Sequence record: OP251154.1 | Origin: Escherichia phage TR2 | Length of the DNA stretch: 45,171 bases | Strand: one strand, 5' to 3' | Shown here: one piece after another, positions 1 through 45,171 of the stretch | Layout: the number at the start of each line of letters is the position of its first letter | Position numbering within the stretch: position 1 is the stretch's first letter | Position numbers and translations under genes: made by a program | The notes under the pieces: model-generated | What the model was told of the DNA's origin: nothing | Seen by the model: the letters and a program-made list of their open reading frames with translations, nothing else | Databases searched by the model: none

Positions 1-46
1 TTGTGACCTCCTTTGTTGATGTAAGATTATACCATATTACAGACGT

Positions 47-69
47 AAAAAAGCCCTCAAGAAGAGGGC
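47..69 (-). terminator. rho-independent terminator (minus strand)
   Basis: Inverted repeat GCCCTC-aagaa-GAGGGC at 53-69 preceded on plus strand by an A-run, giving a T-run on the minus strand. Confidence 0.45.
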
Positions 70-122
70 GAATTATCGAACAACAACGAGAGAGATGAAA
101 CAACCAGAGAGTAGAACTTCTT

Positions 123-305
123 TTACTTTCGCTCACGAACGTAAGTTACTAGGAATTTGTGGTAATCCGGGTCGGCACCAGACATTACCTTTACTTTCGC
201 TACCGCTTCCTCTGAGGACTCAGCGGTAACCGACGCGATAAATTCTTGCTGACAATTCTTACAGCTTCGACCCATTAAGCGGATTGAAAGCTTAACATCC
301 CACAT
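123..305 (-). CDS. hypothetical protein (60 aa)
   Basis: ORF track only; no recognisable motif. Confidence 0.3.
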   Translation of the reverse strand: MWDVKLSIRLMGRSCKNCQQEFIASVTAESSEEAVAKVKVMSGADPDYHKFLVTYVRERK

Positions 306-321
306 AATGAATCTCCTTTAT

Positions 322-397
322 TGGTGTTCCGCGCTGGACTCGAACCAGCAACTAAGACTTAGGAGGTCTTTGCGTTATCCTGTTACGCCAGCAGAAC
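322..397 (-). tRNA. tRNA-Arg (anticodon CCU, reads AGG)
   Basis: Manual cloverleaf on minus strand: acceptor GTTCTGC/GCGGAAC (one G-U), D-stem GCGT/ACGC with GG in loop, anticodon stem AAGAC/GTCTT, loop CT-CCT-AA, T-arm GCTGG-TTCGAGT-CCAGC, 3' ACCA. Confidence 0.8.
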
Positions 398-596
398 AAA
401 TATTTAAGTAGCGATTGCGCTATTTAAAGATTGCTGGTTACGCCTCCAGCGTCGAGTTTCTCGACCGGTTATTGAGGTTTGCGCCTTATCCTCTTTGGCC
501 AACTTGCCATGTACGCTACTTAATTAGCAATGGACTTTGTGTTGCGCTCCGTGCGCCGTTCTAGCTTGGCTAGCTCGTATGCCTACGAGATAAATA

Positions 597-863
597 CTAA
601 TACTTTCCTGTCAGTGATGCAATCTCTTTTTCATACCTAACGAAATCCAGCGTGCTTTTACAAACCATTAGGTCAACATTTGAGTTAACAATCTTCCCGC
701 AAACTGTACAGATTAGCTTTGTCCTACACCCATCCTGATACGAATCCTCAAACCAACTTATGCGTCGGAATAATCTATATTTATGCTTATGTAGAATTCC
801 GACCTTAAACATTAGTGACTTGATCTTATTCATAAAGGCTATTCCCATTCTCATCGTGGTCAA
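597..863 (-). CDS. hypothetical protein with CxxC motif; start uncertain
   Basis: ORF track; overlaps upstream ORF by 38 nt so the true start may be an internal Met (around 833-848). Confidence 0.35.
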   Translation of the reverse strand: MTTMRMGIAFMNKIKSLMFKVGILHKHKYRLFRRISWFEDSYQDGCRTKLICTVCGKIVNSNVDLMVCKSTLDFVRYEKEIASLTGKY

Positions 864-1062
864 CGCGACCTTTTCTATACCCAGCTATCCACACAAATTT
901 ATCCCTCGCAATTAGCGTAGACACAGGACCCCAAACCTGAGTAATCAGTGCTGCGACAACTTTATCGTCTTTCTTCTTTGCGCCCAACTTTCCGTACTCG
1001 TCGTTCAGCTTGTCAGCCTGGTGCTTAACTGCGTTGAAGTATGCATCTTCTAATCCAAACAT
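826..1062 (-). CDS. hypothetical protein (78 aa)
   Basis: ORF track; lies directly downstream of a promoter cassette with leader CAAACAACGAGAGGG before the ATG. Confidence 0.45.
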   Translation of the reverse strand: MFGLEDAYFNAVKHQADKLNDEYGKLGAKKKDDKVVAALITQVWGPVSTLIARDKFVWIAGYRKGRVDHDENGNSLYE

Positions 1063-1091
1063 TTTCTGCCCTCTCGTTGTTTGATTGGTTG

Positions 1092-1134
1092 ATTATATGG
1101 CATCAATGCCTGTCACGTTTAGCTATTCGTGCTG
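1092..1134 (-). promoter_or_regulatory. operator/-10 promoter cassette (CAGCA-N5-AGCTA operator, 22-nt spacer, TATAAT)
   Basis: Gene-orientation read: CAGCAcgaatAGCTA, 22 nt, TATAAT (plus 1092-1097 attata). Operator doubles as the C-terminal codons STNS-stop of the upstream ORF. Confidence 0.55.
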
Positions 1135-1277
1135 TCTACATCTGGCCCTCTATCAAAAGTTGCTAATACTTCGTCTGTATCGCCATCGCACTCAAACGTG
1201 TCACCGTATTTCTCATTGAAGTAGATTAAATCCTCAACAAATTCATCACATTTCGGGAATAAACATGTGTTAAGCAT
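1119..1277 (-). CDS. small Cys-containing hypothetical protein (52 aa)
   Basis: Manually translated minus ORF MLNTCLFPKCDEF...DSTNS, below the 60-aa track cutoff; ATG overlaps stop of upstream ORF. Confidence 0.4.
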   Translation of the reverse strand: MLNTCLFPKCDEFVEDLIYFNEKYGDTFECDGDTDEVLATFDRGPDVDSTNS

Positions 1278-1428
1278 TTTTCTTATCCTCGCCCTTATTT
1301 AGACCACGCTTTTCCTCACGCTCTTTCCAGATATTCATTAACTCAAAGTACATCATGGCAATCTCGCCAGTCTCAGCATCATCCATCATTCTCTTAGCCC
1401 ACTGGCTTGGTTTTTCGTAGTTATCCAT
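1270..1428 (-). CDS. small hypothetical protein (52 aa)
   Basis: Manually translated minus ORF MDNYEKPSQWAKRMMDD..., packed between neighbours. Confidence 0.4.
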   Translation of the reverse strand: MDNYEKPSQWAKRMMDDAETGEIAMMYFELMNIWKEREEKRGLNKGEDKKNA

Positions 1429-1446
1429 CTAATCGCATGCCTTAAA

Positions 1447-1581
1447 TTATAGTTCGTTAGAATGCGTTTTAGCATCGTCTACGGCTGCCGAAATAATGTA
1501 AATAATCGCGAAGCCCAGAGACCACAACAACCATGGTAAAGCCTCAACTAAAACCTCGTCAATCATAAGTTCCGTGTGCAT
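1447..1581 (-). CDS. small predicted membrane protein (44 aa)
   Basis: Manually translated minus ORF MHTELMIDEVLVEALPWLLWSLGFAIIYIISAAV... with one hydrophobic helix. Confidence 0.4.
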   Translation of the reverse strand: MHTELMIDEVLVEALPWLLWSLGFAIIYIISAAVDDAKTHSNEL

Positions 1582-1591
1582 CTTGTTTTCC

Positions 1592-1771
1592 TTAAATCTT
1601 GTTCAATTGCTCAAGAATTTCGTAAGCCAGTTCTCTAGCTTGCTCTTCTGTTAAGTGGATGGTGTGAACTTGAGGTTCGTCACGCATTCCGCAAGCCTGA
1701 GCAATGATGAATGTTGCGTAGCCGTCGGAGTGGTTAGCCTGAAGTTTTGGTTCTGATTGTCGGAATCTCAT
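1592..1771 (-). CDS. small hypothetical protein (59 aa)
   Basis: Manually translated minus ORF MRFRQSEPKLQANHSDGYATF...; ATGA start/stop overlap with upstream gene (1768-1771). Confidence 0.45.
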   Translation of the reverse strand: MRFRQSEPKLQANHSDGYATFIIAQACGMRDEPQVHTIHLTEEQARELAYEILEQLNKI

Positions 1772-1977
1772 TCTTCAATTACCTCGTATTCGCCTTCTTG
1801 CAAACTAATCTCGTTGCCGATTGTTACTAAATCAGTATCACGAATCGCCTGAACTGATAAGCTACCATCTTTATACTTACCGGAAACATCAACAATATCA
1901 CCAACCTGGAAACCGCAATCAGCAAGGCTAAGTTCGTCACCATCAGCAATGTCAACTTCAATAATCTTTATTCTCAT
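1768..1977 (-). CDS. hypothetical protein (69 aa)
   Basis: ORF track; first gene after a promoter cassette. Confidence 0.5.
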   Translation of the reverse strand: MRIKIIEVDIADGDELSLADCGFQVGDIVDVSGKYKDGSLSVQAIRDTDLVTIGNEISLQEGEYEVIEE

Positions 1978-2008
1978 CTCTATACTCCATCGTGTTGTCG
2001 ATGTGGTA

Positions 2009-2051
2009 ATTATGCCGGATTTCTCCGGCGATTGTTTAGCAATTCGTGCTA
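2009..2051 (-). promoter_or_regulatory. operator/-10 promoter cassette (TAGCA-N5-TGCTA, 22-nt spacer, CATAAT)
   Basis: Plus 2037-2051 TAGCAattcgTGCTA; -10 at plus 2009-2014; leader CATCGACAACACGA then ATG at 1977. Confidence 0.55.
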
Positions 2052-2531
2052 TTGTCCATTCAGGAGTAATTTAGCTTCCCGATAAAACTCCATCGCCGCC
2101 TCAACCTCTTCCTCGCTGTACCGCAAGTGGTATGGTAGTCTACTAGGATGCTTACCTTCGTAGACCTTGAAGTTAGGCTCCCAACACTCATTGAGTATTG
2201 CGGGGTGAACATAAACCTTATCGCCAATTAGACATGTAACATTCATCTTGTCGAGCTCTGGGATTAGCTTGTCCTTGATGAGCAACATCACTCCATTACG
2301 CCCAACAAAAGGCTTAACCTTTCGAGCTCCTTCATATACAGACCTGACACCAACCACTCCTTTCCCGTTAACTCCCATCTTCCTGATGATTTTAATTAGC
2401 ACACCAAGCTCATCACCTGAGTACACATCTGACGTATCAATCGAACCCCAGAATGGCGTTGACTGACGATACCCATTTGCATTTATTACGATTCTGACTG
2501 GCGAAAGTCCATCTTGCCTGGCGATATTCAT
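2049..2531 (-). CDS. internally truncated paralog of the P-loop replication protein at 5132..6715
   Basis: N-terminus (RIVINANGYRQSTPFW) and C-terminal ~70 aa (NGKGVVGVRSVYEGARKVKPF...TCLIGDKVY) match the ends of the 527-aa protein; central Walker-A region absent. Confidence 0.6.
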   Translation of the reverse strand: MNIARQDGLSPVRIVINANGYRQSTPFWGSIDTSDVYSGDELGVLIKIIRKMGVNGKGVVGVRSVYEGARKVKPFVGRNGVMLLIKDKLIPELDKMNVTCLIGDKVYVHPAILNECWEPNFKVYEGKHPSRLPYHLRYSEEEVEAAMEFYREAKLLLNGQ

Positions 2532-2572
2532 TACCTGCTATGCTGTTAGTTTGTCATCGTTAAAGTTAAACA

Positions 2573-3061
2573 TTATTTAATCTCCTCAATAATCAAACGA
2601 TAATCTTTAATTGCTTTCATTGCTGCTGCGAGCGCTTCACCTTCATACTCCGATAGGTCTGGCATGACTTTCGATATCTTAGCCTTGAATTCAGTTATTG
2701 CCTCCACCTTGATTGCGTCATTGGTCTTCTTCCTGATACCAATGTTGGCAGTTCCAGGGATCAGTTTGATAACCAGCCTCTTGCCATCTGATAGCTCTGT
2801 CACGCCGAATTGGCTTTTGCCGCTATCTTCATCATAGTAGTGAGTCGCCTTCATACCTGCGTCTCTCAACTCAGGCATGCGAGCTGTTGTGTTGTAGATG
2901 TATGAGCTCTTAAGCTTCTTAATGGAACCATCTTCACTGCCAATAATGCTTTCAATTTTCCTTAGTGAAACGCTGAATTGCTTATCTTCAGATTTTAGAG
3001 CCTGTTTTACCATCTCGCGAATCACTTGACCCAATGTTGCTTTCTCATTCATGTTTATCAC
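2573..3061 (-). CDS. hypothetical protein (162 aa)
   Basis: ORF track; sigma70-like TTGATT-17-TATGAT upstream on minus strand (around plus 3080-3110). Confidence 0.55.
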   Translation of the reverse strand: MINMNEKATLGQVIREMVKQALKSEDKQFSVSLRKIESIIGSEDGSIKKLKSSYIYNTTARMPELRDAGMKATHYYDEDSGKSQFGVTELSDGKRLVIKLIPGTANIGIRKKTNDAIKVEAITEFKAKISKVMPDLSEYEGEALAAAMKAIKDYRLIIEEIK

Positions 3062-3322
3062 TCCTCTCGTTTAGGTTGAATCCATCATATATCGACTTAC
3101 ACACGTAATCAAGTGTAATTTTTGGTAACTTTTAGGTGTGGTTACGCGAAATGGCATCCTAGCCAAGCTATAGCTAAATGTAGTTTGTGGTAACGCCTGT
3201 AACGCATAAATTGGGTGGGGTTGCCCAATACTGGCTATTTCTTCCATAAAATTGCAGATATGTACTCTGATAGGAAAAAACATATATATAGCAGAAGAGC
3301 ACCAGTTACATGACTTACATAC

Positions 3323-3350
3323 AATAATAATAATAATAATAATAATAATA
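3323..3350. repeat. (AAT)9 microsatellite followed by (AT)7 at 3359-3372
   Basis: Perfect trinucleotide repeat read directly; produces the spurious poly-Ile ORF 3252..3509. Confidence 0.9.
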
Positions 3351-3396
3351 GAAAGAAGATATATATATATATTAAGTACTTATAGTGTAAGTCTAG

Positions 3397-3422
3397 GCGT
3401 AGCTTCGCGTAACTCGCGTAAC
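3397..3422. promoter_or_regulatory. three phased iterons GCGTAGC/GCGTAAC/GCGTAAC
   Basis: Starts at 3397, 3407, 3416 (10- and 9-bp spacing); more GTAACGC/GGTTACG sites at 3126-3210 and 3453-3463. Confidence 0.5.
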
Positions 3423-3542
3423 GATAGTGGTTGGCTTACATCGCGCTACGCCGGTTACGTGTATGCGGCAAAATGGCTCGGCCAGAATAAAAATCAACTT
3501 GTATGGTAGTCCATCCACCATTCATTCACCCTCACATCAATA

Positions 3543-3636
3543 ATTGCAAATTCTGCAACAATCAAAAAAATCATTGCATCAGATGCAATATTGCTATATG
3601 TGCAATAATGAGATGAATCATTGCAATAACTGCAAT
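3543..3636. promoter_or_regulatory. array of three ATTGCA-N5-TGCAAT palindromic operator-like sites
   Basis: Sites at 3543-3559 (ATTGCAaattcTGCAAC), 3573-3589 (ATTGCAtcagaTGCAAT), 3620-3636 (ATTGCAataacTGCAAT); same GCA-N5-TGC core as the promoter operator. Confidence 0.5.
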
Positions 3637-3655
3637 AATACATAAACCCAACGAA

Positions 3656-3699
3656 TAGCACTTTTTGCTAATGACAAACATTGGTAACGAGACCATAAT
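3656..3699 (+). promoter_or_regulatory. operator/-10 promoter cassette for the plus-strand early operon
   Basis: TAGCActtttTGCTA at 3656-3670, 23-nt spacer, CATAAT at 3694-3699, leader CATCAACAACGAGGAGAG, ATG at 3727. Confidence 0.55.
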
Positions 3700-3726
3700 G
3701 AATCCATCAACAACGAGGAGAGAGAT

Positions 3727-3924
3727 ATGAAACTTAAAGACGAAGCGTATGAGCAGCTAAAGCAGGAATGCGCTCTGATTGGGTTGAACGAGATGTACAG
3801 CGATATGGTTTTGCGCGGCAAGATTGATATTGACCTCGCTAAGCAATTCCAGTCAGATGATGAGTATCTATGTTGTGATGGCTTGGGCTGTGACGAATGT
3901 TTACCCTGGCAAGGAATGAGATGA
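3727..3924 (+). CDS. hypothetical protein (65 aa)
   Basis: ORF track; first gene of plus-strand operon. Confidence 0.5.
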   Translation: MKLKDEAYEQLKQECALIGLNEMYSDMVLRGKIDIDLAKQFQSDDEYLCCDGLGCDECLPWQGMR

Positions 3925-4115
3925 TGAAAGTTAAGTGCTTAAATAATCTTAATGATGGAACCTGGGAATTTAGAAACGGAAAGCATTACATTTATGATGA
4001 AATTTATGGTTACGTAGTTGGTGACAACTTCAAACCAGTTTACTGCTACATTGATGATGGACGTGTCATTGCAGCAATTAAAAATAGGCTTATTTTTGAA
4101 ACAGTAGAAGGTTAG
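3921..4115 (+). CDS. hypothetical protein (64 aa)
   Basis: ORF track frame; start moved to ATG 3921 (ATGATGA overlap with upstream stop, AAGGAA SD). Confidence 0.5.
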   Translation: MMKVKCLNNLNDGTWEFRNGKHYIYDEIYGYVVGDNFKPVYCYIDDGRVIAAIKNRLIFETVEG

Positions 4116-4116
4116 C

Positions 4117-4320
4117 ATGAAACTACTTTGCACCAATATCATTAAAGACTTTAACGACGCGTTCAATAAGGGCTCTGAATACAACGCTACCGATTTCAAA
4201 GATGACATGTGCCTTGTTACCGGAGAGCGTCCACATAAGCATCACGACACGTTTCAGGCTCTTAAATGCCTTGATTACGTCGTCATCCCAGGAATCGCAA
4301 CTTTTAAGGTGATTGAATAA
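4117..4320 (+). CDS. hypothetical protein (67 aa)
   Basis: ORF track; tightly packed in operon. Confidence 0.5.
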   Translation: MKLLCTNIIKDFNDAFNKGSEYNATDFKDDMCLVTGERPHKHHDTFQALKCLDYVVIPGIATFKVIE

Positions 4321-4481
4321 TGCTATTACCATCTGAGATTAACTATTTTGATCTGGAAGTTATTAGTTCTTACAGCGGCAAGGGCTGGCCTTGCGGGGAA
4401 TGGTTCAACGAGGACTTGCTTGAATCTCACGAGATTATGCTTAAGGCGATTGAGAAGGCGAGAAATAGCACGAATTGCTAA
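4320..4481 (+). CDS. small hypothetical protein (53 aa)
   Basis: Manually translated MLLPSEINYFDLEV...ARNSTNC; ATG overlaps upstream stop; last codons are the operator sequence. Confidence 0.45.
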   Translation: MLLPSEINYFDLEVISSYSGKGWPCGEWFNEDLLESHEIMLKAIEKARNSTNC

Positions 4482-4508
4482 AGCCCTTCGGGGCTTTTGT
4501 TGTATAGT
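4466..4508 (+). promoter_or_regulatory. operator/-10 promoter cassette
   Basis: TAGCAcgaatTGCTA at 4466-4480, 22-nt spacer holding hairpin GCCCttcgGGGC plus T-run, TATAGT at 4503-4508, then CATCGAAACGAAA. Confidence 0.55.
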
Positions 4509-4540
4509 TTCCTCATCGAAACGAAAGAGAACAAGTAATC

Positions 4541-4705
4541 ATGTTTGACAACTTTTACGACGCGATGGAAGAGGCAGTTTTCAGGGCCTCGCTTGATGGA
4601 AAGATTTACGGTTTAGTTCAGAAAGTTGATAAGATTGTTGTGCGTATCGTGCGCAAATCAGTACCAAACAAATTCATGTGGACTACAAAAGAGAGGGCTG
4701 AATAA
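4541..4705 (+). CDS. small hypothetical protein (54 aa)
   Basis: Manually translated MFDNFYDAMEEAVFRASLDGK...; TAATG overlap with next gene. Confidence 0.45.
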   Translation: MFDNFYDAMEEAVFRASLDGKIYGLVQKVDKIVVRIVRKSVPNKFMWTTKERAE

Positions 4706-5058
4706 TGACTACTACCATAACTAAAAATTTCATTAGCAAAGACAACCAACTGTTTAAAGCTCGCGTTAAAGATGGTGTCGAGCAAATCAAGAAAGATGGC
4801 AAATGGGTTAATCTGGAAGAACGTGGTAAATACATTAAGACCAGAACGCTTTACGTGACACATGTTAACCACAAATCTGGCGTTAAGAAGTATTTCAAAG
4901 AAGGAAAGAGATACCAGGTGCTAATGCATAGCGGGATGGGTCAGTCTGCTGGTTACATTTACGACGAAGATGGTAATGCATGGCAGCTATATCGAAGCGA
5001 AGATGTTGGTTTCTACACTCTTTGCCAGACTTACCTATTTGAATCATCTTACAAATAG
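4705..5058 (+). CDS. hypothetical protein (117 aa)
   Basis: ORF track. Confidence 0.55.
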   Translation: MTTTITKNFISKDNQLFKARVKDGVEQIKKDGKWVNLEERGKYIKTRTLYVTHVNHKSGVKKYFKEGKRYQVLMHSGMGQSAGYIYDEDGNAWQLYRSEDVGFYTLCQTYLFESSYK

Positions 5059-5101
5059 CAGCACGAATTGATAATGCATTATAAGCGGCTGTTGATATAA
5101 T
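5059..5101 (+). promoter_or_regulatory. operator/-10 promoter cassette
   Basis: CAGCAcgaatTGATA at 5059-5073, 22-nt spacer, TATAAT at 5096-5101, ATG at 5132. Confidence 0.55.
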
Positions 5102-5131
5102 GGCCGCTCAGAAACAATACGGAGAGAAGTA

Positions 5132-6715
5132 ATGTTTGATTTCAACGAAGATAAACTATCTGTTGAACAAGTTATGGCGATTGCCGCGACCGACAACCTC
5201 CCACCGCTTCGCGTTGCCATTAATGCAAATGGCTATCGGCAGTCTCAATCATTCTGGAAAACACCTGTGGAGATTGACGCAGGTAATGACAAGTACCCTG
5301 TAATATCTCTAGGCAATGACATTGATGTTGTTGGTAAGCTCTCGGCAAATATTGCTCGCTCAGTTCAGTTCCCAGAGTCATCAGCATACATGCACTTTTT
5401 GGGTTGTGTGTCCGCTGCGATGCTAGGGCGCTTTACTGTTGAGTATCACGGAACCCAGCAGCCAACATCGCTTTACGTGGTAACTAGCCAGCCGCCATCT
5501 ACTGGTAAGTCAGCCATTAACTCTCTGTCAATTGCGCCAATGATTGCTGAGACTGAGCGTTTGAACGAGGTGCGTAAACGTGACCGCAAAAAGATTATGG
5601 CTAAGCTGTCTGCGCTAGCAAAAGAAATGAAACAGGAGAAGTCACCATCTGAGATGGCTTCACTGTTTGAGGAGAAGGAAGATTTAGAGGAAAAGCTCGA
5701 GAAGCTGTGCGATATCGTATTCCCGGTCTCAGATACTACGCCAGAAGGTCTTGCACGAATCAACAACCGCCAGGGTAACTTTGCGGTCATCTCGGATGAG
5801 GCAACAAGCGTCAACTCATTATTGGGCATGACATACGGTGATGGTTCCAAGAAAACGAACAGCGAGCTTGTACTTAAAGCGTGGGATGCTGGTAACGTAT
5901 CTATTGCCCGCGCTAACGCAGAAAACAACATGAGTTTCGTGGCAATGGGGTGCATCTCTGTAATTGCTCAGGATGAAACAATCAATGCGATTATGAATGC
6001 TGGTGCGCGTGGTATTGGTGTTTCCGAGCGTTTCCTTCTGGTGCGTGAAAAGTCATTTCTTGGAGACCGCGTGTTTGTTGATGAGAATGGCGATTCAACA
6101 TACGAGGCTATTGATGATGGTCTTAAAGCAGACTATTTCCGTCTCGTTCATGAAATTATGAATGAAGTTGAAGTGAAACTGACAGTAAGTGCGTCATCCA
6201 TGCGCTACCTTAACCGAGCTCGCCAGGAAATGGAACCGCATCTTGGTGATGGCGGTAAATATTCCCACACGATGTTACGTGGTGCTCTTGGTAAATTTGA
6301 TAAGCAAGCAATCCGTATTGCCTCAGTATTGCACGTTATTCGCAACTGGTTCGCACCGGCAGGGTCGAGTCCGCAGAAATCAAGAGAGATTGAGCTTGAA
6401 ACAATGCAAGAAGCGGTTATGATTTTCCACGAGTTAAGCAAGACTTATTTGTCGTCCGCTAGTGCTGCTGGTCATGCTGGTGATAATGCTGAAATGAATA
6501 AGCTGGTTGATATCCTGATTAAGCAAGGTAAGAATGGGAAGGGTGTTGTTGGCGTTCGCTCACTGTATGAAGCAGCACGCAAAGTTAAACCTTTTGAAGG
6601 ACAGGCTGGCGTAATGACTCGCATCAAGGACCACTTGGTTCCTATGCTTGATGAGAAAAACTATACATGCCTGATTGGTGATAAGATTTACATTAATCCG
6701 CGATTGTTGGGGTGA
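5132..6715 (+). CDS. putative replication initiator/helicase-like P-loop NTPase (527 aa)
   Basis: Walker-A-like TSQPPSTGKSA; has its own promoter cassette; N- and C-terminal segments duplicated in 2049..2531. Confidence 0.6.
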   Translation: MFDFNEDKLSVEQVMAIAATDNLPPLRVAINANGYRQSQSFWKTPVEIDAGNDKYPVISLGNDIDVVGKLSANIARSVQFPESSAYMHFLGCVSAAMLGRFTVEYHGTQQPTSLYVVTSQPPSTGKSAINSLSIAPMIAETERLNEVRKRDRKKIMAKLSALAKEMKQEKSPSEMASLFEEKEDLEEKLEKLCDIVFPVSDTTPEGLARINNRQGNFAVISDEATSVNSLLGMTYGDGSKKTNSELVLKAWDAGNVSIARANAENNMSFVAMGCISVIAQDETINAIMNAGARGIGVSERFLLVREKSFLGDRVFVDENGDSTYEAIDDGLKADYFRLVHEIMNEVEVKLTVSASSMRYLNRARQEMEPHLGDGGKYSHTMLRGALGKFDKQAIRIASVLHVIRNWFAPAGSSPQKSREIELETMQEAVMIFHELSKTYLSSASAAGHAGDNAEMNKLVDILIKQGKNGKGVVGVRSLYEAARKVKPFEGQAGVMTRIKDHLVPMLDEKNYTCLIGDKIYINPRLLG

Positions 6716-6718
6716 TAG

Positions 6719-7054
6719 ATGTTTCTACTCGACGTATACAAGTTCTGCGAAGGATACAGGAACTTCAACCGCCAGCACCTGGCAAGATTCATCTACAAGC
6801 ACAAGGATTGTGCAAGGATGGCTAAGGCCGCTGGAGTTGATGAAAGGTATTTTGCATCTAGTTGCTCGAAGGAGTTTATGGCGAGAATGCTTACGGCTGG
6901 TTATCTTGATGGAGTTAATGGCGTGTACTGGTCAAAGGGTTCAGGCAAGAGGCCATTCCAGTTTGAGTTTATGAGCCTTGAAGGTAAGTCTAGTGCTTAT
7001 GTTAATGAGATGATGAATATAGCAACCATGAGTGACGAAGAATTGTTTGCATAA
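6719..7054 (+). CDS. hypothetical protein (111 aa)
   Basis: ORF track; last gene before bidirectional terminator. Confidence 0.5.
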   Translation: MFLLDVYKFCEGYRNFNRQHLARFIYKHKDCARMAKAAGVDERYFASSCSKEFMARMLTAGYLDGVNGVYWSKGSGKRPFQFEFMSLEGKSSAYVNEMMNIATMSDEELFA

Positions 7055-7082
7055 AAATAGCCCCATTACGGGGCTTTTTTGT
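7053..7082. terminator. bidirectional rho-independent terminator
   Basis: A-run, GCCCC-attac-GGGGC hairpin, T-run; between convergent genes. Confidence 0.7.
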
Positions 7083-7452
7083 TTTTCCTGAATATTACCA
7101 AAAGCAGAATGATGATGATGCACAACATAATTCCACTTCCAACCCACGGGATTGCAGAAGAATCATTGTTTGTGATTTCAATCTTCTCAGCTGTGATTGT
7201 TGACGCTTTGATTGAGTTATCAGAAGTCTTCTTACCGCTTGAGCTATCAAGAGTGTCAACATTAGAGTTCTTCAACTCAGCCTTTGCATTGGAACTTGAA
7301 TCAACCTTGTTTGTCAGACCTACGCCAACCTTATTGTTCTCCGCTCCAGCCTGGGCGCTAATCTCTGGCTTACTGCCAATCAATCCGGTCAGTGCTGATG
7401 TTGCCGAACAACCAGAAAGAAGAATTGCCGCAGCAATTAATACAGTCTTCAT
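7066..7452 (-). CDS. unimolecular spanin (T1 gp11-like)
   Basis: N-terminal lipoprotein signal with lipobox LSGC plus C-terminal transmembrane helix (IMLCIIIILLLVIF); sits downstream of the endolysin. Confidence 0.6.
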   Translation of the reverse strand: MKTVLIAAAILLSGCSATSALTGLIGSKPEISAQAGAENNKVGVGLTNKVDSSSNAKAELKNSNVDTLDSSSGKKTSDNSIKASTITAEKIEITNNDSSAIPWVGSGIMLCIIIILLLVIFRKNKKAP

Positions 7453-7934
7453 TTACCAACCCCGCTTAAGCACAATTTAATCTCCTCGTTACGCCTGTTT
7501 ACGAGACCCTTGACTACCTTCAGCTTGCCATTTATTCGAGCCTTGTTCCACATCCCGAGAGCCTTGCAACCCTGCTCAACTTTACCCTGGTTAATCAGCC
7601 GTACAGCCGTTGACTTCCTCATTGCAGAACCGCCAACGTTATAACTAAAGCTGATTAACGCCGCCCTTGTTTCTGGTGAAATTGGATAGGTAACTGCATC
7701 CTGCACATACTTACCATGAATCTTAATGTGCCTCTCCAGCAAGTTACGGCACTCCCTTGCGCTGTATACTTTACCAACAATAACATCTGGGCCAGTCACA
7801 CCAGAACAAACCGTAGGTATGCCAGCAATATCCATATATGGCCTGTACTCTACACCCTCAACAAGCTCAATAACCGGCGCTGCGATGTATATTGCCGCTG
7901 CCGTCGCTGCACTAATTATCAGCCTTTGCTTCAT
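7449..7934 (-). CDS. SAR endolysin (lysozyme-like)
   Basis: N-terminal signal-anchor MKQRLIISAATAAAIYIAAP followed by a lysozyme-like domain; position within the lysis cassette. Confidence 0.7.
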   Translation of the reverse strand: MKQRLIISAATAAAIYIAAPVIELVEGVEYRPYMDIAGIPTVCSGVTGPDVIVGKVYSARECRNLLERHIKIHGKYVQDAVTYPISPETRAALISFSYNVGGSAMRKSTAVRLINQGKVEQGCKALGMWNKARINGKLKVVKGLVNRRNEEIKLCLSGVGK

Positions 7935-8152
7935 TACTTACTCCTTATCTTGATTGCTGTTTTTAAGTCTCCTGATTCAAGTGCTCGTCGAATCGCCTGG
8001 CTATCCTTAAACTTCCAGTAAGACCCCCATAACCCAAAAACGATAAGAGCTACAAGGCTGATTATTGCGACTGTGATTTGACCAGTTGCGGCGCCAGTTA
8101 CAGCAGCCCCGCCAGTTGATGCCGTGGCGGCGTTAAGTACTTCCCTCATGTG
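7934..8152 (-). CDS. putative holin (72 aa)
   Basis: Start set at internal Met (MREVLN...) with AAAGGTGA SD; one TM helix plus charged C-terminus; overlaps endolysin start. Confidence 0.5.
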   Translation of the reverse strand, partial: HMREVLNAATASTGGAAVTGAATGQITVAIISLVALIVFGLWGSYWKFKDSQAIRRALESGDLKTAIKIRSK

Positions 8153-8222
8153 ATCACCTTTAAATCCTAATTTGTCAATAGATAGTGTAAATATAATACA
8201 GTAGGCCAGTTCGGATTGTAAG

Positions 8223-8250
8223 CACAAAAAAGGGGAGCCAAAAGGCCCCC
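8223..8250 (-). terminator. rho-independent terminator (minus strand)
   Basis: Minus-strand read GGGGGGCC-tttt-GGCTCCCC followed by T7. Confidence 0.55.
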
Positions 8251-8277
8251 CACTTGTAAAACTATGTTTTTGATGTG

Positions 8278-8451
8278 TTAATCTGCGATAATAAATTCCA
8301 CCAAAGAGCCATCAATCGGCGCAAGGATGTGAGTCATATCGTCGCCATAAATCTTGTAGTAACCGCTACCAAGATGCTCGCCGCTGTATGGCTGATTCTC
8401 AGTAAACGGAAGCGTCTTTGAGTTGTTTTTCACGCAGTATAGTTTAGTCAT
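8278..8451 (-). CDS. small hypothetical protein (57 aa)
   Basis: Manually translated MTKLYCVKNNSKTLPFTENQ...; sits between promoter cassette and terminator. Confidence 0.35.
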   Translation of the reverse strand: MTKLYCVKNNSKTLPFTENQPYSGEHLGSGYYKIYGDDMTHILAPIDGSLVEFIIAD

Positions 8452-8482
8452 TTTTGAATCCTCTGTTGTTTTCGATTTGGTG

Positions 8483-8525
8483 ATTATACCTAATTGCTGT
8501 GGCGATTGTTTAGCGATTCGTGCTA
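8483..8525 (-). promoter_or_regulatory. operator/-10 promoter cassette
   Basis: Gene-orientation TAGCAcgaatCGCTA (plus 8511-8525), 22-nt spacer, TATAAT (plus 8483-8488); operator encodes NSTNR-stop of upstream kinase. Confidence 0.55.
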
Positions 8526-9064
8526 TTTATTGCATCAATCACTTTTTCTGTAGTTATTTTAATATCACCTTCAATAACATCAATATCAATTTCCCTTGCG
8601 CAGAGGCCGCTAATGTATGACCTACTATCTCCTTCGAAAGTGTAACCAGGTCTATGAAGCCTAACCAATGTAACCTCAACACCACTTTCAATTAGTGGCT
8701 CAATTTCACTTGCAAATCCACCATCTGAACAGATGTGGCAACCATTGCCAAGAGACTGAGCTAGCCTTTTACCGAAAACTTCATCACCAAAAACTGGCTT
8801 CATCACTGATTCGCTAATCCAAATCATAAATTGACGAACAGTCATTCCACCAAGAAATTCATGTGGTGATTCTTTGTACTCTCGATCATCGTAATTCTTA
8901 ATAAATCCATCAAACTCATCGCTTGATAGCATGCTCTTAGCCACATTAAACATAGGTGATTTGAAAGAAACCTTATCCCTGCAAATTCCAAGTTTAACAA
9001 TGATATCTGCAACTGTATCTTTTCCAGCACCTGGGGGTCCATTAAGGATGATTAACTTTTTCAT
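8510..9064 (-). CDS. deoxynucleoside monophosphate kinase-like P-loop kinase
   Basis: N-terminus MKKLIILNGPPGAGKDT resembles T4 gp1 dNMP kinase; Walker A. Confidence 0.6.
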   Translation of the reverse strand: MKKLIILNGPPGAGKDTVADIIVKLGICRDKVSFKSPMFNVAKSMLSSDEFDGFIKNYDDREYKESPHEFLGGMTVRQFMIWISESVMKPVFGDEVFGKRLAQSLGNGCHICSDGGFASEIEPLIESGVEVTLVRLHRPGYTFEGDSRSYISGLCAREIDIDVIEGDIKITTEKVIDAINSTNR

Positions 9065-9113
9065 TTTATTTACTCAATTTTAATGGGGCCATTTAAAACC
9101 CCATTGATTTTAT

Positions 9114-9662
9114 TTATTTAGAATTCAGATTTTCTACACCATGAGATTTAAGGCCGCTGTGAACATTATAACCATAATCACAAACCTGATAAGTGGTTAT
9201 CCCTAGAGACCTAAAGTGATTTATTACATTCGGGCTATCATCCCAGGCCGCCGTAATTCTTTCAATCCCAATTGAATTTAAGAATTCCTCTTTAATTATC
9301 GTATCCTTCCTGTTGTCCGAAGCTGATCGCATTACCATTACGTTGTATTTGCATCCATTTTTAGTAAGCCAATCAAGTGACTCATCTAGAACATGATCAG
9401 ACCTTCCTGTTAAAATGATTATGTATGCGCCGCTATCATAAATCGAATTCATTACGCTTATCGTATCATTAAATGGAGAATCAAATCTGCTTAGTGAGTT
9501 AAACTCAATCCACGACTCGGTAAGGTGAGGGTCAGTTTTTGGGAGCTTATCAAGTCTGTGAGCCCCGTCAGAAAGCGTTCCGTCATAATCAAAAATATAA
9601 ACTGGCTTACCTTTGAAGTCATTGTTAATTGATTTTTTTATCATTGAATATAGTTGTTTCAT
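9114..9662 (-). CDS. HAD-superfamily phosphatase (nucleotidase or PNK 3'-phosphatase-like)
   Basis: HAD motif I FDYDGTL and downstream ILTGR; co-transcribed with the kinase. Confidence 0.5.
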   Translation of the reverse strand: MKQLYSMIKKSINNDFKGKPVYIFDYDGTLSDGAHRLDKLPKTDPHLTESWIEFNSLSRFDSPFNDTISVMNSIYDSGAYIIILTGRSDHVLDESLDWLTKNGCKYNVMVMRSASDNRKDTIIKEEFLNSIGIERITAAWDDSPNVINHFRSLGITTYQVCDYGYNVHSGLKSHGVENLNSK

Positions 9663-9692
9663 TTTTGTTTACCATCTCGTTTGTGTTTGATT

Positions 9693-9735
9693 AATATACC
9701 CAGATTTCTCTGGGATTTCTTAACAAAAAGTGCTA
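9693..9735 (-). promoter_or_regulatory. operator/-10 promoter cassette
   Basis: Gene-orientation TAGCActttttGTTA (plus 9721-9735), spacer with hairpin CCCAGAgaaaTCTGGG, TATATT (plus 9693-9698). Confidence 0.55.
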
Positions 9736-9739
9736 TTTA

Positions 9740-10879
9740 TTACATTCCAGGTCGATAGATATGACGACCAACCTCGCCAAACTCTTTGTGATAAACAATC
9801 GCGGCAGCCTGACGATATGAGCGCCACCCCCCTCGTGCTGCATACGCATCCTTGCTTGCTAGTGCTGGATGTACTTCGTCAATACCAAGAGTGCACTCTG
9901 TTACTGTTGCGTGGTGAAAATGCCCGGAATGGCAATAAACGAACTCGCATTCACCAAAGTCTTTCCTGTAATCAGTTGCCATAGCTGCAAGTCTACCTTC
10001 CGCTTTCTTCATTGTGTGACCATGAGTGTAGCCAAGTAGTGTTGAGCCAAATCTTGTCTTGTGCATAATCGCAGGGCTTACATCAACAAAGACACGACTC
10101 TCATTTTCATAAAATGCAGCCATCGCAGCCCGAAGCCAGATCATGCCGCTTTGGTCATGATTTCCCTCGATAATTTGAATGTCAACACTTTTATGCTTTT
10201 TAAGCATCTTTTCTACAGCGCCACGAATTGATCTAATTGCGATGTAGACTAACTTAGCGTAACGGCTATCTTGGTCAAGGCAGTGGCCACTAGCTGGAGT
10301 TACCGCCTCAAGACCATCTGAGTGGAGATAATCACCGCCAACAAGGATGACTGCCTTTTCTGAAGCTGGCGAAACTGATATTGCATGGTCAAAGTATGAG
10401 CCCATTAGTTTTTCTGCCGTTGCCGTGTCATAATTTTCACCAGACTCGTGGCGATGGGCCATCATTCCAATATGTATGTCGAAAATTGGATACAGTGTCA
10501 TTAGGTCAGGGTTTGTATCTTTGCCTGAATGCTTAACTTCCTCACACTTTGGCAACTCAGAACAGAAAGCCTCTCGCGCTTGCTCGAGCATAATTTCAAG
10601 GCGTTCATTATCAACGCTCGTCTTAACCCAGCGCAGCTTCTCATTCCCATCCGCATCAATCATGGTTGAAGTACCCTTGACTAAATAGCCGTCCGGCACT
10701 AACTTCTTGATACCATCATTGCCATGCCCAAACAAACCACTCTTAGCTAACTTACTGCGACGAAGTTCAACGTTGCGAATGTTCATGTCGTACTTCTCCG
10801 CAATCGCCTTGTTAGTCATGCCGTTTTTAAGTTCTTCGATTAGCTGATCGTTGGTAATCTTTGCTACTGTCATTTTCAA
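9740..10879 (-). CDS. calcineurin-like metallophosphoesterase with N-terminal HTH domain
   Basis: Full motif set FDIH, GDYLHSD, GNHD, GYTHGH, GHFHH; N-terminal ~60 aa look like a helix-turn-helix. Confidence 0.65.
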   Translation of the reverse strand: MKMTVAKITNDQLIEELKNGMTNKAIAEKYDMNIRNVELRRSKLAKSGLFGHGNDGIKKLVPDGYLVKGTSTMIDADGNEKLRWVKTSVDNERLEIMLEQAREAFCSELPKCEEVKHSGKDTNPDLMTLYPIFDIHIGMMAHRHESGENYDTATAEKLMGSYFDHAISVSPASEKAVILVGGDYLHSDGLEAVTPASGHCLDQDSRYAKLVYIAIRSIRGAVEKMLKKHKSVDIQIIEGNHDQSGMIWLRAAMAAFYENESRVFVDVSPAIMHKTRFGSTLLGYTHGHTMKKAEGRLAAMATDYRKDFGECEFVYCHSGHFHHATVTECTLGIDEVHPALASKDAYAARGGWRSYRQAAAIVYHKEFGEVGRHIYRPGM

Positions 10880-10954
10880 ATCCTTAGTTCATCACGATAA
10901 AATATAAGATAGTAAAGCTAAACAGTGGTACTAATACTACTAGGGCGGCGTACT

Positions 10955-11206
10955 TCATACAACCTCCTTCAGCCAGTAATCAATTAAATTCGCACTAATT
11001 GCTAATTTCTCGTCCAGGTCAGTCATGCAGAGATTGCCGCACGCTGGCGAGTAATAAATCTGAACCCACTTTCCATCCTTCGTCTTCGCATTAACATCCG
11101 CATAGTCAGGAGGAAACCAATCAGCAATAGGTATCGCCCTAAACTTAGCACCACTACTCCCACTCACCAAATCATAATGCTCAGGCTGAAAATCTAATCC
11201 AAACAT
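10955..11206 (-). CDS. hypothetical protein (83 aa)
   Basis: ORF track. Confidence 0.4.
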   Translation of the reverse strand: MFGLDFQPEHYDLVSGSSGAKFRAIPIADWFPPDYADVNAKTKDGKWVQIYYSPACGNLCMTDLDEKLAISANLIDYWLKEVV

Positions 11207-11208
11207 AA

Positions 11209-11451
11209 CTAACCCTTCGTTATCTTAAATTTGAATCCCTGCTCTTTCAGGAACTCATTTGTGTCTATCGTTACGCCAGGCTTAACCCTGACATACTTGC
11301 GCGGCCTTTCATCCATGTACGTAAATTTACCGTTGAAAATAACGCTGATATCTTTTATATCAAAATACTTAGATATCATCTTAATGTCATCCTGAAGCCC
11401 AGCCTCTGCGCAGTGGGTCCATACCGCGGCCCTTCCTGTTTCAACTATCAT
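11209..11451 (-). CDS. hypothetical protein (80 aa)
   Basis: ORF track. Confidence 0.4.
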   Translation of the reverse strand: MIVETGRAAVWTHCAEAGLQDDIKMISKYFDIKDISVIFNGKFTYMDERPRKYVRVKPGVTIDTNEFLKEQGFKFKITKG

Positions 11452-11572
11452 AAGCCGTATGCCATTTTCAGGTATTCACGAGCGCACATCCATGACCATT
11501 GTGAATTATTCTTAACAGCGTCAATCGCATAAACCTGTGCAATCTCGAACATCTCTTTATCTAAGATTTTCA

Positions 11573-11794
11573 TTATTTAAAATCCTCTGGGCAATCTTTC
11601 TTCATCTCTGCAATGTCTGCAACCATTCGGTCGCGCCACGTTTCGATATCAGTTCGCAAGTAATCTTCCTCAAAACTATAATCCAGGCAACGAGCCAAAT
11701 CCCAAACATCACCTTTATATCCAGCCTTGTGCAACTCCTGCGATGCCATTGCCTGAAATAACTCCCACTGCTTGTCAAAGGTTAAAATCGCCAT
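11573..11794 (-). CDS. hypothetical protein (73 aa)
   Basis: ORF track. Confidence 0.4.
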   Translation of the reverse strand: MAILTFDKQWELFQAMASQELHKAGYKGDVWDLARCLDYSFEEDYLRTDIETWRDRMVADIAEMKKDCPEDFK

Positions 11795-11994
11795 TACTCA
11801 GATACCTCATCAAATTTCTCGCCAAACGCGTTTTTAACAGTTTCTAAATCGTCTTTGTAAGTTGGGCTGACTTCAAATGCGTAGTTAACATCTTCAACAT
11901 CAATAAGAATATAACCATCATCTGTGATAGCAAGTGAGTATTGGTAACCGGTCTTGCGTGATTCGTAGAATTTTCCAGTATAGATAGTAGCCAT
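11794..11994 (-). CDS. hypothetical protein (66 aa)
   Basis: ORF track; first gene after a promoter cassette. Confidence 0.45.
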   Translation of the reverse strand: MATIYTGKFYESRKTGYQYSLAITDDGYILIDVEDVNYAFEVSPTYKDDLETVKNAFGEKFDEVSE

Positions 11995-12032
11995 TTTCTT
12001 TCTCTCTTCGTGTGTTTCGTTTCGATGAAGTG

Positions 12033-12075
12033 ATAATACACCACTTCATCAATTCGTCTTTAGCAATTCGTGCTA
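12033..12075 (-). promoter_or_regulatory. operator/-10 promoter cassette
   Basis: Plus 12061-12075 TAGCAattcgTGCTA; -10 TATTAT (plus 12033-12038) inside inverted repeat GATGAAGTG/CACTTCATC; leader CATCGAAACGAAA. Confidence 0.55.
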
Positions 12076-12492
12076 TTTTCTAATCATCTCTGCGAATGCA
12101 GCAAGAAAACCATCTCTGCCGTAGGCAACTCCTGCGAAACCGCCTGATTCCCTTACGCTTTTTAGGAATGACTTTTGCTCATCACTTACTGGGCTAGCCT
12201 GTGTTTTCCCAGCCCTCTTTAGCTCTATTGCGCCAAATGGATAACTTCCTCGTAATGACTCAGGTATTAGAAATAGGCAGTCTGATACGCCTTTAAGAAG
12301 TCCTTTAGCCTGGTCTTTCCTTGCCTGACCAATGCTCTTCATTGATTCATTAACTGTGTGCCAGTAAACAACCTGCGGATAGTTATACTTAACCCAATCA
12401 GAGCAAAAGATTTGTTCGTCGTCTTCCTTCGGGCATGACTTCACCGGGCCGCCATAGAACTCGAGGTAGTCAGTTTTGTCTGTAACTTTCAT
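12073..12492 (-). CDS. VRR-NUC domain nuclease
   Basis: PD-(D/E)XK-like motifs (GVSDCLFL, GAIELKRAGK, SPVSDEQKSFL); ATGA overlap with helicase stop. Confidence 0.6.
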   Translation of the reverse strand: MKVTDKTDYLEFYGGPVKSCPKEDDEQIFCSDWVKYNYPQVVYWHTVNESMKSIGQARKDQAKGLLKGVSDCLFLIPESLRGSYPFGAIELKRAGKTQASPVSDEQKSFLKSVRESGGFAGVAYGRDGFLAAFAEMIRK

Positions 12493-14483
12493 AACAATTC
12501 TCCAAAATTCTTAAAAGCGATTATATCTTTACCTTTGCCGTTTTTTCTATGTGTAACCTGCACTGGTGCGCGGAACTTATCTACGTTCGCCATAATCATT
12601 CTCGCATTGCGAAGTCTGCCAATTCTTGTGGCTTCAGCGCGATTCTCTATATGAGCAAGGCAGAAGTTCTTCCATAGCACGCTGCAAACTCGATGGTCAG
12701 ACTCGGGGTTGAAGAATTCCCATGCATTAAACCGATCTCCGTTATGAGCCATGATATTGTACTTAACAACAATTCCGGTTTGATTCTTACTTAAGCCAAC
12801 TTGAAAATCATAAACAAGAAGGTAATCACCACGACGATACATCTTACCTGTAAGGTTAGCATTGGGGTCTTTAAGCATCTCTCCGCACTCTCGACAGACC
12901 TTCGCTGCTATATCATTGCGAGTCCCGCACCCTTTTTTGATAATAGCCTTTGTCTGCAGGTCTGTAATATCTTCACAAACTGTAAAAGTAAAGAAGTGCT
13001 CACATCTCTTTCCGTCAATCTTATTTCCGCATCTACGAGCAAAAGGCGAATTCTCGTATGAGCAAATTGGGCACACTCGAACCTCTGAATCACCATTGCG
13101 TGATGACTTAAACTTCTCGGCCTGAATCTCTTCAATTATTGGATCAAAGTAAAGTTCAGCCATATCATCAAGTGCGCCAGCAAAGTCCAGGACTAAGTGG
13201 TCATCCTTTTTCATACCAATTTCAATATGTTTCTTCTTGAGAATTCGCATTCCACGACCAAGAAGCTGAATCATTAATGTCAGGCTTCCAATCTTGCGGA
13301 GTATGACACTTGTGTCCCACGGAGGCACCGAAACGCCTGTGGTTAAGCATCCAATCTGAAAAATAATCTTGTACTTTCCGGTCTGGCATTCATCTAGAAT
13401 TTCCCTTCTCTTCTTCTCACCAGTGGAATCAGTGATTATCGCGTAAGGATAACCATCGGGTAGAGCAGCAGCCGCTTCATCGCAGTGCATTTTACCAGCG
13501 CAAGTTACCAGTGCGGCGTTACGTGTTTCAAGTATTTTGATAACGAACCCCATTATCTTTTGTGTCATCGTCTGGTTTTCGTGAATCTTTGCAGCCATTG
13601 CATCCATTTCTTTTTTGCTGAAATCCTTAACGCCATCACTTCCATCAGGTGCAAACTCGCTAAGGTCATAACCCAAATCACCAACCTCACCGTAAACAGT
13701 TGGAACAACGAATCCCAAATCAACCAGGTAACTGGTCGGAACTTGCATTACCGTCTTGCGCCAGAAGCCACGAATATTTGGGTTACTAACTACAATGTGG
13801 TCGTTGTTACGATACGGGCTACCAGTCAAGCCGAATATACGGAGCTCGCGACCATACTTCTCTTTGCAGCGGCGCTTCATTTCAGTGATGATTAGTGTGT
13901 ACTGCGCACGACCAGTTCCAAGCAATCCGGTATTCACTCCATCCTTGAAAACCATTTCGCCTTTCTTGGTGCTCATTTGCTCAAATGTCTCTTCGTTCTC
14001 TTCAGCTTCTACGATATCCATGTGGTCCACCATGTGTGCCTCATCTATTGCGATAACCGCAGGAACATAGTCACCAAGACCCTTAAACAATCCATTGGCA
14101 GCCGTTCCTTCACTAGCCACTATGGTTGGGTAATAAACTGATTTAACGTTAAGGCCAGCGCAATATACGCTATTACGAATGCCAAAGCTGCGAAGTTCTT
14201 CAGCGTTCTGACTGATAATTTCAGACTGGCGAGAAAGTACCATATAAGGAAGGCCAAGTTGCTCCATGCGTTTACCAATCATGGCAATAATGATTGTCTT
14301 GCCAGCCGATACAGACAGGTCTGCGATGAACGGAGCTTCGTACTTAGCAATATTCTTGCCGATTTGGTCGAATGTCACGCACTGGAATGGATACGGCGTA
14401 ATATCTCCAAACTGATAGTCTCTCTGAATCTGCTTAATCTTTTCTTGGTCAAAGTTTGCCACTAAGCGTTCTACTGGAAGCAT
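12489..14483 (-). CDS. SF2 ATP-dependent helicase with Cys-rich zinc-ribbon insert
   Basis: Walker A SVSAGKT, DEAH box IDEAHM, Cys cluster CPICS...CGNK...CRECG. Confidence 0.8.
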   Translation of the reverse strand: MLPVERLVANFDQEKIKQIQRDYQFGDITPYPFQCVTFDQIGKNIAKYEAPFIADLSVSAGKTIIIAMIGKRMEQLGLPYMVLSRQSEIISQNAEELRSFGIRNSVYCAGLNVKSVYYPTIVASEGTAANGLFKGLGDYVPAVIAIDEAHMVDHMDIVEAEENEETFEQMSTKKGEMVFKDGVNTGLLGTGRAQYTLIITEMKRRCKEKYGRELRIFGLTGSPYRNNDHIVVSNPNIRGFWRKTVMQVPTSYLVDLGFVVPTVYGEVGDLGYDLSEFAPDGSDGVKDFSKKEMDAMAAKIHENQTMTQKIMGFVIKILETRNAALVTCAGKMHCDEAAAALPDGYPYAIITDSTGEKKRREILDECQTGKYKIIFQIGCLTTGVSVPPWDTSVILRKIGSLTLMIQLLGRGMRILKKKHIEIGMKKDDHLVLDFAGALDDMAELYFDPIIEEIQAEKFKSSRNGDSEVRVCPICSYENSPFARRCGNKIDGKRCEHFFTFTVCEDITDLQTKAIIKKGCGTRNDIAAKVCRECGEMLKDPNANLTGKMYRRGDYLLVYDFQVGLSKNQTGIVVKYNIMAHNGDRFNAWEFFNPESDHRVCSVLWKNFCLAHIENRAEATRIGRLRNARMIMANVDKFRAPVQVTHRKNGKGKDIIAFKNFGELL

Positions 14484-14524
14484 TTTAAATATCCTGATAG
14501 TTCTTTAGTTCGTTGCATTGATGT

Positions 14525-14566
14525 ATAATAACAGCCATCGAACCCATTGTTTAACAAAAAGTGCTA
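14525..14566 (-). promoter_or_regulatory. operator/-10 promoter cassette for helicase operon, inside a divergent region
   Basis: Plus 14552-14566 TAACAaaaagTGCTA; minus -10 TATTAT at plus 14525-14530 (21-nt spacer) overlaps a plus-strand TATAAT at 14524-14529. Confidence 0.5.
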
Positions 14567-14579
14567 TTGAGGTAATGAG

Positions 14580-15062
14580 ATGTGTGAAATCGACAAGCGA
14601 ACTATTAACGGCAATAACGGAACCGTGCGCACAAAAGACAAAAAGCAACGCAAACGACCATCAGGCTACTACGTATTGAAAGATGAGGTAAAGGCTGGGC
14701 TACGTGCTCGCCTGGAGATGGTTCTTGATTTCTACGGTACAAAGGCGAACATCGCAAAGCAGTTAAATGTGTCCAACCAAGCTGTATCGGAATGGTTTAA
14801 CCGCGGTATGATTTCGGCTCGAGGGGCTCAGCGAGCACATAATGCGTACAAGCGAAATAAGGAGGGATTTCGAGCTACATTCTGCCGACCAGACCTGCAA
14901 TTCGACGGAAACGGAAAACCGCTAACACTTCGATGCAAGAAGCGCCATATGCTTCGCGTAGTTACCGATGCAGAACTAGCAACAAAGCCACCCTGTCGAC
15001 CATGGCGAAAGAATAAGGCCGCTAACGAGGCAGCGCGAAAAGCTAAAGAGCAAGGGAAATAG
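14580..15062 (+). CDS. putative HTH DNA-binding protein (Cro/YdaS-like)
   Basis: HTH-like segment KANIAKQLNVSNQAVSEWFNRG; basic C-terminal half; first gene of plus operon. Confidence 0.5.
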   Translation: MCEIDKRTINGNNGTVRTKDKKQRKRPSGYYVLKDEVKAGLRARLEMVLDFYGTKANIAKQLNVSNQAVSEWFNRGMISARGAQRAHNAYKRNKEGFRATFCRPDLQFDGNGKPLTLRCKKRHMLRVVTDAELATKPPCRPWRKNKAANEAARKAKEQGK

Positions 15063-15102
15063 CACGAATTGATAAACAGTGGCGCTATACATTGTGTATA
15101 GT
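15060..15102 (+). promoter_or_regulatory. operator/-10 promoter cassette
   Basis: TAGCAcgaatTGATA at 15060-15074, 22-nt spacer, TATAGT at 15097-15102. Confidence 0.55.
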
Positions 15103-15128
15103 GCCTTTATTGTTTATGGAGGGTGTAT

Positions 15129-15653
15129 ATGAAAGTTAATGATTTCGTTTATGTTGACGATGAATTTAAATTAAGATGGAAGAGTCGAGGTGCCGAACTC
15201 TTTAAAACAGATAGGTCATCAAAGATCTGGAATAGTAGGTTTGCAGGCAAGAAATGTGGATACATTAGGGATGACGGTTATCTTTCTTTTGAGTTCAAAG
15301 GACGAGCATACAGAAATCACAGGGTGATATGGGAGATTGTAACTGGTAATGAAATAGGTGATAACATGGAGATCGATCATATAGATCATAATACAACAAA
15401 CAACAATATTGAAAACCTTAGAGTTGTTGACAGGAAAGAGAATTGCAAAAATCAACCCATGATGCCCCACAACTCAAGTGGATTCACAGGTGTTTACTGG
15501 TGGTCAACGAGAAACAAATGGAGAGCCCGCATTGAATGTGATGGCAAGGTGAAAACAAAATCATTTGAAGACTTTAATGATGCTGTCGAGTGGAGAAAAG
15601 AAATGAACATAAATCTTGGCTTTCACAAGAATCATGGGGATAAGAAAAAATGA
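15129..15653 (+). CDS. HNH homing endonuclease with AP2 domain
   Basis: HNH motif IDHIDHN...IENLRVV and AP2-like SGFTGVYW...W.A.I; start set at ATG 15129 after GGAGGG. Confidence 0.8.
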   Translation: MKVNDFVYVDDEFKLRWKSRGAELFKTDRSSKIWNSRFAGKKCGYIRDDGYLSFEFKGRAYRNHRVIWEIVTGNEIGDNMEIDHIDHNTTNNNIENLRVVDRKENCKNQPMMPHNSSGFTGVYWWSTRNKWRARIECDGKVKTKSFEDFNDAVEWRKEMNINLGFHKNHGDKKK

Positions 15654-16573
15654 AAACTTATGATAAGAAAGAAGTATTGCCAAGAATGCTGGGGATGTGG
15701 AAAGATGCTCTAATAAATATCTGTGATGCACCTGCGAACTTCTTTAATGGCAAGCACCATCCATGCCTATACTGTGGAGGTCGGGATAGAGCTAGATGGA
15801 CTGATAACCTATCTATAAAAGGTGATGGCGGAAATATATGCAATCAGTGTGGGAACGACACTGGGATAGGATTAATGATGAAGCTTACTGGAATGAACTA
15901 CAGTGAGGCTATAAATACGCTTGGTGACTGGTTAAACCTGGTTCCAGTTGAGGTTGTAGCTAAAGCAAACAAAAGAGCATCAAGAACATCACCATACAAA
16001 ATGGGCGCTCAGATTGACCACGAAAGATGCTTAGAGATAATGGAAAGGACGGAAAGAGTAGAATCAACTCCACTCAGTACATACGAGGGTATCTATAGCG
16101 AGTTCGGCTTTGATGTTGGCAGGACGAAATCAGGAGAACTAATACACGCAGTGCCGTGCTTTATGGCTTATAGTGACGGCGTGTCAGAAGAAATGTGCAA
16201 TGTGATGTTTATCAATGAGGAAGGGGATGTTAGTTATGCTGCAAAAGATTATACTCGCCAATCTGTGGCTGTTATTGGTTCCCTTAAGGATAGTGAGTAC
16301 GCTTATCTGGTCGATAATTGGATTGATGGTGTTCGCGTTCATCTTGCTACTGGCAGTCGCTGCGTTCTTGTTTGCCACTCCAGCTACAACATGGAAATGG
16401 TTGCTTATGCGCTTAGAAACTACAAGTTACGCGTCGCTTGCACTCGCCACTCTTTTGATTTACTCGCCGTTGCTGATGATCGCAATCTTGATGTTGTAAT
16501 GCCAAATGATGATAATTTTTTCAAGTCAGGAATAAGAAAGCGCATATACAAGGCAAGCGAATTACTAGACTAA
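15650..16573 (+). CDS. putative DNA primase (zinc-ribbon N-terminus)
   Basis: Cys4 zinc ribbon HPCLYCGG...CNQCG at N-terminus; replication-module context. Confidence 0.5.
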   Translation: MKTYDKKEVLPRMLGMWKDALINICDAPANFFNGKHHPCLYCGGRDRARWTDNLSIKGDGGNICNQCGNDTGIGLMMKLTGMNYSEAINTLGDWLNLVPVEVVAKANKRASRTSPYKMGAQIDHERCLEIMERTERVESTPLSTYEGIYSEFGFDVGRTKSGELIHAVPCFMAYSDGVSEEMCNVMFINEEGDVSYAAKDYTRQSVAVIGSLKDSEYAYLVDNWIDGVRVHLATGSRCVLVCHSSYNMEMVAYALRNYKLRVACTRHSFDLLAVADDRNLDVVMPNDDNFFKSGIRKRIYKASELLD

Positions 16574-16597
16574 CCTCCTTCTGGAGGTTTTTTTATG
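16571..16597 (+). terminator. rho-independent terminator
   Basis: CCTCC-ttctg-GAGGT hairpin followed by T7. Confidence 0.7.
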
Positions 16598-16621
16598 CCT
16601 GAAAGATGATACAATCCAACT

Positions 16622-16636
16622 TATCAATTAGTGCTA
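16622..16636. promoter_or_regulatory. orphan operator copy TATCA-N5-TGCTA
   Basis: Palindrome 22 nt upstream of the tail-fibre ATG with no -10 at the canonical spacing in either orientation. Confidence 0.4.
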
Positions 16637-16658
16637 TTTTACAAACGGAGACTTTACA

Positions 16659-18155
16659 ATGGCAATTTATGATTCTGGCACAGCAAGCCTGGCAGCCAAC
16701 GGTACCGTAACTGGTACTGGAACCAACTGGATGGCTCCGCTTACTCTCATTCGTGTAGGCGCCACTATTGTGTTCAAAACTGAACCAGTGAAGATTTACA
16801 CTATCTCTGAAATTATCAGCGATACGCAGATTAATGTATACAACCCAAATTCTGAAACTGTTCCTGCTGGTACTGGTTACGCGATTCTAGCTCATGATGG
16901 GATTACCGTTCAGGGATTGGCACAGGATGTTGCGGAAACTCTGCGCTTCTACCAATCGAGAGAATCTGAGGTTGCAACAGCGGTTGATGTTTTTAAGGAT
17001 TTTAATCAGGATAAATTTGCAAGTGATGTAAATCAAGTAAATACGCAATATGGTGAGATTGTTAATATTGGAGCGCAGGTATCAAATGATGCAAATCAGG
17101 TAGCTTCTGATAAAGACGCAGCAGCGGCATCAGCGCAAGAAGCGGCAGGTTACGCTGACAGCATTAACCCAGGTCTACTTCTGGCTAAAAGCCAGAACCT
17201 GGCAGATCTGGAGAATAAGAAAACAGCAAGGAATAACCTTATGGTTCCTTATCTCTCCTCGTCTCCAATTCCGTCAGGCGTTAACATTGACTCGATTAGT
17301 GGAGTCGAAAATACTGGCATTTATTACCAAAACAACACAGCTAATGCGACCGTTGCCAATGGATATCCTGAAGAAACTGCTGGCACTCTTTTTGTTTACA
17401 GCGCTATAGCGAATGGTGTCAGGCATACTACGCAAGATTATATTCCTTCCAACAAACAAGGCATAACATACAGAAGACAGTACAACTTGGATTCTGGCAC
17501 ATGGAAATGGAGCGCGTGGCAAAGGTTTTTAAGCGTTGAGTCATTCAAAACAATACAGCCTGAGTTTGGTTCTGTTATTAGCGCTACGCGAAATGTAAAG
17601 TCATTCTCGTTAGAAGTGCATGAGCCTAATAGAAATGCCACCATCATGGCTTGGGGCAATAACAACGGAAGACCTTCTGTAGTTGAGTGCAAGCTAGATA
17701 ATGGCTTTCTTTGGTACGCACAACAAAACGCTGATGGAGGAAGGTATTTCGAAGTGAATGGGCCTATTAATGCTACGGCATTTAACCAAACATCTGACAG
17801 AGAAAAGAAAGATAACATTGAAGTTATCTCTGACGCGACTGTAAAGTTACGCATGATGAACGGTTACACCTATACCTTGAAATCTAATGGAATGCCTTAT
17901 GCTGGCGTAATCGCACAGGAGGTTCAAGATGCTATACCGGAAGCGTTTAGTGGTACTTTTGAATACATAGATGCTCACGGTGTAAACCCTGATGGAACTC
18001 CACTGCAACTGGAGAATAGGAGCTACATGGTTGACTATTCCGGCATTACTGGATTGCTTGTTCAGGTTGGGCGAGAGACGGATGATAGGGTGACTAAACT
18101 TGAAAGGGAAGTGGAGGAACTTAAAGCTATTGTGTCAACATTGATTAGCAAATAA
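16659..18155 (+). CDS. tail fibre with C-terminal intramolecular chaperone (peptidase S74-like)
   Basis: C-terminal ~120 aa (DREKKDNIEVISD...YAGVIAQEVQDAIPEAF...) match the autoproteolytic chaperone domain of phage fibres. Confidence 0.75.
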   Translation: MAIYDSGTASLAANGTVTGTGTNWMAPLTLIRVGATIVFKTEPVKIYTISEIISDTQINVYNPNSETVPAGTGYAILAHDGITVQGLAQDVAETLRFYQSRESEVATAVDVFKDFNQDKFASDVNQVNTQYGEIVNIGAQVSNDANQVASDKDAAAASAQEAAGYADSINPGLLLAKSQNLADLENKKTARNNLMVPYLSSSPIPSGVNIDSISGVENTGIYYQNNTANATVANGYPEETAGTLFVYSAIANGVRHTTQDYIPSNKQGITYRRQYNLDSGTWKWSAWQRFLSVESFKTIQPEFGSVISATRNVKSFSLEVHEPNRNATIMAWGNNNGRPSVVECKLDNGFLWYAQQNADGGRYFEVNGPINATAFNQTSDREKKDNIEVISDATVKLRMMNGYTYTLKSNGMPYAGVIAQEVQDAIPEAFSGTFEYIDAHGVNPDGTPLQLENRSYMVDYSGITGLLVQVGRETDDRVTKLEREVEELKAIVSTLISK

Positions 18156-18185
18156 AAAAGCCCCGAAAGGGGCTTTATCTTTTAT
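18153..18185. terminator. bidirectional rho-independent terminator
   Basis: A-run, GCCCC-gaaa-GGGGC, T-rich run; between convergent genes. Confidence 0.7.
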
Positions 18186-18604
18186 CAGAAAGGAATATTG
18201 TCAGCTTCAAACTGCTGTTGTGGCTGCGGCTGTCGTTGTTGCTGCTGCTGCTGTTGTTTTTTCTGCTGCTGCTGCCCACCTTCACCGCGCTGACTAAACT
18301 CAAGTCGAGGATTGTTCATATTAATGGTTACATACGTCTTACCATCTTTATCACGAACATCTACAGCCAAAGTTTCGCAACTTACGCTAACAACCTTACC
18401 TTCCTGAAACGCTTCGTCATACCATGCAAGCATTGACTCTTTTGCGAAGAAGGCGGCTCGATAGTTACTGTAATGCGCCTGTTCATCCTTATCCTTGTAG
18501 CGCTCACTCAAATCAACCGCGTACATTTTCCAGGTGCCATTTGCATTCTGACCTTCTTTAGTAAACGGAGCGCGACGGATAACACCAGTAATTACGTGAC
18601 TCAT
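18185..18604 (-). CDS. single-stranded DNA-binding protein
   Basis: OB-fold-like N-terminus, Gln-rich linker, acidic tail ending DNIPF. Confidence 0.8.
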   Translation of the reverse strand: MSHVITGVIRRAPFTKEGQNANGTWKMYAVDLSERYKDKDEQAHYSNYRAAFFAKESMLAWYDEAFQEGKVVSVSCETLAVDVRDKDGKTYVTINMNNPRLEFSQRGEGGQQQQKKQQQQQQQRQPQPQQQFEADNIPF

Positions 18605-18644
18605 TTTCTTTCTCTCTTAATGTTGGGGCCTAAGCCCCGTTAAA

Positions 18645-19295
18645 TTAGAATGTATCGATTTCTTGAGATTGTACTTCAGCCTTTTCTTCTTGAACAGCTT
18701 TTTGTGCAACCTGCTTAGGTTTCGCTGGGTTGAAGCCCGTCATTGCACTAGCCTCAATCTCTGCTTTTCGCTCGATTATGTGAGGTTCGAAAACTTTCCA
18801 ACCCGCCGCATCAAGAGACTGTTTAGCCTCTTTCCAAACATTGCGGAGCTCATCAAGATTACTGCACTTATCAAGATCACGTTTAAAGTCTTTAACGCCC
18901 TTAGCCGCGAGATTACCATCGTCATCTGCCTGGCTAAGACCTAACGCTGCTGTGATTCCGTAACGACGCGCATATGTAAGGGAGGATCCATAACCCTGAG
19001 CGTCTTGCTTACTGATTGGTACAATCATTAAGAAGCTAACCCACTCCCCAGATTCTGCATGAAACAACTTGGTTTCAACCTTTAGGCGGCTTGTTGATTC
19101 ATCATCGATTACGCTCTGGAACATCACCAAACCACACTCATCTAAACCTGGCTCAACGGCCGCTAGTACGTCTTCAAGGGTAGCGTACTTGTTTTTTAGG
19201 TGAGAGTTCTGCTTTGACTTTTCAGCCTTCGCAAATAGTGATTTAGCGGTGTGTAGCGCGTTTAAAATTGATTTGCATGATTCTGAAATTTGCAT
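18645..19295 (-). CDS. ERF-family single-strand annealing protein
   Basis: KNKYATLEDVL and SSLTYARRYGITAALGL resemble conserved blocks of P22 Erf; adjacent to exonuclease and SSB. Confidence 0.7.
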   Translation of the reverse strand: MQISESCKSILNALHTAKSLFAKAEKSKQNSHLKNKYATLEDVLAAVEPGLDECGLVMFQSVIDDESTSRLKVETKLFHAESGEWVSFLMIVPISKQDAQGYGSSLTYARRYGITAALGLSQADDDGNLAAKGVKDFKRDLDKCSNLDELRNVWKEAKQSLDAAGWKVFEPHIIERKAEIEASAMTGFNPAKPKQVAQKAVQEEKAEVQSQEIDTF

Positions 19296-19324
19296 ATATT
19301 AACCTATATCGTTTCAATGGGGCA

Positions 19325-19367
19325 ATGATAACCCACCAGTTAATTTTGTCTTTAGCAATTAGTGCTA
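19325..19367 (-). promoter_or_regulatory. operator/-10 promoter cassette
   Basis: Plus 19353-19367 TAGCAattagTGCTA, 22-nt spacer, TATCAT (plus 19325-19330), leader CATTGAAACGA. Confidence 0.55.
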
Positions 19368-19844
19368 TTTACCATGATTTTCATGGAAGCCGTGCTCTAT
19401 TTCAGCCTTGATCCTTGCTGCTTTTGCGTCATCAATATCAGAAAAGCATCCCAGGTGATAATCGCGGCCGTTTACTCTAATATTTGATACGTACTTCGAT
19501 AACCTTTCAACCCATGAAACACCAATAACTCCAGTTTTGTTATTGAATCTAATTGATTGATTCATTGCATTCCCTTGTTTTGTGACAAGCCTTAGGTTTT
19601 CTATTCTGTTATCTGACCTGTCGTGATTTATGTGATCAATAAACATTGCATCATCAATATCACCATTAATCATCTCCCACACAATCCTATGCGACTTGTA
19701 ATACTTACCATCAAACCTAACGTTTATGTAACCATTTGATGAATTTACATGGCCTGCAACCATGCCTTTCCTTGCTCTAGATCCGAAGTTTTTCGCCCAA
19801 ACTAGGTTGCCTGAATCGTATATAAAAACATCATTCCATCCCAT
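19365..19844 (-). CDS. HNH homing endonuclease with AP2 domain
   Basis: IDHINHDRSDNRIENLRLV plus AP2-like NKTGVIGVSW. Confidence 0.8.
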   Translation of the reverse strand: MGWNDVFIYDSGNLVWAKNFGSRARKGMVAGHVNSSNGYINVRFDGKYYKSHRIVWEMINGDIDDAMFIDHINHDRSDNRIENLRLVTKQGNAMNQSIRFNNKTGVIGVSWVERLSKYVSNIRVNGRDYHLGCFSDIDDAKAARIKAEIEHGFHENHGK

Positions 19845-19878
19845 AAAATACTACCTATTTAATTAATTTGGTTTTTAA

Positions 19879-19921
19879 ATATTAACCCATCCTTTGTTTT
19901 TGTTTTTAACAAAAAGTGCTA
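19879..19921 (-). promoter_or_regulatory. operator/-10 promoter cassette
   Basis: Plus 19907-19921 TAACAaaaagTGCTA, 22-nt spacer, TAATAT (plus 19879-19884). Confidence 0.55.
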
Positions 19922-20890
19922 TTTTATTAGCTCCTGGTACTGTTTAGATACCCAATCAGGGATTATTAACTCTTGCTCCGCTATTCCACCAGAGTATCCA
20001 GGCCATTTGTCAGTTTGCTTGCAGTTCTTGTAAACAGATAGCGCTTCGCAATATTGGAGCCTACCAATCCTTAAGTGCTCATCACTCAATGTGTACATCA
20101 TTGGAAGGTATGGCTCCTCTTTTTCCTGAGCCAGCAATCTAACCTTAACTTTTCTTTTCTCATTGAATGCCCTTACAAACAAATCTCTTTGTAAACTCAT
20201 TTTCAGTAAGTACATATGTTTACAGGCTAATCTTCCAAACTCATCTGGAGATGCGCTTGAGGTTGTTTTAAAGTCGGTAATGTAAACAACGCCATCAACA
20301 ACATCCACATGGTCAAGTCGAACCTTAACGCCGCATCCGAGAATCTCACCAAAGATTGATAACTCTTTCTGCGCGGTTGGTGAATTAATAACCGCATCGT
20401 ATGCCGGAATGTTGGTAAGAACCTCGCGCATTGAGATTACCTTGTCGTAATCCTTTGCGCTAACCAGTTCCTTGCCACTAATTAACGCCCCAGCGCTCTC
20501 CTGCTGCTCAATTAGCCATTTAACAGGCCAATCCTCACCAGACTTATACATCATCTCTACTAGCTCGTTATAGTCCTTCCCTGAGGTGCCAGAAACTCCA
20601 ACTTTTTTAAGCGCCGCCGATAAAGCAGTTTGGCTAGTAATCAATCCTTCCACTTCATCAAAGTCTGTGGCTCGCATGCAAGTGGAATCGAACACTTCAC
20701 GCTCAAGCATCATGCAGTGACTGAGAGTGCCAAACTTTAGTGCTGCGCTTGAGTTATTGCGCTGCTTAAATTTCCATTTAGCTGGAGAGGTTGCCAGAAT
20801 CTCAGCCAGTGAAGATCCAGAGATGTGATCTTGTTCTTCGTGATAAGCCTCGTTGCTAAGTTCGTCATTTGTATATACGGTGAATGTCAT
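19919..20890 (-). CDS. PD-(D/E)XK exonuclease (RecE/Cas4-like)
   Basis: ITDFKT D..K motif and C-terminal Cys cluster; partnered with ERF and SSB. Confidence 0.6.
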   Translation of the reverse strand: MTFTVYTNDELSNEAYHEEQDHISGSSLAEILATSPAKWKFKQRNNSSAALKFGTLSHCMMLEREVFDSTCMRATDFDEVEGLITSQTALSAALKKVGVSGTSGKDYNELVEMMYKSGEDWPVKWLIEQQESAGALISGKELVSAKDYDKVISMREVLTNIPAYDAVINSPTAQKELSIFGEILGCGVKVRLDHVDVVDGVVYITDFKTTSSASPDEFGRLACKHMYLLKMSLQRDLFVRAFNEKRKVKVRLLAQEKEEPYLPMMYTLSDEHLRIGRLQYCEALSVYKNCKQTDKWPGYSGGIAEQELIIPDWVSKQYQELIK

Positions 20891-20931
20891 TTTCTCAATC
20901 TCGTTTAATGCCCATAACTAGGCCGTGGCAA

Positions 20932-21426
20932 TCAAAATAAACCAAGTTGGAATCGTGCACCAACTTCCTCAATTAGCTTCCTAGCTTCCTTCTTCTGCCG
21001 CTTTCTTTCGGTCATTAGCTTGCTGCCTACTTTTCCGATCTGTTCTGAGTCATTGCATAATTCCGAAACCGCTTTTGTTGCCGCATTGAAATCACCAGTT
21101 AGTGCAATGGCTTTCACTTTACTAATTACATCCAAATCCTTAACTGCTTCTTCTAGTTGTTCCCAACGCTTAATGATCGCATAACGCATTTGAGCATTGT
21201 ATCCAGAAACCAGCGTTATTGTCAGGTCTTTTGGTAGATTGTAAATCTTCAATTTCTTGCCGTTTGGTCCATCATTAACAAAACTCAAAAATGAGTTCTG
21301 CTCTAAATTCAATGACTTAAGCATATTCTCTAAATCCCTGATGACGTTATTATGTCTCTTCCCTGTTAGTTCAGCAATCTCTCGGCTGCTCATTGTTTCA
21401 ACTTTCAGTTCTGTAATCTCTTTCAT
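20932..21426 (-). CDS. Rha-family phage regulatory protein
   Basis: SSREIAELTGKRHNNVIRDLENM matches the Rha N-terminal signature; start set at second Met with AAGGTGA SD. Confidence 0.55.
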   Translation of the reverse strand: MKEITELKVETMSSREIAELTGKRHNNVIRDLENMLKSLNLEQNSFLSFVNDGPNGKKLKIYNLPKDLTITLVSGYNAQMRYAIIKRWEQLEEAVKDLDVISKVKAIALTGDFNAATKAVSELCNDSEQIGKVGSKLMTERKRQKKEARKLIEEVGARFQLGLF

Positions 21427-21427
21427 C

Positions 21428-21625
21428 TCAGTCACCTTTAACCTTAACAATCTTAATAGCTTTCAAATCTTCTTCAGTGAAGTACCCGGTCAGACGTTCC
21501 TTGGCTTCTTCCTTTGTTTCAAATCTGTCTGCTTCAGATTTATGGACTGTATATCCAGCGGGTCCGCCAAAGTAGCAATCTCCGAATAGTGCGTTGTTTT
21601 TCTCTTTAATAATGAAATATGGCAT
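21428..21625 (-). CDS. hypothetical protein (65 aa)
   Basis: ORF track. Confidence 0.4.
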   Translation of the reverse strand: MPYFIIKEKNNALFGDCYFGGPAGYTVHKSEADRFETKEEAKERLTGYFTEEDLKAIKIVKVKGD

Positions 21626-21629
21626 ACGT

Positions 21630-22037
21630 TTATCCTTTGATGATTTTCACGTGTTCTGATGTTGTCTTTTCTATCCTTGCGCCTGTTTGCTCCCATTGTT
21701 TACCGTATGATAATTCGCAAAACCTAACAGCCATATCATGTGTAAGGAATATAGCCACGGGTGAATACGTTGGTAGTATAACCGTATGAGCATTCAATTT
21801 ATCAAACTTCTTCATCTCTATCTCTCTATGGTTGCGTGCTTTCGATGTGGTAATGATGCCGCATGCTTGCCACTCAGTCCAATTGGTTTCGCCAATCGTT
21901 GAATCAAGTATACGCGTATAATTCTGTAACCACGTGTAGATATGTGCATTGGTTACGTTTTTCACCACTTCAGCCCAGCCATAGCTCAATGTAAAAGGTG
22001 CGTATATCGTGTATACCGATTTTAGCGGAGGGTGCAT
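21630..22037 (-). CDS. hypothetical protein (135 aa); start uncertain
   Basis: ORF track; no SD before the annotated ATG, so it may be shorter. Confidence 0.35.
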   Translation of the reverse strand: MHPPLKSVYTIYAPFTLSYGWAEVVKNVTNAHIYTWLQNYTRILDSTIGETNWTEWQACGIITTSKARNHREIEMKKFDKLNAHTVILPTYSPVAIFLTHDMAVRFCELSYGKQWEQTGARIEKTTSEHVKIIKG

Positions 22038-22110
22038 GGGTATGGGTGGCGATCAATACTGTATAAAATCACATGATATAAAAATTATAACCGGAACACT
22101 CCAAAACAGT

Positions 22111-22277
22111 AGTTACATGATATACACAGTAATATATATAATAATAATAATAAAAGTAAAAGGTTGATATATATAGATATTTTAATGTAACTATGGCGTA
22201 ACTTTGCGTAACTGGGCGTATACGATTTCCCGCGGATGCATATGGTATACATCGAGTTACATCGGTTACGTGTAACC
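22111..22277. repeat. noncoding module B (homolog of module A at 3305..3466)
   Basis: TTACATGA, (AT)4(ATA)4, GATATATATAGATATTTT, iterons, ACATCG, palindrome GGTTAC-GT-GTAACC at 22264-22277. Confidence 0.7.
22196..22222. promoter_or_regulatory. three phased iterons GCGTAAC/GCGTAAC/GCGTATA
   Basis: Starts at 22196, 22206, 22216 (exact 10-bp spacing). Confidence 0.5.
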
Positions 22278-22304
22278 ATGATTTATGGGTAGACTTGAGA
22301 TAAA

Positions 22305-22347
22305 TAGCACGATTTGCTAAAGACAAGCTGCAATATTTGGGCATATT
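22305..22347 (+). promoter_or_regulatory. operator/-10 promoter cassette (weak -10)
   Basis: TAGCAcgattTGCTA at 22305-22319, 22-nt spacer, CATATT at 22342-22347. Confidence 0.45.
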
Positions 22348-22445
22348 GTGCGCATGACGGCAATGGTGCTGCCATCCAACCTAAATTTCAGGCTGGGAAC
22401 CAAAGTGATGGCTCAGATTTGAGCCATGAAAAAACCAGAAGAGAG

Positions 22446-22589
22446 ATGAAAATGAACCTAACTCTACTAAATGAAGATGTAAAAATGAACAGTTATCAGT
22501 TTTTGAATGAAGTTATCAACCCAGCGAGGTTAGTTGCCGGTGAATCTGATGTTCGGCACAATGACTTTGTTGAGAGGATAGAGGATTAG
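22446..22589 (+). CDS. small hypothetical protein (47 aa)
   Basis: Internal Met of ORF 22314..22589 after purine-rich SD; the 5' part of that ORF overlaps the promoter. Confidence 0.3.
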   Translation: MKMNLTLLNEDVKMNSYQFLNEVINPARLVAGESDVRHNDFVERIED

Positions 22590-22673
22590 CTTGAGGGGTT
22601 TGAGTTTGACTACGAAAGTTTCGTAATCAAAAGTGAGGGGAGAGGGGGTTATAGAAAGTCAATCAACTCACCA

Positions 22674-23129
22674 GTGCTTAATATGGAACAGATGCTTCTT
22701 GTTGGAATGCGTGAGTCAAAGTCTGTTCGCCGTGCGGTTCTTAATAAGCTTAAAGAGATGCAGTCCACCATCAACAAACAAACGGAAGTAATCAGCCAGA
22801 TGGTGAGTATTGATGAGCTAAAAGAAGCGCGCGTGATGCTTGGTGTGGCTAATGCGCAGAACGCTCACCTTAGCCAGCGAATCGTTGCGGAGCAGCGAAT
22901 CAATGAAATCCTCCTTATGGATAAGAACATTGACGAGAAGCTTGACCTTCTCGCTTGTGAAGCTCGGCAGTCTTGGGTATCACGTTCCGATGAAATGGAA
23001 GCAAGGTTTAGGTATGAAGCACAATGTTTCGCTCTTAAAGAGAAGACTGACGCACTGGCAGGATTGATCGAGAATAAACTTGGTATCGACATTAAGCCGT
23101 TGCTGGAAAGAAGCAGCACGAATAGCTAA
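22674..23129 (+). CDS. hypothetical coiled-coil protein (151 aa); start uncertain
   Basis: ORF track (GTG 22674 or ATG 22683); C-terminal codons SSTNS-stop are the next operator. Confidence 0.5.
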   Translation: MLNMEQMLLVGMRESKSVRRAVLNKLKEMQSTINKQTEVISQMVSIDELKEARVMLGVANAQNAHLSQRIVAEQRINEILLMDKNIDEKLDLLACEARQSWVSRSDEMEARFRYEAQCFALKEKTDALAGLIENKLGIDIKPLLERSSTNS

Positions 23130-23156
23130 AGACAAATTTCATTGGTGATGTACTAT
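23114..23156 (+). promoter_or_regulatory. operator/-10 promoter cassette
   Basis: CAGCAcgaatAGCTA at 23114-23128, 22-nt spacer, TACTAT at 23151-23156. Confidence 0.5.
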
Positions 23157-23185
23157 TTACAGGCAAACTCAAAAGGAGCAACAAG

Positions 23186-23446
23186 ATGAATAAGTCAGAA
23201 TTTATAGATAAGGTTAAGTTGGCAGGTTTGAAATTCAAAGTTGTTAGCGTTAGAGTCAATAAAGACAGGAACTACGGCCTCGAACAACAGTACTTCTCAC
23301 TTTGGCTGACTGGTTCAAATAGCTGCGACGAATCCTTAACTATGAGTGTTGACTGCATGCCACTACTTTTAAGATTCAAGTCACTGGAAAAGGCAATCAA
23401 TGAGAAGGATAAATATAACAGGTGGTTGAATAGCATTAATTGCTAA
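23186..23446 (+). CDS. hypothetical protein (86 aa)
   Basis: ORF track; C-terminal NSINC-stop encoded by the next operator. Confidence 0.5.
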   Translation: MNKSEFIDKVKLAGLKFKVVSVRVNKDRNYGLEQQYFSLWLTGSNSCDESLTMSVDCMPLLLRFKSLEKAINEKDKYNRWLNSINC

Positions 23447-23473
23447 AGACAAAACTCACAGTTGAGGTATGAT
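23431..23473 (+). promoter_or_regulatory. operator/-10 promoter cassette
   Basis: TAGCAttaatTGCTA at 23431-23445, 22-nt spacer, TATGAT at 23468-23473, then CATCGAAACGAAA. Confidence 0.55.
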
Positions 23474-23514
23474 TACTCCATCGAAACGAAATGCACATTC
23501 TAAGGAATAAGAAA

Positions 23515-23757
23515 ATGACTAACTTAATCAAACTTTCAATCATCGCCGCAGCAGCAATCATGATGGTGGGTTGCTCTTCTGGTCCTCGTCCTGACGGTTG
23601 GTGTGCAACGCAAGCAAACGGAGTATGCGTGGCTAAATGGAAAGGTGGAGTGGTTCTACCGGCTGGTGAAGTTGATGTGCGCTACGACGGCATTAAGATG
23701 AATGGTGGCGGTTACAGCGGGTCTGTTGCTGACCACGGCTCTAAGGAGTGGAAATAA
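23515..23757 (+). CDS. small lipoprotein (Cor/Llp-like superinfection-exclusion candidate)
   Basis: Signal peptide with lipobox (IMMVGCSS); ~80 aa; start set at ATG 23515 after AAGGA; overlaps start of next gene. Confidence 0.55.
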
Positions 23758-24713
23758 TGGGTCAAGGTATCTACATAAACCTTAATGATGGAAGGCCGGC
23801 AATGGAGATAACATCAGGTTTGAGAATTCCAAATGTGACAGGTTCAGTTCCAACGTCAGGTTTCAACTCAGCAAATGGAGGTTTAACTTTCGGTCTTACA
23901 CAAACTAGTGGATCAACTGCATTCATGCTTCCAATTAAAGCGGTTGATGTAGTTGTTTTTGGCGTAGTGCCTGAGGTTTATTACCTAAATGGATTCCAGC
24001 GTGTATCAGACTCACAGGGAAGGATAAATGTTAGTAACTTCAACGGTGCTAGAGGAAGGTTGATAAACTTCTCAGGTAACTGCCTTGAGATAACGGGTGC
24101 TGCAAGTGGGCAGGGAATTTTGGTTGCAAACTCAACTGACTTTGTTTCCATAACAACAAACTCAAGGATACTTACCGCTCAATATGTAGGGACTGTTACA
24201 GTAAATGGTAGTTACAAACTTCCAGTTACTGGAGTTCCTTTTGGGAGGTGGAGTGACCCGAATGTAACTGTTGAATTTGATGGGGACAGCATACTTTGCA
24301 GAAGCAACTCATATACTGGAATTGATAATGTTGGCGCATCTGTAACTATAGATCTCGTTATATTCAATAATACAGCTCCAGTTGGCGGACCTGGAATAAC
24401 TATAGTAAACCCAGCTGGTCAGGTTGTTTTCTCGACAGTTAAGCGTCCATTTGTTCTTGGTGGATTTCTACAGTTAACAAATTCATTCCAGTCAATAGGT
24501 GGTGGGTACTTCCCAATACTTAGAACCGGAGCATACACTCGGGTAACTGGTGGCTATAACAACCTCCGGTATAAAGGTGTCGTTATGTCTGGTGGCTCAG
24601 TTAGGAGTGAGTTCGGAAGCGTTATTGGTAACTACTCAACGAAAACAGGAGCACGGTTCCCATTCAACACAAATATAGCAATGTCACTCCCATACCTTCC
24701 AAACATGTATTAA
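23757..24713 (+). CDS. candidate receptor-binding protein (beta-rich, 318 aa)
   Basis: G/S/T/N/V-rich composition typical of fibre or RBP domains; coupled to the lipoprotein, convergent with gpJ-like gene; start at ATG 23757 after AAGGAG. Confidence 0.45.
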   Translation: MGQGIYINLNDGRPAMEITSGLRIPNVTGSVPTSGFNSANGGLTFGLTQTSGSTAFMLPIKAVDVVVFGVVPEVYYLNGFQRVSDSQGRINVSNFNGARGRLINFSGNCLEITGAASGQGILVANSTDFVSITTNSRILTAQYVGTVTVNGSYKLPVTGVPFGRWSDPNVTVEFDGDSILCRSNSYTGIDNVGASVTIDLVIFNNTAPVGGPGITIVNPAGQVVFSTVKRPFVLGGFLQLTNSFQSIGGGYFPILRTGAYTRVTGGYNNLRYKGVVMSGGSVRSEFGSVIGNYSTKTGARFPFNTNIAMSLPYLPNMY

Positions 24714-24744
24714 AGATAAAGCCCCTTTCGGGGCTTTTATTTTA
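24714..24744. terminator. bidirectional rho-independent terminator
   Basis: A-run, GCCCC-tttc-GGGGC, T-run; between the candidate RBP and gpJ-like gene. Confidence 0.7.
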
Positions 24745-27700
24745 GAACGTACCTACAACAACCCTCCCCCCATTCGCCAGGTTAACAGTGATCCCGTTTC
24801 CGTTAATCTGAACCGTGTTATTAGTGCCGTTGAATGCAAAGTTACCACTGTTGGCGTACAGACTACCCCTTACGGTTGCGTTACTAAACTCGGCGCTACC
24901 TGACTTATCAATCGACCATCCCTGAGATCCAGCAACGTAATTGTTAGACTGAATCCGGTTTCCAATCTTCGCGTTAGTGATTGAACCATCCTGGATTACT
25001 GCGCTCTGGATGAACACCTGATTATTCTCAACCACGAAAGGCAGTGACCACTGACCGGAACCTGAGCTAATGCCGTTACTGATTGCGAACCTGTTAGCAT
25101 CAAAGATAACCTGACTGCGAACATTGCCACCAGAACCGGCTAGCTCCATGCTCATTCCAGAACTGTATTCAACACCATTGTATTTAAGTCCAAGTTTAAC
25201 CCCGTACTGCGCACCAATTGAATCAGCGGTAACGTAGGTGTCCAGCTTCTCATTTAGAGCGGCCTCATTATCACCAAGCCTTGCTGATAATGCAGTGTCA
25301 GCAGTGGTTCTTGCTTGAGTTTCTTCCGCAAGTGCAACGTCAATCCTTGTAAGAGATGCAACAACCTCATCGTCTATCTGTGCTTTAAGCTGCGTAAGAG
25401 CCTCTACACGAGCCTTTTTCTCATCGGCGATAAGATTCACTGCCTGAACAAATTCAGCCTTCCTCTTGCCGTTTTCCTTTGTCATTCTTCGAACGTCACC
25501 TTCATTCGCGAGGGCGTTCTCAATAATTGATTCAGCTTGCGCCTGTATAGCAGAGTTCTTTTCTATGGCATTCTGTTGGAGATACTTGAACCCCTCAGAG
25601 TTCTCTATATCAACCTTTATTTCGCCAATGATAGATTCCACATTATCACTTGCCATTCCACGCACAAAGTCAGTCCACGGAGAGGCGTTACCAATCTTGT
25701 CGATTAGTCGCGCCCTGTACCAGATGACCTTACCTGCAGGTAATGTAGTGTGCCAATACTCGTAGCTCGGGTAAGGAACTAGTGTTAACAAGCTGGCATT
25801 CTCTGGAGAGTAAGTGCCATCACCATTGTCGGCTACTTGCTGCAATTCAGTATATGACGTATCGGCCGAGTTCTCAGGGAAGCCCCACTTAACCCTAATA
25901 CCAAATACTTCATCATCTGAAGCCGTGATTACAGTTGGTGCAGACGGTGTTCCAATTTTACCTGTAAGGCTAGCCGAAGCAATGTCAGACCATGCAGAAA
26001 CGTTTTCAGTATCAGAAACAGCCCTTACGCGAACCTGATAAATTCCAGCATAGATACCTTCAATATCAATCTCTGTATTCGCTGTGCGCGGTACGTTAAT
26101 CCAGTTTCCATTCTCCTTTCTCCATTGGACTGTGTAGGTCTTAGCGTATTGAACCTTATCCCAGGTGATTATCATTGTTTCAACTGATAAACCCTGCACA
26201 ACCTTGCTGTAGCTGCTCACCTGAACATTCTCTGGCGCCAGTAATGTATCTGGTTCAACGATTGACGTTGGTCTGTCCTGAATGTTTACGCCGTAATCAA
26301 TCTCGTCGTATTTGTTCGGGTCGTACTCAACTGCCGTAATCGTGTAGCCAAAAGCATCATCTCCATCGCTATCAGCTTTTTGAATCCCGGTAACAACATA
26401 CTGCTGAAGCGCCAGATTTTCCTTATCAATCGCGAACACAGTATCCGGCTGAGGAGTAAAGCTAAAAGCTGTGTTAAGTTGCAGCGTCATTCCATCTTCA
26501 GATACAGATGCAATTGTCCTGTACTCAGGCATGCCGTCAGGCTTGTTAATTAGAATCCTGTCGCCAGCAGCAGCATCAATTTTAAACGGCACAAAAACCT
26601 GTAACCCACTCACTGACTCGATGCGACCAGAGAGGTTGAGGGTGTAGTTGCTAGACCAGGCCTGGTCATTAACCGCAATCACCTCACCAATCATAGGTAT
26701 CATCCCTTCCAGACCTGTAGTGAAGCTGACTGTCTCACTGCGGAGGTTTGTCTTTAACAGCCATCGACCACGGCGGTTTGCTTCACTCCTGCGAGTGCAC
26801 CCAATGGCTGTCAGGTCAACCGGGTTGTAACCGAAACGCCTTGTTGCCTCCAGTTCGAATACTGGCTCAACATCCTGTTGGTATGAGTTTTCAACGTCAT
26901 CAAACTGAACGTTAGCGACTGTGTACAGTGACTTGTCGCTACCAAACGTGCGGTTAAACAGACCATCAACAACGTTGTCGTTGGTAAAGACGTATGAAGG
27001 CTGGCGTGGCTTATCGACAACAATCCCTATCTGCTCGCCATCATAAAAGGTTAACCCACGGAAGATAGAGCAAATGTCACGGATTACCTGATACGCTTCA
27101 ACCTTCTGCTGAATAACAACGTCGCACAGGTATCTAGGCTCCATCCCACCCTTGCCATCTGGAACCATCTGGTCACAGAACTGCGCAGCTTCATACAGAC
27201 CCCACTTATCAATCGTGATACCAAGCTCACGCTGGTCCAGACCGTAACGCTGATTCGTTACCAGATCGTAAAGAACCCAGGCTGGGTTGTTGGAGTAAGC
27301 CATCTTAAATGTTCCGTTCCAGGTTCCGCTATAAGTCCTTGTCTCTGGGTTGTAGTTGGTCGGAACGCGAATCAACTTCCACCTCTTCTTGATTGAAATC
27401 GTCGGGATTCCGTTAGGGAAGAGGTCAGAACTAAACTCAACGTAAACCAGCGCTGTAAGTGGGTAGCGGAACTTGGCGTCGATTACTTCCTGATAGGTCG
27501 TAATTTGCATGTCGTTAACCAGCGTCGAACTTTCTGAATCTGCCGTGATCTTACGAACCCTCACCAACGCACTCGAGAACTCAGCAGGAAGATTAACCCT
27601 AATGCTCCTGTCGTATCCGCTGGTTGTCTTGCCATTAGCCACGCCTCGAGTGTATTCAGTGTATGTAGCGCCATCAACGGACAGGTCAATCGCATACTCG

Positions 27701-28128
27701 CAAGATGTTCCGTTCAGGTCGCCATTGTTCTCTTGTTTAATTAATCGAGGCCAGAACAGCTTAACCCTGATTGCTGATAGCTGAGTGTTGTTAACGGCAA
27801 TGATGTAAGGTGTTGAGTTGGATATTTCCCTGTTAACCTGCACCTCTGAGTTCGCGCCCTCTAGCCCGGCAATGTAGTCCTGACTCTGTGTGCCTGGGCG
27901 AAATTCTGCCGTTACACCCTCGTAGTTGTATGTTCCATTCTGATTCTGAACCGGAACGTCAGCGAGATACAGATCCTTTAGTGAGAACGAATTATCGACC
28001 TCGCCATCAGAAACGGCCAGTAAAACCTTAACCTTGTTTACAGATATTAGGTTGTCAGGTTGCTCTACAGGCTGGTGCTGCTTCGGTTGCCCGCCCTTAC
28101 TGCCGTAAATTTTAATGTCCTGCGCCAT
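24742..28128 (-). CDS. central tail fibre / host-specificity protein (lambda gpJ-like)
   Basis: 1128 aa; last gene of the gpM-L-K-I-J syntenic block. Confidence 0.8.
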   Translation of the reverse strand: MAQDIKIYGSKGGQPKQHQPVEQPDNLISVNKVKVLLAVSDGEVDNSFSLKDLYLADVPVQNQNGTYNYEGVTAEFRPGTQSQDYIAGLEGANSEVQVNREISNSTPYIIAVNNTQLSAIRVKLFWPRLIKQENNGDLNGTSCEYAIDLSVDGATYTEYTRGVANGKTTSGYDRSIRVNLPAEFSSALVRVRKITADSESSTLVNDMQITTYQEVIDAKFRYPLTALVYVEFSSDLFPNGIPTISIKKRWKLIRVPTNYNPETRTYSGTWNGTFKMAYSNNPAWVLYDLVTNQRYGLDQRELGITIDKWGLYEAAQFCDQMVPDGKGGMEPRYLCDVVIQQKVEAYQVIRDICSIFRGLTFYDGEQIGIVVDKPRQPSYVFTNDNVVDGLFNRTFGSDKSLYTVANVQFDDVENSYQQDVEPVFELEATRRFGYNPVDLTAIGCTRRSEANRRGRWLLKTNLRSETVSFTTGLEGMIPMIGEVIAVNDQAWSSNYTLNLSGRIESVSGLQVFVPFKIDAAAGDRILINKPDGMPEYRTIASVSEDGMTLQLNTAFSFTPQPDTVFAIDKENLALQQYVVTGIQKADSDGDDAFGYTITAVEYDPNKYDEIDYGVNIQDRPTSIVEPDTLLAPENVQVSSYSKVVQGLSVETMIITWDKVQYAKTYTVQWRKENGNWINVPRTANTEIDIEGIYAGIYQVRVRAVSDTENVSAWSDIASASLTGKIGTPSAPTVITASDDEVFGIRVKWGFPENSADTSYTELQQVADNGDGTYSPENASLLTLVPYPSYEYWHTTLPAGKVIWYRARLIDKIGNASPWTDFVRGMASDNVESIIGEIKVDIENSEGFKYLQQNAIEKNSAIQAQAESIIENALANEGDVRRMTKENGKRKAEFVQAVNLIADEKKARVEALTQLKAQIDDEVVASLTRIDVALAEETQARTTADTALSARLGDNEAALNEKLDTYVTADSIGAQYGVKLGLKYNGVEYSSGMSMELAGSGGNVRSQVIFDANRFAISNGISSGSGQWSLPFVVENNQVFIQSAVIQDGSITNAKIGNRIQSNNYVAGSQGWSIDKSGSAEFSNATVRGSLYANSGNFAFNGTNNTVQINGNGITVNLANGGRVVVGTF

Positions 28129-28176
28129 ATCACATTATCCTGTTTTGTTTTCGACTGTTTGTGCCATTCTACACTA

Positions 28177-28206
28177 AATAAAAAACCCGCACTAGGCGGG
28201 CTTTGA
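28177..28206 (-). terminator. rho-independent terminator (minus strand)
   Basis: Minus-strand read GCCCGCC-tagt-GCGGGC followed by T6. Confidence 0.55.
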
Positions 28207-28207
28207 T

Positions 28208-28783
28208 TTATGCAATATCTTGAGCGTAACTGCCGGCGCTAAATACAGAGCCGCCAACGCTTCGGTAGCCATAAGGTAGGCATACTGGATAACCAGCCGC
28301 GACGGTGTTAACCGCAGAGCCAAATGCATATGAAGCCCTGTTTTGTGCGGACTCCTGGTTTCTAAGTCCCGTTGCCTGCGGTGAAAGCAACTGAGCAATA
28401 CCGCCAGCAGCAAGTGAAATGCCAGCACCAAGAACAGCCGTTGCAATACCACCAGTAAAGAAGAAGCTAGCACCAATTAGTGCGGCCCCCAAAACAGTCT
28501 GGAACAGCCCACCACTCTTTCGGCCCTGAGGGATTGGCATGATGCGAATCTCCTTTACGGCCTTAAAGTCTTTAATGCGATGTTCGTTAAGGTTCTTGCC
28601 GTCCGCGAAGATTGCAAACCTGGTATTCTGCCCGACATGGCTCTGCATAAACTCTTTGAATGCTGGAATGTTCACAGATAATGCCCTTAACGCCTCAGGG
28701 ACTGACTCAACGCAAAGTTCATGAATCTTTCCGTACTTCCTGCCAAGAGATAAGCCCAATTTAATTTTAATCAGTCTCTGCAT
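28208..28783 (-). CDS. tail assembly protein (lambda gpI-like)
   Basis: Position after the gpK-like gene; Gly/Ala-rich hydrophobic C-terminus; start set at internal Met with AAGGAG SD. Confidence 0.55.
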   Translation of the reverse strand: MQRLIKIKLGLSLGRKYGKIHELCVESVPEALRALSVNIPAFKEFMQSHVGQNTRFAIFADGKNLNEHRIKDFKAVKEIRIMPIPQGRKSGGLFQTVLGAALIGASFFFTGGIATAVLGAGISLAAGGIAQLLSPQATGLRNQESAQNRASYAFGSAVNTVAAGYPVCLPYGYRSVGGSVFSAGSYAQDIA

Positions 28784-29513
28784 TGTAGTTTGCTCCTTCT
28801 GGTAAATCTTTGTGGCGAACAATGCGAACCGTACGCTCGCGCCAATAATCACTATAGGTATCAACTTTACTCATCTTCCCGTAAAGATGGTGCAAGAATT
28901 TGTTATCGCCAATATAGATTCCTGCGTGATTCGTGGTCTCACTTTGAATCTGCATCATAATCATGGAGCCAACAGGAATATCATCAGTTTCTAGTAGCTC
29001 AAATCCTTCCTTAATCCAATTGTCATCATATATATTTTCACCATACTCCTTGTTCCACCACGGGTAATTAACGCGGTAGTCAGCCAGTTTGACGCCGTGT
29101 TTTGCGTGGAATGCCATAATCAACCCCCAGCAATCAAAGCTACCCAAACCCCACGGCCTTCCTGCTAACGGCATGTCCTCTGGCTCAAGGATTCGCATAT
29201 CACCCTCAGGGTAACTAACAATTACATAAGGAATCTCGCACTCATTGCAACTGCATATATCTGCTGGACTAGGTCTGGTGGTGGCCCCATCCCCAGTGTG
29301 TGAGTGGACAATGTACACAACTCGCTCCTCATCGCTAATCTTCATGTACCCACTGGCATCAAGAATGAATTCATTCTCAGGGTCTTTAGATGTGTTAGTG
29401 ATTCGATGGTACTTCTGAGCCATACCTTTTTGGGTTACTACTCCGCAACATTCATTAGGGTAATCCTCTTTGGCGTGGCGCATGATTTCTAATTTAACTT
29501 TTGGTGTTAGCAT
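28767..29513 (-). CDS. tail tip assembly protein (lambda gpK-like, MPN/JAB plus NlpC/P60)
   Basis: HSHTGDGATTRPSPADICS JAMM-like motif and Cys/His peptidase-like C-terminus; start set at second ATG after ATTGGAG RBS. Confidence 0.7.
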   Translation of the reverse strand: MLTPKVKLEIMRHAKEDYPNECCGVVTQKGMAQKYHRITNTSKDPENEFILDASGYMKISDEERVVYIVHSHTGDGATTRPSPADICSCNECEIPYVIVSYPEGDMRILEPEDMPLAGRPWGLGSFDCWGLIMAFHAKHGVKLADYRVNYPWWNKEYGENIYDDNWIKEGFELLETDDIPVGSMIMMQIQSETTNHAGIYIGDNKFLHHLYGKMSKVDTYSDYWRERTVRIVRHKDLPEGANYNAETD

Positions 29514-29551
29514 TTTGTCTCCAATAAAAAAGGCCAATCTCTCGATTGACC
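29514..29551 (-). terminator. hairpin plus T6 fused to RBS (GGCC-T6-ATTGGAG) before the gpK-like gene
   Basis: Minus-strand read GGTCAATCgagaGATTGGCC, TTTTTT, ATTGGAGACAAA, ATG. Confidence 0.45.
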
Positions 29552-29577
29552 TAGTTTAACACTAATCTTGCTTTGTT

Positions 29578-29787
29578 TTAATCGATATGAGTAAAAATAC
29601 AATCATGGTCCGCAATTAAGCTTAGCATTGATGACTCAGGAAGGTATTCAAGGTGTAGCTTTGTTCCCATGTCATCTTTTATGAATAATTCTGACTCATC
29701 TCCATCGAGATTTAAAGTGTAGATATCACCAATAGTCAAATTCCAGTATTCGCTAGATCTTACGCATTCAATAAATTTACTTTTCAT
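29578..29787 (-). CDS. hypothetical protein (69 aa) inserted between gpL-like and gpK-like genes
   Basis: ORF track; own promoter cassette upstream. Confidence 0.4.
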   Translation of the reverse strand: MKSKFIECVRSSEYWNLTIGDIYTLNLDGDESELFIKDDMGTKLHLEYLPESSMLSLIADHDCIFTHID

Positions 29788-29817
29788 TTCTGTATCCTAT
29801 CGTTTGTGTAAAGTAAC

Positions 29818-29859
29818 TATATACCATCCCTGGCAGTTTGTATTTATCAAAAAATGCTA
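29818..29859 (-). promoter_or_regulatory. operator/-10 promoter cassette
   Basis: Plus 29845-29859 TATCAaaaaaTGCTA, 21-nt spacer, TATATA (plus 29818-29823), leader CACAAACGA. Confidence 0.5.
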
Positions 29860-30615
29860 TTAGTTCTGATTATTCTTAGCTTGTAAACTTGCGGAGGCAC
29901 ACCCCCCAAATGATAGCTGGTTGTTTTCACCAAACCTCAACTTACAGGCATCAACAGTTCCGGCGCAAAAATCTAACCCAGGGTCATCAACCGGATTATT
30001 GTCTTTGTCGAAGTAGCGATTCCCAGCATAATCGCAACCGTTGCCACTGCGATACCATCCACGAGAAGCAAAGTAACATACTGACTGGACTAGCCTCGCT
30101 GGAATATAGATACCATCCATATCAATTGGGCTAGATAACTCAAAAGAGGCAGTCTTGTAGTCAACCTGCTTTGGACGCTCAATAAAGTAAACCATCTTAC
30201 GATAATCGCCATCTGCAATGCTGCCATCATCATTGATATTATCCCTGATAGTAACCCAGATTGTTACCTTCGCCTGAACCATGCCATTGTACTGACGGAT
30301 TAGCGAGGAAACAGCCTGGTCAACGTTTGATAAAGTTAGCGTGAGCTTGTTTGCTTTTCCATCAGATGTAAGGTTGATGCCGCTAATGCCGAAAGGTCTG
30401 GCTCCATACTCTTCGCCACGAAATGTAATTGTCTTGGCTGGTAGTGGCTGACCAGATGCCTGGGCTTGCATGATTTCTTCAGGCGTGTATGAGATATTCT
30501 CCCCATGAAACCTGTAAACCCTTGCGCCGAACTTGCTGCCATCAACCTCAATAAGCGTAACCACTTCACCAGGGAAAAGTGATTGAAGTTGGTTTTCAAA
30601 CTTTACACTTGCCAT
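29860..30615 (-). CDS. minor tail protein (lambda gpL-like)
   Basis: Synteny TMP-M-L-K-I-J; size close to gpL; C-terminal Cys cluster. Confidence 0.65.
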   Translation of the reverse strand: MASVKFENQLQSLFPGEVVTLIEVDGSKFGARVYRFHGENISYTPEEIMQAQASGQPLPAKTITFRGEEYGARPFGISGINLTSDGKANKLTLTLSNVDQAVSSLIRQYNGMVQAKVTIWVTIRDNINDDGSIADGDYRKMVYFIERPKQVDYKTASFELSSPIDMDGIYIPARLVQSVCYFASRGWYRSGNGCDYAGNRYFDKDNNPVDDPGLDFCAGTVDACKLRFGENNQLSFGGCASASLQAKNNQN

Positions 30616-30650
30616 ACTCTCTCCAATAAAAAAGGCCCTCTATGGGCCTT
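30616..30650 (-). terminator. hairpin plus T6 fused to RBS before the gpL-like gene
   Basis: Minus-strand read GGCCCatagaGGGCC, TTTTTT, ATTGGAGAGAGT, ATG. Confidence 0.5.
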
Positions 30651-30653
30651 AGT

Positions 30654-31004
30654 TTAACTCATTGAGGTGAAAACTTCAGTAAATTGCATACTAACAGTCT
30701 GAACTTCTTTCGTGCTTGGCGAGACGCTAATGCTATCCTGCTGAATAACGAACAGTTTTAACTCACCCTGCGGCGTAGTCCACGCGAAAGGTTTTACGAT
30801 GTGATCGAAGCAGAAGTTCATTACTGCTTCCCACTCACGACCAACGTAGCTAACCGTATACGTCCTTTTATTCGTTCTGTAGCCTCCAGTACCACGCTGC
30901 TGAAATCCATTCCCAAATGAGACAACCCTAACATTGTTGGCGTTAGTAAATGAAGAGCCGCCATTGAGAACGTTCAAGCACCAGTTAAAAGTTTGCAATG
31001 CCAT
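30654..31004 (-). CDS. minor tail protein (lambda gpM-like)
   Basis: 116 aa directly downstream of the tape measure gene; synteny. Confidence 0.6.
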   Translation of the reverse strand: MALQTFNWCLNVLNGGSSFTNANNVRVVSFGNGFQQRGTGGYRTNKRTYTVSYVGREWEAVMNFCFDHIVKPFAWTTPQGELKLFVIQQDSISVSPSTKEVQTVSMQFTEVFTSMS

Positions 31005-31035
31005 TTAAAATCCTTAGTGGCCGAAGCCACATTAA

Positions 31036-34008
31036 TTAATTATAACCTCGCAAGAAAGCAAAGGCCCTGCCACCCTGCTGGAATGACTTGCTGATTTCCT
31101 CAGCCACGATAACCTTGACTCCAGATTCTATCGCCTTAGCATCATTACCGCCACCGATTCCAGAATTCACGTTAACAGTGATTCCGCTTACATTAACATT
31201 TGTACCGCCAACAACTCCACCATTAGCATAGCCAGAAGGCCCACCAACAGCGCCACCATTGGCATAACCTCGCATCAGCTTGTACAGGTTCTTAACGCCA
31301 ATCCTGTTGGTTGCTTCTTTGGTGAAAACAAATTCACCTTTGTGCACCGTTCCAGCAGGTTGATACTTCCCACCGTCACCAGTGTAGCCGCCGCCAGCAA
31401 ATCCAAGCGCACTACCAATTGAACCAATTGCGCCGCCAGTGCCACCAAAGCTACTCAAACTTGACTCAATAGCCTTAACAATCAGAAGCTGTGTCGCAAT
31501 CTTCGCAATCATTTTGAGGATGCTTACCGTGAACTCCCTGAAATTAGTCTCACCAGTGGTTACAAGGTTTGTAATCTGGTCGGTAATTCCATCAAAAGCT
31601 GCGACAGTCAAATCCTTAGCAATTTGGTTGAAGTCAGTGTACTTCTCAGTTAAGTCAGCAAGCGTTGAAGTTACACCAGCTTGCCAGTCTGACCTTAGGT
31701 TATCTTCCTGCCTGTAGTATTCTTTTCTTGCTTCCAGCAGATTCTGGAAATCAACATCATCTACAGATCCACCTTTGTTTAACTGATTGGACTCTAGCGC
31801 CTGAAGTTCTCTTGCCCTTTGCCGCTCCCTTTCGGATAGACCAGCAGCAAGTGAAACATTCTTCGCCTCATTGGTAATCTGTATTGTCTTCTTAAGGTTG
31901 TCATCAAGTAACTTGTTTGACCGCTCCTGAAGAACGATTCGGTCACCAAGTTCAGCCTTCTGTTTAGCTTGCTCAAGAATGATATCCTTCTGCGCTAGCA
32001 GTTTGGCTTGAGACTTAGTCAGGCTACCATCAGCATATCTTTGTTCAAGTATTGCAAACTTAGCTTCTTCCTGGAATAGCTGCTTTCGTTCGTTACTTAT
32101 TACATCATTTATCGTCCTATGCTCTTGCAAAGCCTTTAACTGAGCCTGAAGTGCAAGAACACCAGATTCATAAGATAAAGTTAAATCCATTTCTTCTTTT
32201 ACTGCCTTATTCCTCTCGCTCCTCGATTTCTTTATTGCATCAAGCTCGTCTGCTAGCGCTTTCTTCCTTGCTCCGAACTCCTTATCTGTTGATGCATTAT
32301 TCCCGCTCAGGTTAGTGTTATTGTTGCTCTCGACATAACCAAGTTCACCCTTCCTGATTCTCGCGTCTCGCTCAGCTATGCTTTTAGCTAACTCAATGTT
32401 TTGCTTCTTGGCAGCATCGACAATCTTTTGCTGCTCAGCGATTGCTTCATTGCCTAAATCGCCAAGTCCCGGGATTGACTGAAGCGTCTTGGTTGCAGCG
32501 ATAGCAAATTCACCAAGAAGAATGTCGCCTGAGTTTATGAACGACCTTATCTGCTCAATCGTCCCAGCAACAACGTCAGTTATTAAGTTAAGAGCACCAA
32601 GTGTCCTTTTGCCGATATCATCCCAAATATTACTTACAAACTTCCTGAAGCTATTCCATGCACTTTCTAGCGGATTGAGGCTTAGTGCAACATCTTCTAG
32701 CCTGTTTTCCATAACGTTAGCAAATAACTCAGTAGCTGCTGTTACAGCCTCAGTCTCTCCCGCTGTCTTCCTTAAGTTCTCTATGTGTTTTAACTGCCCA
32801 CTTTGAAGGAAGTTAAATTGCTTATCAAGCTCAGCAAGGCCTTTAACAGGGTCTTTTGTAATTTGGTCAAAGTACCCGAGAATGGTCTTTGAATCGGTTG
32901 ATGTTACTGCCGCCCACTGCGCTGTTGCCTTAGTTATCTTGTCTATCTGCGTAAGAGTTAGGTTTCCGTTTGCCACAAGGCTATTGGCTATTTCCTGAAT
33001 AAGTCCGCGAGTAGCTAGTGTTGATCTCTCAATTCCATCAACAACCTGATTTATCTGCGCTGTAGACGTGATAGTTGAGTTGCCAACCAACGTTATCGTA
33101 GATGCTAGTCCTCGAGCATTCTTATCGGCCTGATAAGCCGCAACACCCAAAGCGCCAAGAGCCAGGCCTAGAGTCCCAACAACTGCTGTTAATGGGTTAA
33201 TGGCTGCCAGTGCAAACCTTGCTGTATTTCCAATACCGCCAAAACTATCCTTAATCTGCCCACCCTGTTGGATTGCAACAAGCCAGACTGGCATGCCGCT
33301 AGCAAGGGAAGTTCCGATATCTGTAATCTGAGCGGGTAGCTGGCGAATCGCTTGCTTGTACTGACCGGCGCTTAAACCTGACTTAAGAAAAGCGGAACTC
33401 TGCTTCTGCAACTGAATAGCAGATGCCTCGGCAGCCTTACCAATCCTGTCGATAATAGGCGCAGCTTGGTCACTAACCCCTAGCTGAGCAGCCTTAAGCT
33501 GAAGCAGTTCAGTCCTTGTAAGGCTTGCTGCATTCGCCTCGTTCTCAAGAGATTGAATGAACTTTTGCGCCGCTGCTGTTGCCTTTTCTTTGTCTATTGA
33601 TGCCTGGAGTGCAGCCCGACCTTCCTCGCTAAGAGCAGCTTTAGACCTGTTGAGCTTATTGATTTGAGTTTCAATAACAGAGCCAAGCCTGAAGAATTCT
33701 TCATCAGGAACTATCCCAGATTCAAATGCTTTGTCTAATTCAGTTGCTGCCTTCTGCAACTTCTGGAATTTAGCGGCAGTTGGGTCTATGGCTTTCTGAA
33801 GTGATGCGAAAGATTTGCGCTGTTCCTCAAGCTGCCTTGCAGTGTCCCTTGCTTGAGTCTTGGCTACAAGCTCGGCGTTGATGAAGCTATTGATTCCCGT
33901 TGCAGCTTGCTCGTTTGCTTGCCTGAATTTCTGTAATGATTGCGTACCCTTATCGACCTGAGCGACGTCGACGGCTAGCGTGATACCAGCAATTTCGTTA
34001 GTTGCCAT
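31036..34008 (-). CDS. tail tape measure protein
   Basis: 990 aa, long coiled-coil segments and Gly-rich C-terminus; follows chaperones, precedes gpM-like gene. Confidence 0.85.
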   Translation of the reverse strand: MATNEIAGITLAVDVAQVDKGTQSLQKFRQANEQAATGINSFINAELVAKTQARDTARQLEEQRKSFASLQKAIDPTAAKFQKLQKAATELDKAFESGIVPDEEFFRLGSVIETQINKLNRSKAALSEEGRAALQASIDKEKATAAAQKFIQSLENEANAASLTRTELLQLKAAQLGVSDQAAPIIDRIGKAAEASAIQLQKQSSAFLKSGLSAGQYKQAIRQLPAQITDIGTSLASGMPVWLVAIQQGGQIKDSFGGIGNTARFALAAINPLTAVVGTLGLALGALGVAAYQADKNARGLASTITLVGNSTITSTAQINQVVDGIERSTLATRGLIQEIANSLVANGNLTLTQIDKITKATAQWAAVTSTDSKTILGYFDQITKDPVKGLAELDKQFNFLQSGQLKHIENLRKTAGETEAVTAATELFANVMENRLEDVALSLNPLESAWNSFRKFVSNIWDDIGKRTLGALNLITDVVAGTIEQIRSFINSGDILLGEFAIAATKTLQSIPGLGDLGNEAIAEQQKIVDAAKKQNIELAKSIAERDARIRKGELGYVESNNNTNLSGNNASTDKEFGARKKALADELDAIKKSRSERNKAVKEEMDLTLSYESGVLALQAQLKALQEHRTINDVISNERKQLFQEEAKFAILEQRYADGSLTKSQAKLLAQKDIILEQAKQKAELGDRIVLQERSNKLLDDNLKKTIQITNEAKNVSLAAGLSERERQRARELQALESNQLNKGGSVDDVDFQNLLEARKEYYRQEDNLRSDWQAGVTSTLADLTEKYTDFNQIAKDLTVAAFDGITDQITNLVTTGETNFREFTVSILKMIAKIATQLLIVKAIESSLSSFGGTGGAIGSIGSALGFAGGGYTGDGGKYQPAGTVHKGEFVFTKEATNRIGVKNLYKLMRGYANGGAVGGPSGYANGGVVGGTNVNVSGITVNVNSGIGGGNDAKAIESGVKVIVAEEISKSFQQGGRAFAFLRGYN

Positions 34009-34045
34009 ATTGTCTCCATAATAAAAAAGCCACCCCGAAGGATGG
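34009..34045 (-). terminator. hairpin (UUCG loop) plus T6 fused to RBS before the tape measure gene
   Basis: Minus-strand read AGCCATCC-ttcg-GGGTGGCT, TTTTTT, ATTATGGAGACAAT, ATG. Confidence 0.55.
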
Positions 34046-34297
34046 CTATTTCTTGGCGTTCATCATATCTAAGGCTTTAGCCTCAAGTATTCTGATATCG
34101 TTAAGTACCATTTCTTCATCATCTATTTTATAGACTTTGAACAAGAATGGAAGGCAATTATAATCAAGGCCTGTGGCACCGCAAGCACCTACTCGCCATT
34201 GTGTCGACATAGCACAGTACACATCCCAGCTTTGCATCATTGTTTCATCGAAGTGTAACTCTTCAGGCTCCTCACCTTCATAATCGGAACGTTTCAT
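34046..34297 (-). CDS. putative tail assembly chaperone (gpT-like position)
   Basis: Acidic 83-aa protein directly upstream of the tape measure gene. Confidence 0.4.
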   Translation of the reverse strand: MKRSDYEGEEPEELHFDETMMQSWDVYCAMSTQWRVGACGATGLDYNCLPFLFKVYKIDDEEMVLNDIRILEAKALDMMNAKK

Positions 34298-34359
34298 TCC
34301 GATAGCTTCGAGTTCGGCATCCGTTGGCGGTGACTGGTATTGTAAGTATACTGCGCGTT

Positions 34360-34674
34360 TTAGTTTTTTACTCGCTGCCCTGCAAGTGCTTTCATGTAGC
34401 TATCCATTAGCGATGGAACTGCACCAGGGAAAAGGTTTGCAAACTCATCGACGTTCTCATCGTTAAATGGTTCTTCTAAATCCCAGTCAGAGCAGATTTC
34501 GCTAATCAATTCCTTAGTGCTGAAGTTTTCACGATTAAGAATCTCCTGTAACTCAGATGATTTCTTGTGCTTAACTGTTAAGACTACTTCTGCGTCCTCT
34601 CCATTCGCAAGCTGAAACTTAACTGGAAGTTTAAAGTCAGGAAGCGCCTTAAGTGAAAGTTTGAATTTTGCCAT
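34360..34674 (-). CDS. putative tail assembly chaperone (gpG-like position)
   Basis: Acidic 104-aa protein between the major tail region and the tape measure gene. Confidence 0.4.
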   Translation of the reverse strand: MAKFKLSLKALPDFKLPVKFQLANGEDAEVVLTVKHKKSSELQEILNRENFSTKELISEICSDWDLEEPFNDENVDEFANLFPGAVPSLMDSYMKALAGQRVKN

Positions 34675-34709
34675 CTCGTTATCTCCTTTGTTTATGTTGA
34701 ATGATTATA

Positions 34710-34958
34710 TTACTTTGATTCGTTTTTTACAATGTTGTGAGCAACTTCGGTGCACACTTCGCGACCATAGTGCAGAATCTGGTTTGTCTTATCGCCAGCT
34801 ACTTTTTCACAATGCGAATATGCACTATTAAATTCATGTTCATACTTTATTGCATCAGAGTTTGCGGTTGCGCCACCAGTTGGGTTGACAATCTGAATTG
34901 CCAGGTAGAAAGCACCAAGAGCAGCAGTAAGTTTGATGATATTTTTAACGTTGTTCAT
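34710..34958 (-). CDS. small secreted protein with signal peptide (82 aa)
   Basis: N-terminal hydrophobic signal-like segment IIKLTAALGAFYLAIQIV; co-transcribed with membrane peptide from its own promoter. Confidence 0.45.
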   Translation of the reverse strand: MNNVKNIIKLTAALGAFYLAIQIVNPTGGATANSDAIKYEHEFNSAYSHCEKVAGDKTNQILHYGREVCTEVAHNIVKNESK

Positions 34959-34976
34959 TTTGTTTTCTCTCTCGTT

Positions 34977-35117
34977 TTAGCGATTACGCAGCGCTATCAC
35001 AATTAAAGCAAGCACAGCAGATACGAAGTAAGTGCCTATGGCTGCACCTAATGATACCCAAAAGGTTAGACCTGTAGCATAATAGAAAAAAGCGGTCAGC
35101 ATACCAATTAAAATCAT
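34977..35117 (-). CDS. small hydrophobic membrane protein (46 aa)
   Basis: Start set at internal Met MILIGMLTAFFYY...; two hydrophobic helices. Confidence 0.4.
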   Translation of the reverse strand: MILIGMLTAFFYYATGLTFWVSLGAAIGTYFVSAVLALIVIALRNR

Positions 35118-35156
35118 TTTGCTTACCTCTATAATCCATCTCGTTTCGATAAAGTA

Positions 35157-35199
35157 ATAATAGCAAATCCCTGCCACACGTCTTTAACAAAAAGTGCTA
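35157..35199 (-). promoter_or_regulatory. operator/-10 promoter cassette inside the tail module
   Basis: Plus 35185-35199 TAACAaaaagTGCTA, 22-nt spacer, TATTAT (plus 35157-35162), leader ATCGAAACGAG. Confidence 0.55.
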
Positions 35200-35203
35200 T
35201 CAA

Positions 35204-35225
35204 TAAAAAACCCTCCGAAGAGGGT
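35204..35225 (-). terminator. rho-independent terminator after the major tail gene
   Basis: Minus-strand read CCCTC-ttcg-GAGGG followed by T6. Confidence 0.6.
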
Positions 35226-35230
35226 TAATT

Positions 35231-35890
35231 TTATACTAGCTCAGAAGCCACAGAACTCAGCCTACCACGGATGGATACCGCGATGGATACCGTTTCGATT
35301 TCGTTAACACCAATGCTCGGGGTGTCGTTGAAAGAGATAGTGCCAGACTGAAGTCGCATCTCACTAGCGCGAGGCACGAACAGACGGATAGCAACAACCT
35401 GACCAGACTCATCATAGTTACGCAGAATCGGATATACCGGGTTGGTGTATTCGTGCGCGAACGTGTAGGTGTTAGTTACCGCAGACTTATAGGTTGGAAT
35501 CTTTTGCTCGCGGTCATCAGATAAACACTGGAAGTTAACGAACTGCTGTTCGCCGCCGTCAGTGGATACATCCTGAACACAAGGAACTTCAAACCAGCTA
35601 AGAATCTTAACTACTTCACCAGTTAAACCGGCTGGAAACTTAGTGTTGTTGGAGGTATCAATACCTTCAACAGTTACGTCCGAACCAGATACCGCAGTGA
35701 CACGAACTTGCTTATCAGCCAGAAGTGTTGAAGCTGAGCTGGTGAACAGCAGGTAATCCCCGCGCGCAATACCTGTGGCGTCGGACAAAGTTAAAACAGG
35801 AGCAACAGCATTGGTAATTGCTGTTACGTCGATAGTATTACCCCTAGTGCCCTCTACGAAGACCTGGGTGCCATTGCTGAGATGGGCCAT
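35231..35890 (-). CDS. putative major tail protein
   Basis: 219 aa, position between head-tail joining genes and chaperones; followed by strong terminator. Confidence 0.5.
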   Translation of the reverse strand: MAHLSNGTQVFVEGTRGNTIDVTAITNAVAPVLTLSDATGIARGDYLLFTSSASTLLADKQVRVTAVSGSDVTVEGIDTSNNTKFPAGLTGEVVKILSWFEVPCVQDVSTDGGEQQFVNFQCLSDDREQKIPTYKSAVTNTYTFAHEYTNPVYPILRNYDESGQVVAIRLFVPRASEMRLQSGTISFNDTPSIGVNEIETVSIAVSIRGRLSSVASELV

Positions 35891-35901
35891 ATATTTTCCT
35901 T

Positions 35902-36300
35902 TTAGTCAAGACGAACATAGAAACGAACTGGAATAAACCAGCCAGATTTTGACTTCACTACCGGGTGAACTACTCCGCCCTCATAAATGTAGCCTGTGTC
36001 AAGCATTGTACCATCAAGCATTGATTCTGCCAATTGATTCGCCAACCTCCTTGCGCTATCAACACCATCACCTGGTGAGAAAAATACAGAGACCTGAACC
36101 ATGCCGACATAGTATTTGCACTTGCGACTCAAGCTATAGGTTACGGTATCGGCCTCAGTGTAGTCGTACTTCAGCCACATACCGCCATTACTTGGAGGAG
36201 AGAATGCTACGTTTTCGTAGGAGATTGGATACCTGACTGGAAACGTTTTAACCAAATCAGTCACAAACCTCCTTGATGCTAAAGATAGCTCATACTGCAT
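35902..36300 (-). CDS. putative tail terminator / tail completion protein
   Basis: Position and size only. Confidence 0.4.
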   Translation of the reverse strand: MQYELSLASRRFVTDLVKTFPVRYPISYENVAFSPPSNGGMWLKYDYTEADTVTYSLSRKCKYYVGMVQVSVFFSPGDGVDSARRLANQLAESMLDGTMLDTGYIYEGGVVHPVVKSKSGWFIPVRFYVRLD

Positions 36301-36746
36301 TATCGTTTACTCCTCGCTTCAGCAACGGCTTCCTCAAAGTATCGACCAAGTCTGATATTAACTACACCAAGTACACCTGCTGGCGCTTGCTGCGATGCAC
36401 CGTATTCAAGATCTGACGCATAATCTAGCCTGTTGGTTATGTAGATAACCTTTGTTGCTGGTGAGTTAGCTACTGCTCTGGCTTGTCTTGCAAGGTACCT
36501 TTTTGTATCACCGCCAGTCTTGTCGTAATCATTTAACGACTGTACTGCTGGTGAGTTTGCTGTAATCTGCCAGTTAGCCTTAAACCTACCAGTATCAACA
36601 GGAGATAAATCAACAATGGCGTTAGCTGCTTTAATTACAGTGCCTGAAACAATTTCAGAAAAACCATCATCAGCTCTTGAAATCCAGTCATTGATAGAGT
36701 TCGTGAATGTAGCTAAGCCACCAACATTATTAGCCATAAGCAGCAA
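36300..36746 (-). CDS. putative neck / head-tail joining protein
   Basis: Position and size only. Confidence 0.4.
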   Translation of the reverse strand: MLLMANNVGGLATFTNSINDWISRADDGFSEIVSGTVIKAANAIVDLSPVDTGRFKANWQITANSPAVQSLNDYDKTGGDTKRYLARQARAVANSPATKVIYITNRLDYASDLEYGASQQAPAGVLGVVNIRLGRYFEEAVAEARSKR

Positions 36747-37113
36747 TCCTCCTCAGAATTGGCCTGTATGCGACTACAGTACCTGTTGGTTTCACTGGTC
36801 TCGGGTCGACTACAGTGTAAGTTTCATCGTCCACAATAATCCTGTAGCCCTGTAAGATTGGGACTTCGGAAGTGAAGATTCCACGCTTATCGCCAAACTG
36901 AATATACTCACCATCAATATCTCTGGTTTTAATCTCCCTCACCAGCCCCTTGATTAATGCAGTGCCGCCAGATACAGGAACCTCGACACCATCGACAATC
37001 TCCACCCCACCTTTACCAGTTTCCATGGTAAACGTACCATCGCCATCACTAAAGATATTGATTCCCGTTCGCATTAATGATTCGATTTGAGAGTAATTCA
37101 TCGGCAACCGCAC
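36730..37113 (-). CDS. putative head closure protein
   Basis: Position and size only. Confidence 0.4.
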   Translation of the reverse strand: MRLPMNYSQIESLMRTGINIFSDGDGTFTMETGKGGVEIVDGVEVPVSGGTALIKGLVREIKTRDIDGEYIQFGDKRGIFTSEVPILQGYRIIVDDETYTVVDPRPVKPTGTVVAYRPILRRIAAYG

Positions 37114-37508
37114 CCACGCCCACCGGACGTAACCAATCCAAAGCCACCACCTTTCTTACGCAGAAGGTTCCAGTACAGACGACCCCACGGGGTGGAAGTC
37201 AGTGCTGATTGTGATTGAGACGTTGATTCATAGCTGATAGAGAACTCACCACTCAGTGAGTAACTTGCCACCTTCTTACCGTAATCATCCAAAGACTCAT
37301 TCTGCTTAAGTGCACCATCAAGAAAGGCAATGTGCATAGTGTACAGTGCCAGTGCCTTGTAAGCATCATCACCAAACTTACTGGTACAGATGTAAAGCTT
37401 GGCTAGCTCAAGCCATACGTCAAGTGTTTCATCAGAAACATTCTTAAGGGCAGGAACTAATGACCTCATGAATGCTAATGCTTGTTCGTTCATATTACCT
37501 CCATACAA
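37098..37508 (-). CDS. putative head-tail adaptor
   Basis: Position and size only. Confidence 0.4.
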   Translation of the reverse strand: MYGGNMNEQALAFMRSLVPALKNVSDETLDVWLELAKLYICTSKFGDDAYKALALYTMHIAFLDGALKQNESLDDYGKKVASYSLSGEFSISYESTSQSQSALTSTPWGRLYWNLLRKKGGGFGLVTSGGRGCGCR

Positions 37509-37534
37509 AAACGGACGCCGAAGCGCCCATTTTG

Positions 37535-37780
37535 TTATTTGTACTCGTTGCCAGTCTCGGCTTCAGAGATGGTCTTTGGTTCTTTGCGTTTTTTCTGACT
37601 GTTGATTTCTTGCGCCACTTCTTTAGTTGCCTTGTAGTCACCTTCAATGGTGAGTTTACCTTCAGCAATCAGGCGTTTCAGTCCATCACAAAGCTCACTT
37701 GCTTCAATTGTGTCGCCAGGTAAGTATTTAGCACCTTTATAAACAATCATGCACGCGCCAGTGTGTTCTAACTTAATCAT
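37535..37780 (-). CDS. hypothetical protein (81 aa)
   Basis: ORF track; TATAAT directly abutting an operator half-site upstream (plus 37809-37828). Confidence 0.4.
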   Translation of the reverse strand: MIKLEHTGACMIVYKGAKYLPGDTIEASELCDGLKRLIAEGKLTIEGDYKATKEVAQEINSQKKRKEPKTISEAETGNEYK

Positions 37781-37810
37781 TACTTGCTCCTTTTATTAAT
37801 TGATGATTGA

Positions 37811-38419
37811 TTATAGCACTAAACAATCGCCTTCGTGAACCCCATTGGCGTTTCCGTACTCGCCGAATATTTCTTTACACCAACTGTCGTAACACTCCTT
37901 AGCCTCTTCAATTGTGTCAAACCTTTTAGCCATCCTTACATCTCCGCAATCCTTTTGTATCTGGGCTTTCCACTTCACCCTTGATTTATCGTAGCTAACA
38001 CCTTTAAATCCACTCTTGTTCCTTTTGTATAGGCTCGTATTCATCATGTTCTCACTTCGAGTAACAACCCTTAGGTTTTCCACCCTATTGTTTAATGAGT
38101 TACCATCAATGTGATCTATCTCACCTGTCGGCCAACTCCTGTGATGATAAAACCACTTTAACTTATGCATTGAAACGTGAAACTTCTTCCCGGAAACTTT
38201 AATACATAGCTTCCACATCTTACTTTCTGGGCATGTTGGGTTTGGAGTGAATTCACCTCCAGCAACCTTTCCGGCGTACCTTGAATTCCATACATTTGTA
38301 AACCTATCATTTCCCGGCTTTACTTTCCATGTCATAACGGGACTTTCAGAATCTGATTCAAGTCTTGATGTTAGCTCTTCGTGAGTTAGTAGTTCTTCAA
38401 TTTTCATTTTCGCCTCCAT
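37811..38419 (-). CDS. HNH homing endonuclease with AP2 domain
   Basis: IDHIDGNSLNNRVENLRVV plus AP2-like KSGFKGVSY...W.A.I. Confidence 0.8.
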   Translation of the reverse strand: MEAKMKIEELLTHEELTSRLESDSESPVMTWKVKPGNDRFTNVWNSRYAGKVAGGEFTPNPTCPESKMWKLCIKVSGKKFHVSMHKLKWFYHHRSWPTGEIDHIDGNSLNNRVENLRVVTRSENMMNTSLYKRNKSGFKGVSYDKSRVKWKAQIQKDCGDVRMAKRFDTIEEAKECYDSWCKEIFGEYGNANGVHEGDCLVL

Positions 38420-38435
38420 TGTTTTGATGGAAACA

Positions 38436-38478
38436 AAAATACCACCTTTCGGTGGTATTGTTTTGTCATTTAGTGCTA
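38436..38478 (-). promoter_or_regulatory. operator/-10 promoter cassette with embedded terminator hairpin (weak -10)
   Basis: Gene-orientation TAGCActaaaTGACA (plus 38464-38478), 22-nt spacer holding ATACCACCgaaaGGTGGTAT, TATTTT, leader CATCAAAACAA. Confidence 0.4.
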
Positions 38479-39423
38479 TTAGGCAAAGGTAATTCCTTTG
38501 ATAGCTGCCACTGTAAGAGGGCGATATAAAATCAAACCTGTCGCCTTAGAGGTTACAGGGAAGCGGAAGTGAAGATCACGAGGCTGACCAGGTAAAACGT
38601 TTGTAACTTCCGGAATCTCGATGCTCATGTTGAGCGGATCCTTTTCAAACGCCAGCGCAGCTTTACCGCCAGCACCATCGTAGTTATCCAGGACCTGCAT
38701 AAAGCGCAGGGTTACACCTGGGTTGTTACGAGTAAACAACTCGCCATAGCTCAGGGTTGTATTATCAACAAGGCGCTGCATTACACGGCGAGCGGAAGCT
38801 GGCAGCAGAATGTCAGTTACATGGTGGAAGCCCTGTGTGCTGGTTTCTACAGCATCAATCATTGCGGTAACGTCGTTAACCGCGTTAATTGGATTGCTCC
38901 AGTTTGGAGTTGCAACAACGTTGTTGATGTTCGGCTGGTTAAATACGCTTACGATGCCGTGAGGTGCAGAGCCAGACCATACCAGTTTATCAAGCAGGTT
39001 GTCGTGAGCTTCAAAAGCCAAAGCCTGTTTGCGAGCGGACAGTGACTGACCAGTAGCAGCGCCAACTTTAATCTCATCAACTGAGATCATAAACGCATTA
39101 CCGAAGCGGAATACTTTACCCTGCTTCTCGGTCATGAAAGCATCAACCATCGGCAGGTCGTCAGAGTAATCAGCGATGATCTGAGCAATACCAACACCAT
39201 CGAACTCATTGTATTCGAAGTATTTCGCGTGACCAGGGATTTCGTTGGTTACTGGGAAGATGTTGACAACTGAGTTGTCTGCGTATTCTTTTTCGTAAGC
39301 GCGATTCAGTGATGCGGTTAACTGCTTAACGGTCCAGATACCAGCAGCATCAGCCTTATCTACGCCCATTTGCTCTAGGTGAGCGGTGATTTTTGCTTGT
39401 TCTGCATCAAATTTAATGGCCAT
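38479..39423 (-). CDS. major capsid protein
   Basis: 314 aa in canonical position after portal, protease/scaffold and decoration candidates. Confidence 0.7.
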   Translation of the reverse strand: MAIKFDAEQAKITAHLEQMGVDKADAAGIWTVKQLTASLNRAYEKEYADNSVVNIFPVTNEIPGHAKYFEYNEFDGVGIAQIIADYSDDLPMVDAFMTEKQGKVFRFGNAFMISVDEIKVGAATGQSLSARKQALAFEAHDNLLDKLVWSGSAPHGIVSVFNQPNINNVVATPNWSNPINAVNDVTAMIDAVETSTQGFHHVTDILLPASARRVMQRLVDNTTLSYGELFTRNNPGVTLRFMQVLDNYDGAGGKAALAFEKDPLNMSIEIPEVTNVLPGQPRDLHFRFPVTSKATGLILYRPLTVAAIKGITFA

Positions 39424-39513
39424 TCTTGTTTATTCCTTTTCAGTTAGGTATGTACGAGTCAATTATACACTAGTTTGAGGACCGCGCAATGATTCTATCA
39501 TGACCAAGCGGAA

Positions 39514-39545
39514 GGTATAAAAAAACCTCCCGAAGGAGGTTGTTT
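39514..39545 (-). terminator. rho-independent terminator upstream of the capsid gene
   Basis: Minus-strand read CCTCC-ttcg-GGAGG followed by T7; candidate TTGCGC-16-TATAAT promoter at plus 39462-39489. Confidence 0.55.
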
Positions 39546-39565
39546 ATTTGTGCATTCAGATTTTG

Positions 39566-40060
39566 TTAAGCCACAGTTGAGTCTGCGGATTGAATCAGCT
39601 GAACTTCAACCAGTGCGCCATCAACGCTTTCACTAGCTGATACATAGCCACCAGCAAATGTGAAACCAGTTCCCCAGGTAGAACGTCCCACTTTAGCGGC
39701 AACAACGCCACTTTCATTTACGAAAACCTTGTCACCAAATGCCGGAGCAGCTGCAAGAGTAGTGCGAACCCAAATACGACCAGAAGTCATTACGTTAACT
39801 GCCTCAAGGCCGCGAGCCTGACCATCTGGAGTCTCATAATGAGATTTAACAACAACGCCGTAAGGTTTAATTGCAGTTCCTGATATAGCCGGAAGGGCAA
39901 CAACCTTGTGACCATCTACTGGCTGAGCGGTGCTAACACCTACGAATGTTCCAACCGGGATTCTAGTGGCAGCAGTACCACCAACCACACAAGCACCATC
40001 GATATTATACAGGGAAGTATCAGCTACCATACCTGCCAGAGCTACAGAACGAATTGCCAT
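39566..40060 (-). CDS. capsid-associated protein (possible decoration protein)
   Basis: 164 aa, Gly/Val/Ala-rich, between protease/scaffold and capsid genes. Confidence 0.4.
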   Translation of the reverse strand: MAIRSVALAGMVADTSLYNIDGACVVGGTAATRIPVGTFVGVSTAQPVDGHKVVALPAISGTAIKPYGVVVKSHYETPDGQARGLEAVNVMTSGRIWVRTTLAAAPAFGDKVFVNESGVVAAKVGRSTWGTGFTFAGGYVSASESVDGALVEVQLIQSADSTVA

Positions 40061-40071
40061 TATCTATCTCC

Positions 40072-41184
40072 TTACTTTTTAATTTTAGCCAGACGAGCAC
40101 GTGGGTCTAATTTCTTAGGTTCGTCAGCTTTGTCAGATTTGTCGGAAGCTACGGTAGCTTTACGAACTTCAGCCATTTTATCAGAATCCTTGGCAATGTC
40201 GAACGCTGCGTCGATGTATGCGTCGGATTTATCAGCAACATCAAGGCCGGAAACTTCTTTAACGTAAGCTACTTTGATGCCTTTAGCATCCAGACCATCA
40301 GTCTTAATTCCAACCTCTGCGGCTACAGTAACCAGAGCGGCAAGTGCTTCAGCGTCGGCTTTAGCAGCTTTAACGGCTTTCTCGATTTCAGCAGGCATCG
40401 CGTCTACTTTAGCCTTCAGCGCATCACGCTCAGCTTCAATGCAGTCGGCTTTGGTTTTAGCGTCAACTGCATCTTTTTTAATAGCTTCAATGTGTGCGGC
40501 AACTTCTGGAGCGATTTCGAACTCCTGGGCGCCATCCAGTTTAATCTTAACCATTTCTTTAACATCCTCTTTAATAGAATCAACGCTGTCAGTATACGGG
40601 TTTTCCTGTTCTGCGTCCATATTCAATTTTGCAACACCTGCGCGACCTTTGTATACCATTGCAACGTGATTAACAATAATGTTAGTTTGCAGTGCATCAA
40701 AACGAACCCAGTCAGGTGGAATTTCATCTTGGGACTCGTAATCACCATCCAACTTGTATTCACCAGTCTCATTACTCCCCCAACCTGGAGACTCAACATC
40801 AACAGTCGAGTAGCCTACAGATAACTCGGCGGCAATGCCAGATTTAGCTTTCTCGATTGATTCCTTGTCGTAAACGGTTAGTGGAACTACCACGTTCGAA
40901 TCCTGACGCATTGCTGAGCCAGACACTGAGCCTACAACTACCTGCTTGGCATTATCAACGTTAACAAACACGTGGCCTAAGGTAATCGGCTTGCCCTGAT
41001 AACTTGCAAGAGAATCAGCTTTAAAGACCTCTGAAGCTGGCCTAAATTCGCGTCGTTCCGAGCCATCTGGCAGGTAGTATGATTGCACGCCTACGCGAGC
41101 AACCACAGGTGTATCTACCAGGAATCCGTTTTCGTCAAATCGCGCTTTAACTTTTGCACTGTCATAACGAATTTTAGCTTTCAA
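40072..41184 (-). CDS. putative prohead protease / scaffold protein
   Basis: Globular N-terminal domain plus Ala/Lys/Glu/Asp-rich coiled-coil C-terminal half; follows portal. Confidence 0.5.
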   Translation of the reverse strand: MKAKIRYDSAKVKARFDENGFLVDTPVVARVGVQSYYLPDGSERREFRPASEVFKADSLASYQGKPITLGHVFVNVDNAKQVVVGSVSGSAMRQDSNVVVPLTVYDKESIEKAKSGIAAELSVGYSTVDVESPGWGSNETGEYKLDGDYESQDEIPPDWVRFDALQTNIIVNHVAMVYKGRAGVAKLNMDAEQENPYTDSVDSIKEDVKEMVKIKLDGAQEFEIAPEVAAHIEAIKKDAVDAKTKADCIEAERDALKAKVDAMPAEIEKAVKAAKADAEALAALVTVAAEVGIKTDGLDAKGIKVAYVKEVSGLDVADKSDAYIDAAFDIAKDSDKMAEVRKATVASDKSDKADEPKKLDPRARLAKIKK

Positions 41185-42448
41185 TTACAATCTCCTCTTT
41201 TGGTGATTCTTCTTGTGCGGGCTGCTCAGTTACAATCGAACCTTCACCAATCTTAACCTCAGGGGCTAATGCGCGCAAGGTATCTCGTGCTTCATCTGCG
41301 TCCATTACTCCGTTAGTGATGAGAGTGGCGATTGAATCAACGTTATTCTTCAGTATTTCAGCGCGGTCCTTCTTCGATTCCTGAGCTAGCGGATTAAACT
41401 CAACTGACCATTCCTGCTCGGTTGTGATGAACGGGATTAAAAAAACAAGAACAGGGAGTAATTCTTCATTTCTCTTGCGGTCGATTAGTTTATGGAATGT
41501 CTCCAATGCTGTGTTTTGGCTTGATGACAAACCACCAACGTTACGGCCTTTGAGGATGATTTCATGAATACCACTCAGAGCAACAATCCTGTCGAATTTC
41601 TTATCCAGGAATCCATCAATCCCACCAATATCCGAGTTCAGAACACTGTACTCTTCAGACTCTGCATCAATACCAATCGCGCGACCAACGCCGGAATTAT
41701 CATCAACCTGAGCCAGCCTTAACCTTGCCGCACCAAAACCTTCTGCGTCGTCACACAATTCAGCAAGCCCCTTCGCCTTCCATACCGCCTGTTGCTTACG
41801 GCGCAATAACTGGGTTGCCAGTTTCTCGCACGTCTGATAATCCTTGATTGCCTCCAGTAGGTCAGGAACCAGAACGCTAGCACCCCACCCATCATTGCCG
41901 AGACGCAATGAGCTAGGAATCTTCTCTCCATCCATAATGTGAACTCGAGAGTAATGCACATCATAAAACGTGGAGCTACCTTCAGGTGTTATGCGGTACG
42001 TTAGTGGTTTTCCAAATCGAACATTGCGAGGATTCTCCTCCTTCGCTTGCACCCTCACCTGACTGCGATCGTATACTCGAAGCGATTCAAGTTCAGCACC
42101 TTCACGTACCGGACTAGTTAGCGCACGATTATCCTTAACGATAGCCACAATAGCTGAGCCGCCGAACAACCTCGCCCATGACCATGCGTCAGAGATTGAC
42201 TCGTTGACCTTTAGGTAATCCCACCTTGACCAGAATTCACCCTCGTTATCAATGCCATCAATATGGAAACCTGCGGCGATTGCTGTCTCTGGGATGGTAT
42301 CGACGATGCGGCGAACCAGTGAGTTAGACACGTAAAGTGAATCGGCGAATGGTGGCGCAAGGTAAGTGTTGCCGAATTGCCCGTAAATCTCGCTACCATC
42401 ACTAGTTCCACCCAGGAACTGCGTGGCGTATGAATCTGCTTTTACCAT
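41174..42448 (-). CDS. portal protein
   Basis: Follows large terminase; size fits; start set at second ATG (MVKADSY) after ATTGGAG RBS. Confidence 0.75.
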   Translation of the reverse strand: MVKADSYATQFLGGTSDGSEIYGQFGNTYLAPPFADSLYVSNSLVRRIVDTIPETAIAAGFHIDGIDNEGEFWSRWDYLKVNESISDAWSWARLFGGSAIVAIVKDNRALTSPVREGAELESLRVYDRSQVRVQAKEENPRNVRFGKPLTYRITPEGSSTFYDVHYSRVHIMDGEKIPSSLRLGNDGWGASVLVPDLLEAIKDYQTCEKLATQLLRRKQQAVWKAKGLAELCDDAEGFGAARLRLAQVDDNSGVGRAIGIDAESEEYSVLNSDIGGIDGFLDKKFDRIVALSGIHEIILKGRNVGGLSSSQNTALETFHKLIDRKRNEELLPVLVFLIPFITTEQEWSVEFNPLAQESKKDRAEILKNNVDSIATLITNGVMDADEARDTLRALAPEVKIGEGSIVTEQPAQEESPKEEIVIES

Positions 42449-42497
42449 TTTCTTGCTCCAATAAAAAAGCCCCATTTAAGAGGCTAGTTTATCACGC
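42449..42497 (-). terminator. weak hairpin plus T6 fused to RBS before the portal gene
   Basis: Minus-strand read AGCCtcttaaatgGGGCT, TTTTTT, ATTGGAGCAAGAAA, ATG. Confidence 0.35.
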
Positions 42498-44069
42498 TTA
42501 TTTAATTCCTGCTAATCGCATCATTCTCGCTTTAGGGTCTTCTGCGATGTTCAGTACCAGGTTGACAGCCATCGTCAAACAGTCTATCTGGTCATCGTGC
42601 GAGTGAGAATCATCTGCCGTAAATGCTGCAATCTCTGTTAGCAATCCGTTAAGCCAATTTGCTGACTCCGGCAGGATAACGTTGCCAGCCTTAATCTGAG
42701 GAAGTGCACTCATTACGCGAGTCAGCTTGTCGTTATCTGGCACGTATGGCTCGATAGGCGTTCGCATAACCCTTCCTGCTGATTGAATCAGACCTATACC
42801 AGATGCTTTCTTCTCGATGATGATTTTACGAAGGATACCATCTGTCTGATTGGATGCCCTTGCCATCCTCTCGAAGTCTAATAGCTCTGCCTCTAGCTCT
42901 GGCGCCTCCCATTTACCACGTCGCTGGTCTAACAGGTAAATCTTGCCATCCTTATAGCCCCAGAGTTGCAGTACACTAAAGTCACTGTAGCTTTTAGTGG
43001 TCATCGCGGTATCAAGCGTCATGAACCTGTAATCGTACTTAGCTGGCGGTCGCAGGGTGTCACTAATGCGCTGGAGCCAGTCTACGTTAATCAGGTTGCC
43101 ACCTAGAGCTACAGGCTCCTGAGCATATTGACTAAGGAATGTGTAAGGATCAGCATCACGCATGGCTATCAAGTCTTCTATTGATTCCTTTGCTGGGAAG
43201 TAGCTGTAATACTTAACCCCATCGCGCTCTACAAATGGCGAAGAAAGAACGTCATCTATAAACTGCTGCCTAATCCATTCAGGAAGCGTGTCGGCGTATT
43301 CTTCCGTGACTATTGCTGGAATTTTAACTACGTCGAATTTTATCCCCATCTGCCCGGACTCCATGAAGTGACTAGTGTCAAGAACATGAAGCCTTTGCTG
43401 AACGGCTAATATTGGAGTCTCTTTTCCCTTAACTGAACTCGCCCTTCGTGAGCGAATTGTGTTCTTGAGAAGCATATTAACAGCCTCCCTCCTTACATTA
43501 CTAAGCGCATCATCTGGCTTCAGCGGGTCATCAAGCATTATGCATCCACTGTAATCATCGGTCATGTAACCACCACGCGAACCAGTCACCTGTCCAGCCA
43601 TTGCCTTAGATATCGATTCAAACCTCACCTTTCCATCTTCATCTAGAACCTGAATCTCATCATCCCTGCAAGTCCCAAATGAGCAAGGCCAAAGTTCCTG
43701 AAACTCCTTTGACTTAATCAGGTCGCGCACACGCTTTGAGTTACGCTTAACCAATGAGTCAGAGAACGACAAACTAAGATTTCTAACCTTCTTAATCTTG
43801 ATCATGCTATATACAGGGAAATGTATACTAAAGAGCTCGGTTTTGGCTGATCCAGGAGCTACGTTTATGATGGTATCCTTTCTCTTACCATCAAGAATCT
43901 CATCTATGACACGACAAAGGTATTTAGCATGCCAATTCATTTTGAATCTCTCGCCTTGCGTTATCTGAAAGAAGCACCGCAAGAACCCTTCGAAACTATG
44001 CTCAGAGATTGCCTTTATAGCCATCTTTTCAGCGTGAGTCAGTTCATCCCAGACTATTAATTCACTCAT
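42498..44069 (-). CDS. terminase large subunit
   Basis: N-terminal ATPase Walker-A-like NVAPGSAKT and C-terminal nuclease acidic motifs (DQIDCLTMA); followed by portal. Confidence 0.85.
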   Translation of the reverse strand: MSELIVWDELTHAEKMAIKAISEHSFEGFLRCFFQITQGERFKMNWHAKYLCRVIDEILDGKRKDTIINVAPGSAKTELFSIHFPVYSMIKIKKVRNLSLSFSDSLVKRNSKRVRDLIKSKEFQELWPCSFGTCRDDEIQVLDEDGKVRFESISKAMAGQVTGSRGGYMTDDYSGCIMLDDPLKPDDALSNVRREAVNMLLKNTIRSRRASSVKGKETPILAVQQRLHVLDTSHFMESGQMGIKFDVVKIPAIVTEEYADTLPEWIRQQFIDDVLSSPFVERDGVKYYSYFPAKESIEDLIAMRDADPYTFLSQYAQEPVALGGNLINVDWLQRISDTLRPPAKYDYRFMTLDTAMTTKSYSDFSVLQLWGYKDGKIYLLDQRRGKWEAPELEAELLDFERMARASNQTDGILRKIIIEKKASGIGLIQSAGRVMRTPIEPYVPDNDKLTRVMSALPQIKAGNVILPESANWLNGLLTEIAAFTADDSHSHDDQIDCLTMAVNLVLNIAEDPKARMMRLAGIK

Positions 44070-44071
44070 TG

Positions 44072-44578
44072 TTACGCTCTCGTATTTAGGTAGCCTTTAT
44101 TTTCAGAGCCATGATTTTCATGATATCCGTTCAATTTGTCATACTGCGACCTTGCCAATGCAGCCTCCTCTATAGTGTCCTTGTAGCATATGAAGACTGT
44201 TTTACCAAACTCTCTAGCCTGAACAAGCCATCTATTCTCTCTTTTGCACCAGCTTACACCGTTTATTCCGCTTTTATTTCTTGATGATAGTGATCTGTTA
44301 TTTGAGTTCTCTTTATTGCTTACTAACCTTAAGTTCTCTATTCTATTGTCACTTCTATTTTGGTTTATGTGATCTATGTGCATGCCTTTAGGGATTGCTC
44401 CATTGTGCATCTCCCACACCACCCTGTGACACCTGTATGCTTTTTGTCTATACTTTAGTATCACATAGCCAAATTTATCAACTCTTCCGGCCACCTCTCC
44501 AACCTTTGATACATTTGCTACTTTTACCTTTCTTATTAAAAGCCCGTCTCTATATTCAAAAATATCATGCCAATTCAT
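44072..44578 (-). CDS. HNH homing endonuclease with AP2 domain, between small and large terminase genes
   Basis: IDHINQNRSDNRIENLRLV plus AP2-like NKSGINGVSW. Confidence 0.8.
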   Translation of the reverse strand: MNWHDIFEYRDGLLIRKVKVANVSKVGEVAGRVDKFGYVILKYRQKAYRCHRVVWEMHNGAIPKGMHIDHINQNRSDNRIENLRLVSNKENSNNRSLSSRNKSGINGVSWCKRENRWLVQAREFGKTVFICYKDTIEEAALARSQYDKLNGYHENHGSENKGYLNTRA

Positions 44579-44606
44579 ATGATCACCTCGCTAGTTTGTT
44601 GGGCCC

Positions 44607-44649
44607 ATTATCTCATTGATTGGGCCTCTTCTTTTAACAAAAAGTGCTA
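44607..44649 (-). promoter_or_regulatory. operator/-10 promoter cassette
   Basis: Plus 44635-44649 TAACAaaaagTGCTA, 22-nt spacer with GGGCCCA/TGGGCC inverted repeat, GATAAT (plus 44607-44612). Confidence 0.5.
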
Positions 44650-45171
44650 CAGCTTACTAATCACAGACTCCAGCGCTTCCTTCATCGTGCCAACGTCGTT
44701 AGCTGAAGAGTTATTGCTTATAGTAATCTCCTGCGGCTTATCGATGCCAAGTTCTTTGGAAATCATGCCAGGGTTAACAATGCCAGACGCTGCCAGCTGA
44801 TACTTCTGCTCGCGAATCACGGAATCAATGAATGCAATTACCTCGTCATAACCCTCCGACTTCCTCCATTTCTCTATTGCGCTATGGGTAACACCGCAGT
44901 AAAGGCAGAATCCTGTTAGTGTGAAGACTCGTGGCTTGTGCACCAGATTCTCGGTTACGACACCCTGGAAGCTGGCTGTCTCAATTGCCTTGATTGCCTG
45001 GCTCTCAGCCCATGAGAAGTATTTCACGGCCAGGTCGAATAGCTGCTCTGGGGTCATTATTCGGTTTTTGGACAGAGTTGTAATGTCAGAATACTTTTTG
45101 TTGTACATGGCTTTGAAGTTGCCAGAGCGAATCTTTTCTTGCGCCTGGCTGGTGAAGTTTTCGTCTTTCAT
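44647..45171 (-). CDS. putative terminase small subunit
   Basis: 174-aa ORF directly upstream of HNH and large terminase; start codon sits at the window edge (45169-45171). Confidence 0.5.
   Translation of the reverse strand: MKDENFTSQAQEKIRSGNFKAMYNKKYSDITTLSKNRIMTPEQLFDLAVKYFSWAESQAIKAIETASFQGVVTENLVHKPRVFTLTGFCLYCGVTHSAIEKWRKSEGYDEVIAFIDSVIREQKYQLAASGIVNPGMISKELGIDKPQEITISNNSSANDVGTMKEALESVISKL

Follow-up and report, generated by a model that had tools for sequence, protein, structure and literature searches.

The interval 4481-4502 of the phage TR2 genome raises the question of what a stem-loop does inside a promoter. Here, a GC-rich hairpin occupies the stretch between a 16-nt direct repeat and a -10-like hexamer directed toward the next gene, and an earlier note on this DNA had proposed that such hairpins terminate the upstream gene and could also modulate promoter geometry. 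We consider it fairly probable that this element and its relatives are stem-loops of read-through RNA that form the 3′ end of the upstream transcript, inside the next promoter. The window is the whole analyzed stretch of Escherichia phage TR2 DNA (OP251154.1, 45,171 nt); cassettes are denoted by the first base and the strand of the repeat, e.g., 4466+.

The window represents a T1-like coliphage. Escherichia phage TR3 (Drexlerviridae, Braunvirinae), annotated as a typical T1-like genome, is 100% identical to window positions 3500-9800 (6.3 kb compared), and ES, phiA2-1, and ACG-M12 show 75-87% identity to the same region. The annotation of TR3, identical over the compared region, contains no RNA polymerase gene. 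The Rfam scan of the whole window gave a tRNA at 325-397 as the sole match. Neither transcript maps nor Term-seq or in vitro data for T1-like phages were found in the literature; the sole RNA-seq paper mentioning Drexlerviridae concerns a T5-like phage.

The repeat and its promoter cassette

The motif TAGCAC-N4-TGNTAA has 19 matches in the window at no more than one mismatch, against 0.83 expected. About 20 window cassettes contain it, each oriented with its downstream gene and located 55-80 nt 5′ of the ATG. The order of elements is the repeat, a 21-nt spacer, a -10-like hexamer (TATAGT, TATAAT, or CATAAT), a 6-nt C-rich discriminator, an A that often continues into the leader ATCGAAACGA, the RBS, and the ATG. 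Repeat cassettes are likewise present in T1, TLS, ACG-M12, and ES.

A 21-nt direct repeat aaATAGCACnnnTTGnTAAAA has been reported for TLS and noted as unpublished for T1, Rtp, and Rogue1; its function was left undecided between stoperator, enhancer, and UP-like element (PMC11447400). The window repeats have the features of this T1-family direct repeat, that is, the consensus aaATAGCACnnnTTGnTAAAA, multiple copies, orientation with transcription, and location 5′ of start codons. They agree with the TLS repeats in consensus, in transcription orientation, and in the G, T, and A subgroups defined by the middle bases, whereas no -10 partner, 21-nt spacing, stop-codon overlap, or link between repeat and terminator is given in the TLS paper (PMC11447400).

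To describe the spacing in the family, full genomes of ACG-M12, ES, T1, and TLS and IMG/VR contigs were scanned for the repeat; the IMG/VR scan yielded many single chance matches in unrelated contigs, and loci with at least two repeats were retained. Among the matches listed, a good -10 is located exactly 21 nt 3′ of the repeat for 143 of the 265 distinct repeats, compared with 13/265 at 20 nt and 16/265 at 22 nt. Hence, with the repeat written as TAGCAC-N4-TGNTAA, the spacer is 21 nt long rather than 22 nt, as had been stated earlier; the claim of a fixed distance itself holds, since the 21 nt are kept with or without a hairpin in T1, TLS, ACG-M12, ES, and IMG/VR loci (among the matches listed).

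If transcription starts 7 nt past the -10, the partial dyad TAGCA-N5-TGCTA within the repeat would be centered near -42; the repeat is asymmetric, because its right half-site is frequently TGTTA or TGATA. We infer from this a class II activator-like position, as at lambda PRM, where cI is centered at -42, or at CRP- and FNR-dependent promoters (-41.5). As in class II activator promoters and the T4 MotA middle promoters, a protein-type site replaces the -35 at a constant distance from a normal -10, although the MotA box is at -30, while the center of the phage repeat would be near -42. The repeat probably binds an activator or a different factor that recruits RNA polymerase; its role as a repressor "operator" is putative. 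Since many repeat promoters serve early-region genes, activity without a phage protein is argued. A candidate for the repeat-binding protein is the product of the conserved gene 14580-15062 (phrog_2856, "transcriptional regulator"), with a sub-threshold (weak) Cro-like HTH. This gene is divergent from a repeat promoter, and therefore a repeat lies within the regulator's own leader.

Two other promoter layouts were considered and rejected. TTGnTA as a -35 would require a 22-nt spacer, and hairpin extrusion leaves 2-6 bp of it; a promoter within the repeat, with TGnTAAAA as an extended -10, has no T at the final hexamer position and no upstream partner.

Hairpins of the window

A strong hairpin is located fully in the spacer in four window cassettes (4466+, 9735-, 38478-, and 2051-), and stems spanning the -10 are seen in 44649-, 5059+, 12075-, and 15060+. 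The features are as follows, with hairpins assigned to the classes A-C of the family census given below.

4466..4481, plus strand: direct repeat TAGCACGAATTGCTAA, encoding the terminal S-T-N-C of the upstream 53-aa ORF
4480..4497, plus strand: class A hairpin AAAGCCC-UUCG-GGGCUUU, found by the terminator scan with tail TGTTGTATAG; -10.2 kcal/mol, z -2.8
4503..4508, plus strand: -10-like TATAGT, 21 nt 3′ of the repeat 4466+
9720..9735, minus strand: direct repeat TAGCACTTTTTGTTAA, 4 nt past the stop of the 379-aa gene (9740-10879)
9699..9714, minus strand: class B hairpin CCCAGA-GAAA-UCUGGG, plus-strand letters CCCAGAtttcTCTGGG; -9.5 kcal/mol, z -3.2
38463..38478, minus strand: repeat variant TAGCACTAAATGACAA, directly 3′ of the major capsid gene stop (38479-38481)
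38438..38459, minus strand: class B hairpin AAUACCACC-GAAA-GGUGGUAUU, then UUUGUUUCC, found by the terminator scan; -12.0 kcal/mol, z -5.7
2036..2051, minus strand: direct repeat TAGCACGAATTGCTAA, its TAG (2049-2051) being the stop of ORF 2049-2531
2014..2029, minus strand: class B hairpin GCCGGA-GAAA-UCCGGC, letters GCCGGAgaaaTCCGGC; -11.9 kcal/mol, z -4.7
44602..44626, minus strand: class C stem GGCCCA...UGGGCC, 6 bp; -11.9 kcal/mol, z -2.7
5084..5108, plus strand: class C stem AGCGGC...GCCGCU, bracketing the -10 TATAAT (5096-5101), with the repeat at 5059-5074; -14.0, z -2.9
12022..12052, minus strand: class C stem, 14 pairs including G.U; -17.4 kcal/mol, z -4.8
15081..15105, plus strand: 11-bp hairpin GGCGCUAUACA-UUG-UGUAUAGUGCC, then UUUAUUGUUU, found by the terminator scan; -17.0 kcal/mol, z -4.3

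At 4466+, the TAA at 4479-4481 in the repeat is the stop codon of the 53-aa ORF, whose preceding N codon draws on two bases before the repeat (4464-4465). The GC core GCCCttcgGGGC of the hairpin (4483-4494) extends to AAAGCCC/GGGCTTT, followed by TTTTGTTG and then by TATAGT. Thus, the A-tract is supplied by the 3′ end of the repeat, the stem is closed by a UUCG tetraloop, and a T-tract at 4495-4502 reaches the -10, so that 4480-4497 has the canonical shape of a predicted intrinsic terminator. The stem end and the predicted start, A 4515, are 18 nt apart; the leader ATCGAAACGA would occupy 4515-4524, with the next ATG at 4541.

The functional sense of the 9699-9714 hairpin is the minus strand, on which the loop is GAAA; the hairpin adjoins the -10 TATATT (9693-9698) and has a weak U-tract UAUAUUAA. 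The letters at 38439-38458, cited earlier, are ATACCACC/GGTGGTAT, with a GAAA loop and the tail TTTTTGTTT on the minus strand. The 3′ arm and the U-tract of this hairpin (38438-38459) overlap the -10-like TATTTT (38436-38441), and its shape is that predicted for a canonical terminator. The hairpin 2014-2029 has no U-tract on the sense strand; its final C also opens the -10 CATAAT (2009-2014), and phage ES (45200) keeps the hairpin with a GUAA loop.

The remaining stems involve the -10. In 44602-44626, the loop contains the -10 GATAAT (44607-44612), and the discriminator provides the 3′ arm (repeat 44634-44649); the stem has no U-tract, and the spacer by itself folds at 0 kcal/mol. The stem 12022-12052 brackets the -10 TATTAT (12033-12038) and extends into the leader; the TAG of its repeat (12060-12075) is the stop of ORF 12073-12492. 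In 15081-15105, the -10 TATAGT (15097-15102) is within the 3′ arm, and the regulator gene 14580-15062 stops at the TAG of the repeat (15060-15075). As a side observation, an HNH endonuclease gene is downstream of the 38478- cassette, and an HNH gene is downstream of 44649-.

Thus, all four sequences cited by the earlier note are present, and 4483-4494, 9699-9714, and 38439-38458 are indeed spacer hairpins, whereas 44601-44626 brackets the -10. The occurrence of hairpins in several cassettes proves more general than claimed; 2014-2029 had been overlooked.

The four in-spacer cassettes have a GC-rich stem-loop of the terminator type (about 5-11 bp, short loop, transcribed strand) with UUCG or GAAA loops, and a same-strand stop codon lies 5′ of each hairpin (4479-4481, 9740-9742, 38479-38481, and 2049-2051, the second being the stop of the 379-aa gene). 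The U-tracts differ. About five or more U in 8 nt are seen in 4466+ (TTTTGTTG), 38478- (TTTTGTTT), and 15060+ (TTTATTGT), and fewer in 9735- (TATATTAA), 2051- (ATAATTAC), and 44649- (AACAAACT). Similarly, the terminator scan of the sense strand recovers 4480-4497, 38438-38459, and 15081-15105; 9735- and 2051- are not recovered on this strand and pass on the antisense strand only. The combination of a hairpin with a T-run, noted earlier for 4483-4494, is therefore observed in two of the four in-spacer cassettes (4466+ and 38478-) and in the -10-spanning 15060+; 9735- and 2051- lack a good U-tract.

Fold energies were calculated for a 27-nt segment consisting of the last three bases of the repeat (TAA; CAA at 38478-), the spacer, and 3 nt. 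Among 200 shuffles, the number as stable as the native segment is three for 4466+, one for 9735-, and zero for both 38478- and 2051-. Hairpins of -9.5 kcal/mol or lower are not rare, as 135 are found in the window on both strands, which would be compatible with the hairpins arising from short GC-rich spacers by chance or through composition. However, the 20 repeat-to-start intervals contain eight of them, where the density over the whole window would give 1.08 (Poisson P ~2e-5).

Hairpin classes across the family

Near-duplicates were removed (sequences differing by more than 25% were kept), yielding 99 cassettes among the matches listed; these are related sequences, and de-duplication at this level leaves partial dependence between them. 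Shuffle, half-swap, and arm-swap controls were applied to all 99 cassettes. Spacers folding at -7 kcal/mol or lower constitute 31% of the 99 cassettes compared with 2.9% of shuffles (among the matches listed), and 7-10% (maximum 16%) of half-swap chimeras. The sliding scan of the 99 cassettes among the matches listed reveals 59 hairpins between the repeat and the predicted start, with centers from +4 to +27 past the repeat; no hairpin centers are found inside the repeat, and few downstream. The hairpins form three classes (counts and means among the matches listed):

Class A (n=7): begins at the repeat AAA; UNCG loops; T-tract to the -10; mean 5.1 T in the 8 nt past the GC core
Class B (n=22): GC stem finishing at spacer position 21-22; mean 3.5 T in the 8 nt past the GC core
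Class C (n=30): stem of spacer (5′ arm) and discriminator (3′ arm, to about -1) around a loop with the -10; mean 1.9 T in 8 nt

Class A comprises 7 of the 99 cassettes, 4466+ among these (among the matches listed). Class B stems often take in the first base of the -10; this base is C (CATAAT) in 12/22 class B cassettes versus 5/40 hairpin-less ones, and the class B -10 region is no T-richer than that of hairpin-less cassettes (both among the matches listed). For class C, the arm-swap control reaches the threshold in 20% of cassettes versus 1.3% of swaps, none of 200 permutations being equal. In-spacer and -10-bracketing stems are mutually exclusive: bracketing is seen in 0/31 cassettes with the former, against 32% (among the matches listed). 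With such poor U-tracts in classes B and C, most family hairpins are not canonical terminators. In addition, 40 of the 99 cassettes among the matches listed have no hairpin, and therefore hairpins are not part of the promoter mechanism.

The origin of the hairpins by chance or composition is thus contradicted by the shuffle, swap, and density controls: good folds are more frequent (31%) than in shuffles (2.9%) or swap chimeras (7-10%; among the matches listed), as are bracket stems (20%) relative to swap controls (1.3%). We regard it as extremely improbable.

Junctions between orthologous genes show how the hairpins change. Past the 379-aa gene (window 9740-10879), seven lineages have hairpins with unrelated stems (CCCAGA, which is that of the window, GCCGC, CCCGC, GCCTC, ATAGCGCC, ATGCCG, and GGTGCGG), four of the seven with a GAAA loop, and two lineages have no hairpin at this junction. 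The MFDNFYD gene is preceded by a class A hairpin in the window and by a weak class B one in L144; ACG-M12 has no hairpin here, and the cassette itself is absent in three phages. The hairpin structure is thus under selection, with fast turnover, as with terminators. Column-wise covariation is inapplicable to orthologous cassettes, because junction hairpins are replaced, moved, or lost, and are non-homologous base for base; a covariation count was avoided as circular on pre-selected hairpins.

Strand, gene context, and predicted transcript ends

Among the matches listed, GNRA or UNCG loops are present on the sense strand of 14 of the 31 in-spacer hairpins, and their complements in none of the 31; in 25 of the 31, the sense RNA is stabler than the antisense one. 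By class, hairpins with the stabler sense RNA outnumber those with the stabler antisense RNA by 17:4 in B and 28:1 in C (among the matches listed), and G+T-rich composition could contribute to the class C bias. G.U pairs account for 21/229 in-spacer pairs and 41/304 class C pairs among the matches listed. This evidence favors sense-strand RNA over DNA structure.

The same observations bear on the cruciform suggested earlier. If the inverted repeats acted as DNA, a cruciform or a rigid GC-rich spacer would alter the repeat-to-(-10) geometry and tune promoter strength; this would agree with the constant 21-nt distance and with stems lying exactly inside promoter DNA, and a class C loop could in principle expose the -10 in single-stranded form. 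However, G.U pairs are A.C mismatches on the opposite strand (21/229 and 41/304 as above, among the matches listed), the tetraloops are strand-specific (14 vs. 0, among the matches listed), stem position varies (5′-justified, 3′-justified, or bracketing), and 40/99 cassettes among the matches listed have no hairpin. Hairpins are also nearly absent where there is no same-strand upstream gene, which a promoter-intrinsic role does not predict. Besides, an extruded 16-20-nt hairpin leaves 2-6 bp between TTGnTA and the -10 and not a workable 17, and stable cruciforms generally have longer stems than these 6-8 bp. The geometric role is thus not supported and is very unlikely.

N4 virion-RNA-polymerase hairpin promoters are DNA structures with a 5-7-bp stem and a 3-nt loop at a fixed position, used by a phage-encoded polymerase; a short hairpin just 5′ of the start in a coliphage is common to both systems. 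An N4-type DNA hairpin promoter was considered and rejected here: no polymerase is annotated in TR3, the loops are mostly of 4 nt, the position is variable, and G.U pairs occur.

We defined tandem cassettes as those preceded by a same-strand ORF of at least 45 codons ending at the repeat. Among the matches listed, a hairpin is present in 57/81 tandem cassettes versus 2/18 others (Fisher p = 4.5e-6), and the upstream stop codon is inside the repeat in 53/81 tandem cassettes (TAG in 36, TAA in 17). Given a stop codon in the repeat and fixed spacing, the terminator must occupy the spacer. Since the predicted start is downstream of the stems, hairpin RNA would arise only from upstream read-through.

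The latter would change if transcription started 5′ of the stems, at a promoter within or preceding the repeat, making the hairpins 5′-terminal stem-loops that stabilize the downstream mRNA. The start site is indeed a prediction, and the hairpins are sense-strand and located 5′ of each gene. Nevertheless, the -10-like hexamer at the constant 21 nt is followed by a conserved C-rich discriminator and an A start, and by inspection of the sequence, the repeat has no -35/-10 pair at workable spacing; further, first-in-block cassettes mostly lack hairpins, and the class A T-tracts are typical of terminators. We give an upstream start very little credence.

In our preferred reading, the stem-loops would be made on transcripts reading through from the same-strand upstream gene, and the 3′ end of the upstream transcript would be formed by full or partial intrinsic termination. 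The hairpins would use the sole sequence-free stretch of a crowded junction; counted from the predicted start, the repeat would cover about -49 to -34 and the spacer -33 to -13, followed by the -10, the discriminator, and the A start. In class A, the repeat AAA would serve as the A-tract and the T-tract would stop at the -10, placing termination 7-9 nt past the stem, or about 10-14 bp before the next start. In class B, the GC stem would adjoin the -10, with the T-rich -10 and discriminator as an imperfect U-tract; in class C, spacer and discriminator would be paired around a loop containing the -10. Canonical intrinsic terminators are predicted for class A, 38478-, and 15060+, and ordinary intrinsic termination would be expected at 4466+, 38478-, and 15060+, with the transcript ends of the latter two nearer to or beyond the predicted start. 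Classes B and C may be weak or promoter-assisted terminators, or RNA 3′-end protectors; specifically, weak termination would be expected at 9735- and 2051-, possibly boosted by a polymerase or activator at the coupled promoter, and/or accompanied by 3′-end protection.

The claim of the earlier note that the hairpins terminate the upstream gene is consistent with the stop position, the shuffle and swap enrichment, the RNA signatures, and the confinement to tandem genes, and is weakened for 9735- and 2051- by their poor U-tracts. In silico, a terminator and promoter fused in one punctuation unit is a fair description because of the stop adjacency, enrichment, RNA signatures, tandem confinement, and constant 21 nt.

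Protection without termination would make the hairpins 3′-to-5′ exonuclease barriers or processing landmarks on polycistronic read-through RNA, setting different stabilities of the cistrons. Such a role best fits classes B and C, with their poor U-tracts: class B shows no co-selection for T past the stem, class C stems finish about one base before the predicted start and are followed by an A-rich leader, and the stems are very stable, with GNRA or UNCG loops. On the other hand, class A, 38478-, and 15060+ have textbook U-tracts, the stand-alone terminators of the same phage share the stem and tetraloop style, and protection and termination are compatible roles. We therefore see barriers that do not terminate as a minority possibility, rather doubtful for the set as a whole.

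Comparably tentative is the notion that class B and C hairpins lacking a U-tract constitute a distinct, T1-like family-wide punctuation and are no degenerate terminators. Here, 3′ ends would be formed by a roadblock at the occupied promoter, with polymerase or a repeat-binding protein blocking transcription, or by sigma-dependent pausing at the -10; alternatively, an endonuclease would cut directly past the stem, giving the same AUCGAAACGA 5′ end as initiation would. If true, the stop codon, factor site, RNA hairpin, and -10 would be one co-evolving unit of about 60 bp. We think this unlikely at present.

Termination from within the next promoter, as in our preferred reading, has a bacterial counterpart. 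In promoter-coupled terminators, a same-strand terminator overlaps the next promoter, with the stem-loop over the -35 and spacer and the T-tract extending to the -10; the transcript ends about 10 bp before the next start (the criterion being within 35 bp), and termination becomes more efficient when the promoter is bound (Fletcher, Forrest ... Grainger; bioRxiv 10.64898/2026.08.19.745784). Such elements are overrepresented at junctions of tandem genes, saving intergenic space, and phages are unmentioned in that paper (bioRxiv 10.64898/2026.08.19.745784). Class A (4466+) has an identical layout, with phage ends and starts predicted here, and the phage hairpins share the tandem enrichment (Fisher p = 4.5e-6). 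Unlike the bacterial elements, the phage promoter has no -35 but a 16-21-nt repeat at the constant 21 nt, the upstream stop codon is inside the repeat, and the defining T-tract of the bacterial motif is missing from most family hairpins (classes B and C), the class B stem itself adjoining the -10. The best reading of the hairpin-promoter fusion is a phage instance of this architecture. Previous work had provided the repeat (TLS paper, 2024, PMC11447400), the annotated T1 terminators, and the coupling of promoters with terminators (bioRxiv, 2026); the family-wide fusion and its three classes appear to be previously undescribed.

By this architecture, a very compact virulent phage would hold four signals within about 60 bp, namely the stop codon, the site recognized by a factor, the hairpin at the transcript end, and the -10. 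The coupling of promoters and terminators proposed for bacteria would extend to a phage family, and also to promoters without a -35. The architecture would account for the few promoters found by standard tools in Drexlerviridae genomes and provide a simple annotation rule for about 20 transcription units per genome. The cassettes may also serve as small portable "insulator plus promoter" parts and as mutational targets for the boost of a weak terminator by a bound promoter.

Terminators located upstream of the repeat, compared with internal hairpins, show no signal of overall exclusion (9 vs. 6, p = 1.0), because most "upstream" matches are weak coding-region folds. Four clear stand-alone terminators just 5′ of the repeat (window 35209-35226, ACG-M12 13126, and two IMG/VR loci, among the matches listed) are all in cassettes without an internal hairpin.

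The fusion would also account for some annotated T1 and TLS terminators that touch direct repeats. Table S1 of the TLS paper lists terminators adjoining DR12 and DR10 (PMC11447400), and terminator T62 begins at the base directly following DR12. In the T1 GenBank record NC_005833, the rho-independent terminators 38973-39001, 39998-40024, and 41980-42007 are within repeat-to-(-10) spacers, the last one being at the junction past the orthologue of the 379-aa gene. The phage hairpins share with T1 intrinsic terminators (NC_005833) a GC-rich stem, a stable tetraloop, and a T-rich run; however, the T1 late-region terminators stand alone, with the RBS directly after and no repeat, while the in-cassette ones use the -10 as a partial U-tract.

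Stems bracketing or abutting the -10 hexamer

A second, larger class of stems (class C) is formed by pairing of the 3' part of the spacer with the 6-nt discriminator; this leaves the -10 hexamer within the loop, with the last base of the stem at approximately the position preceding the predicted start. These stems usually lack a U-tract, are mutually exclusive with the in-spacer hairpins, and occur in 20% of cassettes vs. 1.3% in arm-swap controls. In T1, they are seen in the cassettes at 1451, 2270, 2831, 3536, 4345, 4865, 36445, 47116, and 47632; in the window, the -10-bracketing stems are:

5084-5108, plus strand
12022-12052, minus strand
15081-15105, plus strand
44602-44626, minus strand

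In class B cassettes, where a GC stem abuts the -10 element, the first base of the hexamer is C (CATAAT) in 12 of 22 cases, compared with 5 of 40 hairpin-less cassettes; a window case is 2009-2014 (minus strand). Lengthening of the class B stem appears to sacrifice T at -12, a visible trade-off between two overlapping signals.

Leaders and upstream stop codons

Many cassettes, in the window as well as in T1, ACG-M12, and ES, carry the conserved leader ATCGAAACGA (variants ATCAAAACGA and ATCGACAACGA), which starts about 7 nt past the -10 element and comes after a C-rich discriminator (tacTCC/tacCCC). This leader may act as an initial-transcribed-sequence or 5'-leader signal. Examples among the window copies are:

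4515-4524, plus strand
12017-12026, minus strand
23480-23489, plus strand
35141-35150, minus strand

At the other end of the cassette, the upstream gene uses the repeat's own TAG or TAA as its stop codon: family-wide, TAG in 36 and TAA in 17 of the 81 tandem cassettes. The stop codon lies inside the repeat, which is therefore coding sequence and regulatory site at once. The window cases are:

Repeat TAG: 2049-2051, 12073-12075, 15060-15062, 19365-19367, 19919-19921, 44647-44649
Repeat TAA: 4479-4481, 8510-8512, 23444-23446

HNH endonuclease and regulator genes

HNH endonuclease genes are regularly preceded by a hairpin-containing repeat cassette, with examples in the window, ACG-M12, and T1:

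Window, 15123-15653, plus strand: HNH gene, cassette 15060+
Window, 37811-38419, minus strand: HNH gene, cassette 38478-
Window, 44072-44578, minus strand: HNH gene, cassette 44649-
ACG-M12, 17224 and 39194: HNH genes, cassettes 17153 and 39123
T1, 42028: HNH gene, cassette 41957

The HNH genes of these phages are probably mobile, and each one that inserts seems either to carry a terminator-plus-promoter unit with it or to gain one of its own.

A divergent control region at 14484-14579 of the window separates the regulator gene (phrog_2856, 14580-15062, plus strand) from the helicase gene. Here, the helicase repeat (14551-14566, minus strand) sits within the leader of the regulator gene, and the -10 elements of the two genes overlap face to face (TATAAT of the plus strand at 14524-14529). 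The TLS region is at 35833-35920; TLS has just three canonical sigma-70 promoters, and one of them, P57, belongs to the regulator. This arrangement suggests that the phrog_2856 product acts early, through the repeats, and also controls its own gene.

Unusually oriented repeats and other RNA features

Four phages conserve an antisense-oriented repeat with the same terminator-like hairpin after it, the counterparts of the window copy being at 32099 in ACG-M12, 28757 in ES, and 34903 in T1. This repeat may signal a short antisense transcript; alternatively, it may serve as a roadblock or an operator within the downstream gene's leader. The window copy (16621-16636, minus strand), oriented against the flanking genes, has the primase terminator (16572-16589) on one side and the ATG at 16659 on the other, with 22 nt separating it from this downstream ATG.

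An orphan repeat-like site, TCGCACTAATTGCTAA, at 10990-11005 (plus strand) falls within ORF 10955-11206, on the strand opposite to the local genes; it has no -10 element downstream and probably either lacks a function or represents a relic.

Once transcribed, repeat copies throughout the window might fold into a small predicted 5-bp hairpin (UAGCA/UGCUA; e.g., 4466-4480 and 9721-9735); the common TGTTA variant would still pair via a G.U wobble, but TGATA would not. A tRNA gene at 325-397 (minus strand; Rfam RF00005, 59 bits) is the counterpart of the tRNA-Arg annotated in TR3.

Follow-up and report, generated by a model that had tools for sequence, protein, structure and literature searches.

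Escherichia phage TR2 encodes, on the minus strand of the window analysed here (the whole stretch of 45,171 nucleotides, which represents the genome of a Christensenvirus of the Drexlerviridae), a metallophosphoesterase (MPE) preceded by an N-terminal HTH domain. Our best explanation for this HTH-MPE protein, held with middling confidence, is that it works by itself in early DNA metabolism as a nuclease tethered to DNA, most likely aiding host chromosome breakdown and nucleotide salvage. That it is a real MPE with an HTH, and with the predicted activity, we regard as close to certain, and it probably acts on DNA as a nuclease; that it is the main enzyme degrading the host chromosome in T1-like phages is put forward as a tentative proposal. 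Domain architecture, an invariant active site, nuclease-like fold neighbours, operon structure and phyletic spread are the observations on which these readings are built.

The gene and its translation signal were located as follows:
9740–10873, minus strand: coding sequence of the HTH-MPE protein, 377 aa, with a TAA stop at 9740–9742; PHROG 704 match, E 2.2e-147
10881–10885, minus strand: Shine-Dalgarno sequence AAGGA, 7 nt 5' of the ATG at 10873

The maximal open reading frame (9740–10879, minus strand) extends to a TTG at 10877–10879 and would yield 379 aa. The ATG at 10873 is probably the true start, and was preferred over the TTG because AAGGA is found 7 nt upstream of it. The annotation of phage TR1 makes the identical start choice, with a 377-aa product (UVD31753) that is 99.7% identical to the TR2 protein; identity to T1 gp16 (ST16) is 64%.

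PHROG 704, named “DNA repair exonuclease”, was matched over its full length (residues 6–379; profile positions 2–388 of 390). Its members include T1 gp16/ST16, TLS gp66, TR1 UVD31753 and JulesPiccard bas03_0050, and there is no substantive difference between them and the TR2 protein, the position near the lysis cassette being also the same. HTH-MPE is thus an already catalogued family, and its novelty is low. It is reported to be a persistent gene of the Drexlerviridae, being present in 508 of 522. The family comprises 4,649 clusters at 50% identity, temperate prophages among them, which are spread over siphophages, Campylobacter myophages and prophages; with 2,015 records it is much broader in range than the palindrome-bearing phages described below. 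Database labels vary among hypothetical, DNA binding protein, oxidoreductase, phosphoesterase and proof-reading exonuclease. Judged from sequence, the PHROG name is an annotation from remote homology. A literature search retrieved no experimental paper on exonuclease or DNA-repair activity of the PHROG 704 family, and papers on transposon mutagenesis, m6-dAMP and daunorubicin contained nothing about this gene.

Conservation was scored over 72 relatives at 32–58% identity, and residue numbers in the following features follow the 377-aa protein:
9743–10513, minus strand: MPE catalytic domain, aa 121–377
10466–10486, minus strand: MPE motif I, IFDIHIG; D132, H134 and G136 invariant
10316–10342, minus strand: MPE motif II, VGGDYLHSD; G180 and D181 invariant, H184 present in 90% or more
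10262–10300, minus strand: signature TPASGHCLDQDSR, specific to the family and lying between motif II and motif III; D200 invariant
10154–10165, minus strand: MPE motif III, GNHD, residues 237–240; N238 and H239 invariant
10016–10024, minus strand: MPE motif IV, HGH, residues 284–286; H284 invariant
9911–9925, minus strand: MPE motif V/VI, GHFHH, residues 317–321; G317 and H320 invariant, H318 present in 90% or more

The motif order of the calcineurin-like superfamily (D-x-H, GD, GNH[DE], H, GH-x-H) is complete, and the metal-ligand residues and the catalytic histidine are invariant in the 72 relatives with the exception of H318. This conservation and the PHROG 704 match go far beyond what chance would produce. 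Within the family-specific signature, T192, L199, D202 and R204 are also conserved in at least 90% of them. A preliminary description of this DNA had proposed that a complete MPE follows an HTH in one protein, and this architecture is borne out by the motifs, by the AF2 helices described below and by the PHROG 704 match. In its list of motifs, “GD-x-x-D” reads more strictly GD-x-x-H-x-D, and for “GH-x-H twice” the protein has one H-G-H (284–286) and one G-H-x-H (317–321).

HTH-MPE has the four-layer alpha/beta-beta/alpha sandwich fold, its AF2 model (pLDDT 91.9) having nucleases as nearest folds. Comparison of the family profile with the PDB gave weak matches to SbcD (E 0.37), Mre11 (E 0.81) and a “Nuclease MPE” entry (6nvo), and the ligase-associated nuclease PdeM of NCBIfam was a weak match as well (E 0.0033). 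Searches of Pfam, NCBIfam and the PDB with the single HTH-MPE sequence produced only sub-threshold matches. HMM classification, which had been suggested as a check, succeeded with PHROG 704 but not with Pfam, where Metallophos_2 (PF12850) and Metallophos (PF00149) stayed below the gathering cut-off (16.4 bits against 27, E 0.009, for Metallophos_2 with the single sequence); these metallophos models reached E < 0.01 in 13–15 of the 72 relatives. The divergence of the family exceeds what the Pfam models can capture, and the protein was therefore assigned at the superfamily level from its motifs and fold. A PPP protein phosphatase of the lambda NinI type, defined by GDxxDRG, GNHE and a closest fold among PPP enzymes, was considered and rejected, as this combination was not found in HTH-MPE.

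Two further modules precede the catalytic domain:
10733–10873, minus strand: N-terminal three-helix HTH domain, aa 1–47, from AF2 and from Pfam matches of relatives
10559–10702, minus strand: beta-hairpin and helix module, aa 58–105; S69, W82, V83 and K84 invariant in a nine-phage alignment

AF2 placed the helices of the HTH at residues 8–16, 21–27 and 32–45 (pLDDT 79–97), with MNIRNVELRRSKLAK as the putative recognition helix. Many relatives match HTH families of Pfam (Sigma70_r4_2, 1.5e-9; GerE, 2.4e-8; HTH_8, 2.6e-5), the family profile gave a marginal match to GerE 1fse (E 0.05), and the TR2 sequence alone matched GerE at a sub-threshold E of 0.18 and FixJ at E 0.009. The HTH fold is supported, with LuxR/GerE and sigma-70 region 4 as candidate subfamilies. 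Most members of the family have an HTH. It is missing altogether from some homologues, and those of Campylobacter phages that lack it still keep the beta-hairpin/helix module.

The gene belongs to an operon with the order promoter, five small ORFs, MPE, HAD phosphatase, dNMP kinase and terminator. Its landmarks, together with a putative regulator encoded elsewhere in the window, are:
12033–12075, minus strand: probable operon promoter, composed of palindrome, -35-like hexamer, 16-nt spacer and -10
12061–12075, minus strand: promoter palindrome TAGCACGAATTGCTA, of the TAGCA-N5-TGCTA type
12055–12060, minus strand: -35-like hexamer AAGACG, adjoining the palindrome
12033–12038, minus strand: -10 hexamer TATTAT, after the 16-nt spacer
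10955–11206, minus strand: 83-aa ORF of phrog_4596, directly 5' of the MPE gene also in T1 (ST17) and Eco_BIFF
9114–9662, minus strand: HAD phosphatase downstream of the MPE gene; Pfam HAD_PNKP, 1.7e-16; phrog_415
8510–9064, minus strand: P-loop kinase, further downstream; phrog_139, deoxynucleoside monophosphate kinase, E 2.1e-44
8232–8251, minus strand: strong intrinsic terminator GGGGGGCCTTTTGGCTCCCC plus T run, at the operon end, before the holin gene
14580–15062: Cro/MerR-like regulator, 160 aa; helix VSNQxV conserved between TR2 and T1

This operon is probably of the early type and carries early DNA-metabolism genes of a T1-like phage. Promoters of the TAGCA-N5-TGCTA class drive early and DNA-metabolism genes in T1, and the architecture of the TR2 promoter was found also in T1 and Eco_BIFF. 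Seven palindrome sites were detected in the TR2 window where 0.07 were expected, with 10 in T1 and 8 in Eco_BIFF; Kagunavirus K1ind1, whose MPE is 45% identical, has none. In phage TLS the element has been described as a 21-nt repeat (PMC11447400). The MPE/HAD/kinase block recurs in K1ind1 (45, 49 and 50% identity, respectively), whereas in T1 the HAD/kinase pair is located around 35 kb from the MPE gene, so that adjacency is not conserved. The PHROG of the HAD protein, phrog_415, also contains the dNMP phosphatase Dmp of T5.

Apart from HTH-MPE, the nucleases encoded in the window comprise two HNH enzymes, a VRR-NUC protein and a RecE-like exonuclease that is paired with Erf. No Rad50/SbcC-type partner was found among the window ORFs or in the T1 and TR1 annotations. 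Related bacterial loci were searched with a five-sequence alignment, and all-against-all clustering of the neighbours in 27 such loci revealed no conserved partner gene; an obligate partner was rejected, as these loci share no neighbour. The small ORFs found 5' of the MPE gene vary with the lineage, Drexlerviridae having phrog_4596, Guernseyvirinae a membrane protein and prophages of beta-proteobacteria a Cys-rich ORF. The MPE gene recurrently adjoins holin, endolysin or spanin genes. A functional tie to lysis was rejected, and this adjacency is treated as a boundary effect of genome layout, because a terminator parts the operon from the holin gene in TR2 and another one follows the gene in T1.

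Transcription from the TAGCA-N5-TGCTA-type promoter at ~12033–12075 to the terminator at 8232–8251 would provide a stand-alone, competent MPE of the Mre11/SbcD/PolD-DP1 structural type, connected by a flexible linker to a small HTH. The HTH and the beta-hairpin module would keep the enzyme on duplex DNA, where a putative two-metal centre (D132, H134, D181, N238, H284, H318 and H320, with H239 as catalytic histidine) would cleave phosphodiester bonds at ends or nicks, yielding 5'-dNMPs. In T1-like phages such an activity would most likely contribute to host chromosome breakdown, leading to host shut-off, and the freed nucleotides could be directed to salvage by the adjoining dNMP kinase. The presence of the family in phages with unrelated replication systems argues for an autonomous DNA activity rather than for a replisome subunit. 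A second role of HTH-MPE in processing phage replication or recombination intermediates is also conceivable, as T4 gp46/47 performs both this job and the degradation of host DNA.

In classical T1 genetics, host DNA degradation is linked to genes 1, 2 and 2.5, and T1 mutants defective in host degradation were reportedly described by Roberts and Drexler in 1981; these mutants are reported to be better transducers. T1 and TLS both break down the host genome and recycle its nucleotides, through an early gene explicitly described as unidentified (PMC11447400). Some observations count against a host-chromosome target. Close homologues (53% identity) are encoded in temperate elements integrated in E. 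coli, within the early operon and directly upstream of a replicative helicase; other MPE homologues were found in alpha- and beta-proteobacterial prophages. An indiscriminate chromosome-destroying enzyme would be awkward in either setting, and such locations fit a part in replication or recombination just as well. Nor does bulk DNA degradation obviously call for an HTH that looks sequence-specific, and in T1 the HAD phosphatase and dNMP kinase genes do not adjoin the MPE gene.

A parallel is offered by the T5 A1 protein, a predicted metallo-phosphatase that is required, and also suffices, for the degradation of host DNA in vivo (bioRxiv 10.64898/2026.04.02.716235). Like HTH-MPE, A1 (phrog_1745) combines an N-terminal helical domain of DNA-binding type with a C-terminal MPE domain, is an early gene and has, according to the T5 authors, similar fold neighbours (double-strand-break repair nucleases and polymerase proofreading subunits). 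Host DNA is degraded by both T5 and T1-like phages, and Dmp is encoded two small ORFs from A1, while the HAD protein of the same PHROG adjoins the MPE gene in TR2. However, A1 is longer (556 aa, with an extra beta-rich domain of ~200 aa), has HD and SNHD variants of motifs II and III, and is also needed for second-step DNA transfer, a step that T1-like phages do not have. Direct comparisons of the two proteins were not significant by BLASTP (E 0.25) or in two hhalign runs (probabilities of 19.5% and 39%); a Foldseek search from the AF2 model of a T5 A1-like protein reached a member of the HTH-MPE family at E 0.054, and a PHROG search with A1 matched phrog_1745 alone. Orthology was rejected on the basis of BLASTP, both hhalign runs and reciprocal Foldseek, only the architecture and the MPE core being shared, and the relation is, by these analyses, a parallel one.

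Sequence similarity to Mre11/SbcD and T4 gp47 is not significant, and HTH-MPE differs from them in having no capping domain after the MPE core, no Rad50/SbcC/gp46 partner in its phage, and an N-terminal HTH and hairpin module instead. With DP1, the small subunit of PolD and a 3'-5' proofreading exonuclease (PDB 5ihe), identity is only 12%, and T1-like phages encode neither a DP2 catalytic subunit nor a DNA polymerase. Another phage MPE, gp48 of the cluster A mycobacteriophage A10ZJ24, is a phosphodiesterase whose expression is toxic and which causes damage to the genomic DNA of the host early in infection, with a reported role in silencing host defence genes in M. tuberculosis (PMC12287305). 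In contrast to HTH-MPE it appears to lack an N-terminal HTH, judging from the D10G mutant of that paper, which affects a conserved motif and so puts the catalytic motifs near the N-terminus.

Among the three readings offered in the preliminary description, that of a DNA-targeted nuclease is the one favoured by these data, the DNA substrate being inferred. A nuclease of this kind could serve instead in phage replication or recombination, trimming ends, flaps and primers of phage DNA in an Mre11- or DP1-like manner while leaving the host chromosome alone, which we consider possible though unlikely. Gene order is consistent with such a role in the TR2 window (helicase, VRR-NUC, MPE), in Jedunavirus BUCT_47333 (helicase, primase, MPE), in a Brevundimonas prophage with a primase 5' of the MPE gene, and in three integrated E. 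coli elements where this gene is downstream of a Lin1244/Lin1753 initiator-like gene and its stop is 19 nt from a DnaB-type helicase; PHROG and annotators also label the family a “DNA repair” or “proof-reading” exonuclease. Nevertheless, the family moves among entirely different replisomes, those of host Pol III users, of phages that encode a PolA themselves and of T4-like phages of Campylobacter, is found inside the tail genes on the opposite strand in Guernseyvirinae and follows endolysin or spanin genes elsewhere, and has no conserved partner in the 27 loci and no Rad50/SbcC or DP2. T1-like phages, moreover, already have the RecE-like exonuclease and Erf for recombination. In any case, this role is compatible with an action on host DNA, as T4 gp46/47 does both. 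The neighbouring genes allow still another interpretation, in which MPE, HAD phosphatase and P-loop kinase would form a nucleic-acid end-healing cassette that counters host nucleases leaving 2',3'-cyclic phosphates or 3'-phosphates. Analogues are T4 Pnkp and bacterial Pnkp, the phosphatase domain of the latter being an MPE. The HAD_PNKP match of the HAD protein, the kinase gene next to it and the trio kept together in K1ind1 fit such a cassette, as do the homologue of Campylobacter phage CPX, directly 3' of a gene for a DNA ligase, a Phenylobacterium prophage that encodes an ATP-dependent ligase 3 kb downstream, and the weak PdeM match. It is rendered improbable by the assignment of the kinase to a dNMP-kinase PHROG rather than to polynucleotide kinases, by the PHROG that the HAD protein shares with Dmp, by the distance between the pair and the MPE gene in T1, by the absence of such neighbours from most family members, and by a DNA-binding HTH ill-suited to tRNA repair.

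The two other readings of the preliminary description fared worse. As regulator of the promoter regulon, the protein would be a transcription factor, possibly bifunctional, that binds TAGCA-N5-TGCTA through its LuxR/sigma-region-4-like HTH. The palindrome is real and enriched, one copy heads the operon containing the MPE gene, and it abuts a -35-like hexamer, as is typical of sites for class II activators, those of the LuxR type for instance; the HTH resembles GerE and Sigma70_r4, and the TLS repeat awaits a named binder (PMC11447400). Yet the palindrome, common to T1, Eco_BIFF and TR2 and missing from K1ind1, tracks Drexlerviridae and the Cro/MerR-like regulator rather than the wider MPE family. 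That regulator has a matching distribution (824 records, by genus and host the enterobacterial groups of Drexlerviridae, plus 20 Campylobacter records) and keeps its VSNQxV helix, whereas helix 3 of the MPE protein changes from NIRNVELRRSKL in TR2 to HIRTVEARHAKL in T1 with the DNA site unchanged. As some homologues are also devoid of any HTH and a purely regulatory role would leave the invariant active site unexplained, we judge this reading very improbable. Still less credit can be given to a small-molecule phosphodiesterase that would serve as an anti-defence by degrading nucleotides, either immune signals made of cyclic (oligo)nucleotides or others. Phages do encode signal-degrading phosphodiesterases, and the Guernseyvirinae gene occupies a moron-like position. 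Against it, the conserved DNA-binding domain argues for a substrate other than a small molecule, the nearest folds are nucleases, and the gene is core in Drexlerviridae (508/522) and co-transcribed with DNA-metabolism genes, while anti-defence genes are usually accessory. Similarity to defence systems was rejected after a PADLOC search without signal, no defence or counter-defence protein model being matched.

Classic models in research, T1-like phages are also notorious for contaminating laboratories, and the present analysis singles out HTH-MPE as a conserved nuclease-type candidate for the breakdown of the host chromosome by these phages, set apart from the T5 A1 family by a resemblance confined to architecture. 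As a generic repair or recombination nuclease, it would be an ordinary finding. If it does demolish the host chromosome, its family would form a second lineage of DNA-tethered MPE nucleases directed at the host genome, evolved independently of T5 A1 and convergent with it, in which the HTH would help to discriminate or target DNA; this would answer a question open since 1981 and restated in 2024. With a family of such great size, for which Pfam has no model, one characterisation would re-annotate thousands of inconsistently labelled phage and prophage genes.

The open reading frame at 9740-10879 on the minus strand, described earlier as a metallophosphoesterase (MPE) with an N-terminal helix-turn-helix (HTH) domain, proved to be a real gene of an approximately complete T1-like siphophage genome (Drexlerviridae, Braunvirinae, Christensenvirus). 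The protein it encodes and UVD31753 of Escherichia phage TR1 share 99.7% identity, and TR1 has the same local gene order. An AAGGA Shine-Dalgarno sequence lies 7 nt 5' of the ATG at 10873, the TTG at 10879 is located one base past this AAGGA, and it is this ATG that the TR1 annotation uses as start. Because these observations agree, the protein most likely has 377 residues, on which its motifs are numbered.

Sequence motifs of the MPE domain
D132, H134: IFDIHIG
G180, D181, H184: GGDYLHSD (motif II)
237-240: GNHD (motif III)
284-286: HGH
317-321: GHFHH

The calcineurin-like motif set is complete, as had been claimed, except that motif II reads GD-x-x-H-x-D and that just one histidine cluster of the two is a genuine GH-x-H. 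Across 72 aligned representatives (32-58% identity), D132, H134, G136, G180, D181, D200, N238, H239, H284, G317 and H320 are invariant, and conservation reaches at least 90% at H184, at H318 and over a family-specific stretch (TPxSGHxLDxDxR). This points to strong purifying selection on all the two-metal phosphoesterase ligands and on the catalytic histidine of motif III. The domain is predicted to be an active enzyme rather than a scaffold. Classification with HMMs was successful with PHROG 704, matched over the full length (E 2.2e-147), and failed with Pfam, where Metallophos_2 scored 16.4 bits against the sequence alone, under the 27-bit cut-off. GerE gave a weak Pfam match (E 0.18) and PdeM an NCBIfam match (E 0.0033), also with the sequence alone. 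A single sequence is therefore barely detected by Pfam or NCBIfam, and the family has no curated model. Homologues were found by tblastn in 2,015 phage records, and an exhaustive HMMER search returned 4,649 clusters (50% identity) at E <=0.001 and 1,061 at E <=1e-30; the motif and family signal is beyond chance.

An AlphaFold2 model, generated from the 72-sequence alignment, was confident (mean pLDDT 91.9, pTM 0.79).

Structural elements in the AlphaFold2 model
8-16, 21-27, 32-45: helices of a three-helix bundle
45-60: linker, lower confidence
63-72 and 78-87, then 89-104: beta-hairpin, then helix (hairpin module)
121 to C-terminus: MPE domain

The bundle and the HTH Pfam matches among the 72 relatives (HTH_8 in 13, HTH_1 in 10, Sigma70_r4_2 in 7, best 1.5e-9, and GerE in 3, best 2.4e-8) bear out the HTH-like N-terminus, and the family profile aligned 60 residues with GerE 1fse (E 0.05). 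The HTH is the most variable region of the protein; Campylobacter phage homologues lack it and keep the hairpin module, in which S69, W82, V83 and K84 are invariant in a 9-phage alignment.

Further fold neighbours of the MPE domain were MJ0936 (score 13.9), LpxH (13.4) and Rv0805 (12.3), whereas PPP protein phosphatases reached just 8.6-8.7, in agreement with the proposed distance from that group. Predicted viral structures gave 65 matches at E <=0.001, several of them metagenomic phage proteins labelled 'DNA polymerase II small subunit'. Motifs I (D-x-H-x-G) and II (GD-x-x-H) resemble the motifs of Mre11, and a family-profile alignment to Thermotoga Mre11 is consistent with this likeness. The suggestion of a DNA-targeted nuclease stands in so far as a nucleic-acid substrate is favoured by the conserved DNA-binding domain together with a fold-score margin over non-nuclease MPE proteins that is modest.

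The transcriptional context of the gene is as follows.

Features of the window around the gene
~12033-12075, minus strand: palindrome-class promoter, 5' of five small ORFs and the HTH-MPE gene
9114-9662, minus strand: HAD phosphatase 3' of the HTH-MPE gene (Pfam HAD_PNKP 1.7e-16; phrog_415), annotated 'polynucleotide kinase'
8510-9064, minus strand: dNMP-kinase-like P-loop protein after the HAD gene (phrog_139, E 2.1e-44), annotated 'ATPase'
8232-8251, minus strand: strong intrinsic terminator at the operon end, just before the holin gene

A small ORF annotated in TR1 comes after the dNMP-kinase-like gene, and the terminator divides these genes from the holin, endolysin and spanin cassette. 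In Drexlerviridae the gene is persistent and adjoins the lysis cassette (508 of 522 genomes, PMC13164509). Given its promoter, its HAD and kinase neighbours and the terminator, the gene therefore belongs to a DNA/nucleotide-metabolism operon rather than to the adjoining lysis cassette. The T5 dNMP phosphatase Dmp falls in the same PHROG as the HAD protein, although the two are only weakly similar in pairwise comparison. The T1 orthologue, gp16 (ST16, 64% identity), has the same type of promoter and a homologous small ORF (ST17) upstream and an annotated terminator downstream; in T1 this promoter class also heads pnk, helicase and other early genes. Directly 5' of the MPE gene, an 83-aa ORF (phrog_4596; 10955-11206, minus strand) was observed that is conserved in this position in T1 (ST17) and in Eco_BIFF (34% identity). 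A bidirectional terminator hairpin was seen at 7059-7075. Elsewhere in the window, a 160-aa ORF (2049-2531, minus strand) aligns with the C-terminal region of phrog_2373, a 'DNA helicase' family of which the 527-aa ORF at 5132-6715 (plus strand) is a member, and may be a partial duplicate or domain paralogue.

The TAGCA-N5-TGCTA palindrome is real, with seven exact 15-nt copies (at 2037, 3656, 4466, 12061, 19353, 22305 and 23431) against 0.07 expected. In six of the seven a -35-like hexamer, mostly AAGACA, comes immediately after the palindrome, with a TATnAT -10 box beyond a spacer of 16 nt; several copies have a conserved CATCGAAACGAAA past the -10 box, and the sites appear to form a family of early promoters. 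In phage TLS, the same repeat was described as a 21-nt element with 21 sites, its binder given as unknown (PMC11447400). That the HTH-MPE protein regulates these promoters, as the preliminary description considered, is quite improbable on correlative evidence, namely palindrome distribution, a dedicated regulator and divergence of helix 3. T1 has 10 copies of the palindrome and Eco_BIFF 8, beside the 7 of the window, but Kagunavirus K1ind1 lacks it though carrying a 45%-identical HTH-MPE. Moreover, the window encodes a 160-aa Cro/MerR-like regulator (14580-15062, plus strand; phrog_2856; 55% identical to T1 ST23), whose 824 phage records comprise the enterobacterial groups making up Drexlerviridae (by genus and host) and 20 Campylobacter records; the MPE family is far broader. 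The HTH of this regulator (VSNQxV) is kept between the window phage and T1, whereas helix 3 of the MPE protein reads NIRNVELRRSKL in the former and HIRTVEARHAKL in the latter, the DNA site being the same. As a binder of the palindrome, the 160-aa protein is the better candidate of the two.

Across genomes, the HTH-MPE family has no fixed neighbourhood. In K1ind1 the MPE, HAD and kinase genes form an opposite-strand insert within tail genes (45, 49 and 50% identity to the window genes), and Jerseyvirus LSPA1 has the MPE at the same position without the other two. The gene lies downstream of endolysin or spanin genes in Rhodobacter phage RcWhiteOak, Vibrio phage K217 and several prophages, upstream of terminase genes in Jedunavirus and some beta-proteobacterial prophages, and downstream of a DNA ligase gene in Campylobacter phage CPX. 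A bacterial genome scan gave 30 loci, many of them prophages (TerS, TerL, portal, tail fibre and RusA genes) within megabase contigs from alpha- and beta-proteobacteria. No shared partner family was found among the clustered neighbours of 27 loci. The HTH-MPE protein is therefore an autonomous enzyme, mobile between phages with unrelated replisomes and usually expressed with early or DNA-metabolism genes. In E. coli chromosomes, a 53%-identical full-length homologue (8734-9852 of locus L042, NZ_CM144251.1; also L043 and L044) is found in integrated temperate elements that also encode an integrase and a repressor of the LexA family. The homologue is flanked by a Lin1244/Lin1753 initiator-like gene on one side and, starting 19 nt downstream, by a gene for a DnaB-type helicase; this is where a helicase loader usually sits.

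In beta-proteobacterial prophages, a Cys-rich ORF of 70-97 aa (CxxC...CRRxPP...WCGxW) abuts or overlaps the MPE gene start and may be a lineage-specific partner.

Cys-rich ORFs (locus:coordinates)
L027:7580-7873
L039:7612-7875
L033:7675-7893
L040:7730-7945
L024:7595-7810

Three sequences filed under unrelated bacteria or as a plasmid resemble T1-type phages: a Nitratidesulfovibrio liaohensis contig (L013), a Bacillota MAG contig (L012) and CP124687, a Paraclostridium bifermentans plasmid record of 49.6 kb. The resemblance is judged by their close MPE homologues (90%, 61% and 64% identity) and, for two of the three, by contig or record size (46.7 and 49.6 kb). Phage contamination or mis-binning is the probable origin of these records. 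The small ORF upstream in L013 shares 91% identity with its counterpart in the window, the MPE only 61%, pointing to a mosaic junction.

Two phage MPE proteins, T5 A1 and mycobacteriophage A10ZJ24 gp48 (PMC12287305), are precedents for destruction of host DNA; T5 A1 is both necessary and sufficient to break down the host chromosome in vivo (bioRxiv 10.64898/2026.04.02.716235). T1 and TLS are known to break down the genome of the host and recycle its nucleotides, and the authors of the 2024 TLS re-annotation could not identify the early gene responsible (PMC11447400). The remaining nucleases of the window are a RecE-like exonuclease paired with Erf, a VRR-NUC protein and two HNH enzymes, and no Rad50/SbcC was found in it; of the conserved nuclease-type proteins, only the HTH-MPE protein has no role assigned to it. 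On these grounds we propose it for host DNA breakdown, building on its observed architecture, intact active site, fold neighbours and operon structure. The HTH and hairpin module would hold the enzyme on DNA, which we infer to be its substrate, and the two-metal centre would degrade it from ends or nicks to 5'-dNMPs. With host DNA as the presumed target, this would contribute to chromosome breakdown and host shut-off, and its products would pass to the neighbouring dNMP kinase.

Kinship with T5 A1 beyond the MPE core was not supported: BLASTP gave E 0.25, and profile-profile comparison gave probabilities of 19.5% (whole proteins) and 39% (MPE domains), the motifs being colinear only under forced extension. 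A T5 A1-like protein modelled with AF2 (pLDDT 88.6) has an extra beta-rich domain of ~200 aa, and the model reached a member of the HTH-MPE family in Foldseek only at E 0.054. The two are separate MPE lineages of convergent layout. The analogy extends to 'works like', not to 'is a member of'.

A replication or recombination nuclease would fit equally well the close homologues lying beside replication genes in early operons of temperate elements, a setting uncomfortable for an indiscriminate chromosome destroyer; we regard this role as possible, if rather unlikely. It is compatible with chromosome breakdown, since T4 gp46/47 serves in both host DNA breakdown and replication/recombination. A role in end-healing, as a cassette formed with the HAD phosphatase and the kinase, appears improbable, and a cyclic-nucleotide phosphodiesterase very improbable.

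The HTH-MPE feature is genuine, in a family already catalogued and widely annotated, and the window copy is, by sequence, nearly identical to published phage proteins. The gene offers a concrete, cheaply testable candidate for an old question of T1 biology, and belongs to a large family in need of a proper name.

Follow-up and report, generated by a model that had tools for sequence, protein, structure and literature searches.

How two genes transcribed away from each other are served from a 96-bp gap, and whether a palindrome lying in that gap could shift transcription from one to the other, is the question raised by the region between the helicase operon and the adjacent regulator gene. It had been predicted from the letters alone that two -10 elements overlap here and that a regulator bound to the palindrome, perhaps the product of the regulator gene itself, would activate the helicase operon and block the regulator gene.

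The window (the whole stretch of DNA analyzed, 45,171 bp) comprises a complete genome, which a BLAST comparison showed to be in the opposite orientation to Escherichia phage Rao1 and circularly permuted with respect to it, and its bases 12000–16000 are 99.6–99.8% identical to Escherichia phages TR1, Rao1 and CY1, with TR1 being classified as Drexlerviridae; Braunvirinae; Christensenvirus. The window is therefore a T1-like virulent siphophage. T1-like phages (Drexlerviridae) rank among the commonest coliphages and Klebsiella phages. They have no RNA polymerase of their own, as stated for phage TLS (PMC11447400). On the left of the gap, the helicase gene (12489..14483, minus strand, with its ATG at 14483 in the open reading frame list) heads a leftward operon in which it is followed by a VRR-NUC nuclease gene (12073–12492; Pfam VRR_NUC, 1.7e-8); its product matches Pfam Helicase_C (4.9e-9) and is annotated as "DNA helicase" in phage TR1. 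On the right, the gene at 14580..15062 (plus strand) encodes a 160-aa Cro-like helix-turn-helix (HTH) protein of the T1 gp23 family (PHROG 2856, "transcriptional regulator"). Shine-Dalgarno motifs were read as AGGA for the helicase gene (14492..14495, minus strand), adjoining a weak plus-strand -35, and as GAGG for the HTH gene (14569..14572, plus strand). The HTH gene belongs to the core set of the family, with tblastn locating it in 824 phage records, and the order helicase (minus), a gap of ~90 nt, HTH (plus) and primase (plus) is kept in Tunavirinae, Tempevirinae, Webervirus, Sauletekiovirus and Braunvirinae.

The overlapping -10 elements and their two arms

Reading of the sequence confirmed both the overlap of the -10 elements and the position of the palindrome. 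A perfect TATAAT (6/6) at 14524..14529 on the plus strand overlaps TATTAT on the minus strand (14525–14530), which together with an upstream TGt (14533–14531) forms the extended -10 TGtTATTAT (14525..14533) of the leftward helicase promoter. The palindrome at 14552–14566, TAACAAAAAGTGCTA, is a 15-bp imperfect palindrome of the form TAGCA-N5-TGCTA and lies between the plus-strand hexamer and the HTH ATG at 14580. The term "face-to-face" used in the original prediction had to be abandoned: the two predicted promoters are divergent and interleaved, firing away from each other, with the upstream elements of each lying in the leader of the other, and it is because of this interleaving that the repeat belonging to the helicase promoter falls inside the regulator leader.

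In a consensus scan, the gap returned TAAACA-17-TATTAT with a TG on the minus strand, the -35-position hexamer TAAACA (14548..14553, minus strand, 4/6) overlapping the promoter-proximal end of the repeat. The same scan of the window called no plus-strand promoter in the gap because the candidate -35 of the regulator promoter, TTCTTT (14501..14506, plus strand, 17 nt from the -10), matches the consensus at only two of six positions. From the geometry, the helicase transcript would start at an A at 14518 on the minus strand, 7 nt past the -10 and followed by CATCAATGCAACGAAC, the local version of a box (CATCGAAACGA) shared with other promoters of this genome, whereas the regulator transcript would start at 14536 (plus or minus 2 nt) on the plus strand, 18 bp away. 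The hexamers overlap with an offset of 1 nt, so that their A-11 and T-7 positions are shared base pairs, and this offset puts the predicted starts 18 bp apart. Divergent starts at this distance, arising from the symmetry of the -10, form the commonest class of bidirectional promoters, at which simultaneous binding of two polymerases is impossible (Warman et al. 2026 NAR, PMC12825309, where the class is referred to Warman et al. 2021 Nat Microbiol). Direction-specific elements are found on both sides, i.e. the TGn, TAAACA and the repeat for the minus arm and the -35 for the plus arm. On balance, the gap appears to hold one conserved bidirectional sigma70 promoter of the 18-bp class, with both starts deduced from the sequence.

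In this genome taken alone, the overlap is within chance. Every -10 yields nAnnnT on the opposite strand, and a TATTAT followed by A always gives TATAAT on the opposite strand, which makes the overlap near trivial here; TATAATA is not enriched either, with 4 copies in the window against 6.6 expected. The plus-strand TATAAT could thus be a silent by-product of -10 symmetry, with the HTH gene transcribed from elsewhere and the locus being one more promoter of the leftward kind, and the 2/6 match of its -35 and the missing scan call fit such a reading. Against this, the HTH gene has no plus-strand gene upstream, so that its promoter must be in or near the gap, where TATAAT is by far the best plus-strand hexamer; when the whole window was scanned for strong sigma70 promoters, few candidates fell between genes and none ahead of the HTH gene was better. 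What does exceed chance is the enrichment of the repeat and the conservation of the dual hexamer.

Conservation of the two-way -10 among relatives

Gap sequences were gathered from more than 100 loci and reduced to 56 distinct sequences, which formed 18 clusters (flanks <75% identical) spanning Braunvirinae, Tempevirinae, Tunavirinae, Webervirus and Sauletekiovirus. Outside the 56, separate comparisons covered Vibrio phage Vc1 and five metagenomic lineages of deep divergence, which agreed. The plus-strand hexamer was TATAAT in 44 of the 56 distinct relatives and matched the consensus at five or more of six positions in all of them, the variants being TACAAT, TATCAT, AATAAT, TATACT, TAGAAT and CATAAT. 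TATTAT was found on the minus strand in 47/56, and the plus-strand hexamer matched the consensus better than its minus-strand partner in 50 relatives, equally well in six and worse in none. The offset of 1 nt was kept in 52/56, and in a Veterinaerplatzvirus-like group the plus-strand hexamer TACAAT is shifted 3 nt to the left, so that the spacing becomes 15 bp. A plus-strand -35 with at least four matches, 16–18 nt upstream, was present in 40 of the 56 (4–5/6 at 16–17 nt in most genera), the sequence at the same position being TTGTCA, TTGACT, TTAACA, TTGAGT or TTGAAT (for example TTGTCA in Webervirus, TTGACT in Tlsvirus and TTAACA in Pantoea phage AAS23), and the -35 of the window is among the weakest in the relatives compared. 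TATAAT was also present on the plus strand in all five of the most divergent lineages, while Vibrio phage Vc1 carries GATGAT (4/6).

The two bases of the helicase promoter that perfect the plus-strand hexamer are exactly the A at -6 and a non-consensus T at -9. The former was found in 15/18 clusters against 5/31 other cassette promoters and the latter in 15/18 against 4/31, the comparison set consisting of the other cassettes of the window and of phage U136B; the corresponding Fisher values (8e-6 and 1.4e-6) are overstated because the lineages share ancestry. As controls, the antisense hexamers of other cassettes matched the consensus at 1–5 of six positions, and the -10 of the orthologous primase cassette drifted freely, with no such fixation. 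These comparisons point to selection on the plus-strand hexamer, bearing in mind that the conservation of TATAATA is not fully separable by strand and that the lineages are non-independent.

The rightward arm has also been predicted independently in phage TLS, for which Supplementary Table S1 gives only three sigma70-type intergenic promoters under strict criteria (PMC11447400). One of these, P57 (ttgact-17-tatcat; ttgactaaatgccatttgcggcatatcat), is the equivalent of the rightward arm, and the TLS repeat DR11 lies between P57 and its gene; the identical sequence is present in L021. A plus-strand promoter for the HTH gene, with its -10 in common with the helicase cassette promoter, is thus judged credible and conserved from the sequences compared. 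The two-promoter layout itself, as read from the sequence, is real and conserved.

The repeat and what might read it

The palindrome that had been taken for an operator belongs, by its sequence, to the known 21-nt direct repeat (DR) family of Drexlerviridae, present here in about 20 copies. The copy in the gap, caATAGCACtttTTGtTAAAc, spans 14549..14569 on the minus strand with its palindromic core at 14552–14566, and the reverse complement of 14549–14569 matches the TLS consensus aaATAGCACnnnTTGnTAAAA and falls into the "T" subgroup, like TLS DR11 (ctatagcactttttgctaaaa). In the re-annotation of TLS, 18 intergenic 21-nt repeats with this consensus were reported, also present in T1, Rtp and Rogue1, and stoperators, enhancer sites and UP-like elements were proposed for them, their function being posed as an open question (PMC11447400). 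In the window, 18 sites match TAGCA-N5-TGCTA with no more than one mismatch, where chance would give 2.0. Alignment of about 20 copies revealed a cassette of ~65 nt consisting of AATAGCAC-N3/4-TTGnTAAAGAC, a spacer that is often a terminator hairpin, a -10 hexamer preceded by TGn in about half of the cassettes, and the CATCGAAACGA box at the expected start. The 20 cassettes are oriented along their genes and precede replication, lysis, head, tail and small-ORF modules. The next one to the right (plus strand, repeat core 15060–15074, -10 TATAGT at 15097–15102) drives the HNH and primase genes and sits, over 15060..15102, within the terminator hairpin that ends the HTH transcript.

In the cassettes of the window and of phage U136B, the palindrome is separated from the -10 by 21–23 nt, which puts its center at -41/-42, where a good -35 would normally sit. 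The sequences at the -35 position are TAAACA, TAAAGA or AAGACA (3–4/6), and some cassettes reach 9–10/12 overall; TAAACA-18-TATAAT at 8512 and ATGACA-17-CATAAT at 3671, for example, would pass as sigma70 promoters alone. Since some cassettes are respectable sigma70 promoters unaided, the sequence does not require activation by a bound factor. TTGnTA, the promoter-proximal half of the repeat, was rejected as the true -35 as it lies 21–22 nt from the -10 in all cassettes. At the helicase locus the repeat aims at the helicase gene, its center (14559) being 76 nt from the helicase ATG at 14483 and at about -41 from the predicted start at 14518, a position typical of class II activators. Counted along the regulator transcript, the same repeat would fall at about +17 to +31, and in all relatives examined it precedes the HTH start codon by 11–16 nt. 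The 65-nt HTH leader folds worse than shuffled sequence (z = +2.1) and gave no match in Rfam, which favors a function of the repeat as DNA over one as RNA, and the latter was rejected.

The explanation favored here, to which we give a probability of about 55%, is that of a bidirectional promoter at which a factor bound to the repeat favors the leftward arm and the regulator gene is lowered mainly by competition. On sequence and comparison, the rightward arm is an ordinary, repeat-independent promoter serving the Cro-like gene and the leftward arm one of the ~20 repeat-bearing cassette promoters. Before the factor builds up, the perfect plus-strand -10 would allow the regulator gene to fire; a sequence-specific factor on the repeat would then recruit or stabilize RNA polymerase in the leftward orientation, so that the helicase operon is turned on and the regulator gene down. 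As the shared -10 cannot hold two polymerases, leftward recruitment would by itself turn the regulator gene down, and with the DR near -41 of the helicase transcript and at +17 to +31 of the regulator transcript, any DR-bound factor favoring the leftward arm would silence the regulator gene. At bidirectional promoters, repression is usually due to polymerase competition, a bound factor that does not activate being displaced by the transcribing enzyme and forming no roadblock (PMC12825309). Competition would accordingly be the main cause of repression at this locus and any roadblock effect secondary. The activating half of the original prediction is thus favored by the position of the repeat at about -41 and inside the HTH leader and by the CRP and SoxR precedents described below, whereas blocking of the HTH gene by the operator itself appears less likely than competition.

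A second site suggests that the repeat may also act away from a cassette. Before the tail-fiber gene, a sigma70-type -10 (TGaTACAAT, 16607–16615) is followed after 6 nt by a reversed repeat (TATCAATTAGTGCTA, 16622–16636), the whole spanning 16607..16636 on the plus strand; the tail-fiber ATG is at 16659, with a Shine-Dalgarno motif between it and the reversed repeat, and the locus follows the primase terminator. The orthologous loci in six other genera carry the sigma70-type -10, the reversed repeat and the Shine-Dalgarno motif in the same order, and no cassette-type -10 was found on the other strand at the tail-fiber loci of those six genera. With a repeat but no cassette -10, the tail-fiber locus implies a role of the repeat that is independent of the fixed -10 spacing. 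This arrangement would permit a role downstream of the start alone, which supports the operator idea and argues against a pure UP-element reading.

The most obvious candidate for the repeat-bound factor is the Cro-like HTH protein (14580–15062), which as an early product would activate the cassettes and shut its own gene, thus acting as a self-limiting master activator. Its gene is a core gene that always lies beside the repeat, its promoter is among the very few that are independent of the repeat, and the 5-N5-5 palindrome fits an HTH dimer. In Pfam, the protein scored 25.5 bits with P22_Cro (PF14549, cut-off 30.2) and 20.9 bits with YdaS (PF15943, cut-off 30), both below the curated gathering thresholds, while some orthologues carry precomputed Pfam hits. 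An AF2 model of the family, predicted with database homologues, showed a Cro/cI-type all-alpha core (pLDDT 88). The N-terminal arm DKR..NGNNGT.RG.DK..RK varies no more than the repeat does, and an RPDL motif is also invariant in the orthologues; the arm is predicted to be disordered (pLDDT about 50) and could equally bind a host protein. The reading head itself was compared in six lineages with 32–50% identity to the window protein (P0121, P0123, P0124, P0117, P0236 and Vibrio phage Vc1). The predicted recognition helix keeps only two buried core residues in these lineages (examples being SNQAVSEWFNR, NPLEYREMIRI, KRHRVARWVEK, NGLRMVLWKQK and KYATVYRWKKV), and every lineage has its own exposed helix-3 residues, while the repeat is unchanged in their genomes. 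Covariation between recognition helix and repeat was thus absent across the six lineages, which counts against a simple reading-head model and against the original prediction that the HTH protein is the regulator; we regard its role as reader of the repeat as unsupported and less likely than not. Viral contigs were also scanned for the divergent subfamily, but all the hits were mainstream relatives.

Candidate readers of the repeat comprise the Cro-like protein acting through its N-terminal arm, a 379-aa exonuclease and a conserved host component. The gene of the exonuclease (9740–10879; PHROG 704) is conserved, and the N-terminus of the protein weakly resembles LuxR/sigma-region-4 HTHs (GerE, E = 0.025; FixJ/ComA, E about 0.6) and keeps its exposed helix-3 residues (xxRxVExR..KL) across the same phages; this putative HTH is a lead and not a finding. 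A bolder proposal is that one phage protein, either the Cro-like one via its N-terminal arm instead of its recognition helix or the exonuclease, runs nearly the whole T1-like transcription programme by way of the repeat, with the locus as an orientation-flip switch. This is speculative, and rather doubtful on the present evidence; if true, the factor would reverse RNA polymerase on the shared -10, firing the replication operon and, by the same binding, silencing the sole early, repeat-independent promoter of a regulator. Among bacterial proteins, no convincing fit of the repeat was seen by eye with the consensuses of IHF, OxyR, CRP, FNR and Fis. The window also carries a Rha-family gene (20932–21450), which is accessory.

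The repeat may instead have no dedicated regulator, being read by host RNA polymerase, as an UP-like or extended element, or by a host factor, so that both arms are constitutive and there is no switch, the ratio between them being set by promoter strength and polymerase competition. A conserved host reader would fit the invariance of the repeat in phages of Escherichia, Klebsiella, Pantoea and Vibrio; UP-like elements are also among the options of the TLS authors, and both the 9–10/12 sigma70 matches of several unaided cassettes and the TGn extended -10 on about half of them are in line with this. UP elements, however, are A/T-rich (Estrem/Gourse consensus), unlike the invariant core AGCAC, and TTGnTA is too distant from the -10 to serve as a -35. 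The reversed repeats after the tail-fiber and regulator promoters would moreover be left with no role, and the palindrome suggests a dimeric protein. Taken together, this explanation is unlikely.

Still less probable is that the repeat is a repressor site (an operator or "stoperator"), where a bound phage protein would lower the cassettes and block the regulator and tail-fiber transcripts. The stoperator analogy was raised by the TLS authors, Cro-family proteins are classically repressors, and the repeat both overlaps the -35 position of the cassettes and lies downstream of the starts at two sigma70-type promoters. These are, however, virulent phages in which operons for replication, lysis, head and tail all have the repeat in front of them, so that global repression would have no obvious use, and the rigid 21–23 nt spacing, in ~20 copies and family-wide, is typical of activator-polymerase contact and not of a repressor; L5 stoperators also lie inside transcribed regions, whereas most repeats here are upstream of a -10. 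Finally, that the plus-strand TATAAT is a silent by-product of -10 symmetry is very improbable given the selective retention of the two perfecting bases, the good -35 elements of most genera and the prediction of P57 in TLS.

With respect to novelty, the repeat, the promoter P57 and the bidirectional promoter class, including the principle of "activate one arm, repress the other", were already known. What is new is that the repeat, P57 and the bidirectional promoter form one structure, that this structure is conserved across the whole phage family with selection apparent on the plus-strand hexamer, and that a reversed repeat follows a second sigma70-type promoter. The helicase/regulator locus is the most informative copy of the repeat, since a single site sits where it would activate one promoter and also falls within the other's transcript, while both promoters use the same -10. 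One short fragment (about 14440–14620) thus bears on binding of the repeat, on activation versus repression and on natural polymerase competition. Such competition has hitherto been demonstrated at no more than a few E. coli promoters. A positive outcome would provide phage engineers with a compact two-output promoter part. A literature search on the repeat sequence and on transcript maps of T1-like phages yielded the TLS paper alone and brought up neither mapped 5' ends of transcripts nor data on binding or on the timing of expression for any of these phages. The locus thus offers a directly testable handle on the open question of the TLS authors, i.e. the function of the repeat in T1-like phages (PMC11447400).

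Comparison with known systems

Among the elements already described, close counterparts of the proposed structure are DR11 and P57 of TLS, the orthologues of 14549–14569 and of the rightward arm, which share the same repeat, the same orientation rule and the same distance from the start codon. In the TLS paper, the repeat and the promoter are separate entries and the overlap of the -10 elements in the P57-DR11 region is passed over; there is no mention of a -10 at a fixed distance, of the reversed tail-fiber repeat or of a candidate reader (PMC11447400).

In its core, the locus resembles the bidirectional promoters of Warman and Grainger, in which -10 elements on opposite strands are offset by one with A-11 paired with T-7. 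At E. coli PacrA/acrR, placing a CRP site at -40.5 or -60.5 stimulated transcription in one direction and lowered it in the other, and at the shared promoter PsoxS/soxR, SoxR turns soxS on and its own gene off (PMC12825309). The present locus is like the former in having a site at about -40.5 beside one arm and like the latter in that the opposite arm serves a regulator gene. It differs from the E. coli bidirectional promoters in being an element of a virulent phage that is kept across a whole virus family, and in that its leftward arm belongs to a set of ~20 promoters with a common upstream repeat; in addition, the starts and the regulation are deduced here, and the divergent gene may not be the one that encodes the factor.

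The HTH protein has Cro/cI-type relatives in Xfaso 1 Cro (3bd1), P22 Cro (1rzs) and N15 Cro (2hin), from which it differs by an extra conserved N-terminal arm and a C-terminal extension containing the RPDL motif. Its predicted recognition helix varies among orthologues, unlike the DNA-reading helices of regulators with a common target. The controller (C) proteins of restriction-modification systems offer a further parallel, as each of them recognizes a palindrome immediately before its own gene, which it can both switch on and repress.

Activation of one promoter with repression of its divergent neighbor is also known from phages. In lambda PRM/PR, cI bound at OR2, near -42, activates one promoter and represses the divergent one, and phi29 p4, bound upstream at the A3/A2b promoters, does likewise. 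In both lambda and phi29, there are two distinct promoters whose starts lie tens of bp from each other and each of which has its own -10, unlike the arrangement described here. Repression in these phages results from occupancy of core promoter elements by the operator-bound protein, whereas in the present locus the site lies downstream of the other predicted start and competition for the shared -10 would be the likely route.

Hairpin, spacing and orientation variants of the promoters

In many of the cassettes, in which the Drexlerviridae 21-nt direct repeat precedes a -10 element at a fixed distance, the spacer between repeat and -10 forms a hairpin rich in G+C, and a run of T follows it (window 15081-15115, 4480-4500 and 38430-38450, among others). 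The -10 of these cassettes lies within the loop or the 3' arm of the hairpin, and the terminator of one unit is therefore fused with the promoter of the next. At the divergent promoters between the helicase and HTH genes, the plus-strand hexamer in Veterinaerplatzvirus-like loci (L002, L004, L008 and L009) is TACAAT and stands 3 nt to the left of its position in other genera, so that the inferred starts are 15 bp apart rather than 18 bp.

Ahead of the tail-fibre gene (window 16607-16661), an extended -10, TGaTACAAT, is followed by a reversed 21-nt repeat, a Shine-Dalgarno sequence and the ATG, with the reversed repeat beginning approximately at the expected transcript start. This order is maintained in the primase/tail-fibre gaps of six other genera (L016, L019, L020, L022, L105 and L106), in some of which a repeat half-site, GTGCTAT, additionally overlaps the tail-fibre -10.

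Other intergenic elements

Two long divergent intergenic regions (window 3284-3470 and 22120-22280) have in common a composite element in which an (AAT)n run and a (TA)n run are combined with three GCGTAAC-like repeats and CGGTTACGTGTA; each could be a control region of the early-promoter or origin type. Directly upstream of the plus-strand cassette at 3656, four or more palindromes with the pattern (A)TTGCA-N5-TGCAA(T) are arrayed (window 3532-3655). They share the 5-N5-5 geometry of the 21-nt repeat core but differ from it in half-site, and the array could be the target of another DNA-binding protein.

HTH-containing proteins and accessory genes

The N-terminal arm of the 160-aa Cro-like HTH protein (residues 5-25, DKR..NGNNGT.RG.DK..RK; window 14580-14660) is near-invariant across the family, although predicted to be disordered, and its conservation exceeds that of the HTH itself. 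The conserved 379-aa exonuclease/phosphoesterase (PHROG 704; window 9740-10879, minus strand), one candidate reader of the 21-nt repeat, carries in its N-terminal ~45 aa a LuxR/sigma-region-4 HTH-like stretch, and its exposed helix-3 residues are kept among very divergent T1-like phages.

The window also encodes a tRNA (325-397, minus strand; Rfam RF00005, 59 bits) and a Rha-family phage regulatory protein (20932-21450, minus strand; Pfam Phage_pRha, 3.5e-17), the latter gene being accessory within the TR2 phage lineage. HNH_3 homing-endonuclease genes are located at 19365-19844 (minus strand) and 15123-15653 (plus strand); compared with phage Rao1, the plus-strand gene is an insertion between the HTH and primase genes.

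Follow-up and report, generated by a model that had tools for sequence, protein, structure and literature searches.

The window analyzed here, a stretch of 45,171 nucleotides given as one strand from 5' to 3' (record OP251154.1), is the near-complete genome of Escherichia phage TR2, a T1-like member of the Drexlerviridae. Two of its divergent intergenic regions contain a module built from the same elements, module A at positions 3304 to 3463 and module B at 22111 to 22277, both read on the plus strand. A previous sequence-only reading had taken module B for a diverged direct copy of module A, with the same orientation and order of elements and with both copies located in divergent intergenic regions. 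Each of these points was borne out, and all the motifs that it listed were found where it had placed them.

Read directly from the sequence, the core of module B consists of a left motif, an AT tract, a set of phased repeats and a conserved right block. The left edge carries AGTTACATGA (22111 to 22120; 3304 to 3313 in module A), within which the motif AGTTACAT (22111 to 22118, plus strand) holds a -35-like GTTACA (22112 to 22117), followed 19 nt on by TATAAT (22137 to 22142), an arrangement that is conserved. The AT tract (22130 to 22190), with a (TA)n/(AAT)n microsatellite, is a candidate DNA-unwinding element by its duplex stability. Its right border is an inverted AGTTACAT (22185 to 22192, minus strand), in which TGTAAC is invariant in an alignment of 13 phages and which also forms the first of four phased direct repeats (22187 to 22223, plus strand). 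These read GTAACT at 22187, 22198 and 22208 and GTATAC at 22218, with spacings of 11, 10 and 10. The three iterons proposed earlier at 22196, 22206 and 22216 were correctly positioned, but GCGTAAC is found only at the first two, the third being GCGTATAC, and the phased repeats number four rather than three. Two further GTTAC sites, in the opposite orientation, come after the phased repeats, as they do in module A. The fourth repeat (GTATAC, 22218 to 22223) lies just before a conserved spacer (22224 to 22254) that has no counterpart in module A and contains CCGCGG (22230 to 22235) and a second GTATAC (22245 to 22250). The most conserved block of the module, AGTTACATCGGTTACGTGTA (22255 to 22274, plus strand), comes next and contains GGTTACGTGTA, common to module A; exact matches to GGTTACGTGTA in the window were found only at 3453 to 3463 and 22264 to 22274. 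The 24-mer ATACATCGAGTTACATCGGTTACG was present in a single copy in each of 10 IMG/VR contigs.

To the left, module B is continued by conserved noncoding DNA (21812 to 22110) with a 22-nt block (21972 to 21993), GTTAC at 21924 and 21951 and a conserved minus-strand TATAAT running from 22089 to 22084. To the right lies the cassette of the rightward operon, ATAGCACGATTTGCTAA (22304 to 22320, plus strand), a known T1-like 21-nt repeat or promoter cassette (PMC11447400). It directly adjoins module B in most relatives, while TR2 has a 25-bp insert between them. The earlier claim that both modules sit just upstream of a promoter cassette thus holds for module B, at 27 bp, but not for module A, which is about 190 bp from its cassette. 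A possible DnaA box, ATATACACA (22120 to 22128, eight of the nine consensus positions by eye), was dropped because it is not conserved in Rogunavirinae or in ACG-M12.

Module A begins with AGTTACAT at 3304 and CTTACAT at 3314, followed by its (AAT)n/(TA)n AT tract (3321 to 3384), phased repeats at 3387, 3399, 3409 and 3418 (spacings of 12, 10 and 9), CTTACATCG (3435 to 3443) and GGTTACGTGTA. Its left extension (3084 to 3303) contains GTTAC at 3123, 3140, 3188 and 3197, a 22-nt block (3161 to 3182) and a leftward sigma-70-like promoter, TTGATT-N17-TATGAT, on the minus strand from 3112 to 3084, the first hexamer of which is TTGACT in relatives. Between module A and its own cassette, ATAGCACTTTTTGCTAA (3655 to 3671, plus strand, rightward operon), there is a conserved noncoding region of ATTGCA/TGCAAT/GCAAC repeats (3470 to 3654) that falls outside the paralogy of the two modules. 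We take it as the probable pac region; in T1, the corresponding repeats contain position 1 of the record, where a 2.8-kb terminal repeat begins.

The resemblance between the two modules could have been expected to vanish once the microsatellites were masked, the outcome that the sequence-only reading had named as fatal to its claim. With masking, the local alignment of A and B scored 57, against 16.1 ± 2.3 in dinucleotide shuffles (maximum, 29; none of 2,000 reached the observed score), and the right halves alone scored 48 against 15.4 ± 2.5 (0 of 2,000). Similarity is thus well above chance, and the paralogy stands; BLASTN without masking gave 70.3% identity in 175 columns (E value of 4e-14). 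The idea that we are looking at a chance likeness of AT-rich, low-complexity intergenic DNA draws on the fact that the microsatellite supplies about one-third of the unmasked alignment. Yet when masked module B was compared with every segment of the genome, the top non-self matches were all to module A (53, 48, 48 and 45) and the rest did not exceed 26, and the architecture is common to five Drexlerviridae lineages. We consider chance similarity to be ruled out by the masked shuffles and by this genome-wide control. The paralogy is in fact larger than was first noted, as it takes in the fourth phased repeat and the conserved noncoding left extension, where the 22-nt blocks of A and B are identical at 19 of 22 positions (score of 29 against 17.8 ± 2.3, reached in 1 of 2,000 shuffles) and are kept in both modules of many phages.

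The palindrome that had been singled out at the right end of module B, GGTTAC (22264 to 22269)-GT-GTAACC (22272 to 22277), is real and perfect, but neither unusual nor conserved. In shuffles, perfect palindromes of this 6+2+6 form number 12.1 ± 3.3, and the window contains 11; Rtp, T145P1, TH21 and all Rogunavirinae lack the right arm. Being statistically ordinary and not conserved, it was rejected as a defining part of the module.

Despite being noncoding, module B is 75 to 92% identical among 13 Drexlerviridae phages (Braunvirinae, Rogunavirinae and Nouzillyvirus), and the GCGTA cores of the phased repeats are invariant in their alignment. The search of related phages for one or two copies showed that two are carried, and in all the relatives inspected, T1 and TLS among them, the modules are found in the same two divergent intergenic regions, which are syntenic. 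Megablast matches all begin at about position 21875, with the sequence to the left unmatched, indicating that the module is kept where the adjoining DNA is not. The internal architecture is constant, while the distances to the promoters differ, both by the 25-bp indel before the cassette of B and between the two modules. In T1, the phased GCGTAA repeats are absent from the B-equivalent and the similarity of the A and B regions outside the AT tract is marginal (28 of 1,000 shuffles), which counts against reading the modules as origins. In 12469II, T145P1, IME542 and Sd1, the left half of module A bears the sequence of module B, GTAAAAGGTTGATATATATAGAT, which suggests gene conversion between the two. 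The earlier proposal of recombination substrates would then apply only as an evolutionary side effect in these four phages. No blastn match to the module was found among 5,426 Escherichia coli genomes, and a host origin or host mimicry was rejected.

Each module contains a tract of 60 to 80 bp with about 90% A+T. Of all the 60-bp duplex segments in the window, the least stable lies in module A (3324 to 3384; z of 5.8) and the second in the AT tract of module B (22130 to 22190; dG of -55.6, z of 5.3), with only A lower. We repeated the calculation, trying segments of 40 to 100 bp, on the TR2 window, T1, AHP24, 12469II, T145P1 and TH21, and the two modules were the two least stable duplex segments in all six genomes (z of 4.7 to 5.8, the next best reaching 3.1 to 3.75). 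Among the repeats, GCGTA-N5-GCGTA-N5-GCGTA occurs once in the window for 0.01 expected, and the seven copies of GTTAC[AG] within 200 bp at module B are the densest cluster of the genome (P of about 7e-8), module A being among the next densest. Both modules combine helical phasing, an easily melted tract and at least three direct repeats, as iterons beside an unwinding element do. GC skew tracks the direction of transcription across the genome and is therefore not informative on origins.

The repeated motif is specific to each lineage, yet common to A and B. In TR2, GTTAC reaches 13.5 to 18.3 copies per kb in the two regions against 2.7 genome-wide, and GTTACA in the B-equivalent of T1 reaches 13.3 per kb against 0.5. 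In TLS, the same regions have no GTTAC at all, and GTTCAC/GGAACA takes its place, with GTTCAC at about 5 per kb against 0.7. Since the motif switches together in both modules between lineages, a single phage-specific binder might serve both sites, and the pattern points to this binder being phage encoded. One candidate is a Cro-like helix-turn-helix (HTH) "transcriptional regulator" (14580 to 15062, plus strand; phrog_2856, with Pfam P22_Cro below the cutoff), encoded upstream of the primase gene. Its recognition-helix residues are SNQ in TR2 and T1, TRQ in AHP24 and NLK in TLS, paralleling the change from GTTAC to GTTCAC in a comparison of four sequences. No GTTAC site was found in the control region of the regulator itself. 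The phage also encodes a DUF3987 replicative helicase (5132 to 6715, plus strand), MCM-like of SF6 with a C-terminal winged helix (PMC4889955), and a DnaG-type primase with a zinc ribbon (15650 to 16573, plus strand). The winged-helix tail was rejected as the binder of the repeats because its variation does not track the motif change, the tail of TLS being closer to that of TR2 than the T1 tail is. Profile searches with the helicase and with its C-terminal domain matched no solved structure, and the AlphaFold model of a stand-alone paralog of the tail (2049 to 2531) was of low confidence (pLDDT of 48). A third module in the helicase/primase divergent region (14483 to 14580) was also discarded, as there are no GTTAC sites there.

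Several other functions could be attributed to conserved intergenic DNA of this kind. Pac sites, such as those of SPP1 and P1, typically contain phased short repeats, and the repeats of the modules might be bound by the small terminase subunit; module A adjoins the region that corresponds to the physical left end of T1, and many GenBank records are linearized within the equivalent of 3470 to 3650. The T1 end, however, maps outside module A, in the ATTGCA/GCAAC repeats on its right, which have no counterpart at B, and a second site 19 kb away would yield two series of packaged ends, none having been reported for T1 or TLS (PMC11447400), making a packaging role improbable. Even less should be expected from a small noncoding RNA, a structured leader or a small protein gene, in spite of the high conservation of the stretch, of the open reading frames (ORFs) that some records annotate across it (TR3 WVX92954.1; phrog_35664) and of one alignment pair with a compensatory change. 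A search of Rfam with the module gave no match even at E values up to 5, folding energies were ordinary (z of -0.78 for the plus strand and of -1.22 for the minus strand), and RNAalifold gave a covariation term of +0.11, with 1 of 23 pairs compensated and two sequences breaking it, so that a structured RNA was left without support by all three approaches. The ORFs over the module are of low complexity (poly-Y/I/L), and close relatives have 1-nt indels, stop codons and frameshifts that interrupt them; in T145P1 and 12469II, stop codons and a frameshift likewise break an annotated or possible ORF in the left extension of B. A coding function was rejected on these grounds, and the match to phrog_35664 mirrors the annotated ORFs only. 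Binding of a host protein of the OmpR/PhoB family (CpxR or OmpR), which would couple early functions to envelope signaling, appears about as remote as an RNA or a gene. In its favor, the phased repeats read GTAAC-N5-GTAAC-N5-GTATA in TR2 and GTAAA-N5-GTAAC in TR3 and Rtp, GTAAH-N5-GTAAH is found four times in the window for 0.86 expected, with three of the four in the A or B regions, and GTTACA itself resembles an OmpR half-site. [quoted passage not shown] Furthermore, TLS, which has the same host, has GTTCAC/GGAACA instead of GTTAC in both regions; this counts against a host factor, whose motif should stay constant, and so does the lack of any similar sequence in the 5,426 E. coli genomes.

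A more serious alternative is that the modules are early-promoter control regions, in which curved or UP-like AT-rich DNA and operator arrays would serve the divergent early operons. A phage regulator such as the Cro-like HTH protein would coordinate both operons, the left-edge GTTACA-N19-TATAAT would itself be a promoter, and the shared control needed by both operons would explain why the modules are paralogous. They do lie within the two large divergent control regions, the AHP24 record marks a predicted sigma-70 promoter at the site equivalent to the left edge of B, and the coordinates tabulated for the TLS sigma-70 promoters P01 and P51 place these in the equivalent regions by synteny. The covariation of the recognition helix with the motif, across four sequences, fits here too, and a lineage-specific motif common to A and B suits a set of operators as well as an origin. 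Strong early promoter and operator regions of phages also tend to be very AT-rich and to have repeated sites, which speaks against taking such DNA for an origin, as does the presence in TLS of three predicted canonical sigma-70 promoters, located by synteny in the A- and B-equivalents and in the primase/helicase divergent region. On the other hand, promoter-like sites are no more common in the module than in shuffles (4 hits against 4.2 ± 1.7), the microsatellite giving -10-like hexamers in many registers. The leftward promoters that were identified do not fall within the core, being at about 190 bp from it in A and at about 250 bp in T1, and the rightward promoter is a separate ATAGCAC cassette whose distance from the module is not fixed, varying by the 25-bp indel in B and from 27 bp in B to 190 bp in A. 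A tract of 60 to 80 bp that is the least stable DNA of six genomes exceeds the needs of a promoter, and the lack of a GTTAC site at the control region of the HTH regulator is a further point against this reading, as well as against the origin one. We regard a regulatory role of this kind as the main alternative, though a rather unlikely one.

Among the dual origins, recombination substrates or paired regulatory sites proposed for the two modules at the outset, dual origins fit the evidence best and the others less well, because the modules hold the least stable DNA with phased repeats beside it and a lineage-specific motif common to both copies, and because a helicase and a primase are encoded by the phage itself while no origin is known for Drexlerviridae. 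Our preferred reading, to which we would give a probability of roughly 45%, is that A and B are a pair of origin-like elements, each an unwinding element with phased repeats, between divergent early promoters. The more specific version, in which they would be the replication origins of T1-like phages (two origins, or one origin and a crr-like partner) with the Cro-like HTH protein as the initiator reading GTTAC or GTTCAC, is rather unlikely. Still, the modules appear to be the best available candidates for T1-like replication origins. Two recent genome papers on T1-like phages have sought a replication origin and reported none (PMC11447400; PMC7718038). Our literature search found no paper on an origin or a transcription-start map of the T1 family and no marker-frequency, two-dimensional-gel or origin-cloning data for these phages.

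The arrangement of an AT tract bracketed by inverted AGTTACAT and followed by four GTAACT/GCGTAAC direct repeats one helical turn apart would lend itself to the following sequence of events, in which protein binding, melting and the initiation of replication are what we infer from the layout. A sequence-specific protein of the phage would recognize the phased sites of GTTAC type from one side of the helix; the Cro-like HTH protein is the candidate, with the winged-helix tail of the DUF3987 helicase as a less likely one. The bound protein and the negative supercoiling that arises between the divergent early operons would jointly open the AT tract, where the phage helicase and the DnaG-type primase might then be loaded. 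Transcriptional activation may come in addition from the weak promoter of the left edge, GTTACA-N19-TATAAT. The two copies could be two origins, or one could be an origin and the other an auxiliary cis site.

Known replication systems offer partial parallels. SPP1 is likewise a lytic siphovirus of about 44 kb with pac packaging and two origins far apart. Its oriL and oriR have their repeated boxes in common, next to AT-rich DNA, and a single phage initiator, G38P, binds both sets, although oriL is within the initiator gene, whereas both T1-like modules are intergenic. There is no sequence similarity, and neither the initiator nor the helicase loader or helicase of SPP1 is related to the set of DUF3987 helicase, DnaG-type primase and Cro-like HTH protein. 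Origin function has been demonstrated in SPP1, a precedent for two origins, 32.1 kb apart, within a single siphovirus genome (PMC3561973), and is proposed for the T1-like modules. A link to satellite P4 comes from the annotation of the T1 primase, which notes a similarity to P4-type alpha proteins, and the A-equivalent of TLS holds TGTTCAC twice. Replication of P4 reportedly depends on two cis elements kilobases apart, ori and crr, with the same iteron and one replication protein; crr is a duplicated 120-bp unit, and the TGTTCAC of TLS presumably resembles the P4 iteron TGTTCACC. Alpha, however, is a single fusion of primase, helicase and winged helix, while in T1-like phages these functions are on separate proteins. 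Lambda ori and iteron plasmids also have about four phased direct repeats beside an AT-rich melting region, with the initiator encoded by the replicon, but the module repeats are shorter (cores of 6 to 8 bp against 19 to 22 bp), the module is present in two copies, and there are extra inverted copies of the motif on both sides of the AT tract. Lambda ori is inside gene O, in contrast to the intergenic modules. The primary origin of T7 and oriF and oriG of T4 have a promoter reading into an AT-rich unwinding region, which the possible GTTACA-N19-TATAAT followed by the AT tract would recall, although those promoters are for phage-specific or phage-modified RNA polymerases and those origins are not known to have phased iterons, and the module promoter is a weak match to consensus. 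Finally, the T1-like 21-nt repeat aaATAGCACnnnTTGnTAAAA (PMC11447400) is, like the modules, a repeated intergenic element found family-wide, with a copy 27 bp downstream of B, but it is a separate element not contained in them: all 20 matches to the consensus ATAGCACnnnTTGnTAAAA in the window were outside the modules, the nearest at 22304 and 3655.

T1 belongs to the seven classic T phages, and laboratories and fermentations are notoriously prone to contamination by T1-like phages. The modules give precise coordinates, of less than 200 bp each, for the candidate origins of this group. If they are origins, they would account for the recruitment of the MCM-like DUF3987 helicase and the primase, would assign a function to a misannotated "regulator" and would provide parts for phage engineering and targets for contamination control. 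Should early-promoter control prove to be their role, the modules would still define the common switch of two early operons.

Modules A (3304-3463) and B (22111-22277) are paralogous non-coding elements in the same orientation, each with a left motif, an AT tract with a microsatellite, phased repeats and a conserved right block. All the elements listed by the sequence-only reading, which had described B as a diverged copy of A, were found in place, and masking the microsatellites left the similarity intact. Without them, the local alignment of A and B scored 57, versus 16.1±2.3 in 2000 dinucleotide shuffles (maximum of 29), and the right halves only scored 48 versus 15.4±2.5. When masked B was compared to every window of the genome, the top non-self match was module A (45-53), and all others scored ≤26. 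The three GCGTAAC-type repeats reported in B are present, except that the third reads GCGTATAC, and a fourth phased repeat, ATGTAACT (22185-22192), lies directly upstream of them. The repeat cores (GTAACT/GTATAC) fall at 22187, 22198, 22208 and 22218, and their counterparts in A at 3387, 3399, 3409 and 3418. These direct repeats recur once per helical turn and adjoin the AT tract, with inverted copies of the motif on its far side and downstream. GCGTAAC also occurs at 437 and at 382, the latter within a tRNA gene (325-397, minus strand; Rfam score of 59.3 bits).

The similarity extends to the left of both cores, where a 22-nt block, AGCCnAGCnATAGCTnAATGTA, is found at 3161-3182 and 21972-21993, upstream of leftward promoters in both cases. 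It is kept in the A and B regions of many relatives across several genera and is a second cis element common to both. On the minus strand it reads TACATTGAGCTATAGCTGGGCT and includes a 10-bp palindrome, AGCTATAGCT. The GGTTAC-GT-GTAACC palindrome for which module B had originally been singled out does exist, but it is incidental to the element: the window contains 11 such palindromes versus 12.1±3.3 expected, and the right arm is absent from Rtp, T145P1, TH21 and all Rogunavirinae.

Module B matched 134 phage records by blastn, and all those checked were T1-like, either in name or taxonomically. When 13 phages (Braunvirinae, Rogunavirinae and Nouzillyvirus) were aligned, the mean column identity was 82%, with AGTTACA, GATATACA, the (AAT)n run, TGTAAC, three GCGTA cores, CGCGG and ATACATCGAGTTACATCGGTTACG invariant. 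Conservation also covers the left extension of B, which does not code for protein: where some records annotate an ORF, T145P1 and 12469II have stop codons or a frameshift. In most relatives, module B directly abuts the ATAGCACnnnTTGCTAAAGAC cassette, a T1-like 21-nt repeat, while a 25-bp insert separates them in TR2, TR3, CY1, 12469II and ESCO41. All the genomes examined have a module A equivalent, which preserves the element order but has diverged more. The left half of A bears the B sequence GTAAAAGGTTGATATATATAGAT in 12469II, T145P1, IME542 and Sd1, which suggests gene conversion between the two copies. T1 and TLS have diverged beyond the reach of blastn, yet they show the same architecture at both syntenic positions.

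The window covers nearly the whole genome of a T1-like coliphage (Drexlerviridae, Braunvirinae), and its gene order agrees with T1, Rtp and Rogue1. Module A separates a leftward block of DUF7174 and small early genes, which, the map being permuted, runs on into the terminase, head and tail genes, from a rightward early block including the DUF3987 helicase. Module B is flanked by a leftward Rha/exonuclease VIII/recombinase/SSB operon on one side and a short KilA/cor operon, running rightward, on the other. The genome is mosaic, with the A region (2900-4000) 100% identical to TR3 and the B region (21500-23000) only ca. 88% identical to it and closest to CY1 (92.5%). To the left of ca. 21875 there is no near match whatever, and this breakpoint lies at the border of the conserved non-coding DNA. 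To the right of module B, the KilA/anti-repressor-like gene, a single 227-aa gene in CY1, appears here as two ORFs (22446-22589 and 22674-23129, plus strand), a split that may reflect a frameshift, pseudogene formation or an error in sequencing.

A nearest-neighbor scan of duplex stability placed the window's two least stable segments inside A and B, whichever segment length was taken (40 to 100 bp; z of 4.6 to 5.8, versus 3.45 to 3.85 for the next segments). The same was true of their equivalents in T1 (214-274 and 30009-30069), AHP24, 12469II, T145P1 and TH21, so this instability is kept even without sequence conservation. The densest GTTAC[AG] cluster of the genome is at B (7 copies per 200 bp), and GTTAC reaches 13.5 to 18.3 per kb in the A and B regions versus 2.7 genome-wide. 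Minor GTTAC clusters (4 to 5 per 200 bp) occur in coding DNA at ca. 24176-24376 (321-aa ORF, 23748-24713) and 38551-38900 (314-aa ORF, 38479-39423, probably the major capsid gene judging from its position). In the T1 B-equivalent, GTTACA occurs 13.3 times per kb versus 0.5. Both TLS regions contain zero GTTAC and are instead enriched in GTTCAC (ca. 5 per kb versus 0.7) and GGAACA (3.4 to 4.9 versus 0.8). The motif differs by lineage, yet it is always common to A and B, and all the phages compared, including TR2, T1 and TLS, have E. coli as host.

A known or structured RNA is not supported: Rfam gave no match even at permissive thresholds, folding energies were ordinary on both strands (z of -0.78 and -1.22) and the 13-phage alignment showed essentially no covariation. 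Host-derived sequence was likewise discarded, with no match among 5,426 E. coli genomes. Nor are the modules a pac site, as the T1 physical left end lies rightward of the A-equivalent, in a region for which B lacks a counterpart. The T1 record begins at this end, which is the start of a 2.8-kb terminal repeat and corresponds to ATTGCA/GCAAC repeats at ca. 3520-3650 of the window. The conserved non-coding stretch between A and its cassette (3470-3654), rich in ATTGCA/TGCAAT/GCAAC and with a palindrome, GCAATATTGC, is probably the pac site; several GenBank records are linearized within its equivalent. The T1 A-equivalent also has, at ca. 355-375 on the minus strand, ACTGTATATATAAACAT, whose CTGT-N8-ACAT, absent from the window, we take by eye to be a near-consensus LexA-box-like sequence.

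We tentatively read the modules as two copies of an origin made up of iterons and an unwinding element, with a probability of about 0.45. The main rival, somewhat less likely, is that they are early-promoter control regions sharing an operator set for a phage regulator. Both are located in early control regions, and a common operator set would explain the lineage-specific motif equally well. Judging from coordinates and inferred synteny, the three canonical sigma-70 promoters predicted for TLS seem to lie in the A-equivalent, B-equivalent and primase/helicase divergent regions, and a weak GTTACA-N19-TATAAT, where one record annotates a promoter, is conserved at the left edge of the module. However, the distance to the flanking promoters varies while the internal spacing is kept, as would be expected of an autonomous element rather than of an operator array. 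The two readings are compatible, since transcription nearby often activates phage origins.

In line with an origin-like element, the phage encodes its own replicative helicase (DUF3987) and a DnaG-type primase. DUF3987 is of the MCM-like SF6 type and carries a winged helix at its C terminus (PMC4889955). As a candidate binder of the repeats, this C-terminal domain does not track the motif, because that of TR2 is closer to TLS than to T1. Another candidate, a Cro-like HTH protein encoded directly upstream of the primase, has recognition-helix residues that do parallel the motif change, as far as four sequences can indicate (SNQ in TR2 and T1, TRQ in AHP24 and NLK in TLS); its own control region has no GTTAC site. 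An HNH endonuclease gene (15123-15653, plus strand) is inserted between this regulator and the primase, where T1 and AHP24 have no gene. A 160-aa ORF (2049-2531, minus strand; phrog_7327, "unknown function") is a truncated helicase paralog without the ATPase core: residues 1-30 resemble the helicase N terminus, and 37-113 the C-terminal domain, described as a winged helix (61% identity, E value of 2e-29). Located ca. 0.8 kb from module A in TR2, 12469II, TH21 and AHP24, truncated in T145P1 and absent from T1, it might act as a regulator or competitor of the helicase.

The cassette corresponds to the 21-nt direct repeat already described for T1-like phages (PMC11447400). ATAGCACnnnTTGnTAA has 20 matches in the window versus 1.5 expected, all oriented along transcription (for example, at 2036, 3655, 4465, 12060, 14551, 15059, 19352, 19906, 22304 and 35184). 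A -35-like (A)AGACA is found directly downstream of it.

In two recent papers, a search of T1-like genomes revealed no origin (PMC11447400, PMC7718038), and we found no description in the searchable literature of this paired, conserved non-coding module, which occurs throughout the family. SPP1 sets a precedent for two origins in a pac-type siphovirus (PMC3561973).

Follow-up and report, generated by a model that had tools for sequence, protein, structure and literature searches.

The locus examined here lies in the 45,171-nucleotide sequence of Escherichia phage TR2 (OP251154.1; this whole stretch is referred to below as the window). It raises the question of why three short promoter-like cassettes stand so close together, which genes they serve and what might read them. 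In a first-pass annotation, three consecutive plus-strand genes (22446..22589, 22674..23129 and 23186..23446) were each assigned a private cassette, and the high promoter density was taken as a sign of independently regulated accessory functions, such as host takeover or anti-defence.

Gene content and layout of the array

The window is from a T1-like coliphage of the Drexlerviridae (Braunvirinae), and its closest relative was phage CY1 (96.8% identity here). The array is co-directional and runs rightwards from a divergent intergenic region (~22040-22300) to a bidirectional intrinsic terminator (24718..24737, both strands), common to the plus-strand array and to a convergent gpJ-like gene. It comprises, in this order, cassette 1 and gene A, which is split by an amber codon; cassette 2 and gene B; and cassette 3 and a lipoprotein/DUF6453 operon. 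Each of the three cassettes very probably heads one module. With three cassettes for four genes, versus about 19 for about 70 genes genome-wide, the unusually high promoter density first reported does hold. A scan for plus-strand terminators from 22300 to 24718 found none, and the element at 24718-24737 was the only strong plus-strand terminator 3' of the three cassettes. Since no internal plus-strand terminator was present, nested co-terminal transcripts are expected, rather than three separate units. The sole match in an Rfam scan of the whole window was a tRNA.

Gene A (22440..23129, plus strand) has 227 codons when read from the ATG at 22440, or 225 from the ATG at 22446, and its product is Rha/anti-repressor-like. 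The segments 22446..22589 and 22674..23129 are in the same frame, with one TAG between them and no further stop. This amber codon (22587..22589, plus strand) is located inside the Rha-like N-terminal domain; in CY1, the codon is GAG (Glu), a single G-to-T difference, and Glu is also found in IME253. Moreover, CY1 carries one 684-nt CDS (WDS61338, 227 aa) over the same 684 nt. These comparisons indicate that gene A is a single gene interrupted by a nonsense codon, instead of two genes, so that the original count of three consecutive genes was not upheld. The three cassettes themselves are real (22304-23473), but they had been attributed to the wrong genes: neither a cassette nor a sigma-70 promoter was detected in 22590-22673, 5' of 22674, by the nhmmer profile, the marbox scan or the sigma-70 scan, and the third cassette precedes the lipoprotein gene. 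With Glu restored, gene A matched the anti-repressor family phrog_8235 (E = 6.6e-75, residues 13-221). It gave no Pfam Phage_pRha match at threshold, its identity to the bona fide Rha protein of the window (20932-21450) was weak (22%), and a PDB sequence search returned no match.

Gene B (23186..23446, plus strand; RBS AAGGAG) encodes an 86-aa protein of phrog_4423 (function unknown), with homologues in T4-like, rV5-like and Klebsiella Webervirus phages. In T4-like phages, its relative belongs to the frd hyperplastic region and follows an early promoter of the T4 type. A homologous-protein search returned one protein when gene B was the query, and 21 when the T4-like homologue was used. An AF2 model (pLDDT 87.9) predicted a helix, three strands and a helix (alpha-beta3-alpha), and a fold search with this model gave no significant match; the order of elements resembles that of a dsRBD, although with a match probability of 0.12-0.2 this is a lead only. 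Remote homology and structure prediction, as proposed in the first-pass annotation, gave an anti-repressor-like match for gene A and a confident fold for gene B, but no informative relatives for the latter. NCBIfam gave no matches for gene A, gene B, the lipoprotein, the DUF6453 protein or the HTH regulator described below.

The lipoprotein gene (23515..23757, plus strand) encodes 80 aa, with the lipobox MVGC and a Phage_lipoprotein match (PF24052, E = 6.4e-39). Its stop overlaps the start (TAATG) of the gene encoding an rtp44-like DUF6453 protein of 318 aa (23757..24713, plus strand; PF20051, E = 5e-131). The annotation of the lipoprotein in phage Ec-G8 is 'Cor superinfection exclusion protein', and that of the DUF6453 protein in ACG-M12 is 'Similar to RTP rtp44'. 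In the BASEL description of the Drexlerviridae, the locus downstream of gpJ carries a lipoprotein and a putative receptor-binding protein (PMC8594841). Here, the PF24052 and PF20051 genes adjoin the gpJ homologue (24742-28128, minus strand; 1128 aa), which is convergent with their operon, as in an rtp44/rtp45-type locus. The DUF6453 protein is a candidate receptor-binding protein, and the rtp45/Cor-like lipoprotein is presumed to be its superinfection-exclusion partner.

The cassettes, their repeat family and module junctions

An exact 11-mer, GCTAAAGACAA, was found on the plus strand at 22316, 23125 and 23442; with at most one mismatch, seven matches were counted in the window versus 1.0 expected, and none of 100 shuffles reached seven. 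Each cassette carries a 20-nt box, followed at exactly 18 nt by a -10-like hexamer, and the nhmmer profile E-values were 5e-15, 1.5e-13 and 2e-16 for cassettes 1, 2 and 3, respectively. Cassette 1 (22304..22354, plus strand) consists of the box ATAGCACGATTTGCTAAAGA (22304-22323), the 18-nt spacer, the -10 CATATT (22342-22347) and a predicted start at A 22354, with a leader of about 92 nt that contains hairpins at 22361-22375 and 22408-22427. Cassette 2 (23113..23163, plus strand) has the box GCAGCACGAATAGCTAAAGA (23113-23132), the same spacer, the -10 TACTAT (23151-23156) and a predicted start at about 23161-23163; its box encodes the last codons of gene A and the TAA stop (23127-23129). Similarly, the box of cassette 3 (23430..23490, plus strand), ATAGCATTAATTGCTAAAGA (23430-23449), encodes the last codons of gene B (..NSINC) and its TAA stop, and is followed by the spacer, the -10 TATGAT (23468-23473), a predicted start at A 23480 and the conserved leader CCATCGAAACGAAA (23478-23491).

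Counted from the box start, the ATG is located at +143 in cassette 1, which has a long leader, at +74 in cassette 2 and at +86 in cassette 3 (real start 23515). The hexamer 16-17 nt 5' of the -10 is a poor -35 (AAGACA, AAAGAC or AAAACn), and only cassette 3, among the three, passed a 9-of-12 sigma-70 scan. TTGCTA was considered as a -35 and rejected, being 22 nt from the -10. Hairpins in the spacers of cassettes 2 and 3 are of 3-4 bp only; elsewhere in the genome, a terminator hairpin was observed inside a cassette spacer.

The cassette family has about 19 copies in the window, each co-oriented with its downstream gene (six strong and about ten weaker copies with nhmmer). A -10-like hexamer was present at exactly 18 nt in 15 of the 18 boxes that have one, and, counting from the first base of the box, the ATG is at +61 to +85 across the family. 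The box provides the stop codon of the upstream gene in 11 of the 19 cassettes, and a TAA abuts the box in two more. An A at the predicted +1 and a G at -14 are conserved, GCAC is invariant in the box, and the orientation, the 18-nt spacing, the C-A at the predicted start and the distance of 61-85 nt to the start codon are all kept across three subfamilies.

A 21-nt direct repeat with the consensus aaATAGCACnnnTTGnTAAAA has been described in phage TLS, in 18 intergenic copies oriented along transcription and located about 76 nt from start codons; it also occurs in T1, Rtp and Rogue1, and its function was posed as an open question (PMC11447400). According to their sequences, the three cassettes are members of this published T1-like intergenic repeat family, with matches at 22302-22322 (AAATAGCACGATTTGCTAAAG), 23111-23131 (AAGCAGCACGAATAGCTAAAG) and 23428-23448 (GAATAGCATTAATTGCTAAAG). 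These copies end in G where the consensus has A, and one or two additional differences from it are found in copies 2 and 3. The TLS elements and those described here have in common their sequence, their orientation, their position 5' of start codons and their number (about 18-21 copies per genome). However, the published description ends at the 21-mer, whereas the full cassette consists of the box, 18 nt, the -10 and a C-A start, and is often extended by the leader CATCGAAACGA, which is absent from that description. Here, the repeat is moreover interpreted as a marbox promoter that also forms a junction between modules. We found no transcription-start map of any Drexlerviridae phage in the literature, and the KanT1 paper is silent on promoters.

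Comparison with relatives showed that ACG-M12 and PCEc3 lack unit A, homology being lost at 22274-22278 and regained at 23115, and that Ec-G8, ESCO41 and P818 lack unit B, with homology lost at 23133-23157 and regained at 23429. Some relatives have A alone, some B alone and others both genes, which bears out the accessory nature attributed to them. Since the breakpoints coincide with the boxes or lie no more than about 26-30 nt away, units A and B are swappable modules bounded by cassettes. Such units recall the PeSL mobile regulatory cassettes of T4-type phages, reportedly described by Arbiol et al. 2010, and the lambdoid 'morons', which are said to go back to Juhala/Hendrix 2000. As in those systems, small accessory genes with their own promoter are variably present and have their junctions in repeated regulatory sequence; however, the sequence and logic of the promoter differ, and no terminator or stem-loop closes units A and B.

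Likeness to host marbox promoters

The box was compared with the marbox consensus AYNGCACNNWNNRYYAAAYN (PMC2527123), for which 13 matches with at most one mismatch were found in the window versus 1.16 expected (0 of 100 shuffles reached 13). The ChIP-derived MarA/SoxS/Rob consensus gcannwwntgnnaaa (PMC12052159) likewise gave 13 exact matches in the window versus 1.15 expected. Marbox matches numbered 21 in T1, 21 in TLS, 11 in CY1 and 0 in lambda. The box of cassette 1 has one mismatch to AYNGCACNNWNNRYYAAAYN and matches gcannwwntgnnaaa exactly; those of cassettes 2 and 3 each depart from the 20-nt consensus at two positions. Where the TLS consensus, which was derived independently, is variable, the marbox is degenerate (positions 8-10 and 14). 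Most copies have A or G at box position 19 instead of Y; micF likewise has A there. Positions 0-3 (AATA) and 11-12 (TT) are more conserved in the phage than in the host marbox consensus.

The arrangement around the box also resembles that of host promoters. In E. coli, micF consists of ACAGCACTGAATGTCAAAAC, 18 nt and TAGAAT, the same spacing as in the phage cassettes, and the -47G and -45A contacted there by Rob (PMC9178005) are matched in the cassettes by the G and the A of GCAC. The fumC promoter has a perfect box about 17 nt from its -10; for the inaA promoter, checked as a further class II example, no box passed the filter. The marbox of the mar operon, ATGCCACGTTTTGCTAAATC, has CACG..TTGCTAAA in common with the phage box. 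Class II sites are defined by a forward box that overlaps the -35, with its centre between -36 and -55 (PMC12052159), and the three local cassettes have this geometry with respect to their predicted start sites. Like the micF-type class II promoters for which cryo-EM structures with Rob and SoxS exist (PMC9178005, PMC9638938), the cassettes have a 20-bp asymmetric forward AYNGCACNNWNNRYYAAAYN box that overlaps a poor -35, a -10 at a distance of 18 nt, and GCAC at -47..-44. In contrast to the micF type, which serves single chromosomal stress genes, they form a family of about 20 members per genome, found in a virulent phage at nearly every transcription unit. We therefore infer that the repeat is a MarA/SoxS/Rob marbox in a micF-like placement; no paper linking the T1-like 21-nt repeat to the marbox was found.

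No homologue of MarA or Rob was detected when six-frame ORFs of at least 40 aa from the window, T1 and TLS were searched with phmmer (best E = 0.87). Among ten other window ORFs of unknown function, the only HTH match with Pfam was a sub-threshold, Cro-like one (14580-15062); HNH domains were also found.

The best explanation of the whole, to which we assign a probability of roughly 0.6, combines cassette-headed modules with class II promoters served by host activators. Each cassette would be a sigma-70 promoter that lacks a usable -35 and depends on a class II activator. The 20-nt box would act as a forward marbox/soxbox/robbox at about -50 to -31, with GCAC at -47..-44 and (C/T)TAAA overlapping the -35, as in micF. 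A host regulator of the AraC/XylS family would occupy the box as a monomer and recruit RNA polymerase to the -10, which would often be helped by the G at -14. Rob is the constitutive candidate for this role, and stress would bring in MarA and SoxS. The three promoters would give rise to nested transcripts ending at 24718-24737, so that expression would add up towards the receptor-binding operon. They would also be co-regulated with about 16 other cassettes; since these have the same box and spacing, and since no plus-strand terminator separates the modules before 24718-24737, the independent regulation proposed in the first-pass annotation is unsupported.

Alternative readings and implications

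Binding of the boxes by MarA, SoxS or Rob in vitro is quite likely; the chances that these regulators measurably drive phage transcription in vivo appear evenly balanced. Many cassettes combine a good -10 with G at -14 and may therefore fire without any activator. Rob is reportedly largely inactive without inducers, and T1-like phages grow well in plain broth. In a RB-TnSeq/Dub-seq study of 255 phages, 64 of them T1-like, the available part of the supplement shows rob and marA for Bas47 only, and the main text does not mention rob (10.64898/2026.04.02.716166). Going by these portions of the study, loss of rob alone seems not to be strongly protective against T1-like phages, which speaks rather against a strict dependence on Rob; a role of rob could be hidden by redundancy among MarA, SoxS and Rob, or its effect could be merely quantitative.

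The same partial record, with no score for rob in transposon screens of T1-like phages, fits a reading in which RNA polymerase itself recognizes the box, as a UP-like element or a -35 substitute, and the cassettes are strong, constitutive, factor-free promoters. The good -10 hexamers and the frequent G at -14 have extended -10 character, and a likeness to UP elements was suggested in the TLS paper (PMC11447400). We consider this improbable: the invariant GCAC means that the box is not A/T-rich as UP elements are, TTGCTA is too far from the -10 to replace a -35, only a poor hexamer (AAAGAC or AAAACn) is present where a -35 should be, and the detailed marbox match would be left unexplained. Somewhat less doubtful, but still unlikely, is that a DNA-binding protein encoded by the phage recognizes the box as an activator, repressor or 'stoperator' site, the likeness of the box to the marbox being coincidence or mimicry. 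Such a protein might be of the Rha type, or it might be the Cro-like HTH regulator encoded at 14580-15062; T1 (ST23), TLS (gp57) and the window all have a conserved 'transcriptional regulator', with a weak P22_Cro match. A role as stoperator or enhancer was put forward by the TLS authors, who also compared their repeat with the stoperators of mycobacteriophage L5, which are also short asymmetric intergenic repeats oriented along transcription (PMC11447400). However, L5 stoperators are elongation-blocking repressor sites with no fixed relation to a -10, and a road-block site needs no such spacing as the 18 nt found here, which equals that of micF. The phages are virulent, no repressor module was seen apart from the weak Cro-like HTH, and no AraC-like protein is encoded. 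The commonest box variant does contain the inverted repeat TAGCA-N5-TGCTA, but its symmetry is not conserved, as box position 14 is C, T or A, giving copies with TTGATAA and TTGTTAA; a palindromic operator was rejected as a constraint for this reason. The pattern that is conserved is asymmetric and fits two independent marbox definitions.

The original proposal of three separate small genes with private promoters, independently regulated for host takeover or anti-defence, is now very improbable. The three cassettes do fall within 1.2 kb, A and B are dispensable and variably present, and gene B is also found in T4-like early regions; yet two of the supposed genes are halves of the amber-disrupted gene A with no cassette before 22674, the box and its geometry are common to all cassettes genome-wide without insulating terminators, and the third cassette serves the receptor-binding operon. 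Hardly any weight can be given to the view that the repeats are mere recombination linkers or remnants of module exchange, with no transcriptional role. The position of the indel breakpoints in relatives, at or near the boxes, would agree with it, but the strict orientation with transcription, the fixed distance to the -10, the conserved C-A start and the 61-85 nt to the start codon argue against it.

Under the preferred reading, in which cassettes are both module heads and host-activated class II promoters, marbox promoters would control the majority of transcription units in T1-like phages (about 20 per genome), and these phages would borrow MarA, SoxS and Rob from the host; judged from sequence, this generalization has about as much chance of being right as wrong. 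The marbox reading turns the open question about the repeat (PMC11447400) into a few standard experiments. Whether or not it is correct, three roles fall to one short box: it is part of a promoter, provides the stop codon for the gene before it, and forms the junction at which accessory genes beside the receptor-binding operon are gained and lost. In the gene model, one amber-disrupted gene replaces two. If it is correct, the 21-nt repeat would be explained, and phage expression would be coupled to bile salts, salicylate, oxidants and antibiotics. In addition, a replicating phage could titrate MarA, SoxS and Rob, as its copies would offer high-affinity sites by the thousand. Consequences would follow for phage therapy given together with antibiotics or under exposure to bile, for the control of T1 contamination and for the design of compact regulated promoters, and T1-like phages would represent a clear case of a virulent phage that wires its whole transcription programme to the multidrug-resistance and stress regulon of its host.

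Three cassettes and the genes around them

The genome of TR2 is that of a T1-like siphovirus (Drexlerviridae, Braunvirinae). Over 22000-23800, it showed 96.8% identity to Escherichia phage CY1_Cui-2023 and piecewise identity of 81-88% to IME253, ACG-M12, and others. The three-cassette locus is flanked by leftward recombination genes and by a gpJ-like tail-tip gene (24742-28128, minus strand), which is convergent with the cassette array.

Each cassette consists of a 20-nt box, exactly 18 nt, and a -10 hexamer, and all three lie on the plus strand: cassette 1 (box 22304-22323, CATATT 22342-22347), cassette 2 (box 23113-23132, TACTAT 23151-23156), and cassette 3 (box 23430-23449, TATGAT 23468-23473). 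They share the exact 11-mer GCTAAAGACAA at 22316, 23125, and 23442; when one mismatch was allowed, it occurred 7 times in the window versus 1.0 expected, a number reached by no shuffle. The repeated cassette described in the first-pass annotation is thus present in three plus-strand copies, far beyond chance. Its assignment to three small genes was not borne out, as cassette 3 heads a lipoprotein gene, which was none of the three, and profile, marbox, and sigma-70 scans found neither a cassette-like sequence nor a sigma-70 promoter in 22590-22673, where the private cassette of 22674..23129 would lie.

Moreover, 22446..22589 and 22674..23129, previously listed as two genes, are halves of one nonsense-disrupted gene (gene A, 22440..23129), since they share one frame interrupted by a single TAG (22587-22589) and no other stop, and the same 684 nt form one 227-aa CDS in CY1, with GAG at this codon; the IME253 gene also encodes Glu there. 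Only three differences from CY1 were found over the CDS, and it is a G-to-T change that creates the stop, which may reflect a genuine mutation or an error in sequencing. With Glu restored, gene A matched PHROG 8235, 'anti-repressor' (E = 6.6e-75), and showed distant similarity to the Rha protein of the minus-strand gene at 20932-21450. The amber codon interrupts the Rha-like N-terminal part, the in-frame starts downstream of it lack a good ribosome-binding site, and the window encodes no suppressor tRNA able to read it, its single tRNA being a tRNA-Arg (anticodon CCT; 322-397, minus strand). Gene A is probably dead in a non-suppressing host. Its leader (22354-22445, plus strand) contains the hairpins GGCAatggtgcTGCC (22361-22375) and ATGGCTCAgattTGAGCCAT (22408-22427); in relatives whose leaders differ in sequence, a hairpin with an A/T-rich loop likewise lies directly upstream of the ribosome-binding site, a hint that an RNA feature is conserved here.

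Downstream of the cassettes, the sole strong plus-strand terminator is a bidirectional hairpin at 24718-24737. Given this terminator and the common box and geometry, the three cassettes would be expected to yield nested transcripts, co-terminal at 24718-24737. Their regulation is probably shared: there was no sign of the independent control proposed earlier, as box and geometry are common to the rest of the cassette family. Of the proposal of independently regulated accessory genes, what stands is that the genes are modular and have their own promoters.

Cassette 1 is separated from the leftward genes by an AT-rich divergent intergenic region (22038-22303), with a high density of GTAAC/GTTAC motifs, oriented both ways (GCGTAACT twice, ATGTAACTA / TAGTTACAT, and GGTTACGTGTAACC), and with an (ATA)n run. 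This region could be regulatory or an origin. No leftward-pointing marbox cassette was found in it, so the leftward genes must use a different promoter. A second member of the Rha family is encoded by the minus-strand gene at 20932-21450 (Pfam Phage_pRha, E = 3.5e-17), for which no counterpart is annotated in CY1, the closest relative; the CY1 stretch from the exonuclease gene to the locus holds just two small hypothetical genes. Homology to CY1, measured from 21500 rightwards only, was absent from 21626-21811. Identity to CY1 was about 80% over 22280-22375 (cassette 1 and the start of the leader) and above 99% from 22376 on through the locus, a jump that suggests a recent recombination boundary directly downstream of cassette 1.

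Cassettes and the exchange of gene modules

The same locus was compared in seven relatives. Both gene A and gene B (23186-23446, plus strand; 86 aa, PHROG 4423) are present in CY1, gene A only in Ec-G8, ESCO41, and P818, and gene B only in ACG-M12 and PCEc3; IME253 carries gene A with an unrelated 89-aa ORF after it. Every gene in these loci is preceded by a box of its own, and BLAST breakpoints fell at boxes or within about 26-30 nt of them. Homology to ACG-M12 and PCEc3 was lost at 22274-22278 and resumed at 23115; homology to Ec-G8, ESCO41, and P818 stopped at 23133-23157 and resumed at 23429, and the single cassette of each of the latter (20-46 nt, box included) aligned to both cassettes 2 and 3. 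Because cassettes coincide with these gain/loss junctions, the idea of a gene travelling with its private promoter is right for modules (whole gene A, gene B, and the receptor-binding operon), and not for the genes as first listed.

In 11 of 19 cassettes, the upstream gene also ends on a stop codon within the box, either a TAG at box positions 2-4 or a TAA at 15-17, and in two further cassettes a TAA directly abuts the box; the cassettes surveyed include those at 1135-, 2052-, 8526-, 12076-, 19368-, 19922-, and 44650-. Many proteins therefore have box-encoded tails (..STNS*, ..NSTNC*, ..NSTNR*); genes A and B end inside boxes, with ..STNS* and ..NSINC*, respectively.

Homologues of gene B were found in 343 phage records, mostly T4-like, where they are sited in the frd region; others occur in rV5-like phages and Klebsiella Webervirus. 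Those from similar contigs end in ..NSTNC*, an ending that T4-like homologues lack. In the T4-like phage wV7, the homologue (601-861 of the compared stretch) is surrounded in the frd region by T4-type early promoters; it has no marbox-type box, and a T4-type promoter (GTTTAC / TACTAT) stands between it and the next gene. In the distant Drexlerviridae member Klebsiella phage vB_KpnS_Call, homologues lie behind marbox-type cassettes (249 and 1194 of the compared stretch). Gene B moves between phage families and takes on the promoter type of each.

The operon behind cassette 3 encodes an 80-aa lipoprotein (PF24052; 23515..23757) and a 318-aa DUF6453 protein (PF20051; 23757..24713), an rtp45/rtp44-type pair. 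Beside gpJ, such a pair is described by BASEL and a later screen as the receptor-binding and superinfection-exclusion locus. Elsewhere in the window, three genes encode HNH endonucleases (15123-15653, plus strand; 19365-19844 and 37811-38419, minus strand), one of which has an AP2 domain, and each gene lies directly behind its own cassette (boxes 15059+, 19922-, and 38479-). These genes resemble free-standing mobile elements that were inserted as units bounded by cassettes, and one stands between the capsid and the tail genes.

A genome-wide family of cassettes

A profile built from six cassette copies identified about 16 copies in the window, and about 19 in total when a consensus scan was added. 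All are co-oriented with the downstream gene, whose start codon usually lies 61-85 nt after the box start. The family consensus is AAATAGCAC(GAA/TTT/TAA)TTG(C/T)TAAA, 18 nt, and a TATAAT-like hexamer, with C-A at the predicted start, often followed by the leader CATCGAAACGA.

The box is the '21-base intergenic repeat' aaATAGCACnnnTTGnTAAAA of phage TLS, an already known but unexplained family feature. TLS carries 18 intergenic copies, co-directional with transcription and placed about 76 nt before start codons; T1, Rtp, and Rogue1 also have the repeat (PMC11447400). The TLS authors, who could find only three sigma-70 promoters in TLS, proposed a stoperator, an enhancer, or an UP-element, and count its function among the unanswered questions on T1-like phages (PMC11447400).

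In several cassettes (4465-4510, plus strand; 38479-38430, 9736-9690, and 2052-2005, minus strand), the 18-nt spacer is a GC-rich hairpin, sometimes with a T-run (e.g., AAAGCCCcttcGGGGCTTTTGTTG, ACCACCgaaaGGTGGTATTTTTG), which looks like a terminator nested within the downstream promoter. Hairpins in T1 and TLS, by contrast, often bracket the -10. E. coli fumA-fumC has the same terminator-then-marbox-promoter layout, the fumA terminator hairpin standing directly before the fumC marbox (ATGGCACGAAAGACCAAACA).

The box as a candidate marbox

From its sequence, we infer that the box matches the site of the E. coli AraC/XylS regulators MarA, SoxS, and Rob (the marbox) in a class II promoter, i.e., with a forward box overlapping the -35 (PMC12052159). 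The classical consensus AYNGCACNNWNNRYYAAAYN (quoted in PMC2527123), with up to one mismatch, gave 13 window matches versus 1.16 expected, and the ChIP-derived form gcannwwntgnnaaa (PMC12052159) gave 13 exact matches versus 1.15 expected; no shuffle reached 13 in either case. Matches numbered 21 in T1, 21 in TLS, and 11 in CY1, and the same scan found none in lambda. T1 and TLS represent two subfamilies other than that of TR2, and where the TLS consensus, which was derived independently, is variable, the marbox is degenerate.

The geometry also agrees. In E. coli micF, the paradigm of Rob/SoxS cryo-EM, ACAGCACTGAATGTCAAAAC is followed by 18 nt and TAGAAT, and the same spacing was found for 15 of the 18 window boxes having a -10, 15 boxes of T1, and 16 of TLS. 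With this spacing, GCAC has its G at -47 and its A at -45, which are the bases contacted by Rob in micF (PMC9178005). In E. coli fumC, about 17 nt separate a perfect box from the -10, and the mar operon's own marbox, ATGCCACGTTTTGCTAAATC, has CACG..TTGCTAAA in common with the phage box. At the normal -35 distance, the cassettes have a poor hexamer, and many carry a G at -14.

Neither the window nor T1 or TLS encodes a MarA/Rob-like protein, so a binder of this type would have to be the host's. A possible alternative binder is a conserved phage HTH protein (14580-15062), which has a weak Cro-like match, and it may also be that the cassettes need no factor to fire. In an RB-TnSeq/Dub-seq study of 255 phages, 64 of them T1-like, rob and marA are listed only for Bas47 in the part of the supplement covered, and rob is absent from the text, which makes it unlikely that Rob alone is essential for T1-like phages. 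The screen would be compatible with host marbox regulators acting at the cassettes if these regulators were redundant, or if their effect were quantitative and not all-or-none.

The marbox/class II reading appears to be new; a search of openly available literature returned no paper linking the marbox to T1-like phages. Sequence and geometry both lend this reading strong support, and it is open to direct experimental testing.
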